Of a stretch of 64,000 nt of DNA, positions 1 to 64,000 are shown in pieces. The position numbers were made by a program, and so were the translations under genes. The DNA comes from Selaginella moellendorffii (lineage: Eukaryota > Plantae > Lycopodiophyta): assembly GCF_000143415.4 (NCBI RefSeq), contig NW_003314305.1:88391-152390 (forward strand), given 5' to 3'. The stretch's first letter is position 1, and each line of letters opens with the position of its first letter. The notes beneath the pieces were generated by a model. That model was given only the letters and a program-made list of their open reading frames with translations, searched no databases and was not told the origin of the DNA.

Positions 1-124
1 TATTCGTTTCCTCCCTAGCAGGTTAAGAGAAAGAAAGCAGCTCATGCCGGGATGTTTGAGCTTGCAAAGACACCAAACAGGCCCATGGTCCACATTGGTG
101 GATGATCTCCAACTATACTGTCTA

Positions 125-160
<36 letters not shown>
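125..160. repeat. (TATC)9 microsatellite
   Basis: Perfect TATC tandem array read directly. Confidence 0.95.
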
Positions 161-163
<3 letters not shown>

Positions 164-324
164 TTATGTGAAGCATGAGACTGATGGAGTGTATCACCGG
201 GTGTAGAGTAACTATAAGCAATATCCTTGAAGTTAACGAAAGTCAATCGTTGAAGCCTTTTATTGACTTTACGTTTACTTTCGCTTAGTTTACGCAAACT
301 TCGTATATATTTAAGGTATGGTTC

Positions 325-2055
325 TTACCTGTCTGCCAGGATTTTTACGCCGACATACCTGTAGATCATACTCTCAGCAAATACTCCCAAAAGAAAAAGA
401 AGTCAGTACCTGCCAAGCATCATAACTGTAGCCTGTGGATTTGTTCCAGGGGAAAACACGAAGGTAGAACCATCGACAACTCTCAGTCCTTGGGTGCCCA
501 AAACTTTATAGTCGGAATCCACAACCTGGCCAACCACGCATCCACCGTGATAGTGCCAGATGGTTGCAACGTTTGTCACGCAATAGGTGGCTATGGTTGC
601 GTTCAGAGTGGGCGCAAATGCTGGATTTCTCCGGTTGGGCGATCCAACTGTACCTCCCGATGGGAGAGGCTGAATGTCAAACACAAAAGGGCGGAACGCA
701 TTTGTGAGAACGGCCTCCTCGACCCTGTTCACCCCTGCAACGCATGTCGCCAGGTCTTGGGGGTTTTGGAAATAGTTGAAGGTGACTATCGGATTGTCTC
801 GGACATTCGTGGACCCCAAAACAAGCTTGCCTACAGATAAAGGCCCGGCGGCTTTCTGGAGTATGTACTCGACTGGCGCACCGGGTATAGCTGCTGCAGC
901 AGCACCACTCGCAGCCTCGATGTAGGTGCCAAATGCTGCAGTGATTCCCACGGCTTGCACAAGTGACGACTCCACTGGGGAAGGCGAGAGTATAACAAGA
1001 CGGGTTGTGGGGTTGTCTCTCATTTGTTGTCCAACTCCAGTTGCGTTCAACACCACCTTGATGCCCATGGCTGTCAGATGGTCTGCTGGCCCGATTCCGC
1101 TCAGCAAGAGCAGCTGCGGGCTTCCTAGTGCACCTGCACACAAAATCACTTCACTCTTGGGGTGTCTGCTAAGAAGAGCCGTGTGCGGTAAGCCAAGGAA
1201 GTCTGTATACCGCACTCCATACGCTCGAAGCCCTGGATTTGGCGGTTAGAAACATTGTGAATATAAGTACGTAAAGACTGAACCTTTGAAAAGGATGAGC
1301 TCAACTTGTGCGTAGAGCAGAACGTCCAGGTTCGTACGATTGCCGTAAACAAACAGATTTGAAGCTGGCCGCCGGAACCCCTGGCTATCGAAATTCGTTC
1401 CCCCGGTTTGGGTTCCAACTTGAAAGTCGTAGCTGGCACCGTTGTCAGGAGTCACTCCTGCCTCGAGCAGGGACTGCCTGAACGCTCTCTGATATGGCCC
1501 AAGCTCTGGGAATGACGCCACAATTCTCTCCACCCACTGGAAGGACGCGTTAGCCAGGCTCCCATCGAGGCCCATGTCTGCTATGGTTTGAGGACTCGCT
1601 CGGTTGTAAAACCCGGCGTTGATTGAGCTTCCACCGCCCAGCACTCGAGCCCGGCCGTTTCTAACGCCATCCGTGGAAACGAATCCCTGGACGAGTGTGT
1701 TGCTGCCAAGTTGGTTTTCGTAAGTCAGTAAAAAGCTGTCTCGGCGTGTGGAGATTGGATCGGGGAAACCTCCGCGCTCCAGGACCAAAACCTTGAACCT
1801 CTGGGAGAGTGTGGCGGCTAATGGGCATCCAGCAGTTCCTCCTCCCACAATGATGTAGTCATAGGAGTTCCATTTGAGCTGCACAGATGGTTCACTCATA
1901 GGTGGGATGGCAGAGCTCGATTCCGGACTGATTGCTGGATAACAAGACCAAAAGAATTGAGCTACATACAACTCAAGAAAAATGTTAAAGTGATTTGTGT
2001 CACCTGTGCATGTATAAGCAGAGATGGTAAGCGTAAGTACCAGAAAGAGATCCAT
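325..2055 (-). CDS. GMC oxidoreductase, HOTHEAD/mandelonitrile lyase-like, secreted, multi-exon
   Basis: Signal-peptide-like MDLFLVLTLTISAYTC; FAD motif YDYIIVGGGTAGCPLAATLS; RARVLGGGSSINAGFY; C-terminal TIWHYHGGC and GLRVVDGSTF..SPGTNPQATVMMLGRY; last exon YVGVKILADR* ends at 325. Confidence 0.9.
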
Positions 2056-2259
2056 TGAATTGCTACATTTGCTGAGCAGCACAGAGCCCCTTTTATCTTA
2101 CTCTCGGGTGTTAAAGTTTCAACACCTAAGTGGGAGATTATATAACAAGAAGATTTCCTGCTAGAATTTTATACGTAGTTGGCCTAGCTACAAGCACGAC
2201 CCAAACCAAACTTACTCTTCTCAGCTTTTTGAAAAACAGAAACATAGTATAGTACGTTT

Positions 2260-2268
2260 AAACCCTAA
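2260..2268 (+). promoter_or_regulatory. telo-box (AAACCCTAA) upstream of TPR-SET gene
   Basis: Exact motif about 30 bp before ATG. Similar motifs precede genes at 25413 (reverse), 32293, 43950, 46881, 54115 and 57737. Confidence 0.65.
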
Positions 2269-2299
2269 ACCTTTTAACCTAGGGCTCGAAGAGAGAGAG

Positions 2300-4288
2300 A
2301 TGGACAAGGCGTCGCTGATGAGGGCGTTCAAGGTGATGTGCAGCGAGGCGGGCGCCGCCATGAGCGACAAGTGCAAGCTCTCCGCCGCGCCGCTGCTGGG
2401 CCTCAAGCCGCTGGACATCCGCGAGGCCCACATTCGGTCGCAGCAGCTGGGCAAGGAGATTTGCTACGACGGCCGCGTCATCCACGCCAACATCTGCGCC
2501 TCCGCCCGGGTGCCCAACTCCCGCCTCCTCCTCTGCCTCGTCGAGGCCGACGACGCCGACAGCGCCGGCGCCGCCTTCCTCCACGTCTTCAACGCCCTCG
2601 CCTCCACTTGCACCAGGCAGGACGCCGCCCAGTCCATGTTTCCCACCGATGCCCGCCTCGCCATCAAGGAGCCGCTGTGCTACCGCTCCATCATGCACGT
2701 CTCCAGCCCCGCCTCGCTCCACTTCCTGGGCCTGGCCAAGAGGCTCCGGCGGAGGCCTTTGGAGGAGCTGCGCAGGGAAGGCAGCCGGTTCATGGCCAAG
2801 GGCAGCTTCCTCATGGCGGAGCTCTACTTCACCGAGTGCATCGATGTGTTCGCGGCCAGGGACGCGAGCACGTATGGTCCGGTGGAGAAGGACGTGTTCT
2901 CCAGCAGGGCTGAGTGTCGGCTCAAGCTGGGCAAGTTTGAGGAGGCGGTGGCGGACGCCGACATGGCCTTGAGCATTTCTGGTGATGGTGGCATTGCCGT
3001 TCGAAGGAGGAGCTTGTGGAGCAAGGGACGGGGACTGTCTGCTCTCCAGGAGCACCAACTCGCCTTGGAATGCCTCGAGTCTGTCATGAAACAAGGCGAT
3101 GAAGAAGAAGAGCAAGCTCTAGCGAGCGAGATCGACCGGTGTAAGGTGTTCCTCCGGCAAAGCCAGCACGGCGACTACGATCTCTCTTCTTACTTCCTCC
3201 CCAACAAGGCCAGCGACACGCCATTTCAATGCAGTGACTACTTCGGTCCTCTGGAGATCAAGCACACCCACGACGGGCGAGGACGGGGGATCTTCCTCAC
3301 CCGCGACGTCCAACTCGGGGACTTGCTGCTCGCTTGCAATCCAATCGCGGCTGTGTCAAGCGCCGCTTCCCATGACGCAGACGAGGACTTGGTGGTGGAG
3401 ATCGTCAAGGCGTGTGTGGAGTCCGAGCGGCGGCTCAAGCAGATCTATGCCATGGCCGACCGCGAGGCAGCCGAGGTGACGGCACTGCCCGACTTGGCCC
3501 CGTTCAAGTGTAACACCGGAAAGGTGGCGGCCACGCCGAGAAGCAGCCGGGGCGTGGACGTTGCCAGGATTCGAAGAGCTCGCGATCGAGTGGGCTACAG
3601 CTCGCAGGGATCTGGCGGCTCATACGTTCCGGGGCTGTGGGCATCGGTGGGATTGATCAACCACTCGTGCATTCCAAACGCTTCCAAGATGAGCATCGGC
3701 GATGTGGTGTTCGTGAGAGCTGCCAAGGATCTCAAGGCCGGGGACGAGGTGCTGCTCTCGTATCTGGAGCCGCCGCTGGCTCCCTACGCCGGCTACCGCG
3801 AGAAGATGATCCAGCAGTACAACTTTGAGTGTAGCTGCGAGCGATGCAAGCTGGAGCAGAGCCACCGTCATGTCTTGGGTGATCTTCCCGGCTACGAAGA
3901 CGATCGCGGGGGATCGGGGCTGGCGATCAAAGTCGACGACGATGTCATGGACGTGGTGGTGGAGATTGAGAAGCGGATCAAAGGGATGAGCGAGCAGGAG
4001 AAGGATTGGATTCGTGCTGGGTTTGTGGATCACTACTTGGCTGTTTGCATGCTCAGAGATCCTCGGGTCCCGATCGACTGCGAGCAGCTGTTGAGGATCA
4101 TGCGTGAGACCGGTTCGGGCAGCAAGCACACGCTGTCGAGGATTGCATTCTTGTGTAACATCAGTGGGAGGAAACCCGAGACGATGAAGGTCTTGTACGA
4201 GCAAGTTACTGCTCTGTACGGTAGACAAAGCCCCGAAGTCGTCGATGCTATAACACGAAAGTACCGCATTCCAAGCCTCAACATGTAA
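2300..4288 (+). CDS. TPR + SET domain protein (putative lysine methyltransferase), intronless
   Basis: 662-aa ORF; TPR-like helices (SSRAECRLKLGKFEEAVADA); SET motifs GRGRGIFLTRDV, GLWASVGLINHSCIPNA, GDEVLLSY; post-SET FECSCERC. Confidence 0.9.
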   Translation: MDKASLMRAFKVMCSEAGAAMSDKCKLSAAPLLGLKPLDIREAHIRSQQLGKEICYDGRVIHANICASARVPNSRLLLCLVEADDADSAGAAFLHVFNALASTCTRQDAAQSMFPTDARLAIKEPLCYRSIMHVSSPASLHFLGLAKRLRRRPLEELRREGSRFMAKGSFLMAELYFTECIDVFAARDASTYGPVEKDVFSSRAECRLKLGKFEEAVADADMALSISGDGGIAVRRRSLWSKGRGLSALQEHQLALECLESVMKQGDEEEEQALASEIDRCKVFLRQSQHGDYDLSSYFLPNKASDTPFQCSDYFGPLEIKHTHDGRGRGIFLTRDVQLGDLLLACNPIAAVSSAASHDADEDLVVEIVKACVESERRLKQIYAMADREAAEVTALPDLAPFKCNTGKVAATPRSSRGVDVARIRRARDRVGYSSQGSGGSYVPGLWASVGLINHSCIPNASKMSIGDVVFVRAAKDLKAGDEVLLSYLEPPLAPYAGYREKMIQQYNFECSCERCKLEQSHRHVLGDLPGYEDDRGGSGLAIKVDDDVMDVVVEIEKRIKGMSEQEKDWIRAGFVDHYLAVCMLRDPRVPIDCEQLLRIMRETGSGSKHTLSRIAFLCNISGRKPETMKVLYEQVTALYGRQSPEVVDAITRKYRIPSLNM

Positions 4289-4336
4289 CTCCCCTTCTGC
4301 TTCTCTAGCTAGGCGTAGATTGATTGATTGGAATGA

Positions 4337-6187
4337 ATGAATGGTGTGATCGAGAGCTTGGGTTCCTGGAATTCGATCCTTTTGGAGCAAGCGAGGAGCG
4401 GGAGTGCGCATGGAGTGAAGCAGCTGTTCGATCGGATGCCGGAATGGAGCGTAGCGTCGTGGAATATTTTGCTCTCTGGATATGCCCGTCAAGGAGATTT
4501 GGATCGAGCCCAATCCGTCTTCGATCAGATGCCGCAGCGCACTCTCGTCTCTTGGAATTCAATGCTCGCAGCATTTGTCGCCGGCGGAAAACTCGATCAA
4601 GCGCGACTCTTTCTGGAAAGAATGCCGATGCGCAGCATCGTCTCCTGGACCACCTTGCTCCACGCATATGCCCAGACTATGGATCATGCAATGTTGCGAT
4701 TAATGTTTGATCGCGAGCTTCCGGAGCGCGATACCATCTGCTGGAACGTCCTCCTTGGAGCGATCGCGGCTCAAGAGCGAACAGGCATTGAACAGATCCT
4801 GGAGGTTTTTCACGAGATCCCCGGGCGTGACTTGGCATCATGGAACATCCTCCTCAACTGGTTCGCTCAGAGGCGAGATCTGGAATGCACGCAGAAAACT
4901 TTCGATTCCATGCCAGAGAGGGACATGATTTCGTGGACGGTGCTCTTAAGCTGCTGCATCCAGGCGGGCTGTGTTGATCGAGCAGTGCGAGTTTTCAATC
5001 AAATGCCCCAGCAGAACATGTATTCGTGGAATTCAATGCTCACACTCTACGCTGATAGAGGGGATCTTGCCTACGCAACAGCGATATTCAATCAGATGCC
5101 ACAACGCAACGCCGCCTCTTGGAACACTCTCTTTGTCCTCAATGCCCAGAAAGGGCATTTGAACAGAGCCAAGGAGATCTTTGATGAAATGCCAGGTAGG
5201 GACGTTGCAGCGTGTACTGCCATGCTGGCAGCCTACGGAGCCGCGGGCCTTGCTGACGAGGCAGAGAGAGTGTTCTATGACATGCCGGAGTGGGACCTTG
5301 TCGCGGGAAATGCCATTCTGGTAGCGTTGTCATCCTCACCCGCTGCCACCGAGAGGCTCTTTGACCAAATGCCAGCCAAGGATTTGTATACGTGGAACAT
5401 TGCTCTGCAGACGCGTGCTGCCAACGGGGACTTGGAAGAAGCCAAGCGCATCTTTGACGAGATGCCAGAGACCAATTTGGTATCTTGGAACGCATTGCTC
5501 ACAGCATATACCCAGAAAAACTCGCTAGAAGATGCATACAATCTGCTCATTGCAATGCCGGACTGGTGCTTAGTGTCGTGGACTTTGTTGGTAGCTACGT
5601 ATGGGCAAAACAACATGGCAGGGGAAGCCAAGCACTTGTTTGATCGAATGCTCGAGCGAGATGTTGTTGCCTGGACTGCCATTATCTGTGCGTTTGCACA
5701 AAACGGGCATTTGGAACAAGCAAAGAAGCTCTTTGATATGATTCCCTATGAACCTTCTAATCTGGTGGCAGCAAATGCCATCCTTTCTTGTTATTCTCAA
5801 GACCACACTCACTACAGGGGTGCCTTTGAACTTTTCAGCGAGTTGAAACTCATAGACTCAATTGATGGAAGCTGTTTTGTTTCGATTTTGGTAGCATGTA
5901 GACACACTGGAAAACTTGATACTGCAAAAGCTTTGTTCCACTCCATAGCTATTGATTTCGGATTGGTGCCATCAAAGCAGCATTACTCTTGTATGCTAGA
6001 TGTCATGTCCCGAACTGTGGCATTGAGAGAGCAAGCCGTGGATCTTGCTTTGGCAATGCCTTTTTTCCCAGATGCTGTGGAGTGGACCAGCATTGTTGGT
6101 GAGAGTGCCAGATGGAGAATGTTGGGGTTGACATTTCCTAAATCTTTTTTCTCGCCTCCTAAGGTATCAGTCATCACGTCTGACTAA
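4337..6187 (+). CDS. PLS-class PPR protein (many ~31-aa repeats, truncated E region, no DYW)
   Basis: Repeated LFDxMPxRxxxSWN units; C-terminal FVSILVACRHTG..KQHYSCMLDV..MPFFPDAVEW. Confidence 0.88.
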   Translation: MNGVIESLGSWNSILLEQARSGSAHGVKQLFDRMPEWSVASWNILLSGYARQGDLDRAQSVFDQMPQRTLVSWNSMLAAFVAGGKLDQARLFLERMPMRSIVSWTTLLHAYAQTMDHAMLRLMFDRELPERDTICWNVLLGAIAAQERTGIEQILEVFHEIPGRDLASWNILLNWFAQRRDLECTQKTFDSMPERDMISWTVLLSCCIQAGCVDRAVRVFNQMPQQNMYSWNSMLTLYADRGDLAYATAIFNQMPQRNAASWNTLFVLNAQKGHLNRAKEIFDEMPGRDVAACTAMLAAYGAAGLADEAERVFYDMPEWDLVAGNAILVALSSSPAATERLFDQMPAKDLYTWNIALQTRAANGDLEEAKRIFDEMPETNLVSWNALLTAYTQKNSLEDAYNLLIAMPDWCLVSWTLLVATYGQNNMAGEAKHLFDRMLERDVVAWTAIICAFAQNGHLEQAKKLFDMIPYEPSNLVAANAILSCYSQDHTHYRGAFELFSELKLIDSIDGSCFVSILVACRHTGKLDTAKALFHSIAIDFGLVPSKQHYSCMLDVMSRTVALREQAVDLALAMPFFPDAVEWTSIVGESARWRMLGLTFPKSFFSPPKVSVITSD

Positions 6188-6896
6188 CACTACGGAGTGG
6201 AGAGAATGTTGGGGTTGACAAGCTCTTTGCATAATTCAAGATCCAGCTTAAAATCTCATGAGATGTTCCCTTGTCTTCTTTCTGGCCTCTTAAAGTCAAT
6301 CATCACGTCGAGGCTAACAAGCTCGAGACATGTAAAGCATGATGGCTGACTTTAGGGAGGAAGTCAAAGCTTGATGATGTTATTGGGTCAATGTAAAATG
6401 CTCTCAGACATTCTCCTTTGTCATGATCACCATTGATGAGTTGACCAGTGGCTCACTTTTGATTCCTTCCCTTGGTGAAAATCTCCCATGATCTTAAACA
6501 CGTTCATCCAAGGGAATCTTCTCCAATTCCATGAAAGTTCATCATATGCGGTAATGCTTTGATTTGCTTCTAAATTCGTACATGATCAAATGCAAACAAA
6601 ACACTGATCTTTAGTCACAAATGCAGTGCATCCACATCTTACTTTCAGAATTGCTCTTTGATCATCCATGTGCCAAAGTTAATATGTGCTTGCGAATGAT
6701 CCGCCGACAGTTTGAGATTTAGAAAAGTCAACCCCCGTGGTCGGGGCCCATACAGTTGTCTGGCCGGCTGCTTGGGGCCCTTTGACTGTACTGGGGGAGA
6801 TTATCCGACTATATATTGCAACATTTGCCAGTGCCAAAGTGTTCGATACTTTTTGTGTTGGTTGCTCACTAGATACCGAATCAGATTTTGATAGCA

Positions 6897-8057
6897 ATGG
6901 ATGATTGTTGCAGCAGTTTATTGCCGCCCGGTTCTGCCAGAGCTCATCACCACTCTCACTCGTCCCCAGATCAGGATCAGGCGTCTTCCAATAACTCTCT
7001 CTCCGACATTTCTTCCTCGTTTTTCGACCAGGACTACGATTGGGCATCGTTGCAGCAGCCGCAGCGAAGCAATGCAGATTCATCCACAGAGCTCCTCAAT
7101 TCCTCGGCTCTCATCTCACAATCCCAGCAGACTTTAGCGCTTGATCCAGATCAATTTGGAGGTTTCAACCTCAATTTTGTCATCGCGTCCTCTAGGCCCT
7201 ATGGCCAGCAGTATGAAACTGCGGTGCCATGCTTCCAGATGGTCTCCCCGGCAATGCAGGTGAAGCCGCTCAAATCCCTCAAACGAGAGTCTCTCGACCA
7301 GTCCACGCTAGTCAACTGCGAGGACAACAGCCCCGGCAGCGCTCGCAGTGGAGTGTTCAATCCCAATTGCTCGGAGCTGGAGCAAAGGCAGCCATTCACT
7401 GCTGCTTCAGATCTTATAAGCAACAAGAGGCAGTGCCTGGTAAGATCGAATGGCTGGATTCCATTGAGCTTGTCATTGAACTATCTCCTGCTCTTCCTTG
7501 TGAAGGATCAAAGGCTTCAAGGATGGAGCTCACCTACGAATGAATCCAAGCACAAGCTCTCAAGTGTGAGCTTTGTTGGGCCAGCTCTCAACACGAATGG
7601 CAAGCCCAGAGCAAAGCGTGGATCTGCAACAGATCCCCAAAGCGTTTACGCAAGGGTGAGTATTTTTTGTTCTATTGTTCCATGTTGACTCTGATCAATG
7701 TTAAAACTCCAGCACCGGAGAGAGAGGATCAACGAGAGGCTCAAAACTTTACAACACCTTGTTCCAAATGGTGCAAAGGTAAATTTTAATGGATTTTCTT
7801 CTGCTGAGTTTACTCAATGAATTTACCATGCAGGTTGACATAGTGACAATGCTTGAAGAAGCAATACATTACGTGAAGTTTCTACAGCTGCAAGTCAACG
7901 TGAGTTGTCACAAAATGGTCTCTAAACACGATTACTGATTTTTTTAAGCTTCATTATGTAGATGTTAAGCTCTGATGAGTACTGGATTTATGCACCCACA
8001 ACATATAATGGTCCTGAGACACCTCTAGGAGTGAAATTACCACTGACGGGATCATAA
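6897..8057 (+). CDS. RSL: class II RSL (RHD6-like) bHLH transcription factor, RSL2/RSL4-like
   Basis: Spliced product GPALNTNGKPRAKRGSATDPQSVYAR|HRRERINERLKTLQHLVPNGAK|VDIVTMLEEAIHYVKFLQLQVN|MLSSDEYWIYAPTTYNG; the RSL motif after the bHLH is of class II type; GT-AG introns of ~56-62 nt. Confidence 0.92.
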
Positions 8058-8251
8058 ACAAACTTCGATTCTTTTATTTCTTTTTGTGGGATCTAGATTG
8101 CCAAATAAGCATGAGAAAGGTCCCCATTATAAATGTACATTACCCGTGAGAAATGTATGTATTTTTTTCTAGCAAAAGTTTTGCTTTACATCATTGGACA
8201 AAAAAAAGTTTTTTTAACCTGTAGGAGATTACCCTAGCCTTGCCCGTGGCG

Positions 8252-9406
8252 ATGACGATGAAGCAGCCATTTTTTAAGCTCAACACTGGAGCTTCCATTC
8301 CATCACTGGGTTTTGGAAGTGGTACGCCCATCAGCGTGGAGGAAATGAAAGCCGCGGTTGTGTGTGCTATCAAGGTTTGTTTTACCTTTTTCTCCCAAAT
8401 GTCGAATGCAAATGAAAATCCATAGCTCGGATATCGGCACTTTGATACTGCTGGCTTGTATGGAACTGAAGCTGGCATTGGAGAGGGACTTGCCCAAGCT
8501 CTTGCAACTGGCCTTGTTAGTAGAGAGGATATTTTCCTCACGACAAAGCTCAAACACGAGGATCACGGTAGCCAGGATGTTCTCCCAGCACTCCAGGAAA
8601 GCCTCAGGTATAGGAGGATATATTTTTTGTTTCTTCTCACAAGTTCGAATAGTGCCTTGAAGATGAACTATGTGGACTTGTTCTTGATACATGCTCCACT
8701 CAGAACAACCAGAGGAGCTCCATTCCCACCCAAGGAGGAAGATTTCTTACCTGTGGACATCCCGGCTACGTGGGAAGCCATGGAAGAATGCTTTCGAAAG
8801 GGGCTGGCCAAGGCAATCGGTGTGAGTAACTTTAGCACGAAAAAGCTGCACGACTTGCTTCAACATGCAAAGATCACTCCTGCAGTGGATCAGGTAACAC
8901 CATGATCTTCAAGAAAACTTCTACCGAGTTTTGTTGTCACTCTTCAAGGTTGAGTTACATCCATTGTGGCAGCAAGAGCAGTTGAGAGACTTGTGCAAGA
9001 GAAATTGTGTCCAAGTGATTGCTTGGTCACCTCTAGGTGGTCTTGGCAAGCCTTGGGGAAGCAAATCCGTTATAGAGCATCCTGTTATCCAGGAAATCGC
9101 TCTAAAGCACCACAAATCTCCTGCTCAGGTACATAGTTTTCTTGATTCCCGTTAAGTTTCATTCATCCATGTGTACAGGTGATCATACGATGGCTCACGG
9201 AAATCAACGTAGCTCCCGTTGTCAAGAGCTACAACTCCCAGAGACTGCTGGAAAACATAAACAGCTTCGACTTCAGCTTGGCAGACGAGGACCATAAACG
9301 AATCGAGACCATCGCACAGGAAAGGCTTGGTATGTGGGATGCTTTGTGCAATTTCACTACCAGTCCTTACAAGTCACCGTTTGAGCTATGGGATGGAGAG
9401 ATTTGA
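8252..9406 (+). CDS. aldo-keto reductase (AKR4-like), multi-exon
   Basis: [64 protein letters not shown]. Confidence 0.92.
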
Positions 9407-9482
9407 ATGCCATCATAAGCTATATAACTCTGTCATCTTTTTATTTGAAGATTCTTCAAATGAAGAGTTACTTGGATGATGA

Positions 9483-10859
9483 TCATGATCTTATGCGGTG
9501 CACAAAATTGATGATGGACGCGATGGTTCCAGCCATGCCCACTGCAGTTCCCACAGCCAAGATAGTATAGTTGACTCGGGCCTCCCACTTTGGCATCACG
9601 TTTCTGTATATTCTCAAGTAAAATAACGAAGGAAGGATCACCGCTACGAGCATGCCTGAGGCAGAGCCTATAAATGCCACCACGGTTTCGAAATATGGAA
9701 AAACCATAGCCAACAAAAAAACGAAGATCATGAGACCGGTCCTGAGAAGCAGGCTGGATGCCACAAAGGACCTCGAAGTATTGGGCCACGGGAATTTGCT
9801 CTCAATATCGAGAGCTATGGGAGCAAGGCATAGCGAATACTTGCTGAATGGAAGGAGAACAACCAGCCATAGCACAAGCTTGGCAGCAACCATGTGTGTG
9901 GGAATATTTAGAGATACTTGCGGAAGTGTATAGTCCCCAAACATGGTTCCTCCTAGAAACGCGAATCCAATGTATATCATCGTGGAGATCATAAAACTGA
10001 GAACCAACACCTAGAAGTCCAGTACGAAGTTTAGTTTTACATCTGCATGTCAGTCGATAAAAATGGTACCTTTGAATAGTTGGAGGGATCCTTGAGCGAC
10101 GTATAAACACTAGGAAGAGCACAGTGAGCCGCAAAACAGTAGGCATAGATTCCCGCGATGTTGAGCAAGTTTTCCGGTCTCAAGTGTGGAACCGAGTGGT
10201 GAAACCCGACACCCAATCCAGCTCCAACATAAATCATTGTAACCGTGATGATCATGTACGTAACAATACCGAATAGAGATAGATATGATATCCATGCCAA
10301 GTTTCTCAGCCAGACTGTTGGAAGAACAACGAGGAACGCTATCAAAAGCAGCACCTTGGAAGGGCCAATCTCAAGAGCTGAGATCCGAAGAGTGGCATGA
10401 GGGAATAGCCTGGCAAGATTGTCACCCATGGAAATCGTGTAGCTCACCAACACTGCTATCATCTCGAATTGAACCAGCAAGGTGAAGGGGAGGCGAGCTC
10501 TGGAACCGAAGGCAGCCTCGGCAATTGTGTTGTATGTTCCATTTGGGATGAGGCAGCGACCAAGAACATAGGCAGTATAGCAGCATATCACTGAAAACGC
10601 GAACAGGATGCTCAAACCCAGCCAGCCACCTTGCTCGAGAGCGTAGGGTGTGGTGAGGAAAGAAATCCCTGCAAAGAATCAAGGCAGCTTGCTTGAAGCT
10701 TTTCAAATCAAGAAGAATATCGTCAATCACGAGTTATCACTCACCAAGTATGGCACTGACACTATTGAATGTTGCATGTAGGAATGAGCTTCTTTGTAGC
10801 TTGTTTTGTGATTGATCATTTTGATCAAGGCTCTGCCCCTCAAGAGCTTGGTGCTCCAT
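9483..10859 (-). CDS. AVT1-like amino acid transporter (AAAP family), copy 1; 5' end uncertain
   Basis: SSFLHATFNSVSAILG|ISFLTTPYALEQGGW, LPTVWLRNLAWISYLS, GIYAYCFAAH, SKYSLCL, FPYFETVVAFIGS. Confidence 0.85.
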
Positions 10860-10913
10860 ATCTATCTCGACATCGCGCTCAGACGAAGGCCCTTGGAAAA
10901 AAATCCAAAATCA

Positions 10914-10999
10914 AAAGTCATGGTACAAGCCTTTTTTGAAGATTCGTGAGAATCAAGGTGATCTCGTGAATCTTCAAAAAAGGATTGTGCCATGACTTT
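10914..10999 (+). repeat. ~42-bp-stem inverted repeat (pre-miRNA-like hairpin)
   Basis: AAAGTCATGGTACAAGCCTTTTTTGAAGATTCGTGAGAATCA-AGG-TGATCTCGTGAATCTTCAAAAAAGGATTGTGCCATGACTTT; on + RNA it pairs with 3 G:U, 1 mismatch and 1 bulge. Confidence 0.85.
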
Positions 11000-12086
11000 A
11001 TGCCTTGATTCTTGCTTAAACTCAAAAGGTCAGAAAGTCATGGAAGAAATGCATAATCCAGCATAAATGTTTAATGATTAATTATAAATTAGTAACGTTA
11101 AACTTTAATTCGTAAATGTAAATAGTGGTGCCTTTGGTTGTTGAGGTTATTTGTGGTAAGGTAAATGAACCTATCTTTGATCATGTGATGTCCATGTGAA
11201 CAAATCTGACTGCCTCACCTCACTTGTATTATTATCCATCCACACCTTTTGCCATTGCCAAAGGGAATCGAATCAAAGCTTTGCACTTTCAACAAAATCT
11301 AACAACAATTATAATTTTAACAACTATAATTTTATAATTAAGTATATAACCTATGCTTGGTTTGGGCTTTTCCTCATTGTGCTTTATATTTGTGTTCCTT
11401 CTTATATTTTATTTCTTATTTTATTCATTCTCTTTAGTATTATGGCTAGATTAGAATATGTAAATCATCATCAGATAGTATTCTTTCTTTTTCTGATCTT
11501 ATTGAGAGAACTAATAGTAAGGTAAATTCATTTACTTTTTTGTATTACGGTTGGTCTTATTCCAAAAATAAAAATTATAATTTAATTTTTTAAATACTTA
11601 AATAATTAAAAAATAATATACTAGAACAATCTTTAATTTGTAATAATGAGGTGGCATGCTTATGTAAGCAATGAGGTGAAGTCCAAATAAACAAATGGGG
11701 CCCACCTAAATAAAGGATGGTGTCTATTTCTGACAATAGATTTGCAAATTGATCGTTTCAATCAAGGCTTTGTCCCTTCACAAAGCTCCATCCCACATGA
11801 AAAATTGCGAAAGCTCTCCTCCATGAATTGGTCAGGAGCTCCATTGAAGTCATGATCGTCCTACTCATCAGAAGCATCATCGCTCCATGCGTTTTGACCA
11901 CCTACGAAGTCACGAGACCGTCTCCCAAGTGTTTCTACCTTTAAAGGTGGTCTCAAAACGTGTCCAACCCCACTTAATTTTCTTGACAGATGGGGCGGGA
12001 CCACGTCAGCCTTTCGTTCTAGATGTGTTTGGATGGAACGCGGAGAGTGAAGAAGGTGAGTGAAGAAGATAATTTTCCATTCTCCC

Positions 12087-13764
12087 ATGTCCGCAACAAA
12101 TTCATGGGATCAAGCCGCTCTTCGTCTCTTGTGGCACGGAGGCTCCACATTCGATGCCTGGCTCAACATTGTTGCTGCGAAGGTTTCTCACTGATTTCTT
12201 GAGAAAGATGTGCCTGACTAGTATCATACAAACATGTGTAGCTGGCTTCGCGGCTCCTCACTTTTCCACAGTCCACTGCCCAATTGGGGCTGCCTTCGGC
12301 CATTGTTTTCCAGCTGCTTCTATCGGCGATGGGATTGTGGGCTCAATCCGCGATAAATGTTCTCTACTTGAGACACAAGCGGATGGTGAATCCAGAGACA
12401 ACAGCGAATCAACCCTGGCACACGACTCAGGTACAATCAAAGAGTTTTAGAATCGACCGCTTAAGAGCACCGCAGCTTCACGAAGTTATTGGAGGGCTTC
12501 TGGGATCTAAATGGAAGATTGTTTCCCTCGTGTTCAACATTGTCACACTCTTCTATGTTTCGTCGGCTCAACTTATAGCATGTAGCAAGTGAGAGTTCTT
12601 TCTGACATTCCTTTTGTCACTCTCGATCATATCTCAGACTTCCTTGTCAATTGGGGCAGTGTGGCATACACCGTGAATGACAACATGGACAAGAGAACCT
12701 GGACGTTTGTGTTTGGGGCAATCTTCTCACTGCCAATTCTTTTCCCGAGCGCTCACAACTACAGAGTTTGGTCGTTCCTGGGAGTGGTCACTATTATCTT
12801 TGACTCTGCTTACATGACAATAGCAACGCTGTTTGACAGAAAGGCAAGACTATACTTTTCAATCATTACTAAAATCATTCCCACAGGCCGGAAACGTCAG
12901 GCATTCGTCACCACGAAGCTCCCAGGAATATTTTACCGGTTTGGTCGGGATGCTGATCCTCGGAAACGTTCCCATCCCTGTGTAAGATCATGTCACACTA
13001 GTAAAGTTTCATCCTTGATAATGTGTTTTCTCTGCAAGGGAGATCATGGATGCAATGTGGAAGCCTGACGAGTACCAGGCAGCAAATCTTTACGGGATGG
13101 CTTGCATTTTGGTGGTGGTCATGCTTCCAAGCATCAGCATGGAACGCAAATATGGAGACAAGCTTCTCGCCACCCCAAACGCGATGTTGCTACTCCCAAG
13201 ATCAAAGTTTCACGACAGTGCCAACGTCCTCATCCTCCTTCATGTGGTTAGTATATCATGGATCCATATGAGCTCTAAGTTCTACATCTTCTCTGATCGA
13301 TTGAGAGAAACCCAATTCATCAGGTTATCAACTTTGGCATGTACTCCCTCGCACTTTACGCGACGTGGGAGAAGATAGTGCGCATCCACGACTCACCAAG
13401 CTACGTGAAGCGAACGTTGTCCCGGATACCAGTGTTCCTGGCGCTGTGGATCACCGCTCTCGCCTTCCCTTTCTTCGGTGCAATCAACAAGCTCTTGGAC
13501 GCCATCCTTGTGTCCTGGAACTTCTTCATCATCCCGTGCGCGGCTTACATTGCAGTCTTTTGGTTGCCGCGGCCGCGGCGAGACTCCAAATCCCTGTCGA
13601 GGCTGGGCTGGGCGGTGGATTTGAGCGTTTGCCTGGGCATTATCCTGTGGATGCTGGTCATGCAATGTGGGCTGGGCTTGTGGGGCGACGTCCACACTTT
13701 CGTCAAGGTGTTGGAGGGAACCAGGCCCTTTCCAAAGTGCTATCGCTGCGCACCTCCAAAGTAG
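12087..13764 (+). CDS. divergent AUX1/LAX-family auxin-influx-carrier homolog, copy 1 (apparently intact)
   Basis: LWHGGSTFDAW, QLIACS, NDNMDKRTWTFVFGA, PSAHNYRVWSFLG, VEIMDAMWKP, AFPFFGAIN and FPKCYRC all align with AUX1/LAX motifs across short introns. Confidence 0.85.
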
Positions 13765-13889
13765 AGAACATCTTCTTGGGCATATTCCTAGAATTTAGGG
13801 CTGTCGATTCCTATATCCTTTTAGGGCTGATGATGAGAGAATGCTGCGAGGAGGTGGAGGTAAGGCAGGAGGAGGGCTGCATCAGCGAG

Positions 13890-14430
13890 AATAGGCTGAG
13901 GAGGGCGAGTGTTAGTACCACCGCCAGCAATGCTGCATCCAAAGAGGGAGCAGAGGAGCGAAAGCTCGCTCGATCTCCAAAGCTTGCGGGGAGGCTCCCC
14001 GAGGCGTTTGATCTAGCGAAAGATCGATAACAAGAGGAAGATGCTCATGAGCCGAGCTTTCAAGGACTATACCGGGTTTGAGTACGAGGGAAGCGGCCTG
14101 GACGAGCACACTAGAAAGGAGATGGCGAGGAAGAAAAAGAAGCTGGGACGGGACAAGGTGAGTGTGCGGCATTCGATTCCTTCTCTTTCGGATCCTCACA
14201 AGTACTTTTGACAGCTCCACAAGTGATATAGATCTCTTTAACGAATCTATCAATGCTCGAAGCGTTTGTAGCGATGGAAAGAACACTAGAAGGCTCCAAC
14301 GAATCTATCAGTGCTCGAAGCTTTTGTAGCAACACAGGAAAGTTAGAAGAGCTTATAGCGCAAACAAGACAAACATTGGAGGAGAAAACTATGTACAAGG
14401 TACTTGTAGTGTGTACGTATGTATGTAGGT
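13890..14430 (+). pseudogene. relic related to the C-terminus of the orphan gene at 21049-21830 (unit 1 copy)
   Basis: RKMLMSRAFKDYTGFEYEGSGLDEHTRKEM followed by EAFVAMER resembles TDYADFNYSNSGLDEYTNK..EEFLAMKK; frame is disrupted. Confidence 0.5.
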
Positions 14431-14503
14431 AGTGTCGACAGATCCAGGTCGTTAAACTGCGAGAGACCACAAACTTTGGAGAATTTCCCAGAGAGAGCAA
14501 AGC

Positions 14504-15124
14504 AAGATTTCTTACCTGTGGACATCCCGGCTACGTGGGAAGCCATGGAAGAATGCTTTCGAAAGGGGCTGGCCAAGGCAATCGGTGTGAGTAACTTTAG
14601 CACGAAAAAGCTGCACGACTTGCTTCAACATGCAAAGATCACTCCTGCAGTGGATCAGGTAACACCATGATCTTCAAGAAAACTTCTACCAAGTTGTGTT
14701 GTCACTCTTCAAGGTTGAATTACATGAGAGACTTGTGCAAGAGAAATTGTGTCCAAGTGATTGCTTGGTCACCTCTAGGTGGTCTTGGCAAGCCTTGGGG
14801 AAGCAAATCCGTTATAGAGCATCCTGTTATCCAGGAAATCGCTCTAAAGCACCACAAATCTCCTGCTCAGGTACATGGTTTTCTTGATTCCCGTTAAGTT
14901 TCATTCATCCATGCGTACAGGTGATCATACGATGGCTCACGGAAATCGATGTAGCTCCCGCTGTCAAGACCTACAACTCCCAGAGACTTCTGGAAAACAT
15001 TAACAGCTTCGATTTCAGCTTGGCAGACGGGGACCATAAACGAATCGAGACCATCGCACAGGAAAGGCTTGGTATGTGGGATGCTTTGTGCAATTTCACT
15101 ACCAGTCCTTACAAGTCACTTTGA
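14504..15124 (+). pseudogene. 5'-truncated aldo-keto reductase copy
   Basis: Starts mid-exon at the duplication junction; lacks the PLWQQEQ segment and the ELWDGEI end through small deletions. Confidence 0.9.
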
Positions 15125-15200
15125 ATGCCATCATAAGCTATATAACTCTGTCATCTTTCTATTTGAAGATTCTTCAAATGAAGAGTTACTTGGATGATGA

Positions 15201-16689
15201 TCATGATCTTATGCGGTGCACAAAATTGATGATGGACGCGATGGTTCCAGCCATGCCCACCGCAGTTCCCACAGCCAAGATGGCATAGTTGACTCCGGCC
15301 TCCCACTTTGGCATCACGTTTCTGTATATTCTCAAGTAAAATAACGAAGGAAGGGTCACCGCTACGAGCATGCCTGAGGCAGAGCCTATAAATGCCACCA
15401 TGGTTTCGAAGTATGGAAAAACCATAGCCAACAAAAAAACGAAGATCAGGAGACCGGTCCTGAGAAGCAGGGTGGATGCCACAAAAGATCTCGAAGTATT
15501 GGGCCACGGGAATTTGCTCTCAATATCGAGAGCTATGGGAGCAAGGCATAACGAATACTTGCTGAATGGAAGGAGAACAACCATCCATAGCACAAGCTTG
15601 GCAGCAACCAAGTGTGTGGGAATATTTAGAGATACTTGCGGAAGTGTATAGTCCCCAAACATGGTTCCTCCTAGAAACGCGAATCCAATGTATACCATCG
15701 TGGAGATCATAAAACTGAGAACCAACACCTAGAAGTCCAGTACGAAGTTTAGTTTTACATCTGCATGTCAGTCGATAAAAATGGTACCTTTGCATAGTTG
15801 GAGGGATTCTTGAGCGACGTATAAACACTAGGAAGAGCACAGTGAGCCGCAAAACAGTAGGCATAGATTCCCGCGATGTTGAGCAAGTTTTCCGGTCTCA
15901 AGTGTGGAACGGAGTGGTGAAACCCGATGCCCAATCCAGCTCCGGCATAAATCATTGTAACCGTGATGATCATGTACGTAACAATACCGAATAGAGATAG
16001 ATATGATATCCATGCCAAGTTTCTTAGCCAGACTGTTGGAAGAACAACGAGGAACGCTATGAAAAGCAGCACCTTGGAAGGGCCAAGCTCAAGAGCTGAG
16101 ATCCGAAGGGTGGCATGAGGGAATAGCCTGGCAAGATTGTCACCCATGGAAATCGTGTAGCCCACCAACACTGCTATCATCTCGAATTGAACCAGCAAGG
16201 TGAAGGGGAGGCGAGCTCTGGAACCGAAGGCAGCCTCGGCAATTGTGTTGTACGATCCATTTGGGGTGAGGCAGCGACCAAGAACATAGGCAGTATAGCA
16301 ACATATCACTGAAAACGCGAACAGGATGCTCAAACCCAGCCAGCCACCTTGCTCGAGAGCGTAGGGTGTGGTGAGGAAAGAAATCCCTGCAAAAAGAATC
16401 AAGGCAGCTTGCTTGAAGCATTTCAAATAAGAATATCGATTTATCACTCACCAAGTATGGCACTGACACTGTTGAATGTTGCATGTAGGAATGAGCTCCT
16501 TTGTAGCTTGTTTTGTGCTTGATCATTTTGATCGAGGCTCTGCCCCACCTCAAGAGCTCGGTGCTCCATATCCCACTCAGACGCAGGCCCTAAGTCAAAA
16601 GTCATCATACGAGAAGATTCTACAATAGGTTTGCAGCTTGCGAAAGCTCTCCTCCATGAATTTATCTGGAGCTCCATTGAAGTCATCAT
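15201..16689 (-). CDS. AVT1-like amino acid transporter, copy 2
   Basis: Same motifs as copy 1 with open exons; start codon uncertain (16689 or further upstream). Confidence 0.85.
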
Positions 16690-17000
16690 CGAGACTCGAG
16701 AGGCCCTACTCATTGGAAGCATCATCGCTTCATGCGTTTTGACCGCCCACGATGTCACAAGACCCTGGTCTCGCTGAAAACGTGTCCAACCCCACTTAAT
16801 TTTCTTGACAGATGGACCACTGTTGTGTATTTATGAGATTTTGGTCAATATACAACCAAAAACGACGCGCCTCCTGGCGTCCTAGCTGGCACTGGTGTCT
16901 GTCCGTACATCGTACGGCTTGGCACCGTAACAACCACGTCAGCCTTTCGTCCTAGATGCGTTTGGATGGAACAGTGAAGAAGATAACTTTCCATTCTCCC

Positions 17001-18655
17001 ATGTCCGCAACAAATTCATGGGATCAAGCCGCTCTTCGTCTCTTGTGGCTCCACATTCGATGCCTGGCTCAACATTGTTGCTGCAAAGATTTCTCACTGA
17101 TTTCTCGAGAAAGATGTGCCTCACTAGTATCATACAAACATGTGTAGCTGGCTTCGCGGCTCCTCACTTTTCCACAATCCACTGCTCAATTGGGGCTGCC
17201 TTCGGCCATTGTTTTCCAGCTGCTTCTATCGGCGATGGGATTGTGGGCTCAATCCGCGATAAATGTTCTCTACTTGAGACACAAGCGGATGGTGAATCCA
17301 GAGACAACAGCGAATCAACCCTGGCACACGACTCAGGTACAATCAAAGAGTTTTAGAATCGACCGCTTAAGAGCACCGCAGCTTCACGAAGTTATTGGAG
17401 GGCTTCTGGGATCTAAATGGAAGATTGTTTCCCTCGTGTTCAACATTGTCACACTCTTCTATGTTTCGTCGGCTCAACTTATAGCATGTAGAGAGTTGTT
17501 TTTGACATTCCTTTCGTCACTCTCGGTCATATCTCAGACTTCCTTTGTGAATTGCGGGCAGTGTGGCATACACCGTGAATGACAACTTGGACAAGAGAAG
17601 CTGGACGTTTGTGTTTGGGGCAATCTTCTCACTGCCAATTTTTTTCCCGAGCGCTCACAACTAAAGAGTTTGGTCGTTCCTGGGAGTGGTCACTATTATC
17701 TTTGACTCTGCTTACATGACAATAGCAACGCTGATTGACAGAAAGGCAAGACTATACTTTTCAATCATTACTAAAACATTCCCACAGGCCGGAAACGTCC
17801 GTCATTCGTCACCACGAAGCTCCCAGGAATATTTTACCGGTTTGGTCGGGATGCTAACGTTCCCATCCCTGTGTAAGATCATGTCACACTAGTAAAGTTT
17901 CATCCTTGATAATGTGTTTTCACTGCAAGGGAGATCATGGATGCAATGTGGAAGCCTGACGAGTACCAAGCAGCAAATCTCTACGGCATGGCTTGCATTT
18001 TGGTGGTGGTCATGCTTCCAAGCATCAGCATGGAACGCAAATTTGGAGACAAGCTTCTCGCCACCCCAAACGCGATGTTGCTACTCCCAAGATCAAAGTT
18101 TCACGACAGTGCCAACGTCCTCATCCTCCTTCATGTGGTTAGTATACCATGGATCCATATGAGCTCTAAGTTCTACATCTTCTCTGATCGATTGAGAGAA
18201 ACCCAATTCATCAGGTTATTAACTTTGGCATGTACTCCCTCGCACTCTACGCGACGTGGGAGAAGATAGTGCGCATCCACGACTCACCAAGCTACGTGAA
18301 GCGAACGTTGTCCCGGATACCAGTGTTCCTGGCGCTGTGGATCACTGCTCTCGCCTTCCCTTTCTTCAGTGCAATCAACAAGCTCTTGGACGCCATCCTT
18401 GTGTCCTGGAACTTCTTCATCATCCCGTGCGCGGCTTACATTGCAGTCTTTTGGTTGCCACAGCCGCGGCGAGGCTCCAAATCCCTGTCGAGGCTGGGCT
18501 GGGCGGTGGATTTGAGCGTTTGCCTGGGCACTATCCTGTGGATGCTGGTCATGCAATGTGGGCTGGGCTTGTGGGGCAACGTCCACACTTTCGTCAAGGT
18601 GTTGGAGGGAACCAGGCCCTTTCCAAAGTGCTATCGCTGCGCACCTCCAAAGTAG
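17001..18655 (+). pseudogene. AUX1/LAX-like copy 2, disabled
   Basis: 8-bp deletion removing HGG in exon 1, lost splice donor near 17490, TAC>TAA at 17662-17664, deletion near 17855. Confidence 0.88.
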
Positions 18656-18679
18656 AGAACAATTCTCCTTCTTCGCCAG

Positions 18680-19229
18680 GCTGAGGAGGGCGAGTGTTAG
18701 TACCACCGCCAGCAATGCTGCATCCAAAGAGGGAGGAGAGGAGCGAAAGCTCGCTCGATCTCCAAAGCTTGTGGGGAAGCTCCCCGGGCCGTTTGATCTC
18801 TCCGGGCGCAAGCGAAAGATCGACAACAAGAGGAAGATGCTCATGAGCCGAGCTTTCAAGGACTATACCGGGTTTGAGTACGAGGGAAGCGGCCTGGACG
18901 AGCACACTAGAAAGGAGATGGCGAGGAAGAAGAAGAAGCTGGGACGCGATAAGGTGAGTGTGTGGCATTCGATTCCTTCTCTTTTGGATCCTCACAAGTT
19001 CTTTTGGCAGCTCCACTAGATCTCTTGAACGAATCTATCAATGCTGGGAGCGTTTGTAGCGATGGAAAGAACACAAGAAGGCTCCAACGAATCTATCAGT
19101 GCTCGAAGCTTTTATAGCAATGGAAAGAAGACAAGAAAGTTACAAGTGCTTATAGAGCAAACAAGACAAGCATTGGAGGAGAAAACTATGTACAAGGTAC
19201 TTGTAGTGTTTACGTATGTATGTAGGTAG
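18680..19229 (+). pseudogene. relic related to the C-terminus of the orphan gene at 21049-21830 (unit 2 copy)
   Basis: KRKIDNKRKMLMSRAFKDYTGFEYEGSGLDEHTRKEMARKKKKLG; no clear start. Confidence 0.5.
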
Positions 19230-19316
19230 TGTCGACAGATCCAGGTAGTTAAACTGCGAGAGACCACAAACTTTGGAGAAATTACCAGAGAGAGCAGAGG
19301 AAGATTTTCTTACCTC

Positions 19317-19757
19317 TCAGGCAAGGGGCTGAGCAGCGCCGTCGATTTTGTTGGTAGCATCGGCATCGACGGCAGCGGTGGCCAGAGGCCTGGAAGCCTT
19401 CTTGGCGGGCGAGGGCGAGGGCGAGGCAGCCGCGGCAAGGAGAGGCGACGAGTGCGATGGCGATCCTGGCGACGGCAGCAGCAGGCCATTGTGATCCAGC
19501 TTGATCGATTCGCCGGGGAGGATGCTGATGGCGGGCCTGTTGTGCGGCACCATGGAGCATTTCTTGGATTGGTGCCCTCCCGTGGGGGAGGAGGACGAGG
19601 AGGACAGCTTGAGCTCTGCGGCGGTGTGGGCGACGGCGTCGTGGCGAGACGAGGGCACCAGAGAGCCCGATGGAGCCGATCCAAACAGATCTGCGAAGAA
19701 TCCCCCGGAATCACCTGCTGGACCTACCAGGCGAGGAACATTGGGGACGAAATCCAT
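19317..19757 (-). CDS. hypothetical Ser/Pro/Ala-rich protein (146 aa)
   Basis: GC-rich ORF from MDFVPNVPRL with coding-like composition; no recognisable domain. Confidence 0.4.
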   Translation of the reverse strand: MDFVPNVPRLVGPAGDSGGFFADLFGSAPSGSLVPSSRHDAVAHTAAELKLSSSSSSPTGGHQSKKCSMVPHNRPAISILPGESIKLDHNGLLLPSPGSPSHSSPLLAAAASPSPSPAKKASRPLATAAVDADATNKIDGAAQPLA

Positions 19758-19824
19758 CTTTTCCTCTCGGGATTGACGAACTGATCGATCGCTCGCTTCT
19801 CTCAAGCTTGATCTTCCCAAAGAG

Positions 19825-20001
19825 ACTATGACGTGCACGGATCTGTCCAACGTGGCAAGGACGTGGCAGTGTAGCAGCACGCGGCGGCGGTTCGAATCCC
19901 AGCACTAGCAAATAGTCCGACATGGACACGACGTCGATATGGCGCCATGGAGGACACGACGTGGCAGTACGACCAAGTACTGCTCTAGAAAAACTACGTG
20001 C
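19825..20001. promoter_or_regulatory. RHE-like element and ACGTG(G) core cluster upstream of expansin
   Basis: ACTATGACGTGCACGGA (19825-19841) matches the RHE consensus WHHDTGNNN(N)KCACGWH with one mismatch; ACGTGGC at ~19850, 19861 and 19959. Confidence 0.45.
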
Positions 20002-20092
20002 GTTGTCTGCCTCGTTCATGGCACATCGCTCCCAAGTTTCACAAAACCAAAGAGAGGATCACCGCCGTTTCATCCCCAGACCGGAATTTTGC

Positions 20093-21061
20093 GATGATCT
20101 TAGCACTGGTTGTAAGCATTCTTCTGGCGATCCAAGCACTCGCAGTAGCAGCAGTTTATAGTTCTTCTTACTCCACTCCATCCAGATACAAAGGAGGCCT
20201 CTGGAGATATGCTCACGCGACCTTTTACGGAGAATACGACGCTCTCGAAACCATGGGCAAGTCACCAGATAGAACTCCTCCTCCTCGTCCCTGCTTTGTT
20301 TGTTCCTTCGAGCCTTTAGCACCATGATCCTGTTCTAGCTTCCATTTGAACTTGGCTAAACTTCACGTCTTTTCTTCCAGGAGGAGCTTGTGGATACGGG
20401 AACTTGTATTCGCAAGGATATGGCACTGATACCACTGCACTGAGCACCGTCCTCTTCAACAGCGGCTATGGTTGTGGAGGCTGCTACGAGATATCTTGTA
20501 CACAGTCCAAGCATTGCTATCCCGGCTCCACCATCGTCACTGCCACCAATCTCTGTCCGCCAAACTGGTATAAACCATCCAACAATGGTGGCTGGTGTAA
20601 TCCCCCGCGAATCCACTTTGACATGTCCAAGCCTGCCTTCTCGAAGATTGCCTACTGGAGAGCTGGAATAGTTCCTGTTCGCTACAGAAGGTAGGCGGCC
20701 CTGTGGAGTGAATCGACTGTCCCAAGCTCGAAGACTAATCTTGTCTGGCAGGGTGCCTTGTCGAAGGAAAGGTGGAATCAAGTTCGAGCTCAAAGGCAAT
20801 CGCTGGTGGCTCATTGTCTTCGTGAGCAACGTTGGAGGGCCTGGCGACATCAAAAGAATGGCTGTTAAAGGATCCAAAACTGGCTGGTTACCAATGTCAC
20901 GCAACTGGGGAGTTGGATTCCAGGTTTTCAAATCGCTCCATGGCCAAAGCCTTTCTTTCATGGTCACCTCCTTCACGACTGGAAAAACTGTGACGGCATA
21001 CGACGTTGTCCCTGCTAACTGGAGAATCGGCCAAGCGTATTCTGGTGGTCAGATGGTATGA
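20093..21061 (+). CDS. EXPA: alpha-expansin, EXPA7/EXPA18 (root-hair clade)-like
   Basis: Signal peptide; [14 protein letters not shown]|GACGYGNL; [39 protein letters not shown]; [14 protein letters not shown]; intron 1 is GC-AG (20257-20380). Confidence 0.93.
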
Positions 21062-21830
21062 TCTCCATCACCTTCGGTTTTCTTCTACACAGAAAAGAAG
21101 TAGAAATAAAAAACCTTTGCAAGCAAAAGATATGACTTACCTCTCGAGCTTTCTTCATCGCCAGGAATTCTTCCAGTTCCTTGATCTTGTTGTCCTCCTT
21201 TTCCTTGATCTTGTTGGTGTATTCATCCAAACCACTGTTACTATAGTTGAAATCCGCATAGTCCGTCTCGATCCTCCCCTTGAAAAGCCTCTTTTTTTTC
21301 GGTGGCTTCTTCTTCTTCTTCTTCTTCTCCTCCTCCTGGAGAATTTCTAGCTCTGGAGTATCCTCGCTCAAAACAGAGACTTTGGGAGGTAACTCCCTGT
21401 TTCGCGGCTGCCCAAGCAAATCATCGTCCTCCACCTCCCATGGTTCGCCACTATCACTGCTACGTCGATCGCTCTCTGCGCGATTAAATCTATAGACCCG
21501 CGCCTCTGGCTCACCCGATTTGGCCTTGGATTCCTCATACTGCTTGCGCGCATCGCCAATGCGCTTCTTCTTCTTCATCTTCTTGGCCAGCTCCTCTTCG
21601 TCGATAGTGTTCCCGCAGTAGAGCGGCGCCCTAGGGTAGGGATTCTTGAATCGCCCCTCATGCGTGCTACTGTACCAGCTAGGATTGATGTAGCCCGACG
21701 CCTGGTACCCCGGATCCGTGTAATCCTTCCTATTCAGGCCCCGATCCGCAAGAAATCGCGCCTGGAATGCCAGAGCCTGCGACGATCCCAAATGCCGCCC
21801 ATACGAGCACGCGCGGAGGAGAGCACGCAT
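21049..21830 (-). CDS. orphan protein with mitochondrial-presequence-like N-terminus and Lys-rich tracts
   Basis: Long ORF MRALLRACSYGRHL..; predicted 56-nt intron 21140-21085 gives the end [11 protein letters not shown]. Confidence 0.7.
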
Positions 21831-21913
21831 CGCTGCTGCCCAGGAGCCCTAAAATTTCAGGGTGGAATATTCACTCCAGTGATTTAGTTATTAGGGCTCT
21901 AGAAGAAGAAGGA

Positions 21914-23235
21914 ATGGCGTTCTTCAACAATCACACCCTAGCGCTGGACGCGCTGGGGACGTCTGGATTCGTGGTTCCCACGGAGCAGCGGGCGGCGATG
22001 GATACGTCGCTGGTGATCAAGAAGGAGGAGGCGGGGTTGAGCACGCTGGGCTTTTGGGGGAGAGTTTACACGCTCACAGGCAAGGATTATCTGGTAGCGC
22101 AGGGCTGCAATGGGATCCAGACCTCGGACGATCGTATCAATGTCGATGTGAAGTGCTACTACAGGTTTGTTTCGATTTCTCGATCGGATTGTTGGATTTC
22201 TCTCTCCATTCTTTGGTTTTGTAGCTTGGATGGAGCAAAGTGGCTGGATCTTCAGCCTCTCACGGATGATGCTTACGACATTTGCAAGACTATCCAGGGA
22301 GGATTTAAAGGCGATCCCAGCCAAAGGTACAAGGCTCTTGTTCGTGTCCCTCCGCCACCTCCGACGCCACCAGCTCCTCCAAGTAAAAACTCGGCCCTCG
22401 CTTTCGCTTTCGCTTCCTCAACAAGAACATAAGGTCTGAAGGAACGTTTCTTTCTTTTCCTGCTTCTTTTTCTCAAGGAAGCGTTCGTGTTTTCGCAGAA
22501 GCGGCTGCTCCTATAGAGGGTGAGAATCCAGACGCACCAAAGGTGGAGGAAGTTGAGAAGCCGGCAGAGGCCGAGGTGACCACGGACAATCCGGAGGGAC
22601 AGGAAGAAGAGGAAGAAGGCGAGGAAGGCGAAGAGGGCGCAAAGAAGAAAAAGAAAAAGAAGGATCCCAACATGAAGACTGTGGAATTTGGCGAGGTAAG
22701 GTCTTCCAAAGTCGTTCTTTTCTCGAGTGATGTTCTGTGGATCTCTCAGCTGGACAGGCTCTCCGCCTTGATAAGAGCAGTCGACGAGGAGTGCGGAGTG
22801 ATGCCAGTGAATGCGCTGGTCCTAAACGCCAGGAAACAGCTCGTTCCAAACACACTGTTCTCAGGTAACACGATCATCCTCAAATCCTTTTCTCGTTTTC
22901 GACAGCCCCGTTTCTCTCTCGCAGGAGTTAAGTTCCCAGAGAAGCTCGATTCCTATGGTCATCTCTATCAGCGCTACGAAGACACTCTTCTCTCCAAAGA
23001 CATCACAGGTAAACGAAGCTCTCACGTCTTTGATCTCTCGCAAGCTCAAGCCGGTGTTCTCTCTCCTCCAGGATCATGGAGCGTCCAAATGACTCCCATC
23101 ACCGGAGATGTGATCCTGCGAAGCCTTTGGTGGCCTGGATACTCCTTCTACTACAACGCGTCTACCAAGGCGTATGGCTCCTTGTACTTTGGAATGGGAG
23201 ACAAGAACCTCGACTTCGCGTTCATGGTTGGCTGA
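21914..23235 (+). CDS. RSPH9: flagellar radial spoke head protein 9 homolog
   Basis: FWGRV..GKDYLVAQG, YYSLDG..W, F.GDPS, DRLSALIRAVDEEC, GSWSV, VILRSLWWPGYSFY, YGSLYFG.GDKNLD. Confidence 0.88.
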
Positions 23236-23499
23236 GTAGCGGTGGAGTGTAGCATCTTTCACTGTAACATACTCGCGAGATCAAACGCAACCTTTGATTC
23301 ACACAAAAGCTTGGAGCTCGCGAGGCTAGCGTAAATCTCTCTTAGATACCGCGCTTATAGCGAAGGCATTAATAAATCCACAGCTAGAAGTACAAGGAAA
23401 GGCAAGGGGAAGGGGCGCTAGGGCAGGAGGATGGAATTCCGGAAATAAAAAGGGCGAGCGATCGATCCATTCCAGGTTTTTAGGGCTGTGGATCTTCCC

Positions 23500-24433
23500 A
23501 TGGGGAGCTTGTGCTGCTGCCCGGTTCCAGAGAATGTGGAGGAGCTCGTCTCCTACCCCAATGGCACGCTCTACCAGCGCTGTGCTTGTCTCCAAGGCTG
23601 CATGAGATGGCTCCTCTTCTGGGTGAGTGAAACAAGAAAATCTCTCCTCTAAAGCTCTTCCTTTGGATCGAAAAATTCTTCCTTCCTTTTCTTTCTTGTA
23701 GTACGCGTCGATGTTCGAGAGGATTGGGCCGGGCTTGCCATCGACTCATCAGTCGCCTCCATCGGCGTCCGGGTTGGTGGTGTCCACGCCGCGCTCCTCC
23801 GACTCGCTCGACACTTTCAGAGCTCCTCCGCGGCCGCTGCCTTACGACGTGGATGCCAGATACGTGAGGCTGCCGCGCGATGGCTTGGTTTCCAGGAGGG
23901 ACAAGATTGGGATGAGCCACTACAGTAGCGAGAGCGGTGGCGGCGGCGGCGGCGAGGCGCTGGCGCTGCTCCCCCGGCAGAGCTCCGACTCGGCGGCGGC
24001 GGCGGAGCACGCCGAAGACTCGGACTCGATCGACAAGCAGCAGCTCCAGCAGCAGCACTCGTCCAAGCTTCTGACCAAGTCGGAGTCGATGCTGTCGCTC
24101 ATTGACGACGAAGACGCGTGCCCGACTTGTCTCGATGGTATTGCTTGTTTCTTTCCAGCTCTTGCGATCTTCATTCGATCTTTTTCTGTTTCCTTGCAGT
24201 ATATACACCCGAGAATCCCAAGATCAACACCGAGTGTGGCCACCACTATCACCTCGCTTGCATCCTGGAATGGATGGAGAGAAGCAAGCACTGCCCAGTC
24301 TGTGACAAGGTATGTATGGATAGCTCTTCTTCTTTCGGGTCTCTCTCGATCGAATCCATGGGCTATGGAGGAGTGATGAAACTTCTCTTTGCTTGTCCAG
24401 GAGATGGTGTTTCACGAGAGCACGGTGGCGTGA
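23500..24433 (+). CDS. RING-H2 E3 ubiquitin ligase (At3g02290/RHB1A-like)
   Basis: MGSLCCC N-terminus, DTFRAPPRPLPYD, EDACPTCLD|YTPENPKINTECGHHYHLACILEWMERSKHCPVCDK. Confidence 0.92.
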
Positions 24434-24977
24434 CTGGCTGGTTCCTGCGAGGAGGAATTTGTATATAACACTCGATGGAAGAAGAAGAAGAACAAAGAAG
24501 AAGGAAGAACACATTTGTAAGTAGTAGTATACCAGGTGCTGTGCTAGACAAAGAGTGGAGAATGGCGATTCCACCATGTTACAGCGAGCGCATTGCTTGA
24601 GGTGCTTTAATCGAGTCGCCCACCAATGGAAGGAACAATTTAATACAAAGCGTTTTAACTAAACATGCTTTGTTCCTGGCCGTTGGATTGAAATGGGAGT
24701 GATTGATTATGGTTTGCTCGCCAGTGCCCTAGCCCTAGAGCTGTGGGCGCGTATGTGCGGCGTTGGCGATCACCAGGTATGGCGCCATAGGACTCGCTTC
24801 TCCTCCTCTCCACCGGCGCCTTGGTCTGATTGATTGATCCTGGAATGCCTAGAGCTATCTCCCTGCCTGTCTGGGTCCTATCAATCAATCCCTTGTGTCC
24901 CTGGCCTGTGATCGATAGAGGATTGCGAAGCTTTTGATTGGATCGATTGGCAATCCACAGGTGGAATCGAGCCGAGG

Positions 24978-25295
24978 ATGACTGGCAAGGCCAAGCCCAA
25001 GAAGCACACGGCCAAGGAGATCGCGGCCAAGGTGGACGCGGCCACCACCAACAGAGGAGGCGGAAAGGCGGGGCTCGAGGACCGATTGGGGGCGGACAAG
25101 GGCGGCCATGCCAAGTTCGTGTGCCCAATCTGCAAGGCCACCGCGCCGGATGTCAAGAGCATGAAGATCCACCACGACGCCCGCCACGCCAAGCTCCCAT
25201 TCGAGGAGGAGAAGATTGCCAACCAGCACGCCGGGGTGGAGTCGTCCGCCAAGGAGAAAGAGAAGCCGGGCGTGCGAGGGAGCCATAAGAAATGA
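24978..25295 (+). CDS. MBS1: METHYLENE BLUE SENSITIVITY-like small C2H2 zinc-finger protein
   Basis: MTGKAKPKKHTAKEIAAKVDAATTNRGGGKAG..GGHAKFVCPICK..APDVKSMKIHHDARH. Confidence 0.92.
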   Translation: MTGKAKPKKHTAKEIAAKVDAATTNRGGGKAGLEDRLGADKGGHAKFVCPICKATAPDVKSMKIHHDARHAKLPFEEEKIANQHAGVESSAKEKEKPGVRGSHKK

Positions 25296-25500
25296 CGAAG
25301 CATCCATCGCCTGGAGGAAGAGGAGAGAATCGCCCACTAAAATCTGACCATGGATTTACTCTATCATGGGAAGTAACAGCGTAAAAATCCCAAGGGTAAA
25401 GAAGTGCCCTAGTTAGGGTTTGGTTAGGGTTTAGCGAGGGTTTTGGCTTTAGTAAGGGGGGAAGGGTTTAACGAGGGCCTAGGGCTAGAGCTATGCTGAG

Positions 25501-27714
25501 ATGCGCGCGTTCTTCCTGGCGGGCGGGCGCTGGATCGATGCGGCGGTGAGAATCTCCAGCTCCAGCGCGGGCGCTAGGCGGCATTTCGCCGACCGAGGCT
25601 ACCTGAGGAAGGATTACAGCGATCGCAACTACAGGAAGAAGGGGTTTGTGGATCCCGGGAATTTCTCCTACACGGTGCCGCAGGACTCGAGGAAGGTGTG
25701 GAAGCCGCCTCAGTTCGCGGGGGAGCGCTACGAGCATCGTAGCCACGATCGCGAATCCAGGTACTCTTCTTGGAGTGCCAAGGATGACGACGAAGAGAGT
25801 AACTATCCATTCACGGGTAGTAAGCTCGACAAGTATCCCAGCAGCTCCAAGGCCTACGCTGGCTTCGATTCTAGCGAATCGCAGCTGGTGCCGGCAGCAA
25901 ACTCGTCCACTCCTCCAAAGAAGAAGGACGAGGAATCGGAAGACGAAGACAGCGAGCTCGTTGTTCGTGATCGTTTCCAGATAAGAAAGACGCTGTCCGA
26001 CGATGCCGACTCGTCGCTGCAAACGTTCCACAGACCCGACTGCCGACTCTTCGAGATCTCTGGCAACATGGACGAGGACTGGCAGCCGGCGCCCTCCGAC
26101 GAGTGCCTGGTTTTCGAGATGAGAAGCCTGTTCAAGCAAGGGAACGTGGCTACCTGGGAAGCCGAGGACGTTGTTCGCAGCTTTGGTGGTCAGCTTCGGC
26201 CTTTCCACGTCTTTGAGGTGCTCAAGTCGTGCACTCCAAGCGAAGCTGGAATCGCCCTCGCGTTTTTCCGCTGGGCCGGGCTCCAGCCTTTCTTCCAGCA
26301 CGTAAGCGCGACCTACAACATGATGCTCAAGCTCCTCCAAGAAGCCGGCAAGTATCTTGACATGGCCCGGCTTGCCAAAGAGATGGAGAACGACGACATT
26401 CCCAGGACTGTCGAGACTTCCAAGATACTCCTCGTCAGCCTGTTCAAAGGGGGCTACGTTGAGGACGCGCTGGAGGTGTTTTCACAGATGGAGAGGTCCT
26501 CGTCACCTCCGGGTTTCAACGAGTACAAGTATGTGATTGACAGGATGCTACGATCCGAGTGCTACTTGGTGGTGCCGGTGCTGTACAAGGGCCTCATGAC
26601 TGCTGGACACGCTCCAGATTCTTACGTGTACAACGCGGTGATTAGCAGCTTGTGCAACGTCGCAAACATGGACGAGGCCATGAAGGTCTTCTCCAAGATG
26701 AAGGACAAGTCCACCATCGACCTATTCACTTACACCATCCTCATCGACGGCTACATCAAGTGCCACAACGTCACCGGTGCTACCAGGCTCTTTTTGGAGA
26801 TGCTAGAACGAGGATGCTTGCCGGGCGAGGAGATTTTCAATCTCTTGTTCGGACTCCACGCAAAGGCCGGAGAGCTGGACGAAGCCGTGAACTTGTTCCG
26901 GAAGATCGCGGAAAACGGTTGCCAACCGACAGTGAAGTCGTATGGAATGCTGCTGGATACTTTTGCCATGGTGAACAATCTCGAGGGAGCTCACGCGTTT
27001 TACATGGAGCTCATCGGCAAGAACATCTACCCGAGCTCGGTTTCGTGCAACTCTCTCCTCAGCCGGCTGAGCAAAGCTGGGAAAACGACGCTGGCTCTCA
27101 CATTCTTCCGGGAGATGAAGTCGTTCCCGGGAACCAAACCGAATGGGATAACTTACAACATTGCGATCGACCTCTTCGGCAAGACTGCGAAGTTTGCAGA
27201 GGCTTGGGAGGAATTCCTCGACATGAAGCGAAACGGCTGCAGTCCTTCGGTTGTCACTTACAACACTTTGATCGTCAGGCTGGGGCGAGGAGGATACATC
27301 GAGCTGTGCTTCGACCTGTACGAGGAGATGAGGGGTCGCGGGATCACTGCCAACCAGTTCACGTACTGCGGCCTGATCGACGTGCTCACCAGGTACAACC
27401 AAGTGGAGCACGCTCTCGAGTTCCTGGACGAGATGAAGCGCCTCCACTTCCATCCCAGCTTCAATACGCTCCAGCTCGTCATCAAGAGCCTGTGGAAGAC
27501 TGGCGACTTGGCTGCCGCAAAGCAGCTGTGCCAGGACTATCCCGGCGTCTACACTCCGCAGCTGGAGAGCTCTCGAGCACCACCATCGGACACCTCCACG
27601 GCAGTGGCGACTCACAGTGGTGGCTGGCAGCGGAGTGACTACAACAACACCTTCTCGTCACAGATGGAGCTGGATCCCGCAATGCAACTGGATCGATACA
27701 TGGAGCAGTGGTGA
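25501..27714 (+). CDS. P-class PPR protein with long N-terminal extension, probably mitochondrial
   Basis: ALAFFRWAGLQPFFQH..TYN, then ~35-aa P repeats (YNAVISSLC, TYTILIDGY, TYNTLIVRL). Confidence 0.92.
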   Translation: MRAFFLAGGRWIDAAVRISSSSAGARRHFADRGYLRKDYSDRNYRKKGFVDPGNFSYTVPQDSRKVWKPPQFAGERYEHRSHDRESRYSSWSAKDDDEESNYPFTGSKLDKYPSSSKAYAGFDSSESQLVPAANSSTPPKKKDEESEDEDSELVVRDRFQIRKTLSDDADSSLQTFHRPDCRLFEISGNMDEDWQPAPSDECLVFEMRSLFKQGNVATWEAEDVVRSFGGQLRPFHVFEVLKSCTPSEAGIALAFFRWAGLQPFFQHVSATYNMMLKLLQEAGKYLDMARLAKEMENDDIPRTVETSKILLVSLFKGGYVEDALEVFSQMERSSSPPGFNEYKYVIDRMLRSECYLVVPVLYKGLMTAGHAPDSYVYNAVISSLCNVANMDEAMKVFSKMKDKSTIDLFTYTILIDGYIKCHNVTGATRLFLEMLERGCLPGEEIFNLLFGLHAKAGELDEAVNLFRKIAENGCQPTVKSYGMLLDTFAMVNNLEGAHAFYMELIGKNIYPSSVSCNSLLSRLSKAGKTTLALTFFREMKSFPGTKPNGITYNIAIDLFGKTAKFAEAWEEFLDMKRNGCSPSVVTYNTLIVRLGRGGYIELCFDLYEEMRGRGITANQFTYCGLIDVLTRYNQVEHALEFLDEMKRLHFHPSFNTLQLVIKSLWKTGDLAAAKQLCQDYPGVYTPQLESSRAPPSDTSTAVATHSGGWQRSDYNNTFSSQMELDPAMQLDRYMEQW

Positions 27715-27842
27715 TAGCAGGATCGCGTATCCGACTCCTCACGGACAGAGCTCTTCCCAACTCTTCCAAGCTTCATGGGTCTTTGATCAAGCAAGGTATT
27801 TTGTTGTTATCTCTCTCGTTTAACGAGGTAAGCACAGGAAAG

Positions 27843-28462
27843 ATGGCAGTGACGACGAGATGGATGTCAACCATGGCGAGCTTCTACATCGTGATTGTCT
27901 CGTGCGGATCCTTGAACACATTCAGCCTCTTCTCGCAGCACATGAGAGCGTCGCTGGGCTACGACCAAGAGTCCATCAATAGCTTCTCCGGCCTCCTCTA
28001 CAACTTGGGTGGCGCTCCATTCCTCCTGGCTTTCAGCGCAGCGCTCAACTTGGCCGGCTATCTCGTCACCTGGCTGTGCCTCACGCACCGCTTCTTGCAC
28101 TCTCGCCTGTGGGACGTTTGCGTGGGATCTGCGGGCTTTTCCATCACCGCCGGCTACTCGGCTTCGGAAACGGGCGTGTTCGTTGCCATCCTCGGCCTTT
28201 GCGACTTCTTGGGTGGCGTCGCTGCCGGTGCACTGTCCGACAAGCTGCTGGAGAGGTATGCCACACCCAGCCACCTGCAAAACGTTCCCACGGTTGCTAA
28301 AGGCGTAGGAATGTTTGCTCTGTCCGTCAAGCTGAAGGTGGTGACGCCGGAGCACGGTGCTATCGGGTCACCTTCTTGCTCATGGCTCTCGCCTGTTTCA
28401 TGACTTCCATTCTGGTGCTGCGGACTAGAAAGCTGTACAAGGAGATACTCGTGAGGCTAGGA
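27843..28462 (+). pseudogene. internally deleted NFD4/nodulin-like MFS relic
   Basis: N-terminal RWM..ASFYI..FS..MRASLGYDQ joined to middle (VFVAILGLCDFLGGVAAGALSD) and C-terminal (LVLRTRKLY) pieces in ~0.6 kb. Confidence 0.7.
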
Positions 28463-28555
28463 TCATCGGCTGCAAAGATCTAGAAAGCCATTTCGATAAT
28501 TCTTTGAATGAGAAATCTCACGCTTAACTCGATGTTTCTTCCGTTTGCTGCTTGC

Positions 28556-30012
28556 TCACAACTTGGAAGAACCGTCACAGGGGGCACAGCTCGTCCATGC
28601 TGCACTTCAGATAGCCATACTGTCGAAACCACGAAGGAAAAGGCTGTAACTTACCTTGCTTGGAGACACTCTATGATGTTGCCAGTGACAGTACTGCGCC
28701 TGTGACGAGTGAAAGCGTCCTGTGCGGCTCTTCTTACCAGGACAGACCCCGCCAAGGCTCCTAACATGCAGGGATTCCGTGACAGCCTGATCAGACAAAG
28801 AAAAAAAATAGACTCATCAGAGGTTGACGCTTCGCCAAAGGCTGTGCTTACTTTTCCATGTCCGACGACCCTTTGCATTGTCTCGCCCAGGACGTAAAGA
28901 CTGCGACAGTGCCCGAAAGAATGTCTCCTTGACCGCCACAACGCCTAGGCGATCCGTAAAAGTCACACGCTAGCACTGCAAACGAAATCCAGAGCACGAT
29001 TATTCCTTCGGCCGGAACAGCTAGAAATGCAAGCAAGAACCTGAGGTGCCATCGCTCATGTAATCCGTGAAACCTTTCTGCAATATTGTTACTCCTCCCA
29101 GTCTGAAAAGAAGCGGAGGAAACATCGAAGATGAAAAACAGAAGGTCAAACCATACTGGCTGGCCAAGGACTTGAGCTCGTCCGGAATTTTGTCCGTTTG
29201 AACTTCGTGCTCAGCGCCTTTTATCTTCTGAGCAAGCCGTTTGTGCTCGTTAATATTTGGTGTCAGCGTCGCTAGAGCGTAGCCGGAGATCAACTCTGGC
29301 TCGCTTGTCACGAGAAAAAGTCCATCCTGAAAATCTAGCAAAGCTATTCGCGATGAACTTCCAAACAATGACAAGTCGTACCCCGTCCAGCACCATGGGA
29401 ATCTCCTTGGCTCGAGCCTTACGAATAATTTCCGAGACACAGTCCTGGCATGAACGAAGTTAGCCTTGGACACAAAAGTGGTGGATGATACCAAAAGGAG
29501 AGGGTCTCGGCCAAGTCCGGGTCCGATCACGAGGCAGCTAAAACCGCTTATCCATCGATCGATTTCGCGGAGAGTTTTGTTCTTGGTGGCTTGCTGACTT
29601 TCCTGGGATTCATCCGCAAGTTCATGCGATTCCACGAAGATTGGATGGACAATCAGCTCTGGACTGTAGCTTTTGATCACGGTTGCTGCACCATTCGTGC
29701 AAAAAACATGAGAGAGATCTGCGCCCTGTCCAAGAACTTCCATCAAAAAAACAAAGCCAGGAAGAACAAGAAAAAAAAAATGCCGGCTAACCATCTTTAG
29801 CGCCGAGATAGCAGAGAAATACGGCGCTCCAGTGTACTCCCGGCAGCCTCCAATCACTGCAATCTTCCCTGGAAGAGATCCAGAAGTAAAACCAGGAAGA
29901 AGAAAAGAGAGAGAGATCTTTCTTTACCTGCTTGTCCCTTGTGTTTTTTGGGATCCAAGGGCGGAGCAATGGCCCGCATTGCCGCGAGGGCGTGATCCAG
30001 ATTTCCTGCCAT
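28556..30012 (-). CDS. NAXD: ATP-dependent NAD(P)HX dehydratase
   Basis: HKGQAG|[73 protein letters not shown]. Confidence 0.93.
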
Positions 30013-30124
30013 GGCCGCGGCGGGGATGGATTGGATCGCGCGCGCCCTGACGAGAGGAAGACGAGCAAGACGAGGAACGAGGCTGTGTAGCGCCAGAGCA
30101 GCGTGGACAAGTGTCGCCCTAAAA

Positions 30125-30700
30125 TTTGAGCACTTAAGCTCGAATTTAAGTCAACGTCTTTTTTACTTTCGGTCAGAGACCTTTGACCACTTGAGTAAAA
30201 AACCTTTGACTACTTGACTAGCAGGATTCTAAGGTATCAATCGATCCATGGAACCTTGGAGTGGTACAAATCGCTGTCGTTGGTGGCGGTGATAGCATCA
30301 ACAGCAAAGATCAAGCGCTGCTGTATGGTCCTCCATCTGGATGTCCGGATGACAAGAGCCTCCAAGATCAAACAAAACAAGCCTCTCTTCGGAGTGGCAT
30401 TGCAGATTGGAGTAGTGGCAATTGGCCATGGCTACGATTTTGGCTGCTCTAGAGCTGATCTCCTGGTGAAGAATGGGCCAAGCTTCTTGAGCTCCAGGCT
30501 CACGCCGGCCACATCCAGGATACTATTCGAATCCGAAAATATTTTCGTCCCTCCTCCGTTGCATTGCCGCTTATCCGGCGCTTGCTCGCTTCTGACGCGG
30601 CAGCCGATGAATTGTGGGAGCGCAAGAGGTGGATTGCGGTGCTCCCGACATCCCAAGATTCTTGGCTACTTCTGCTCTCACATAATCTCAGCGCTGGCGA
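30125..30700. pseudogene. deleted direct-orientation ghost copy of ~31640-32540 (GNAT-like gene plus hydrolase 5' end)
   Basis: Blocks such as CCTTGGAGTGGTACAAATC, GAGCTCCAGGCTCACGCC and GATGAATTGTGGGAGCGCAAGA recur at 31915-32470. Confidence 0.85.
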
Positions 30701-31204
30701 GACTGGAGAGTCTCCTCCCACACTCCTCCATCGCTTTCGGGAAGCAGCCTTTGTCCAAGGTGGCTTGGAGATTCTAGTGTTGTCTGTTTTCCACCAGGGA
30801 GTGGTCCAGTCGTATATCAGGTGGTATCGCAAATCCGGAGCTGCTGTGCGGAATCTTCTGCCTTCAAAATCGGGCTAGCTAGCGCGTGGTTCTGTCCAGA
30901 AGATGAAAGATACACGTCTTGGCCTAATCGTCTATTGAGTTCCCCATGTAGGCTGGCATTCGTGTTGGTGCATCTGGGCTCTGGCCATCTATTCATATTC
31001 CTAGTTGTCCTCCTTGATGACGAGGTCCACACTCCGAGTTGATGCCGAAACCCTCGGGGTTTCGGTCTCCCGGCCGGCCAGACTTGATATCTTTATTTGT
31101 TAATCAAAATAAAAAAGAGATGTTACGAACATCTTCAGTTACTGTCGCACAGCTTCTGCATAACTCGCCATGTCTTCTGCCATTCAAGGGACTGTGTGAA
31201 AATA

Positions 31205-31606
31205 TCATCCTCCCACCACCACCGAGCAAGCCACGCGATTAAACTGCAGAGTAAACCCTGTTCCCGAAAACACGACCTTATGTTTGCTGCTCAAATCATC
31301 AGCATAGAGTCCGTCCAGAACTGCCACAGCAAAGGGCCTTATCGATTCGAAGTTTTCATTTGGAAGTTCTATCACCTGTGCCTCATCCAATATAATGAGA
31401 GGTATTTCCACCTTGCCTCTCAAAGCCAATAGAGAGCTCTTGGCTTGGTCAATTAAAACTTGGATCTCTGCTTTAGTAAGAGACTTGGCCAGCCAAAGAA
31501 GCATGTTGTCCCAAAGACGTTTTGCCTGCGTCCTAAAGACATCCATTTCTACTCTGGACCCATCGGCTCGTTGTAAATCCCTACATACTACGCAATCAAA
31601 AACCAA
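31205..31606 (-). pseudogene. fragment of a CR (Crinkler-like) P-loop NTPase
   Basis: Walker-B-like LIILDEAQVI, then RPF and VVFSGTGFTL; no Walker A and no start codon. Confidence 0.5.
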
Positions 31607-31608
31607 AC

Positions 31609-32275
31609 TCAGCTGCGAATATTCTGATCCAACCTAGCGCTTAAAAGAGCTTTTGAACTCTGGGTCAAAGGCATTTGACCACCTGAGTGAAACACCTTTG
31701 ACCACTTGACTAGCAGGTGGTGAATGCTTGCATCCATGCGAGTCCCAATCCCTCCCCACACGAGCATGTGTGGCAAATCCCGCAGCGATTCTCCACTAAC
31801 TTCATACACTGCCTCGAATCCAACCCTCTGGTAGTACCTCCGCAGCTGCGTAGCAAGAGAAAGAAGAATGTATTACCATCGATCATCAACCAGAGAGAAG
31901 AGCGCTCAATCTCACCTTGGAGTGGTACAAATCACTGTCGTTGATGGCCAGGAGCTCGGCCCTGGAGCAGCCACAATCGTAGCCATGGCGAATCGCCGCT
32001 GCTCCAATCAGGAGTGCCACACCGAAGAGAGGCTTGTCTTGTTTGATCTTGGAGGCTCTTGTCATCCGGATGGAATCCAGATGGAGAACCATGCCGTCTA
32101 TCCATGGCCTGATCACCCCTCTCGCCTCGCCCAGCAGCGCTTGATCTTTGCTGTTGGATGCTATCACCGTGAAGAATGGGCCGAGCTTCTTGAGCTCCAG
32201 GCTCACGCCCCTTCTCGCGGCCACATCCAGGATACCAGCCATCGCTGGAAGAATCGCCGCTCCACCTCCATTCAT
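31609..32275 (-). CDS. conserved plant protein with GNAT-like C-terminus, 2 exons
   Basis: LGPFF, LHLDSIR, GYDCGCSRAELLAINDSDLYHSK|LRRYYQRVGF..LPHMLVWGGIGTRMDA; the AELLAI..LxRYYxRxGF pattern is GNAT-like. Confidence 0.8.
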
Positions 32276-32318
32276 CACTTCTCCTGCGCAAGAACCCTAA
32301 AATATTTTCATCCCAGCT

Positions 32319-33954
32319 ATGGCGCTCTTCCTCCATTGCATTGCGCTTCCTCGCTTTCAAAATCTCCAGCTCCAAGGCGCCGCGCGCTGGCGTGGCGCTT
32401 GGATCGCCAGGTGCTCCTTGTCGTCCGCCGCGGCAGATCCAGGCGATGAATTGTGGGAGCGCAAGAAGCGATCGAGGAGTATCGCGGGTGTGGATCAGGC
32501 TGTGCTCATGGAGCCATGGCTTCTAGCAGATCCTAGCAGCCGATTCGCGGAGTACAATGGAGTCCAGGTGCACTACAAGATCATCGCCAGGGATGGATCC
32601 CCAGGAAACATCAGGTATTTTCTTCTCGCTACTTGATTTGATGACAATGGGAATAACTATCGATCTAGCTCTCGCGTGGTCGCAGCGCTGGCGAGGCTGG
32701 AGAGTTCCCTGCGATACTCCTCCATGGATTTGGTGCCTCGATTTTTTCGTGGGAGCGTCTGATGCAGCCCTTGGCCAAGGTGTTAGCATCAACCGTGGTG
32801 GCGTTTGATCGGCCAGGCTTTGGACTAACTTCCCGGCCTAGGATTCAACCAAGTGCCGCGAAAGAGAACCCGTATAGTCTGGATTTCTCGGCATCTATCA
32901 CCGCGGCTTTCATTGATTTTCTAGGGGCAGACAAAGTGATATTGGTCGGGTACGTTCTTCTCTCTTTTTTCTTTTCTTTTCTTGCGAGAAGAAAAGTGCT
33001 GATTCCATCTATGCAGGCACTCTGCTGGATGCATTGTCGCTGCCGATACGTACTTTAAAGCTCCAGAGCGAATTGCCGGGATTGTGATGCTAGCTCCTGC
33101 CATAGCTGCGCCTTTCATGGGGAAACTGCGACGACGACAACGACGAGAAACTCGGAAAGAAGAGCATCTGGAACCGAATCCCCTGTCTCGTGCTCGCTTG
33201 CTTGTCAAGCTCGTCACCAGTCTCTTTCTGGGACTGCGTGCTGTTGCTCTCGAGCTTTACTCCAAGCTAAAGCGCTTCACTCAAAGTTTGAAAGAACTGG
33301 TGGCCAACATCTTCGCGGGAGTTTTAGCCGCGGCACTCAGATCAAAGGCTGCTATCTGGATGGTTTACCATTTCAAACTACGATTACATTCATCCTTCTA
33401 ACTCATGTGCTTTCGTTTCGAAACAGATACAGCAGATAATGGATAGATACTCGAGGGAGGCAGTGCGTTTTGCTTGGTACAATCCACAGATGGTTGATAA
33501 CTCTATCATTCAAGGCTACACCAAGGTGAGTCACCAAATGTTTCAGGAAACACTTTAATCATAGGATTGTTTCTATAGCCCTTGGGATGTAGGAACTGGG
33601 ACCAAGCGTTGCTAGAGTACGTTATAGCCATGTTGTCAACCAGAGACAAAAAGGGAAGGAAACTAGCCGAGAAGATTGAAGAAATCTCATGTCCAGGTAC
33701 GTATATTTCTTGTTTAAAACGATCCATGCCGTAATTGGTTTTCTCGCCCGTCAGTTCTGATAGTAACGGGAGACACAGATCGTTTGGTCCCTGCTTGGAA
33801 CGCAGAAAAGCTCGCCAAAGTGTTTCCCAAGTCTACGTTTCACAAGATCAAAGAGTGCGGACACTTGCCTCACGAAGAGACACCCGAAGAAGTTTTACGT
33901 GTCGTAGGAGAGTTCATTTCATCGAGCATTGCAAAAGTAAAATGTGGTGAATAA
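32319..33954 (+). CDS. alpha/beta-hydrolase, probably plastid-targeted
   Basis: LLHGFGAS.FSW, AFDRPGFGLTSRP, ILVG|HSAG nucleophile elbow, GDTDRLVPAWN, ECGHLPHEETP. Confidence 0.9.
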
Positions 33955-34638
33955 GGTCTTTCCTTTGCGTGTTTGTTTCGCCTTTGAGGTACGAGATGGA
34001 CGATGCTGTTGTCCCTCTCCCACTCGCTCTCACACACAAGGTATACTTTTTCTTGCAAGACAGTGATACTTGAAGGACTGTGTTCCAGGTTCTGCGGAGA
34101 GACGCTTGTCTAGTGCGAAATGGTGATTCTAGTTGAGTTACACTGTTCTATGTTGATGCTAGTGATGAGATACAGCTTACCCAGATCACAGTATTGAGCA
34201 AGAACTATTGCGGTAACTCACACAGACTTCATTTTACATTCTTTGTAAAGTTGGGATTTACAAGCAACTCAATTTCGACATTAATATGGTTCCTTCTAAT
34301 GAGATCCAAAAGTATGCTGTTGAAGTTCATATAAATCCCACTCGCTCTGGTTGAACATTTGAGCTGAATGGAAACTTCAGCCGGAAATTGTCTCTGTTAT
34401 CTAGAGTGCACCCGAAATCATCCAGCGTTGTCAGCTTCTTTCCAAAAGCAGTAGTCATGGATAAACCCCGGCTTCCAGTGCTGAGACCAGATTTCCCAAG
34501 AGCTAAAGAACACGCTCTCATGCCCAATCCCTGTGGCAAAGTGGCAAAGTACCTTGTGATTGCATGTCAATCGTTCCAATTCAGCTTGACTTCCACTTTA
34601 TCAACCTCCATAACGCTATTTTCTTGCCAATGTTCTTA

Positions 34639-35300
34639 GCTACTTGATTGGAATTACTATCTATCTAGCTCTCTCGTAATCGCAGCGAGGTTGGAAAGTT
34701 CCTTGCGATGCTCCTCCATGGATTTGGTGCCTCTGTTTTCCTTGCGAGCCCATCCCTGATCCAGCCGGTGGCTTTGCACTAACTTCCCAGTGTTTAAGTT
34801 GCACAGGATCAGGAAAAAATACCCGAAGATGTGTTACGTGTCAGAGGAGAGTTTCTTTCATCGTGCATTGCGAAAGAAAAATCCGGTGAATAAGGTCTTT
34901 CCTTTGCGTGTTTGTTTCGCCTCGGAGGTACGATATGGATGATGCCGTCGTACTCCCTCTCTCTCTCTCTCACTCACAAGGCATGCTTTTTACCTCAGTA
35001 GAGGTGCGGTGAAAGACAGTGATACTTGACAACTTTGAAGGGCTGTGTTCCAGGTCCTGCGGATAGAGGCTTTTCCAGAAGTGCAAGGTGGTGATTCGAT
35101 CCCTGATAGTGCTTGAATTTTTCAAAGAAGCAGTTGATTCCCTTGCTCTCAGTGTTGACATTGTTTTGAGTTGATGCTAGTGACGAGATAGAGCTGACTT
35201 TTCCAGATCACGTTGTCACAGTATTTACCAAGGAGAGGATATGAATGTCGAGGGGCATCTCACGCAGATTTCAGTGTGTGCATTGCACTCTTTTGCAAGG
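34639..35300 (+). pseudogene. deleted ghost copy of hydrolase 32628-34250 including 3' UTR
   Basis: CTCCTCCATGGATTTGGTGCCTC, GGTGAATAAGGTCTTTCCTTTGCGTGTTTGTTTCGCC and other blocks in the same order with large gaps. Confidence 0.85.
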
Positions 35301-37589
35301 TACGAGATTCTGTATCTAGTCTTCTAAGCGTAACAATACTCTTTTTTGCGTGCTCGAACAGGTACAGGGGCCACTCAGATCACTGTGTTACAAAAATGGA
35401 AAACTGAGATCACTACGTGATGTGTACGTATTCTAGTATAGCGTCATTCCCTTTTGTCTTCTCTAACTTTCTTCGTGTGGAGCCAACGTCAAAACCATAT
35501 GTAGTGGATCATCAAAAACCCACTAGTGGTCGAGAAAAGGAGGAAGAGGAGGAGGAGGAGGAAAGAGGATGGTCAATCCCTTCCGCTTTTCTTTGTCACG
35601 AACTCGATTTCTCTCGACCACTGCGAAGCATTATCACAAGATATGCTTGAGAGGGCGAGGCCGCTGTGTTGGTTTGTGGAGGCTGATGTTAACAAGTCGT
35701 GGGCCTGGCTCGCTATACTTCTTCTGGCTTTGCAAAGGTGGGGCACAGAGGAATTCCGAGGAAACGTATATATTAACGCTGTACGCTTGTAGGTGGCTCG
35801 AGGGACAACGCTTTCCAAGCACAGCACAGTCGGTTTGGCTTGCTTTCGGAGGTGGCGCTTTGTCGTGTTGGGATCAAACTATAGCAACCGCCACCCGCCC
35901 TTGGCCCGATGGAACAACCTTTTGTTTCTCTCACAAGAATCTCCACCCAACGAGATCAACGAGATCACGCAGCAGCTCATTTCCATCCCGGGGCCTCAAT
36001 CAATCAGTCAGCTCGCGAGTGCTCGCTCGACGAGAGGAGCGAGAGACAAGTGTACACTAAGCGTGCTTTGCTCGCTCATCGCTCCTTTCAGAGGTACGGC
36101 TGCCTTTCCGTATGACAAAGCTTTTGATTCCTCCCATCTTGTTTATGCCTCTAGTTGGTGGATATGCTACCACACAAAAGCTCTCCCTCTCGAGAGCTCG
36201 GCTCGGCTCAGCTCAGCGCAAAGTGTGAGAGTTAGTGGCGGAGTGAGTTAGTCCACTTGAAAGGGATGGCTACTTCTTCTTTGGGAATCAACTAACCCAA
36301 GCTTTTGATTTTCGCTTTGGGTGACGTTGCAGGTCTGAAATATTCTTTGATTTTATATTGCTGCGCTGGGCCAAGTTGGAATCGTATCCGTCCGGTCAGT
36401 TTTTTTCACCAAAAACTCACACAGATACAATGCTTTAAACTGGTGAACAGGCAAAGAAACGTGAAGCACATCACAGGCAGCAGTGGCAACTTTTGTTTGA
36501 GGATCCAGTCAAGGAAGAGGAAATGCTCGCTCCTCTTTGGTTTTGTTCTTGGATCCCAGGAGCAATCATGGAGCACATAGATCGTCAAAGAAAAGATTAT
36601 ACACTGGTGGTGGGGGGAGGGGACCCCGGATTAGCTAAAGTTTAAACAAGTCGCAAACCAAATCAGCTGGGAATCTTCTTAGGCAGATCTTATTCGCTAC
36701 AAGAAATTCAACATCGCACCAGTCACTTAGAGGGTGGTGAAAGCCAAGCTTTTCTTCCTCGTAGCTAAAAAATCTTGGTAAAGCTTAATTTCATTGCATC
36801 TAATTAACCCAACTTTGTTGATAATAAGGTGGTATATACGTCTAGAAAAAAATTAAAATAAAGTCCTCTTTCACGAATCCAACCGGCCTAGCTACGAGCA
36901 CGACCAAACCAAAGTTACACCTATCCAGAAAAAATTCCCCCCAAATTCTCCATGTAATGTGCACAACAAGAGCAAGACTACAACCTTTGCGGGGCCACTA
37001 AACCACAGATATATCTTTGATTAAATTCATAGCCATGGGTAAAACCGTGAGATATTAAATCGCTCGGCCAATTATTTGAGTCCATAATGCGCACGCGTGA
37101 CTGGCCCACGTCAGCACGCCCCCCATGTCATACTGTAAAATCTAGGCACATCTCCCGCCGTTGGATCCCGACGCATCGGGGCCGTTGGTTTATCGGAGAT
37201 GCCGCGACCGTCTCTGGAGCTCTTTTTAAACACCTTTGCTTCATCAAACCTTTTCTCTTCCTCTCGCCCAGACCGATTTCCATGGCTTGTCGCCCCGAAT
37301 TTCCCATTCCATGCCGAGCGCTGTGTGAATGAATTGGAGTGCGAGCCACTGATAAGTGTGATTGCTTCGTTCCCGGGCCGCTTTCGCTGTAAACAAATCG
37401 TAAGGAATTTCTTGCACCGCAAGACTTGCATTTCGTGCTCTTGATTCGCACGGCGATGCTCCATTGCGCAATGCATCTGGGCCGTGACAATTGGTGAGTA
37501 GTGACGGCATTGTATCTCGGCCCAGCCCTCTTGCGGGCTCGAGCAATTCTTACCGGAATTCGACACTACAGAGCCTGGAGAGGAAGAGA

Positions 37590-38944
37590 ATGGTAAATTC
37601 TTCTTCTTTGCATGATTGATCGGTTCAATTGCAGTTGGTGTGTGCTTGGAGTGTGACCATGCATCCTGATTGCGATGAATTCTATGAATTTCAACTCTGT
37701 GGAGCCAATGCCTGGAGGGAATTGATCGAATTTCTTGCCCAATTTCCAGGTGGCCCAGCACAAGAGCTATCCAATTTGCCCCCCTTGGCTCAAGCCCCTC
37801 ATCTCCGCCAAGTTCTTCGAGCCCTGCAACAATCACAGCTCCCCCACCTCGTCCCCGGCCGCTGGCGAGGCCGCCGCGTCCACCAGCGCCGCTCGAATCG
37901 AATGCAACCTCTACTGCCTGGATTGCATGGACGAGCCACTCTGTTTTGGCTGTACATTCTGCCACAAGAATCACCACGTCGTGCAGGTACGCAAAAGCGA
38001 TGAAAAGAAACTTCTGTGGTTGTTCGGGTGTCCGAGACGAAAGTGATCGGCTACCCGAGGTGGGCAATTGCCCGATATGGATATGGTGGACATTGATCGA
38101 GAGAGTTCAAGGGAAGCCTTGTATATAATGCCTGACAGTGGGTTTCTTTCTATGTACAGATTCGTCGATCGTCCTACCACGACGTGATTCGCGTGTCAGA
38201 GATCCAAAAGGTGCTCGACTTGAGCGGCATTCAATCCTACATCATCAACAGCGCCCGGGTGGTGTTCCTCAACGGCAGGCCCCAGACCAAGCTCGCCAAG
38301 GGCGTCACCAAGACTTGCGAGATTTGCGAGAGGAGCCTCAACGAGAGCTTCCGCTACTGCTCGCTGGGATGCAAGGTAGGCAGCCCAACACCAAATTCTT
38401 TCCAAAACTCTTCTTCTTCTTCGATCTCACTGTGCAGCTCCAAGGCATCAGCAAGCACAACGATCTCACTTTCATGGTCCAGCCAAAGCCCCAAGTCGGC
38501 AATGGCAACCACCGGGTCTACCCGGAAGACGGCGTGTCTCACAAGAGATCTAGATCCAGGAAGAAGCTCAAGCTGGACACGCAGCAAATCCAATCCCAGC
38601 AGCACCAGGAACTGCTAGCCACGCCCACGCCCGGCGATCAGGAGAAGATCGCTACGCCAAACAATGCGCCCAGCGCTCCAGCTGATCTGCCAGTAGAGGA
38701 GGCGACCGATCGAGGAGAGAAAACGGAAAACGTTATGGAGGAAAAGGAGTCCGAGGAAGAAGAGCATGGAGATGGAGAAGTGTTCCAACAGCGGTTGGGC
38801 CTGGTGGGGATCTGCCCGTCCACACCGCCTCAGGTGGTGACGTGGACGGAGGGGATTTTCCCTGGCCGGCAACGAGCGAGGAAAGGGACTCCACACAGGT
38901 CACACTTGGGCAGTGGTTTGACTTTGGGTGAAGCTAGAGGGTAA
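37590..38944 (+). CDS. PLATZ transcription factor
   Basis: [75 protein letters not shown]; first coding exon appears to be ATG only. Confidence 0.92.
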
Positions 38945-39315
38945 AAACACAGTTACCAAGTCCTAGGCTGGTAACAAAGAAAAGGTAAGAAGAAAGCTAA
39001 GGTTTCCAGGAAGAAGGGAAGGATCTCTCCATGCTTTAAAAGAGACAACTACAAGCAGCCAACACCAAGCAAAAAAAGTGAGGTAAAGTCGTAAAAATCA
39101 CACAGAAGTGTGAGAATAAAATTGGGGCATGGGAAGATCAAAGCTCCACAAGCAGATATTGGTTAGATTTCTTAGAAAACTCTTTAGACGATCAGCTTGT
39201 GCTGCTGCTATAAAAATGGTGGCCATTGCATTGCTCTAAAGACTAGTAAATATTAATAAAATCAATTATATTATAATTGAGTTGTATTATTCTATTGTTC
39301 GCGAAGGACAGAATT

Positions 39316-40134
39316 TTAATCCGAGGCGCCCTGCGCATCCGACCAAGTAATGTCCATCCAGCCAAACTTATCGCTATTTTTCGAGACCCCCAGCGCGCGC
39401 CAAACTGCGGGCGATCCATCCACCAGATTGGGCTGGCATGGCGGATAGAATCCATGCTCGGCGTCGCAGCCACGAAGAGAGTCACACTCGTCCACCACTC
39501 TCGCCCGGACGCTCTTGCCGTTGGGCGCATGGATGATCACAAATCGCCCACAACGCTTCCCCTTGGCAAACCATCCGGTGGAGAGCGCCACCACCAAGTC
39601 TTTGTTGGAGTGGAACTTGGAATCACACTCGGAGGCGCCGCCGCCGTCCCCTCCCGGCTGGAAATCGTTCACGGTGAGAATCGCCTTCGTGAACTTTGTC
39701 ACCGGAGGCGAGCACTTGAACTGCGGGTAGGACTTCCCGACCTGGCAGCAATCCTTGCATCCCTTGGAGTTCTTTGGAGCATGGAGGAATCCCGAGGCTC
39801 GGCACTGCCCTTGGCCAGGAGCTGGCTCGAGTGGCGGCGGCGGGGCTTCGATCTCCGGGGGAGAAGAAGGAGGATCTGATGGATTCTTGGGCTGCTTCTT
39901 CTTCTTGTTCTTGTTCTTGTTGCAGATGTTGGTCTCCTTGTCTGGATCATCCTTGCATTCACCTTGTAAGCACACGAGCCCCTTCTTGCAGCTGGCCGTG
40001 GATTTGCATTTCTTCCCACATCCTCTTCGACCGTGGCCGTGCTTGTGATTGGATTCGGCCAAATGCAAGAGCTGCAAGAGGAAGACTGAGAATAGCACGA
40101 CGAGAAGGAGCAGCCTCCTCCGTGCCATCGACAT
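39316..40134 (-). CDS. kiwellin / ripening-related protein with N-terminal kissper-like domain
   Basis: Signal peptide; Cys-rich CGKKCKSTASCKKGLVCLQGECKDDPD..C; Pro linker; DPBB core GGDGGGASECD, VVALSTGW, VVDECDS.RGCD. Confidence 0.92.
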   Translation of the reverse strand: MSMARRRLLLLVVLFSVFLLQLLHLAESNHKHGHGRRGCGKKCKSTASCKKGLVCLQGECKDDPDKETNICNKNKNKKKKQPKNPSDPPSSPPEIEAPPPPLEPAPGQGQCRASGFLHAPKNSKGCKDCCQVGKSYPQFKCSPPVTKFTKAILTVNDFQPGGDGGGASECDSKFHSNKDLVVALSTGWFAKGKRCGRFVIIHAPNGKSVRARVVDECDSLRGCDAEHGFYPPCQPNLVDGSPAVWRALGVSKNSDKFGWMDITWSDAQGASD

Positions 40135-40353
40135 GATTCAGAGATGCCGCGGAGGTGGCGATATATACTGCCCTCTTGCTTGTAGTTTTGTGGCTTTGTT
40201 TTGCAGCTTTAGGCAAGAGCTTTGGCGATTCCGGTCGGCTTTGGCCTGTTCTTCACAGCGTCGCGATTCGCAATTTATACCCAATAGAATTCATAGCTTT
40301 GCTGGCGCGCCAATGGGCGCCGTTGGATTGGATCTAGGTCTGGTTTATGGTGG

Positions 40354-42348
40354 ATGTCCACCGCGATCTCGGTGGAGCAGCAAGATGTGTATGCGTCGCG
40401 GCTCAAGCGATGCGGCGAGACCAGAGATCTCGTCGAGGGCCGCCGGATCCACGCCCATGTTATCGACAACGGCCACTTCTCGGACCGCTACGTCTCCAAT
40501 CTGGTGGTGGACATGTACGGAAAATGCGGCAGCGTGGAGGAGGCACGCCGCGCCTTTGATTCCATCGCGGCGCCGAATCTCTTCTCTTGGAACATCCTCA
40601 TTGCCGCATATGCCCAGAACGGGCATTTGGGCGAAGCGCGGCGGCTCTTTGATTTCATGCCCGAGAAGAACGCCGTGTCCTGGAATGCAATGATCACTGC
40701 GTATGCGCGGAATGGTCAAGCTAGCGACGCCAAAGTGATCTTCGACGCTATGCCAAGACCCACTGCTGTCTCTTGGAATGCCATGATCGCAGCATATGCC
40801 AAGAACGGGCATCTGGAGGATGCTCGGACATTGTTTGAGGCGATGCCATGCCCGAACCTTGTGACTTGGAACACAATGCTCGCCGCTTACTGTGAAGCCG
40901 GGGATATGGATCAAGCTCACGTAATGTTCAAGAGCATGCCCACGCCGGACGTAGTTTCGTGGACTACCATTCTCTCCGCATATGCCTCGAGGGGTGATCT
41001 TGGTGAGACAAAGGCCGTGTTTGCAAGTATGCCGCGGAAGAACGTTGTTTCGTGGACAGCGATGCTGAAAGCATACATACAAGCTGGTGAGATTGATAAT
41101 GCGAGACTACATTTCGAGATAATGCCCGATAGAAACATCGTGTCGTGGAATGCAATGGTTGCAGCATATGCCCAACATGGAAACTTGAGAGAAGCGAGAG
41201 CACTGTTTGATAGCATGGCGAAAAAGGATTCCGCGACCTGGACGACGATGGTGGTCGCGTACGCGAGCGCAGGCCAGCTGAAAGAGGCAATGGATCTCTT
41301 CAATCAGATGCAACAGCGAGATGTAGTATCTTGGACTGCAATGCTCACGGCCTATGCCCAAGACGGACAGCTGAACAAAGGGAGGGAATTGTTCGATAGT
41401 ATGCCTCACAGGAACGTCGTGTCGTGGAACGCGATGATCGCCGGCTACGCTCAAAACGGGAACCTGACAGAAGCAAGGGTCCTGTTCGATCGAATGCCGG
41501 TAAAGAGTACCGCTTCGTGGAACGCTGTGGTAACCGCGTATGCCCAGGCCGGAGACATGGAGGAAGCCCGAGCTCTGTTCGAGAGAATGCCTTCCAGGAA
41601 CACTGTGTCGTGGAACACGGTCATCACTGGCTACTCGCAGCAAGAACAGCAAGAGAAAGAGGCGGTGAGGCTGTTCCTCAGGATGGACCTGGAAGGCGCT
41701 CGTCCCGACGAGATAACTTTCGCGTGCGTGATCGACGCGTGCGCGAGCTCCTCGTCGCTACGAGAGGGCCGGCATTTGCACGAGGAGGTGTCGAGCAGCA
41801 GCGATGTGGCGAGAGACCCCGTGGTGTGGAACTCGCTCATCAACATGTATGGATCTTGCGGGAGCCTGGGAGAAGCTCAAGCGCTCTTCGACGCCATGGC
41901 CAACAAGAACGTCGTGTCGTGGAACGCAATGCTTGCGGCGTACGCGGGCGCCGGGGACGAGCTCCAGGCGCTGGAGCTGTTCGGGAAGATGGATCACGAA
42001 GGCTTCCGTCCCGACGCAGTGACTTTCATCGTCGTTCTCGCAGCTTGCAGCCACGGTGGGATCTTCCAAACAGGACTTTTGCTCTTCGTCTCCATCGCGG
42101 GGGACTACTTCGCGACTCCAACCGCGGATCACTTCCTGTGCGTGATCGATCTGCTGGGACGAGCCGGGCTGGTGGACGAGGCGGAGGAGGTGGTGAAAAC
42201 GATGCCATTCGAGCCATGCGTGGTTGCGTGGGTGTCGCTCCTCAGCGCTTGCAAAGTCCATAACGATGTGGAGCGCGCGAGAAAGGTAGCGAGCATTGCC
42301 GTGGAAAGCGAGCACGCTGGTCTTCTTGTTCTTCTGGCCAACATGTAA
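40354..42348 (+). CDS. PLS-class PPR protein (E-type, no DYW)
   Basis: GRRIHAHV, DMYGKCGS, many short SWNAM repeats, ACSHGG, DLLGRAG, MPFEP..W.SLLSACKVH. Confidence 0.93.
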   Translation: MSTAISVEQQDVYASRLKRCGETRDLVEGRRIHAHVIDNGHFSDRYVSNLVVDMYGKCGSVEEARRAFDSIAAPNLFSWNILIAAYAQNGHLGEARRLFDFMPEKNAVSWNAMITAYARNGQASDAKVIFDAMPRPTAVSWNAMIAAYAKNGHLEDARTLFEAMPCPNLVTWNTMLAAYCEAGDMDQAHVMFKSMPTPDVVSWTTILSAYASRGDLGETKAVFASMPRKNVVSWTAMLKAYIQAGEIDNARLHFEIMPDRNIVSWNAMVAAYAQHGNLREARALFDSMAKKDSATWTTMVVAYASAGQLKEAMDLFNQMQQRDVVSWTAMLTAYAQDGQLNKGRELFDSMPHRNVVSWNAMIAGYAQNGNLTEARVLFDRMPVKSTASWNAVVTAYAQAGDMEEARALFERMPSRNTVSWNTVITGYSQQEQQEKEAVRLFLRMDLEGARPDEITFACVIDACASSSSLREGRHLHEEVSSSSDVARDPVVWNSLINMYGSCGSLGEAQALFDAMANKNVVSWNAMLAAYAGAGDELQALELFGKMDHEGFRPDAVTFIVVLAACSHGGIFQTGLLLFVSIAGDYFATPTADHFLCVIDLLGRAGLVDEAEEVVKTMPFEPCVVAWVSLLSACKVHNDVERARKVASIAVESEHAGLLVLLANM

Positions 42349-42980
42349 ATAGACTGAACGAGAGAGAAGAGCCTCGAGCTTGTGAAACAAAAGAAAAAAA
42401 ATTCATTCTCGTCCTTGATTTTTCTAATCGCAAGAGCCAGTCAATCAATCATGTAAATCTGCGCATGTCCACATCCACACGACACGACATTATTGATGCC
42501 TCCATTCCAGACACACTGATTGACAACGCTGGAGAGAGAGCGAGCAAAAGCCCCTGTAGTGCGTGATCCGTGAGTGATAGATACCGAAACTTTCATAGCT
42601 GGATCAAATAATAGAGTGTTGCTATAGCTAGATTCGATCTTGATGTAGTACGATACGACTGTAGAAAGAAAAGTTCATCATCCACCAAAGTCTACTGATT
42701 GATTGATCCCAAGTCCCAAAAACAGGAGCTATACATATACAAATCCACTCTCTTTAAGTTTTTCTCTTTTCTTGTGCCTCTCTAGCTCGCAGAGATCGAT
42801 CGAGAGAGACGATCCTTGCGGTGAGCTGAGCTGAGCTTCACCACCTAAATGATTCCACCACCACCACCTAGAAAGAAAGAGAGCAGTACTAGAGTTCTAC
42901 CTGTTTTCGTCGATATCAAACGAGCGAAGGAAATCACTCCAAACCTGTGGGACTGTGCGCCAGAGCGACGCCCAATCCTC

Positions 42981-43632
42981 CTACTTGTGCTGCGCAGTAC
43001 CATAGGCCGCAGCGCCGGCTCGTTCCTTGCTCTTCTCGGCGGCGGCGGCGGCGGCGGCCTCCGCTTCCTTGCGCTTGGCGGCATTGAAGATGTCCTTGGT
43101 CTTCATCTCCTTCTCCAGCGATGGGGTGTGCACGAAGCCCTCTCTCGACGATGGCTCCTTGTCCGAGGAGCTTGGAGTGCTGCCCGCCGCTTGCTGGGCG
43201 CTAGACGCGGCGCACGGCTTGAAGAACCTCATCTAAGAAAAAGAAGATCGGGTTTAGAGAGGCAAGAAAGGAAGAACAAGAGAGATCTAGGAGAATTGAC
43301 CAGGCAAACACGCTTTGGTGGGAGGCCATGCAATGCAAGGGGGTCGTACCCATCCAAGGTCACTCAACCACAATGCGCCATAGCGAAATCTGGAGCACAT
43401 CTGCATATAGAGGGGGCAAAACGGACAGTCTGATTTCTCCGGGCAAACAAATCCAGCCCCGGCATGCAGCGATTCCAGGCATAATCCCCCCAATTTGCTA
43501 GCAGAGAAGCACAAGATCGAGAGAGAGAGAGAGCCCGAGAGGAGGGATTGGATTACTCACAAATGTTGCCGATGCCGCTACAGTGGCCGGCACAGCGGCG
43601 CTGTTGCCCCGATTGATCGCCCGACGCATCAT
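42981..43632 (-). CDS. small (~107 aa) hydrophilic Ala-rich protein, 2 exons, presequence-like N-terminus
   Basis: MMRRAINRGNSAAVPATVAASATF|gt..ag|MRFFKPCAAS.. splices in phase 0; TATAAAAG and a G-box upstream. Confidence 0.55.
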
Positions 43633-43794
43633 CTCTGGGAATCCAAAAATCCGCCCCACAATGCCGCCCAAGAACCCTAATTTTCTGATCCACTGCGCTC
43701 TTCTTTTATAAGGGCCCAAGGATAAAAAATTTAGGAATGCTCTTTGCTTGACACGTGGATTGGCGGGAAAGTCTAAATAAAATGCGATAAAAAT

Positions 43795-43866
43795 TGCCTC
43801 CGCAGAGGATCGAACTCTGGACCTCCAGTTTACAAGACTGGCGCTCTACCACTGAGCTACAAAGGC
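43795..43866 (-). tRNA. tRNA-Thr(TGT)
   Basis: GCCTTTGTAGCTCAGTGGTAGAGCG-CCAGT-CTTGTAA-ACTGG-AGGTC-CAGAG-TTCGATC-CTCTG-CGGAGGCA folds as a cloverleaf; a T-run terminator follows. Confidence 0.95.
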
Positions 43867-43960
43867 AAGGCATAGGGATGATTTCATCTTAAAGTTTATA
43901 TTCATATCAAACCTTTGGATATGATAAACCCCACACCCTAAACCTTATCAAACCCTAACC

Positions 43961-45973
43961 ATGGCAACGCCGCCATGGAAAGTCCGGCTACACCGTGATC
44001 TCAAGGATCTGGCCAAGGAGCCATTGAAGGGCATTGACGTTGTTGTGGACGAGCAAGACATGCAGCGGATGTGCTTGGTTTTGTCACCTCTTTGCGGCCC
44101 TTATCAGGGCTTGAAGCTCCACCTGGATGTCAAGATACCGGCAATGTATCCAACGGATCCCCCAAAGGTAACCATCCAGACACCGGTGCCTCACCCAAAC
44201 GTCATGGGGTCTAGGATCTGCTGCGATATTCTCGATCACCAGTTTTTCGGGGGTTATACTCCAGGCTACTTGCTCGGCTATGTCTTTCTTCAGCTCTTGA
44301 GCCTCTTCTCAAGCGACAATATTGAGCAGTCACATGGTGGCGGCAACGTGAATCTACAGTCTTACTCGAAGATGTGTTTAGGTCCCCGAGGCTTGAAACC
44401 GCGTGTAGAACGTTACCAGTGTCCAAAGTGTGGATTCAATGTGAGTTTCTCGGCAGTGGATACGGCAGTTATCAAGTGCAAGGAGATAGAAAAGAAGGAG
44501 GAGGACACAAACTTGTTTGGGGTTTTGGGGTTAGATGTTGATGGTGATGAGGATGTTTTGCCGTTGGAGGCTTTGGCGCGGCCAAAACGAAAGCAGCATG
44601 GAAAGCCAGCGTTAAAAAATGTCGTAGATATGATGTGTGAGAGGTTGAACGTTGATTGCCGCCTGGAGATCATTGACAAGCTCGATGACCGGGAGATTAT
44701 GTCCGTAAAAGCGTTTGACAAGAGTGTGGAGATATACACTCGACTTCTTGAAAGGCGGCTCAAGTGCTTCTTCTTGCGGAAAACTTTCAGAGAGAAAGAC
44801 GTCGTCTTGGGCATTGGAGTCAACCTCGACAGCTTGAACAAGTTAAAGCCGACAGTTGTGTCGCTGGACGTGCTCTCTCACGAGTCTTTCAGCGTTTATT
44901 CTCACAACAAGAGCCTTCTCGGAGTGAGCTTCCAGTATTTCCTTCCGCTCGCCTTAGATGATGAGCACTTCAAGCGTGCTAAGGGTTTAATGCAGAGCTC
45001 GCTTATGAACCTGGTGCATGTCAAAACATGGAGCCCTCAAGTCGTGCTTGAAACTCTTCCAGTGATGATGAACTTGATGGTGCTCAGGCTTGTGCAGTCT
45101 TGTGATCGGCACAAGGCAGCTTTCTTGAAGAGTAGTGGATTCAGCCACCAGCTTATGAAGGCATCAGAGTTTGCCCTGGAGGGATATTGCCTTCTCTATC
45201 ACTTGTTTTCTAAGCTGGTGAGGGACGACCAAGAGTTGGCAAACCTTATACAACACAAAGTTCAAGATTTCATTGACAACATAGAACTCCGGGGAAAGAA
45301 TGCAGTCCCAGACCTTGGGGAGTTCCTCACTTACTTGCTAGTTACTAAGGATGTTGAATGGCAACCCAAAGACAAAGAAAAGCCACAGGTCTCCAAGATG
45401 TTTCTGGGCGAATCCCTTACCAGAAGGGTGCTATGGTGCCTGAAAGACTTCCCACATCTGGCGTACATTGAGCCGGAGAACTATCCCTCTGAGCTGCGAA
45501 TCAGGCAAACATTCCAAGCTTGCAAGACATCCATGAGACTGATCCTGTTCCAGGTCAACTTTTTCAAGATGACAAGGTCAACGGAGGAGTTTGACCAGAG
45601 ATATGGGTTTCCATCCGAAGCCATGACCAAGAAGCTGATGCAATTGATGAAAGAGGTGTACAAGGCAAGGGATTGGGACGTTTACTTTAGGATTTTTGGG
45701 CTCGAATTTGACAGCGGCTGGAAGTGGCAATTGGTGAGATTGCTCAAGAAATCTATTGAATCCAGTGAGAAACGAGGGTACCACGTCCTAAGGTATACCC
45801 AAAGTGAGCTCTATGAGTTAAGAAAAGCTGTGGAACCGGCTTGTCCTCCTCCACAAGGATGGGTCGACAACTGTGGCAAATATCCAGTTCCACAAAAGAG
45901 TTTCTTTCCAGGAGATGAAACTCTCAGGCCACTAAAGAAAGGTAAATCCAAGAACATCCATCCATCTCAATAA
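43961..45973 (+). CDS. ubiquitin-conjugating (E2/UBC) domain plus long uncharacterised C-terminus, intronless
   Basis: RLHRDLKDL, GPYQG, IPAMYPTDPPKV, HPNVMGSRICCDIL (catalytic Cys region), GYTPGY; ~520 further residues. Confidence 0.88.
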   Translation: MATPPWKVRLHRDLKDLAKEPLKGIDVVVDEQDMQRMCLVLSPLCGPYQGLKLHLDVKIPAMYPTDPPKVTIQTPVPHPNVMGSRICCDILDHQFFGGYTPGYLLGYVFLQLLSLFSSDNIEQSHGGGNVNLQSYSKMCLGPRGLKPRVERYQCPKCGFNVSFSAVDTAVIKCKEIEKKEEDTNLFGVLGLDVDGDEDVLPLEALARPKRKQHGKPALKNVVDMMCERLNVDCRLEIIDKLDDREIMSVKAFDKSVEIYTRLLERRLKCFFLRKTFREKDVVLGIGVNLDSLNKLKPTVVSLDVLSHESFSVYSHNKSLLGVSFQYFLPLALDDEHFKRAKGLMQSSLMNLVHVKTWSPQVVLETLPVMMNLMVLRLVQSCDRHKAAFLKSSGFSHQLMKASEFALEGYCLLYHLFSKLVRDDQELANLIQHKVQDFIDNIELRGKNAVPDLGEFLTYLLVTKDVEWQPKDKEKPQVSKMFLGESLTRRVLWCLKDFPHLAYIEPENYPSELRIRQTFQACKTSMRLILFQVNFFKMTRSTEEFDQRYGFPSEAMTKKLMQLMKEVYKARDWDVYFRIFGLEFDSGWKWQLVRLLKKSIESSEKRGYHVLRYTQSELYELRKAVEPACPPPQGWVDNCGKYPVPQKSFFPGDETLRPLKKGKSKNIHPSQ

Positions 45974-46186
45974 AAGTCAAATCATGTCAATGGTAAAGAT
46001 TCTGTTGGCCGTAGAATGTCGCAAACTTTGTCATTTTCGCTTGCCTAGGCACTAAGAATACTCACCAGATCCTAATGTCTCAATAACTATGTCATTTTCG
46101 CTTGCCTAGGTGCTGACACCTCAAGACTTTTAGTCTATGGGTCAAGGGAATATATACACATAAGTAGGGAATACCAGTCGGTCATC

Positions 46187-46660
46187 TATTGAGCAGTCTC
46201 GCGCACTCTGCTTTAAGAGACGTATGGGAATCATGGAAGTCAGAAAAATGTAGGTTGAACGTTAATTGGCGCCTGGAGATCAATGATAAGGGAGATTATG
46301 TCCGTGAAAGCATTTGACAAGAGTGTGGAGCGGTATACACTCGACGATCAAGTGCTTCTTCTTGCGGAAAATTTTCAGAGAGAAGGACGTTAACGTTTTG
46401 AGCATTGGAGTCTCGAGATCTCGAACAAAGTTAAAGGTGCTATGTGTCGCCGAACTTGCGCGTTTATTCTCACAATAAGGAGGTATACTAATCCTTCTGC
46501 TCGCCTTTGATGTTGAGCATTCCAGATATCATGAAATTCCAGGTCAACTTTTTCATGAGAGATATGCCCATGTACAAGGCAAGGGATTAGGATGTTTAAG
46601 CTCTTGTGGAACCGGCTTGTCCTCCTCCAAAAGGATGGGTTGACACCAGTGGCAAAACTT
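46187..46660 (+). pseudogene. deleted ghost copy of the UBC gene
   Basis: Ordered blocks matching 44643-44802, ~44950, ~45550, ~45660 and 45829-45880. Confidence 0.88.
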
Positions 46661-46901
46661 TGGCCAATTTGCAAAGACGCGATTAACAATTTTCAAAATT
46701 GATAACGGTCAAACATCTCAACTATGACGTTTGTACTGGCTGCACTTTGGATTTGGTTCCTGGAACCAGAACCAATCATCTTAATGAGCTACATCTTGAA
46801 TATATTTCATTCTTCCGCTCTGTTTAGCTATCGAGCACCAAAATAGCAACTTCAGGAAATATCCTGCAGGGATCCGCTATAAACCCTAGCCAGGGGAGGA
46901 G

Positions 46902-48111
46902 ATGTGGCGGTCAGGTAAGAAGCTTTACGGTTGAGAGGCATCCCAAAACGATCGCATTTTCTAGAACAGCTGCGGCTCGTCAGTTTTTCCAGAGGAGCTT
47001 GTGCAGTGGCCATGGATCATTAACAACTACTCAACCTGCACCGCGACTTGTCTTGCACTATGACAAGATCAACACATCCCTCATTCTTTTTGACAGTTCC
47101 TATTACAGCATCGGCAGCCATGGTTGGTTGATGAAAGAATTTGGGGCCCTGCTTGCGTTGGCTCACCGAGGTACCAAATGCACCATTCACCAGCGCAAGC
47201 ATTGCAATGGCTCCTACTGGAGCTGCCCGTATAGCCGCCCTGACTTAGACTACGACCCGGACATGCCACCGTCCGTGACTGAGCTCATGCCGTGCCAGAT
47301 TGAGAGCATCGAGGCCACCGGCTGCCTTTCTACTTTCGAGCTTGGTATCAGATACAAGATGGACTCGGTGGTGATCAGCGATGAAGATCGAGAGATAGAT
47401 CGTGCAAAATTATCCAAGGAATATAAGGAGTTTATGCACGCGTGGCGTAACAAGGAGATAGATTGCGCAAGATCATCTGAGGAATGTTTGGACATCTGGC
47501 ATAACAGGGTTCCTACAAATTGTGTGCTACTCTCGGTTCCTTCAAAGGCACTCAAGTACAAGGCATTGCAATGGAACCTTGAGCGCGATGTTTGCAACAA
47601 CTTCCCGCTGGAGATTTTGCCACACGAGTTTGTGACAAATGCAGCCAGCTCCAATACGAGGCTCAAGGAAAAAGATGCCATACTTGAGTTGGGTGAGGCG
47701 GTGCTGCAGGGGATCAGGAGATGTGTTGTAGTGGATCTCCGGGGCATTGGGATCATGAAAAAGGTGGGGTTGTTTCTACCTGGTGCTACTGTGGATAAGC
47801 TGCGAGGATATGCTGGGTCGTTAGAGACGGTGATCGCTGTGAGTACTAAGGAGCAAGCCCCGGGCCTGGCTGGGGAATTCCTCAACAAAGATGACTGGGA
47901 GGCGCTTGGGGTTGGTGACATCAACATAAACACAGTGGCATGCTTCATAAACGACTTGGTCTGGACCATGGAAATAGTGCTACTGTTCGCGAACGACTTC
48001 GAGAAATCAGCCGTAAGTATTGCTGCCTCTCTTCGTAGGCTTCCTGAGCCATCATCATATAGGTATTTGGATGAATGCGTTTCTTCTCAGGCGCCGTGTG
48101 ATGCATTCTAA
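46902..48111 (+). CDS. orphan protein, paralog A, presequence-like N-terminus
   Basis: ATGTGGCGGTCAG|gt..aacag| gives MWRSAAARQFFQRSLCSG joined to the 370-aa ORF; motif HGWxMxEFGALL..RKHCNGxYWSCPYSR shared with 56436-57660. Confidence 0.75.
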
Positions 48112-48640
48112 ATCCCCTGCAAGAGTTTGTGTTGAGGTCCACTTTAAACATCATCTTAGAATGTACACCAAAATATGGAGCAAAACACGAGAACTTTCAC
48201 ACCGAGGAGGCTGGAAACTAGGATGGGGATCAAGGGACAAATCTCTGGCTCATGAGCTTTACGAAAGTCAAGACGAAGAACTCCAGAGAGAATGTGGTGC
48301 CATCGCCAATCCCCGGCTGCTGCTTCTCATCCAAGGTGTTTACTAGGCTTTGCTTTGACATGACCAAAAGATTCTCCCAAGTAACTCATTGACAAGGACT
48401 AGCCAAACCAACATCAAATACTGCACCGTTCCTTTACTTGTTCAAACTCTCGTACCATCTGCTCCTGTTATTAGAGAATGCCTAGAAGAATGAAAAGCGG
48501 AAAAGAAGCTTTATTTACTCACCTATTGGCAATATCTTGCAGCAGCAAGAATTCTTGTTCTTTTTGCTGCATTCTCCCACAGCTTTGGGATGCTTAGCAG
48601 GAAACGACAAGACAGAGCTGGTGGACTTTGATTCGGAAAA

Positions 48641-51600
48641 TCAGATTGAGGACGAGCCTTTGGTTCCGAGTGGACATTCAACCTTCTCGACACAAGTCTT
48701 CGGCTTGCTGGTCACGAGGACTTGGTCCACAGCAGCCTGTGTTAAAACACAAGACAAACATAAAACGGAAAGGTATTGTAGAAAATAATGTTTAGTCAGC
48801 AAAGACAATTTCAGTGATTAACTTGGGAATCCAACAACTCTCAAATTGCGCTAAGGCTTCTTTACCTTTGTCTTGGGCAATTTAAAGTAATTGAACAAGT
48901 TGTGTCTCACTATGTCACCTCGTTTCCCCACTAAATGATCTTCCATTTTAAAATATGCTGTGCACAATTGCATAAGAGCATTAAGAATCTTTTCCTGCAA
49001 AAAATTAGAAAATGAGCTCATTAAAATACTTTTCTATCCACTTACCCCAAGAAACAAATATGCCAGTTGGTGTAGAATTAACACTCTACCATCTTCTGAA
49101 ATTTCAACCGAAGACTTTTTGCGTCCTCTCAAGTGCATGTAGATGGCAATAGGACTCCCCAACGTCTCACCATCCGTGACAACTCGCCTCTTCTTCCGAG
49201 ATGGCTCCTCCTGATCACTTTCATTCTCATCACTGTCATCGTCTATATCTCTATATGTTGGATCCTTGAGTTTGTCTTCATCTTCATCCTCGATGTCATC
49301 ACCATCTTCACCACGCGGACTCTGCCGTTTGATTTGTGTGCAGCTACGCACAGGGCGCTGGGGAGCTTCGTCCAGATCCACGTCCATGTGTTGGAGCACT
49401 CCCTCGTCAGCCTCAGGGAGGACCTGTGGAACTTGGCTGCGGCTGGCCTGGCTGGAGCTGGCTGCTCCTGGAACCGGTGCTTCGTCATCCCACCTGCAAT
49501 GAACACAAAAAGACTGGTGATTAAAAGCAAGTGAGAAAGAGAGCATACTCCAATGCAGCCTTGGCAAGCTTCTGAATGTTCACACAGTAGGTGTCTCTGT
49601 TTCGAATCTGAACCGGCACGGCTTGCATTCTGTCATCACGAAGCTCATACGTCCCATCCGGCCCAGGCATCAGCACTGGAAGCAGTGCATCGTAAGCTTC
49701 CTGGTTCCGTTGCGGTATGATCGCCACACTGCCCAGAAAGCATAAGAGCAAGTCCTCCTTGGTGATCAGCTTTCTGTTGAGGAGAATGAAGCGGTTGAAG
49801 CAGACGAGCCCTTTTACTTCCAGCGGTTTCCCACACAGCTTGGTCACAAAGTCCCGGAGCTTGACGGGGTGAGTAAACTTATTGGCTTCGACGACGTGCT
49901 TGCAACAGGCATGTACTGCCAGAAGCAGCACAATCCGCCCAACTATTTCCCCTCGAGGCCCCTCCACAACGTACGGTTGCTTGAAAACCCGCTGCGCCAC
50001 CTCCAGCACCGCATTCAACTGATCTTTGTTGTCCAGTATGCGCGCAGCTGCCTCCCCCAATATAGGCTCGAACGCGTCCGCGGTGAAGACGCAGTCACGG
50101 TCGCCACTTACGTGGCTCACCGTCCGCATGTTGCCCGCCACCATGTCCTTGGCTAGTTCGGACCAGGCTACCACCTCGAGGCCAGCCGCCACCCCAGAAC
50201 GGCAATGCCCATTGCGTTTGTCAGCGATTCCTCACCGACCGGCTTCAGTCTCTCCATGGGCATCCCCAGAAGCTTCTGCATGGCGAACGTCACAACCTCC
50301 ATCTCATCTGCGCCATTGTCGAGAGTAGCACGCCACAGGGGCCGCCCCCACCTGAACAACTCCTTCGTCAGCTCTGCCAAGGGGGTGGTCGGATCCTTTG
50401 TCTTCAGCTGCAAGGACATTAGCTTCTTTGCCTGCTCGAAGTCCCACCACAAGCTCCCCACCACCCAGATCGGCTCAAAGAACCTGGTCGAAGGAGCTCT
50501 TGCCCGGGAGCTGCGATCTTGCATTTGCGGAGGGATGACGAGGCCGAGCTTTCCGGCAGTATCTGCTACCAGTCCGAACACCTTTAAGTTGCGTGGAATG
50601 CACGAAAAAAACCTCCTGCAGGCCAGGAATGAACCGGCCACCTGTCCAAACCATGAAGACGCCTCGTCCATGCAGACAATGATCTTCTTATCGGGTACGA
50701 AAATCTTGTTGGCCGTCGTCCGGATCCAGTGAGTTAGCTTCACACCATCCCAGTCCTGTCCTGGACCCGGCTTGCACTCGCGCACCTCCTCCAGCACCTC
50801 CTCACTGAGTTTAAGGTAGCTGGAGGAACGAGCACAAAGTCAGCAAGCAAAAAGAGAAGATAGGAGAGAAGATAACCTTATAGCCACGGCTTCGCCAAAA
50901 TGTGGCTCCGACTGCTCCTTCATCCACTCCTCTGGAGATTTCTCTTTGATCTGAGTTAAAATGGCGAGAACCCATGCTGCCACGGCCCGTGGATCGTTGC
51001 TCATTTTGCTATTAATCAGCTGCTGCGCCACAGCACTTTGATCCGGGATGCCTGTAGACCCGACCTTGAGAAAGGAGACGTACACTACGTAAAAGCCCTT
51101 GGTAGCCAGCTCTCGCATGGTCCTTGACTTTCCCCACCCAGAGCTCTGCAGCACCATCGTCCATGCCGCAAGCCGCCCCATATCGTTGTGCCACTCGTCA
51201 AACAAGCCATTGATAACCTCTGCAACGTAGTCCAACACTTTGCAAGGATCCTGGTAAGGGCGATCCCAGGCCACCTGTAGCGCCTCCTTGACACTCAGTG
51301 GATAGTCAACTTTTGGACGTACTGTGGTTGGAGATGCATACTCAAGCACGGCCGAGAGAGGCCTCGACGAGTCCCCGGCGTTTTGAATCGCTGTGAGCAG
51401 CCCATCCATCCATTCCTGATCGGCTATCAACAAGAATCCAGCCAGATCGAATGCAAGGCGTTTAAGAGGATCGTCCCAAGGGACGACGTTGGTGATGAGC
51501 CATGCGAAGAGGTTCTCTCGAGATATTGGCAGTGACGGATCAAACGGGGGCATACCCCGGGCCAGTTTCTCAAGACCATCGCGCTGGCTTGCAGGAAGTG

Positions 51601-51827
51601 CTGCGTGAGAGAGGCATGAGACACAAGATAGGCAGCTAAGTTGCGTACATACCACAAACATACACGTCGCGTGAGGGCGCAAGAGTGCCGTCGCCATGCT
51701 CCTTGCTCAGCTCCTCCGCCGAGATAGTGTTGGGGTATCGGCGCCGGTCACAAGGTTGATCGAACCGCAAGATTCGCACCGTCAAACTCCCATCGCCGCC
51801 GTCCCCATCGCCACCGGAGTCCGCCAT
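48641..51827 (-). pseudogene. Crinkler/RHS-type (CR) P-loop NTPase plus restriction-endonuclease-fold protein, multi-exon, one apparent frameshift
   Basis: Walker A LQSSGWGKSR, Walker B IIVCMDEAS, GRPLW, GEIVGRIVLLLA, FNRF, NQEAYDALLPV..VQIRN; acidic tract and PSRKKRRV NLS; 1-nt frameshift near 50182. Confidence 0.7.
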
Positions 51828-52367
51828 CGGCGGCCGAAAGTTCTACCAGGGTTTAGTGCCGTATAAACCTAGGGAAATTCTCACAGGCCGCAGCCTAGAC
51901 GGGTGGTTCCCCAATTGCACCCAGTTTAAACTTGGTGTGGGAAAAACAGTTTAAAAAAAAGTTAACCTTTTCTTGGACCCTTAAAATATTCCCACATTAA
52001 TCTCATTAAACTTTGGAAGATTCTTGAAATCGAAAATAAAGAATATTTTAAGAATCAAAATATCCTTTTTCTCACTCTCACACTTTCTACCCTGATTGTT
52101 CTGTTGAAGGCTTTCTAATTTGTTCTTCCCTAAGGGAAAAATATGAATATAACGTTTGAGTTGAGATTGTCTTTTCAACGGTCAGAGTTTGAGACCGCAG
52201 ACCGAAGACCGAAGACTGAAGACCGTGTAAGCCGTTTACAAGGTGGCGGACCTCGAAGTAAGAACTTCATACTTTGCCTAGATCGGACCGAGATTGAGCC
52301 CAACAAGGAGGAACTACGTCTTTCACGGTTACTCTTGAGAGCGCTATAAATTATAAATACACGTTGC

Positions 52368-54065
52368 TCAGTCCCAGTACTTGATGATGCCAACTCCGTC
52401 CTTCCCAGCGTTCCTACCATCCTCCCAGCCGCAGGTGGCGACTTTACTCTGCTCCAGCGGATGCCACTCGCAGCCCAGGCAAACCCGCTTGAAACAGTGG
52501 AGCTTGTGGAGAACTTTGGTGGTCTTCCAGTCCCAGAACCAGCACCGCCCCGATCCATCCCCCGAGATGACATACTTGCCGTCGGGGGAGAAGTTCACCT
52601 GGCAGCCCAGCCCGGTTACGTGGCCGTGGAACCTCTTCTTGTTGAGCCGGAAGCGCTCCTTGGTGTCGTAGACGAGGATCTGGTTGTCCATGCTCTGTGC
52701 CGCGAAGAACTTGCCGTTTGGATGAACCGCGATGCTGGGCATCGAGTGCATATGCGGCTCGCTGATGTACTTGATCACCACCGGGATCCCAAACTCCCAC
52801 ACGCGGAGGGACCTGTCGTCGCTGGACGTGATGAACCTCCGGTTGTTGTCCACAAACGTGATGGTGTTCACGGCGTCCAAGTGCTGGTCATACTCCTGCG
52901 TGATCTTGCCGCTGTCCACGTCCCACTGCACAACCTTCTTGTCCTTCATCGCCACCATCAACACGTTCTGCTTGTCATCGTCCGGGTGCAGCTTGGCGAC
53001 GTAAGGCGTCTTCCCGGTGGTGAAGGACGAGATCACCTTGCCCGTCTCCGTGTCCCAAAGTTTGATCTTGGTGTCGTAGCTCACGCTCAGGAACTTGAGC
53101 CCGTCGTTGGTGAAGGAAACGTGACGAACAGTGGCGCTGTGCCCCTTGTACGTCCTCACGCACTTCCTGTGGTTATGCACGTCCCAGATCTTCACCTGGT
53201 GGTCGCTGCTCCCGGAGAGCAGGAGGTGGCCATACTTTGGAAAGAACTGGATCGTCATCACATTCCCCTTGTGCCCGACCCACGTATGGATGCAGCGCTT
53301 GGGGAAGAAGCATCGATCGTTTGCGGCCTTGACATCCGCCGGAGGAACGACCCAAGAGCGCCCCTGGTAGTCGACGTGCTCGTCGCCATGGAACTCGGTG
53401 GAGTCCGGCACCTCGGGCTTGATACCGGCCTCTCGGGCCTCCCTGGCCAGCTTCTTCTTGGCGTGCTCCTCGGCATACATCTTTTGCTCGTCGGTCATCT
53501 CCACCTGGATCCCCTTGCGCGTCCCGGCCCAGGGGCTCGTGATGGATTTGGCCAGCCACTCGTCCGAGGAAGGATCCAGGCCACCCTCGAGCTCCTGGAC
53601 CCTCTCCAGCCGCCCCTCGGCCTTCCTCTTCTTGAGCTCGTGCTGTGGGATGTTGAAGACTGTGAGCCCGGCATTGTCCTTGATCTTGTCCGGGTCGCCG
53701 ATCAAATTGGCACCATTTGGAGCCGAGGTATCCGCGGCATAGCCAAACGCCTGGAATGTGTGGTACTGCTCGTCGAAGGTGAAGGGCGAGATGGACGAGT
53801 CCTCCACCACGCCCAGCGCGTGGTTCTTCATCCCCCGCGAGAGGCCGTCCTTGTTGTAGGGGTGGATCGGCCCCTCCATGGGCGCCCACATCTGCTCGTA
53901 CCTAGGGTTGAAGGTCACTCGCTTCTGGAGAGGATCCACCACCGCCAGCGCCGACTCCGCCGCCGCGGCGCCACCGTGCGCCACGGGAACGTCCGGCGCG
54001 CTGCAGCGCCCCACATTGAAGCTCACCTCCATCGCCTCCATCGCCTCCATCGCCTCCTCCTCCAT
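52368..54065 (-). CDS. PRP17: pre-mRNA processing factor 17 / CDC40 (WD40), intronless
   Basis: [67 protein letters not shown]. Confidence 0.95.
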
Positions 54066-54089
54066 CCTCAAGAACCCTAAAATCCCATT

Positions 54090-55025
54090 TTGCCCTAGCT
54101 ATGGGTTTTTGTATAAACCCTAAATTTCGCATCGAAAGAGCAGGGCCTGCCTGATTCCCACGGCGTATTTCGCCGCCACCATGGCGCGCCCCAGTGCCAT
54201 GCAGGCGCCGTGGATGGAGCCGATACCACGGCTTTCCTCACACTCCTGGCCGCGTTCCTTCCCAAGCTTCCCGCCTCCGTGCTGCGATCCACGAGTGGAA
54301 AGGCTCTGGTTGTTTTCCTGTCGTGCATCGAGTGTATCCTTTGCACCGCCGATCGATCGAGCTGGCCGGCTCTGGCTGGATCGTTCCAGTTGCTTCTCAA
54401 GTTTTGCGTGGATATGAGACCAAAGGTACGCTCGCTTCGTTTTCTTTTCTTTCTCCGGAGCTTGATCTTTGGGCTCTTCTTCCATCCTTTTGCAATTATC
54501 CTGTGGACACCAAAGACAAGGTGATTGCAAAGCTTCTTGAGGAGTCAATGAGAAAGTATCCGACCTTGAGAAGTAATCTCTTCTAGCATCCAGGTGAAGC
54601 TTCTTACTTCCTGTGCACTACGCTTGACGTGTTTTTATCCTCAGACATTGATAAAGCAAAACAAAATCTATCTGCGACGCTAATGGCGGCATGGACGTGG
54701 ATTTGGATGCAAAGGAAAAAGCATGTTATTCCAAGGACATTGCCTCGGCAAACTGGTCAGCCATTTCTGCGTTTTCGGATAAGTTTCTTCCTCTTCTTTT
54801 CAATATATTTTGTGATCACCACCAGAAAAACGGGGAGAGTTACAGGTACTAGGATGCATCTTCTTTGTCTTTCTAGTAGTAACAATTCTCAACAAAGTGA
54901 GTTGCTAGGCTGCTATTGGTGCTTTTGCGTCCATATCAAGCAACTGTTCAGGAGTTTTTCCGAACGGTCATAGAGAAGCTTTTGAAAGCCACGAAACATA
55001 CATATGCGAAAGAGACAAGGTAATC
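54090..55025 (+). pseudogene. deleted ghost copy of RRP12 5' half, introns retained
   Basis: Matches 57710-58285 and then jumps to 59605-60168; includes intron sequences. Confidence 0.92.
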
Positions 55026-55026
55026 G

Positions 55027-55545
55027 CCATATCCAGTTCCAGCCAGGTAGTGCTGAGCTTGATCCAGTCTGAGCGAACGAGCTCGAAGTTTGGCTTGGCG
55101 TGCTTGATCCAGTCGAAGTGGACGATGGCGTTGGAGTAAACGATCCAGACAACAACGATGCTAGTGTGGATTCTCCAGAAGCTGGTGTTGATAGTGATGA
55201 TTCGGTTAAAGCTGGCGAAGTTGACGATGATACTACCAGCATCGGCTCGCCAGCTGACGAACTCCTAGATCCTACTGAAGCTGCCGCTTCAACACTAGAG
55301 CCGGAAACTGACGGTCCCGCATTAGATCCAGAACTCTCTGCTGCGATTACCAGCGTCAACAACATTAGAAACCAAACCATACTCAAAGACTTTATACCTG
55401 AGTCAAAACTTGGAGCCGCTCCAGGGGCTGCCGCCGGCGAGCTAGTTGCAGCAGTGCTCCCGCTCCCACCTACAATACAGGCTTTGCAACTGCGAAAAGC
55501 GCGCTCAAGCCTTTATGAAAATATTAAACCACAGATGATCTCAGT
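55027..55545 (-). pseudogene. inverted mosaic: RRP12 fragment (55463-55545) fused to Ser/Thr-rich exon pieces
   Basis: 55463-55545 is the reverse complement of RRP12 ~60180-60316 with a gap; the adjacent S/T-rich frame contains a GT..AG intron. Confidence 0.55.
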
Positions 55546-56435
55546 ATTTAGGGTGGAGAGTGAGTTCTTGTGGCTTTGTCGCTCCATCAGCTGCACCACC
55601 AAGCTCTCAAACGCCACTAAATCCTTCTCCATCCCCATCGCCATCGCCAGCAAATCCTTACGCGTCTTCCTCTTCTCCTCCCCCGTCGTCGCAATCTCCA
55701 GCAACCAGGAGCTTCATCCAGAGGAGGAGGAGCTGCTGCTCGAAACAGGATCCACAAGGGACCGATGCCCGAGTTTAAGCTTTCAGACGGCACGAACAAG
55801 TGGACGTCGGTGTACGAGATGAGCCGACTTACAAGACCGGGCTTCAGGAAGTGGAGCTTGATCGACAACTCGTGTTTCTTCTTTGAATAGTCATTACTAT
55901 TGTGTTATCTTTGAAGTACGAGATCACGAGTGCTAGCACACATTGGCACTCAGCCAGTTTTTTGTCCAATTTGGTTTGCTAGGAGCATATATTGAAGAGT
56001 TTTACCTCCATAAAGGTTTGAATAGACAATAGATTAGTTTTGGTTTTAAGCCAGATGCTCGTAGATCGAGTTCCACTTGCAAGAGCCGTCCGGAAGAACA
56101 CAGCTGCCAGGATCCGGGGCCTTGTACGTTCTCTTTGGCGGCGTGGAGAAATCCTCATTCGGGAAGTCCGCATCTAAATTACAGGAAAATCGTTCTCCAT
56201 AATGCGTCAAACTGTGTCACTAAGAATGAAGAATGATACATAGGACTCTATGGTGATGTGTTATGTCCGTCCTCCAACAACGAGCCCATGATCACATTTT
56301 TACCTCTGTCACTAGATGGTTTCCAGAAATAATTGCCATGGCGAACTCGGTTGCTCAGTTGATGGCTCCGAACGGGGAGGGAAGAGGCCTGTTCCTACCC
56401 CCTGCCCAAACGCAAGAAGTTTAGATACAACGATT

Positions 56436-57660
56436 CTAGAGGGTACTTACGATTGATTTGTCAAGTTTGAATTCCAGTAACAGCTCCACAGTCCACTCCA
56501 AATCGATGGTGAAGCAGACTACTTCCTCTCTGGCAACATTCTCAACCCCGAGCTCCTTCCAGTCGTCTTCTTTGAGGAATTCCCCAACTGGGACAGGCTC
56601 TTTGCCGATATACTCGAGCATCTTGTCGAGCATCTTGTCCACCGTCGCACCAGGAAAAAACAAACCAACTTTCCTCATTATTCCAATCCCTCGGAGATCC
56701 ACAATAACACACCTGGAAAAAAACAAACCAGCTTTCCTCATAATGCCAATCCCTTCAATAACATACCTCTTTATCCCCTGTAAAACGGCCTCCGCCAGCT
56801 CGAGCATCGCCTTGTCCTTAACCTTCGTGCTCGAATTTGATATAAACTCGTCAGGAAGTAATTCGAGGGGGAAGCTAGTGACGTCGGTCTTGAGTATCCA
56901 CTTAAGCGCCTTGTACTTGACAGCTAACGTAGGAACGGATACAAGCACGCATCCTGTTGCAGCCCTGTCGTACTTAATCTCCAAGTGTTCCTCGATTATT
57001 CTCTCACGATCTGTTTCCACGCTTGTGTCCCAAATGCATGCCCCGCCATCCCAGTTGTTGTATCTAAGCCCGAGCTCCAAAGTCGAGAGGACGCCGGTAA
57101 TCTCAATGCTTCTAATCTGGCATTGCTCGAGCTCTCTTATGGAGGGAGCCATGTCTGGGTCATAATCTATGTCGCGCCTGCTATAGGGGCAGCTCCAGTA
57201 AGTGCCATTGCAGTGCTTGCGAGTCTGATTAGTACACTCCGTCTGGGAGTGTCCAGATTCAAGCAAGGCCCCAAATTCTCTCATCGACCAACCATGGCCA
57301 CCGCCATTGTACCAACAGTCACCGAAGAGAAGGAGTGAAGTGTTGGCTCTGTTGTAACGCAAAACAAGTTGCGGTGCCGGCCGAGTATCGCATGATGATT
57401 CATGACCACCTGTTCCAAAGGAAATAAAGAAAACCTGAAATCGTTTCCATCAACTTTCTTACCTGGCCGCGGTGCGGATGATGATCGAAGGCCCGTACAG
57501 AAGCTCCTCAAGAAAAATCGGCAAGCCACCACTGCTCCACAAGAGAAATCTATCATCACCTCTCTCAACCTTTAAAATACTTACCTGGCTGCCATGAAGA
57601 TGAGCGATGGCGCCTTAACTGGCGCCTTGCCGCTGGTGAAGTAGAAGAATGTAGGATCAT
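56436..57660 (-). CDS. orphan protein, paralog B of 46902-48111
   Basis: HGWSMREFGALL, RKHCNGTYWSCPYSR, DYDPDM, CQI.SIE.TG.LST.ELG.RY, LELAEAVLQGI, GEFLKEDDW; short 5' exons predicted from ATG at 57660. Confidence 0.75.
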
Positions 57661-57772
57661 TTCCGTAAAACATCAACCTTTACCTGACCACATAGAACCA
57701 CAAAACCCTAGCCCTAATTATGGTGGGTTTTTGTCAAAACCCTAAATTTCTCGCTTCTGAGGAGCCCTAGCG

Positions 57773-60700
57773 ATGGCGATGCATGAGGAGGAGGAGGATG
57801 TGGGGCGCGCGCTGCTCAATCGCTTCCACAATTCTCCGGCGCCCGAGCACAAGCAGCTACTGGCGGTGGTAAGCGCGGTGATGGAGGTGCTGAAAGAGCA
57901 GGGCCTGCCGCTGATTCCCACGGCGTATTTCGCCGCGACCATGGCGCCGCTGGAGCAGCAATGCAATGCAGGCGCCGTGGATGGAGCCGATACCACGGCT
58001 TTCCTCACATTCCTGGCCACGCTCCTTCCCAAGCTTCCCGCCTCCGTGCTGCGATCGACGAGTGGAAAGGCTCTGGTTGTTTTGGACAAGGTGCTGGGCG
58101 ACGCAAAACTTCCGGCTGCCACTGCCAAGCCCGCGCTGTCGTGCATCGAGTGCATCCTTTGCGCCGCCGATCGATCGAGCTGGCCGGCTCTGGCCGGATC
58201 GTTCCAGTTGCTTCTCAAGTTTTGCGTGGATATGAGACCAAAGGTACGCTCGCTTCGTTTTCTTTTCTTTCTCCGGAGCTTGATCGCAGGCTTCTCTAGG
58301 TGCGAAGGCGCGCGCACTTGTGCGCTGCGCAAGTCTTGTCTAGCTTCCATGGCTCGGCGGCTCTCGACAAAGCTAGCGACTTAGTTGCCTCGTCGTTCGA
58401 AGAATGCGCGTCACCTTTCCTGGCCAAAGGCAAGAGCAACGAGGACGCTGCCGCTGGCGCTCTGAAGCTCTTACACATGATCGGGGCCATGCGGCTTCTT
58501 CTGCCAGCCATGTCTCCCAAGACCATTGCGAGAGTGCTTCCCAGCATCACACTTCTCATCACTTTGAAGCAGTCACTCGTCACCAGGAGCGTGCTCAATG
58601 TTCTTCTTTCTCTGGGAAGAAGATCCAGGACGGGCGTTTCATCGGCGGCATTGGTGGGCGTTATTCGTGCTGTTCTCTCCCTCGTCGCGGCTGATAACAG
58701 GGATGTGGACGAGGTCATGACGGCAGTTCATGTGATAGAGCAGGGGCTGTCTAACTTGTACGCCATCGATCCTAAGCTCTGCGCCGGCCAGCTTCCGGCG
58801 CCATTCGATGCCATCACAGGTATAGCTCCTTTTCTTTCTTTTTTCTCTTGGAGCTGAAAGTTTCTTTTACTGTATTCCAGATCTCTTTGCTTCGGAACAG
58901 GAAGAGGTTGTGTTTGGTGCAGCGGAGTGTCTCCGAGGCTTAGCAGATCGCTTCATAGATGGCGCAATGCTGAGACAGCTAGAAACCGATCCAGTTGCTA
59001 TTGAAAGTATCTGTTCGTCCGTTGAAAGGTCCTTGAGCTATGAATATTCCGGCGCCTGGGATAAAGCTTTGCTCGTAGTCTCGGCACTTTTCCAGAAAAT
59101 GGGTAACTTTCTCTCGCTTTTTAAAGCTGTAGCTCATTCGATTTTATTCCTTGTTTTTCCAGGTGAGGCCTCCTTTCGATTCATGAAAGGAATTGTTAAA
59201 GTTCTCGCCGAACTACAAAAACTTAGAGACGAGGACTTGCCTTGTCGAAAGCAGGCAAGTTTTACACGCTAGATTTCACGTTTGATACTCTTTTACAGCT
59301 ACACAATAGTTTTGGAGCAGCCGTTGTGGCTATGGGACCAGAACGTTTTTTGGAGCTCTTGCCATTGGACATGGATGCCACGCAGCTAGACAAAGCCCGC
59401 ATCTGGTTGATACCTATCTTGAAGCAACATCTTGTTGGAGCAAGGCTCAAATACTTCGCGACTACCATCGGTCCTTTGGCAGAAAGTCTTGCAGTCAAAG
59501 CACATGAGGTTGATATATATGTTTTCTTTTAGAATCGTACTAAACAGCGTTCTTTGCAGCTTGCTGGGGCGCCTGCAAAAAATGCAGAAGCATGCGCACA
59601 AGCTCTTTGGGCTCTTCTTCCATCCTTTTGCAATTATCCTGTGGACACCAAAGACAGCTTCCAGGTGATTGCAAAGCTTCTTGGGGAGTCAATGAGAAAG
59701 TATCCGGACCTTAGAGGAGTAATCTCTTCCAGCATCCAGGTGAAGCTTCTTACTTCCTGTGCACTACGCTTGACGTGTTTTTATCCTCAGACATTGATAA
59801 AGCAAAACAAATCTATCTGCGACGCTAATGACGGCATGGACGTGGATTTGGATGCAAAGGAAAAAGCATGTTATTCCAAGGACATTGCCTCGGCAAACTT
59901 GTCAGCCATTTCTGCGTTTTCGGATAAGTTTCTTCCACTTCTTTTCAATATATTTTGCGAGTCACCACCAGAAAAACGGGGAGAGTTACAGGTACTAGGA
60001 TGCATTATCTATTTTCTCTCTTTTTTTTTAACAAGTGAATTGCTAGGCTGCAATTGGTGCTTTTGCGTCTATATCAAGCAAAGCTACTGTTCAGAAGTTT
60101 TTCCGAACGGTCATGGAGAAGCTTTTGGAAGCCACCAAAGATACAAATGCGAAAGAGAGAAGGTAATTCGTTACATAACTACTGAAATCATCTATGGTCT
60201 AAAATTTTGGACAGGTGCATGTTTATGGATCTTGCTTTGTCACTAGTTGGTGGTTTGGATCATAAAGGCTTGAGCGCGCTTTTCGCAGTTGCAAAGCCTG
60301 CATTGCAGGTGGGAGTTTTGGGCACGCAAAACCTTTTATTTCTTCATTATCTAATTATCTCCCTTTAGGATCCAGACTCTGGTGTTCAGAAAAAAGGATA
60401 CAAAGTTCTTGCTGGTATTTTGAAGGTAAATTTTGTTTTCAAGTGCTCAGATTTATGTTTCGAACTTACAGGAACATACTGATTTTCTCTCTTCAAAAGA
60501 GCAAGAAATATTTGAAGCTATTGTGGAAGCTACATCTGCATGCCAGTCCTCTGCAAAACAATACAGGGTTGCTTGCTTGCAGTTGTTGATTCTACATCTC
60601 GTGCAGGTAGATGCATCTTCAATTAGTTTTCGTCGTTGATAATTTTGTTGCCATTTCAGCAGGGGGACGAGAATACGAACGACTACATAGCATTCCTTCT

Positions 60701-62441
60701 CAAAGAGTCTGTTCTTGCGTTGAAGGAGGTATTTAATCAGTCGTCAATCTGAAGCAGCATATTGGCCTTTTCTCTTACAGAATAACAAGAAAACAAGAGA
60801 CAGAGCTTATGAGCTTTTAATTGGAATTGGGAATGGCCTGTTGCAAGTTTCTGACGAGAAACTTGTCCAATTTTTTAGAAAGGTATTGACAGCTTGTTTA
60901 ACTCCATATATTTGATGTTTCTGGGCCCAGTTGGTGGGATGTTCCGCAGTAACAGGCTCAGCTGGAGAGCCGCATGTAATAAGTGCGGCTCTCAGTGCAA
61001 TTTCAAGGATGGTGTACGAGTTCCCATCGGAGCTGAAAGGCGAGATACACCGATATCTTCCGAGTGCATTTTATTTACTTCGCAACTACAAGAGTCGAGA
61101 AGTAATCAAGGTTAGTTTTAATTTTGTTTTTGTTGAAAAGAATAACTGGTGCTTTCTATTTTGCAGTCAGTTCTTGGCCTTTTAAAAGTAATCGTTGCTA
61201 TGATGTCTAAAGAGGAGCTTATGCCCCGTTTGAGTGAAATGGTGGAGGCTATGATGGTTTGGTCTGATGATCCGAAGAACAGATTTAAAGCAAAGGTCGT
61301 TCTTTTATTGGTGCACGCTCTTTATGCTTACCGAATGGAACAGGTCCGCGGGATACTGGAGAAGTTGTTAAAAAAATGTGGATTTGAGGCCGTTTCTGCT
61401 GTTATGCCCAAAGAGCATGCCAAGCACCTCGTCAACATTCGAAAGGTACTTGATTCAGTTTCTTGTCTAGCTAAATCGGATGAATCTGCAGAGGAAGGAC
61501 CACGAAGAGAAGAAAAAGAGATCAATTATTGATGGCGAGGATGACAAGAGATCGCACTTCACTCGTGCACCCACAACGTAGGAAGTAGAATGATGGTATA
61601 TCATTTTCACTTGTCACACTCGTTTTTTGCAGGCGCAGTAAGTGGAAGCACACGGACATCTTCTCTGACTCGGACGAGGACAACGATGGCGACGACGAGA
61701 GCGAAGGTGCGACGGCTTTCACAAGGTCCAAGGCTACTACTGCCAGGTAAGCTCCACCTCTCTTATTCCCTCATTTGCAAGCGTTACTGCTGGTAAAGCA
61801 GGTCAAAGAAGCTGCCAAAGCAAAAGAGGAGGCTCCCGGAAGACGAGCGAGGAAGGGACGAGCCTCTGGATCTTCTTGACGTTTCAAAGACGAGGGCGGC
61901 ACTGTCAACTCTAGGAAAGCCAAAGAAGAGCCAGGCAGAGAGCGACGAAGACATGGATTTTGATCCAGATGGCCGTTTGATAGTGGAAGAAAGGCAGCCG
62001 CAGCAGCAACAGCAAGGACGCGCCTCCAAGCGGCTGAGAGACGAGGAAGAGGAAGGAGAAGAAGAAGAGTTTGGCAGGAGCCAAAAAGGTGCTAAGAAAC
62101 GGGGCAAAGTGGCCGCCGAGAACCAAAAGAAGAGGAGCACTGGCTGGTCGTACAAGGGCGACGAGTACGTGAACAAGAAAGGCGCTGGAGGGGACGTCAA
62201 GAGGGACGGGAAGCTAGAGCCGTACGCGTACTGGCCCTTGGACGCTAAATTGCTTAACCGGCGCGGGGAGAAGAAGGCCGCGGCCCGCAAGGGAATGGAG
62301 AGCGTTTTCAAGGTGACCAAGAAGCTCGAGGGCCTGAGCGTGAACAAGGCACTGGGGGGGATCCAGAAGAAGCGGAAGAAGCAGCACAACAAAGCTCACA
62401 AGAGTGGAGCTAACAGCAAGTCCGCAAGGAGCAAACGATGA
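57773..62441 (+). CDS. RRP12: RRP12-like ribosome biogenesis protein (HEAT/NUC173), multi-exon
   Basis: PTAYFAATM, DMRPK|VRRRA, AMGPE.FL.LLPL, LWALLPSFCNYPVDT, VQKKGYK, SREVIK, GDVKRDGKLEPYAYWPLD. Confidence 0.93.
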
Positions 62442-62944
62442 AAAGGATATGCCGAGAGTCTCCCTGTACAGCTCAGTAATTTTGCTAGTAATTTGTTATT
62501 TTTACTACTAAGCTTTGATGACAGGACAAGTAGAGGAATGAAGAAAGCTAAAGCTCTTCAATGTTGGTTTGCTGGAAAGATAAATGTCATAACCATGTCC
62601 TGTTATGTCTTTCATTATCATGTGATTAATCAGTTATAGATGGGGAGCATGACAAATAATCTCACTATGATCTATCATATGCGCTTGTCACTCTTTTTGC
62701 AGCTCACAAACATCTTCTACGAGGACAAAAGAGTGATACGTAACTTCCAAATTAAAGCAAGGTGGCATCGTTTTCTCGACGCGCAGAGCTGTACAGTTAG
62801 CTTCTTTTTTGCTTTTCCCGCAAGAGAATCGAATGGATATGAAGAAACAAAGGGAACCATACCTTTGCCAAGTAGAAAAAAAAATCCAATATTCACTTCC
62901 AATATGCACGCTTGGAAAGTGTGGTGTATGCCCGCCCCGCAAGC

Positions 62945-64000
62945 TCAATGGTTGATGTTACACTGCTGCAGGTATGGGTGATCGTAGCTCACGTACCTCG
63001 TCCAGTACGACTTGTATCTCGAAAGCCCAATGTCCAGCCATGGCTTGAGATTGCCGTTGTAATGCACCACCGCGGCTGCATCCATGTCCGCTTTGTCGAT
63101 GCTTGGATTGTAGCCCAGTCCCAGGACGTGCCACGACTTGTCCAATGGATGCGTCAAGTTGTAGAAGGTGATGAGGCCAGGGGGTAGCGTTCCGAGCTTC
63201 CACAGCAGCCTGTCCTCGTTCTGGAAAGCAAAAGCAAAACCTCTTGTCAAGCACGAGGCAAAAGATAGATATCGATCCTAAAGCCATTACCATGTTCTGC
63301 CACTTGTGGTAGATCCCCGTTATGTCGCGCCGCTTCCACTCTTTGAGATCGAAGACGTTCATCCCGTACGCCCAGCCACACGCGTCCGGGTTGAAGTTCC
63401 TGGCGATGTGCGGGTTGGAGAAGTTCAAGTACTTGTCGAAGCGATGGAAGCTGGCGCCGCAGGTCTCGACAGCACCGTTCACTTTGCCTTGCAGGTCGAT
63501 GCTCCACAGGCCGGTGAGGTCCTTCTGGACAACGATGTCATCGTCCAGGAAGAGTATCTTGTCCAGCTTGGGATAGATTTGCGGCAAGTAGAAGCGCAGG
63601 TGGTTGAGCATGGAGAGGTACTTTGGATTCCTGTACTTGAGATTGGATGACCCCGAGGAAACGGACGTTGGATGATCGGGCTTGAAGTAGTAGTCCTTCA
63701 TGGCAGCGGATTCTAGCTGTCGAAGAACCGGGCAGTAGGATGAGTTGAGCCACTTGAAGTCGTCAATGTTTTGGACTTCAATGGTGGCCTTCCCAGGCGG
63801 ATTGGCGAGAAACCACATGCGCATGGCGCCGTAGTTAAGCCTGTCCGTGACAACGTGAATGACATGCTTATGCGGTTCCTGAAAAGCAGAAAATCGTTAA
63901 GTCGCTATATAGTACTGGAGTCATCGAACCTGTGCATGCCGTACTGTGGAGCTAACTACCACCGATGCCGCAAGAATGTTGTCGGAGAAAAGTGCGTAGT
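62945..64000 (-). CDS. GAUT1: galacturonosyltransferase (GT8), GAUT1-like, 3' part; continues beyond the window
   Basis: YALFSDNILAASVVV, LNSSYCPVLRQLESAAM, KYRNPKYLSMLNHLRFYLP, FLDDDIVVQKDL, LWKLGTLPPGL, HYNGNLKPW. Confidence 0.93.

What the first reader, a model, noticed from the sequence alone, without database searches (positions are those of the whole stretch)
56651..56770. Apparent birth of an intron by tandem duplication of coding DNA
Seen: paralog B has a ~60-bp tandem duplication (GIGIMRKAGLFF / GIGIMRKVGLFF). On the minus strand the first copy runs AG|GTATGT...TTGTTTTTTTCCAG|GT (56766-56713, 54 nt), with a canonical donor, pyrimidine tract and acceptor at the intron size typical of this window. 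Splicing restores GIKR-CVIVDLRGIG, collinear with paralog A (GIRR-CVVVDLRGIG), which has no intron there. Known: intron gain by duplication of an AGGT proto-splice site is a proposed mechanism with few clear cases. The insert is in-frame and stop-free, so retention would be tolerated.
Basis: partly seen in the sequence, partly recalled or inferred. Interest (0 to 1): 0.75.

Follow-up and report, generated by a model that had tools for sequence, protein, structure and literature searches.

The report
Exon duplication that looks like newborn intron
In an orphan gene of the lycophyte Selaginella moellendorffii, a short tandem copy of coding DNA that starts exactly at AGGT has all the signals of a 54-base intron and is removed in the deposited gene model. 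This fits a known route of intron birth, but no transcript data could be reached to show it is really spliced.

Summary
The window is Selaginella moellendorffii. Paralog B is the deposited gene SELMODRAFT_419806 (EFJ18618.1), which maps exactly to the minus strand.

The parental unit is 56714..56653 (62 nt). It starts at AGGT and ends in the Phe-Phe-Pro codons, which supply the pyrimidine tract. The extra copy is 56768..56715 (54 nt = 62 - 9 + 1; 49 of 53 aligned bases identical).

New here: the period is 62, not a multiple of 3. The original duplication would have shifted the frame unless it was spliced or compensated.

Paralog A and every other family member with this region intact show a single copy. 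The family is found only in S. moellendorffii.

Cautions:
- The segment is now in frame and stop-free.
- No consensus branch site was seen on reading the 54 nt by eye.
- JGI models in this family also cut out another in-frame piece that NCBI's model keeps.
- The two B alleles differ at 4.9% of residues.

The mechanism is well known: one review counts 188 inferred cases. This would be a new, unusually clean candidate, not a new principle. The scan's earlier notes hold no similar finding.

The parts
56713..56766 (-). Candidate new intron, 54 nt, GTATGT...CCAG; equals intron 2 of the deposited model SELMODRAFT_419806
   Evidence: Exact mapping of P0002 to the window; sequence read
56715..56768 (-). 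Copy 1 of the duplicated unit (AGGTATG...TTTTTTTCC), 54 nt = 62 - 9 + 1. It has lost the family-invariant Cys codon (now Tyr) and the Val-Asp-Leu codons
   Evidence: Pairwise alignment; family alignments
56653..56714 (-). Copy 2, the parental unit (AGGTGTG...TTTTTTCC), 62 nt. It is collinear with paralog A and encodes the most conserved motif of the family
56761..56768 (-). Donor AG|GTATGT. The A at +3 is derived: copy 2 and paralog A have G there (Cys codon TGT)
56713..56727 (-). Pyrimidine tract and acceptor TTTGTTTTTTTCCAG. The tract comes from the Leu-Phe-Phe-Pro codons of the unit. The AG comes from the first two bases of copy 2, so the duplication junction itself created the acceptor. 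There is one more T than in copy 2
56767..57409 (-). Exon 2 of the deposited model of paralog B
56451..56712 (-). Exon 3 of the deposited model of paralog B. It is followed by a GTAAGT donor that paralog A also has at the homologous place
47719..47780 (+). Homologous single-copy 62 nt in paralog A (AGAT at the start, no insert)
46999..48111 (+). Open frame of paralog A (allele of LOC112341366 / SELMODRAFT_404747)

Best explanation
A 62-nt piece of exon in paralog B was duplicated in tandem after B split from paralog A. The piece begins with the AG|GT of an Arg-Cys codon pair and ends with the T-rich Leu-Phe-Phe-Pro codons. The duplication placed a donor-like AG|GTGTGT at the start of the first copy. 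At the junction it placed a ready-made pyrimidine tract followed by a newly formed CAG|GT acceptor. Because 62 is not a multiple of 3, only removal of one unit by the spliceosome (or a compensating indel) kept the conserved C-terminal part in frame. I infer that the first copy was spliced out from early on. It then drifted as non-coding sequence: G to A at donor +3, one more T in the tract, a net 9-nt loss, and loss of the invariant Cys and Val-Asp-Leu. Today it is a 54-nt intron of the size usual in this genome. Because it is now 3n and stop-free, it is probably facultative, like an exitron. Shown: the duplication, its boundaries, its polarity, the single-copy state in relatives, and the deposited model. 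Inferred: that it is spliced, and the order of events.
For: The unit boundaries need no point mutation at the junction if the unit is AGGTGTG...CC, and the period is 62. The deposited model EFJ18618.1 maps exactly and removes 56766..56713. Splicing restores collinearity with paralog A, with the other-haplotype allele P0004, and with all other family members whose region is intact. Every difference whose direction can be read from paralog A is a change in copy 1, and two of them improve splice signals. The segment is 41% T and 7% C, like intron 1 of the same gene (38% T), and the parental piece was already 40% T. Neighbouring introns are 53, 55 and 56 nt. dN/dS between A and B is 0.18 over 286 codons and 0.14 in the second half of the alignment, which holds the region downstream of the insert, so that frame has been kept under selection. 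In vivo, an engineered AGGT exon duplication is spliced as an intron in vertebrate cells (PMC3265369).
Against: No transcript evidence was reachable. The segment is in frame and stop-free, which has about a one-in-three chance under neutral drift of an intron but is required for a retained insert. The +1 and -9 indels are each what frame maintenance would select. Introns that are 3n and stop-free are reported as counter-selected in eukaryotes (cited in PMC4484396). Reading the 54 nt by eye, I found no YTNAY-type branch site. JGI models in this family remove other in-frame pieces that NCBI's pipeline keeps. Neither B allele has an NCBI Gnomon protein in the clusters searched, and the B alleles differ at 14 of 285 core residues against 5 of 288 for A. 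Both points hint at low expression or relaxed constraint.
Confidence: 0.5

Rival explanations
1. Retained coding insertion. The duplicate is never spliced, and the protein carries an extra degenerate 18-residue partial repeat just before its most conserved motif. The frame was restored by the extra T, either at the time of the duplication or soon after, and the later 9-nt loss was an in-frame deletion.
For: The 54 nt are in frame and stop-free inside a 308-codon open frame. Both indels are of the kind that keeps the frame. The same exon carries a second small in-frame tandem duplication, 12 nt at 56614..56639, which the model keeps as coding, so such inserts are tolerated here. No consensus branch site was seen on reading the segment. 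JGI in-ORF introns are unreliable in this family.
Against: The period of 62 means the primary event broke the frame, which requires a second lucky event. Copy 1 has lost the invariant Cys and Val-Asp-Leu while copy 2 kept everything, so copy 1 is not under the motif's constraint. The donor, tract, acceptor and length are as good as those of neighbouring introns.
Confidence: 0.25
2. Paralog B is unexpressed or decaying. The duplication is then a neutral lesion, and the 'intron' exists only because a gene predictor stepped over it.
For: No NCBI Gnomon protein appears for either B allele in the clusters, while A's allele and another family member have one. The B alleles differ at 4.9% of core residues against 1.7% for A. 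B lies between partial, rearranged copies of the neighbouring RRP12-like gene. Several family members have models that look patched. No paper mentions these loci.
Against: A 308-codon frame is still open through the insert. dN/dS against A is 0.18, and 0.14 in the half of the alignment that includes the region downstream of the insert. The GTAAGT donor of the next intron is conserved with A. The models of both haplotypes keep the same reading frame.
Confidence: 0.2
3. Assembly or sequencing artefact that produced a false tandem copy.
For: None specific.
Against: The two copies differ by four substitutions and two indels, which a collapsed or stuttered read would not give. The deposited model, built on the same assembly, maps exactly.
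Confidence: 0.02

Closest known systems
[quoted passage not shown] 2011, PMC3265369)
   Same: The junctions fall on the duplicated AG|GT. The duplicated exon piece already carried a pyrimidine tract. Removal leaves the protein unchanged. Paralogs lack the intron.
   Different: ATP2A1 is more than 420 million years old and its source is inferred, with splicing re-enacted in cells. Here the parent exon and the copy are still 92% identical side by side, but splicing is untested.
[quoted passage not shown]
   Same: A short-intron genome, duplicated exon units containing AGGT, and an intron that spans the duplicates.
   Different: Those cases have transcript support and several copies of a 24-bp (3n) unit. 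Here there is one extra copy of a 62-nt unit and no transcript data.
Potato RdRp intron gained by tandem duplication across an intron-exon boundary (Ma et al. 2016, PMC4974935)
   Same: A recent, lineage-specific tandem duplication in a plant gene gives a new intron whose source sequence is still visible.
   Different: In potato the splice signals were inherited from an existing intron. Here all signals come from coding sequence.
Exitrons, alternatively spliced internal parts of coding exons (Marquez et al. 2015, PMC4484396)
   Same: The segment is stop-free, its length is a multiple of 3, it is flanked by coding sequence on both sides, it has canonical GT-AG, and both products would be full-length proteins.
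   Different: Exitrons are defined by observed alternative splicing and tend to be GC-rich with weak sites. This segment is T-rich with good sites, and its splicing has not been observed.

Membership tests
Intron gained by tandem duplication of an AGGT exon segment | The intron sequence is a tandem duplicate of the adjacent exon sequence | tested here: met
   49 of 53 aligned bases identical. Score 64 against -31 (sd 9.8) for 9126 adjacent pairs, none as high. BLAST E = 1.4e-7.
Intron gained by tandem duplication of an AGGT exon segment | Both splice junctions fall at the two copies of AGGT | tested here: met
   AG|GTATGT at 56768..56761 and CCAG|GTGTGT at 56716..56707, which are the unit starts.
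Intron gained by tandem duplication of an AGGT exon segment | Removal restores the unaltered ancestral coding sequence | tested here: met
   The spliced product equals P0002 and is collinear with A, P0004 and other family members.
Intron gained by tandem duplication of an AGGT exon segment | The intron is absent at that position in paralogs or outgroups | tested here: met
   DNA of paralog A is continuous, with AGAT at the site. Other members were judged only from protein models.
Intron gained by tandem duplication of an AGGT exon segment | The segment is actually removed from transcripts | not testable with these tools
   No RNA data could be reached. The deposited JGI model removes it, but that is a prediction.
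Exitron | Lies inside a protein-coding exon, has no stop codon and has canonical splice sites | tested here: met
   Open 308-codon frame through the segment; GT-AG with a pyrimidine tract.
Exitron | Both spliced and unspliced mRNAs are observed | not testable with these tools
   No transcript data.
In-frame coding repeat expansion | The duplicated unit is a multiple of 3, so the repeat is coding from the start | tested here: not met
   The unit is 62 nt. Only the present, shortened copy (54 nt) is in frame.

The most novel reading that the evidence does not exclude
This is an intron caught young. It was born from a 62-nt, frame-breaking duplication of an AGGT exon piece, so it had to be spliced from the first generation. 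It has since been improved at donor +3 and in the pyrimidine tract, and it has drifted by chance to a 3n stop-free length. It can now act as a facultative intron (exitron) that gives two protein forms. That would link the tandem-duplication route of intron birth to the origin of exitrons in one locus where parent and offspring sequence are still side by side.
Probability: 0.3. Interest if true: 0.6.

Novelty: new member of a known kind. Interest (0 to 1): 0.4.

Why it matters
Most reported intron gains have no visible source sequence. Here the parent exon piece and its copy lie next to each other at 92% identity. The unit boundaries can be read to the base, and the direction of later changes can be read from a paralog in the same window. 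If transcripts confirm splicing, the locus would be a clean natural example of Rogers' model in a lycophyte with fungus-like short introns. It would also allow a simple minigene test of whether an exon duplicate is spliced at birth, comparing the 62-nt perfect duplicate with today's 54 nt. If transcripts keep the segment, it is only a small coding insertion in a fast-evolving orphan gene.

Tried and rejected
DNA of the allelic scaffold (SELMODRAFT_404745) could therefore not be fetched, and presence of the 54 nt in the other haplotype is unknown.
- Function of the family stayed open. There were no Pfam hits and no PDB sequence hits. The ESM Atlas gave no usable hit. AlphaFold2 on a 14-sequence alignment gave mean pLDDT 34.6, so no fold search was run.
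- The 1.84-billion-protein profile search found relatives only in S. moellendorffii. Two weak bacterial hits (a 2578-aa Sulfurovum protein matched in 11 stretches, and one named a TPR repeat protein) were set aside as not family members, without being aligned.
- A literature search for the locus names found nothing. The Selaginella genome paper is not held in the library.
- Earlier notes of this scan hold nothing similar, by words or by sequence.
- A crude dynamic-programming exon chain over the neighbouring RRP12-like gene gave several 48-65 nt introns, but it is not validated and is used only as colour.
- TRF misses the duplication because of the 9-nt gap.
- I did not build or search a joined spliced sequence of my own. 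The spliced product was handled only as the database protein P0002, and the A/B comparison used the unspliced open frames by reference.

Full report
**Identity of the window and the gene.** A word-based protein search with the open frame of paralog A (46999..48111, +) returned only two clusters, both from Selaginella moellendorffii. The cluster members are:
- XP_024517084.1 / EFJ36594.1, which are A's allele on a 4.46-Mb scaffold;
- EFJ18618.1, SELMODRAFT_419806, on a 1.63-Mb scaffold;
- EFJ36192.1, SELMODRAFT_404745, which is B's allele on the 4.46-Mb scaffold.

EFJ18618.1 (P0002, 405 aa) maps to the window's minus strand without a single mismatch, as five exons: 57556-57463, 57409-56767, 56712-56451, 56394-56304 and 56173-56046. 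The proposed splice has therefore been part of a public gene model since the genome was deposited. No paper in the library mentions these loci.

**The observation.** Read on the minus strand, the sequence is ...AAAG, then copy 1, then copy 2, then TGGTGCG....
- Copy 2 (56714..56653) is 62 nt. It runs AGGTGTG...TTTTTTCC and is collinear codon for codon with paralog A.
- Copy 1 (56768..56715) is 54 nt and runs AGGTATG...TTTTTTTCC.
- 49 of 53 aligned positions are identical. Copy 1 lacks a net 9 nt and has one extra T in the T run.

With these boundaries the junction ...CC|AGGT... needs no point mutation. Shifting the boundaries by one base in either direction would need one. The similarity is far beyond chance. 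BLAST of the window against itself gives E = 1.4e-7. The alignment score of the two adjacent segments (64) is not reached by any of 9126 other adjacent segment pairs in the window (mean -31, sd 9.8).

**What the anatomy adds.**
- The period is 62, not a multiple of 3. A perfect duplicate would have shifted the frame and replaced the conserved C-terminal part, unless one unit was spliced out or an indel compensated.
- All splice signals came from coding sequence. The donor is the AG|GT of the Arg-Cys codons. The pyrimidine tract is the Leu-Phe-Phe-Pro codons. The acceptor AG was formed by the junction itself.
- The parental piece was already unusually T-rich: 40% T against 23% in the rest of exon 2. 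Copy 1 now has 41% T and 7% C, and intron 1 of the same gene has 38% T.
- Wherever paralog A gives the direction of change, copy 1 is the derived one. The changes are TGT to TAT (which turns GTGTGT into GTATGT), the 9-nt loss that removes Val-Asp-Leu, GTT to GCT, and the extra T. Copy 2 kept every residue that is invariant in the family.

Copy 1 is therefore not under the constraint of the motif it came from, and two of its changes improve splice signals.

**Relatives.** A profile search of 1.84 billion representative proteins found further members only in S. moellendorffii. These lie on at least six other scaffolds, and some are neighbours of one another. There is no Pfam or PDB match. Every member in which this region is intact has a single copy of the motif R-[KR]-C-V-[VI]-V-D-L-[RQ]-G-I-G. 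This includes NCBI's model XP_024521175.1. Single copy is therefore the ancestral state, and the duplication is specific to B.

dN/dS between A and B is 0.18 (286 codons, dS about 1.6). It is 0.14 in the second half of the alignment, which holds the part downstream of the insert. Both genes have therefore been protein-coding for most of their history, and the downstream frame has mattered.

A and B also share a GTAAGT donor at the homologous place after the ...KS[IA] codons, which indicates an old shared intron of about 50-56 nt. Together with the 53-nt intron 1 of B and the 55-nt first intron of NCBI's model of A, this supports 54 nt as a normal intron length here. It also agrees with the report that this species' intron length distribution groups with fungi (PMC6157073).

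**Age.** The copies differ by four substitutions and two indels in about 54 nt. If the two assembled haplotypes differ by 1.5-3% at neutral sites (my recollection of the genome paper, not checked here), three or more changes in one lineage since their split would have a probability of 0.008-0.05. The duplication is therefore probably older than the haplotype split and is expected on the other haplotype too. The allele's protein model (P0004) shows no insert. Without its DNA I cannot tell whether the insert is absent or was spliced out by the predictor.

**Reasons for caution.**
- No transcript data could be reached.
- The current length is 3n and stop-free. That has roughly a one-in-three chance for a drifting intron but is a requirement for a retained insert, and +1 and -9 are exactly the indels that frame maintenance would pick.
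- Introns that are 3n and stop-free are reported to be counter-selected (cited in PMC4484396).
- Reading the 54 nt by eye, I saw no YTNAY-type branch site.
- The JGI model is weak evidence. The JGI model of A's allele (P0003) removes an in-frame, stop-free 108 nt (window 47783..47890) that NCBI's model P0001 keeps. Other family models also look patched.
- The clusters hold no NCBI Gnomon protein for either B allele.
- The B alleles differ at 14 of 285 core residues, against 5 of 288 for A. This suggests relaxed constraint or fast evolution.
- B lies between rearranged partial copies of the neighbouring RRP12-like gene.

**Verdict.** The duplication and its AGGT boundaries are certain. I rate the readings as follows:
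- about 0.5: the segment is spliced at least in part, probably as a facultative intron now that it is 3n;
- about 0.25: it is a constitutively retained coding insert;
- about 0.2: B is silent or decaying;
- negligible: an assembly artefact.

The mechanism is established. It was proposed by Rogers in 1989 and re-enacted in cells (PMC3265369). One review counts 188 inferred events (PMC3443670), and there are plant and fission-yeast cases (PMC4974935). This is therefore a new candidate member of a known kind. Its value is its clarity: parent and copy sit side by side, the boundaries can be read to the base, and the period was frame-breaking.

**Procedural notes.**
- I made no joined spliced sequence of my own. 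The spliced product was used only as the database protein P0002, and comparisons of A and B used the unspliced frames by reference.
- Structure prediction failed (pLDDT 34.6) and was not pursued further.

Noticed in passing
window 56614-56639 (minus-strand gene B, exon 3): A perfect 12-nt tandem duplication (2.2 copies) gives Asp-Lys-Met-Leu twice. The other-haplotype allele P0004 has it once. This is a second, very recent, in-frame small duplication 14 nt downstream of copy 2, and the deposited model keeps it as coding.
   Followed up: partly
window 54134-55024 and 55463-55518 versus 57892-60315: Partial, rearranged copies (91-98% identity, one piece inverted) of the 5' part of the RRP12-like gene (Pfam HEAT_RRP12_N at 57773-58381) lie on the other side of gene B. 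B therefore sits inside a local segmental rearrangement.
   Followed up: no
window 47783-47890 (+), paralog A: The JGI model of A's allele (EFJ36594.1) removes an in-frame, stop-free 108 nt starting at CCTG|GTGC. This is the same TGGT that ends the duplicated unit in B. NCBI's model XP_024517084.1 reads through it. It is either another possible exitron or a predictor artefact.
   Followed up: partly
window 8736-14517 versus 14501-19315: A large tandem segmental duplication with a unit of about 5.8 kb at 91-96% identity. A 58-nt tandem repeat sits near its end at 19028-19137.
   Followed up: no
window 46999-48111 and 56046-57556; proteins P0005-P0013, P0016, P0017: Paralogs A and B belong to an orphan protein family found only in S. 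moellendorffii among 1.84 billion representative proteins. It has ten or more loci, some in tandem clusters, and no Pfam, PDB or Atlas match. Its most conserved motif is C-V-V-V-D-L-R-G-I-G.
   Followed up: partly
window 44642-44848 / 45829-45880 versus 46252-46436 / 46605-46656: Short pieces of the gene with a ubiquitin-conjugating (UQ_con) domain at 43961-45970 are repeated just upstream of paralog A, at 78-92% identity.
   Followed up: no
window 4337-6184, 25501-27711, 40354-42345 (+): Three long single-exon PPR-repeat genes. There is also a SET-domain frame at 2300-4285 and a glycosyltransferase family 8 frame at 62961-63824 on the minus strand.
   Followed up: no
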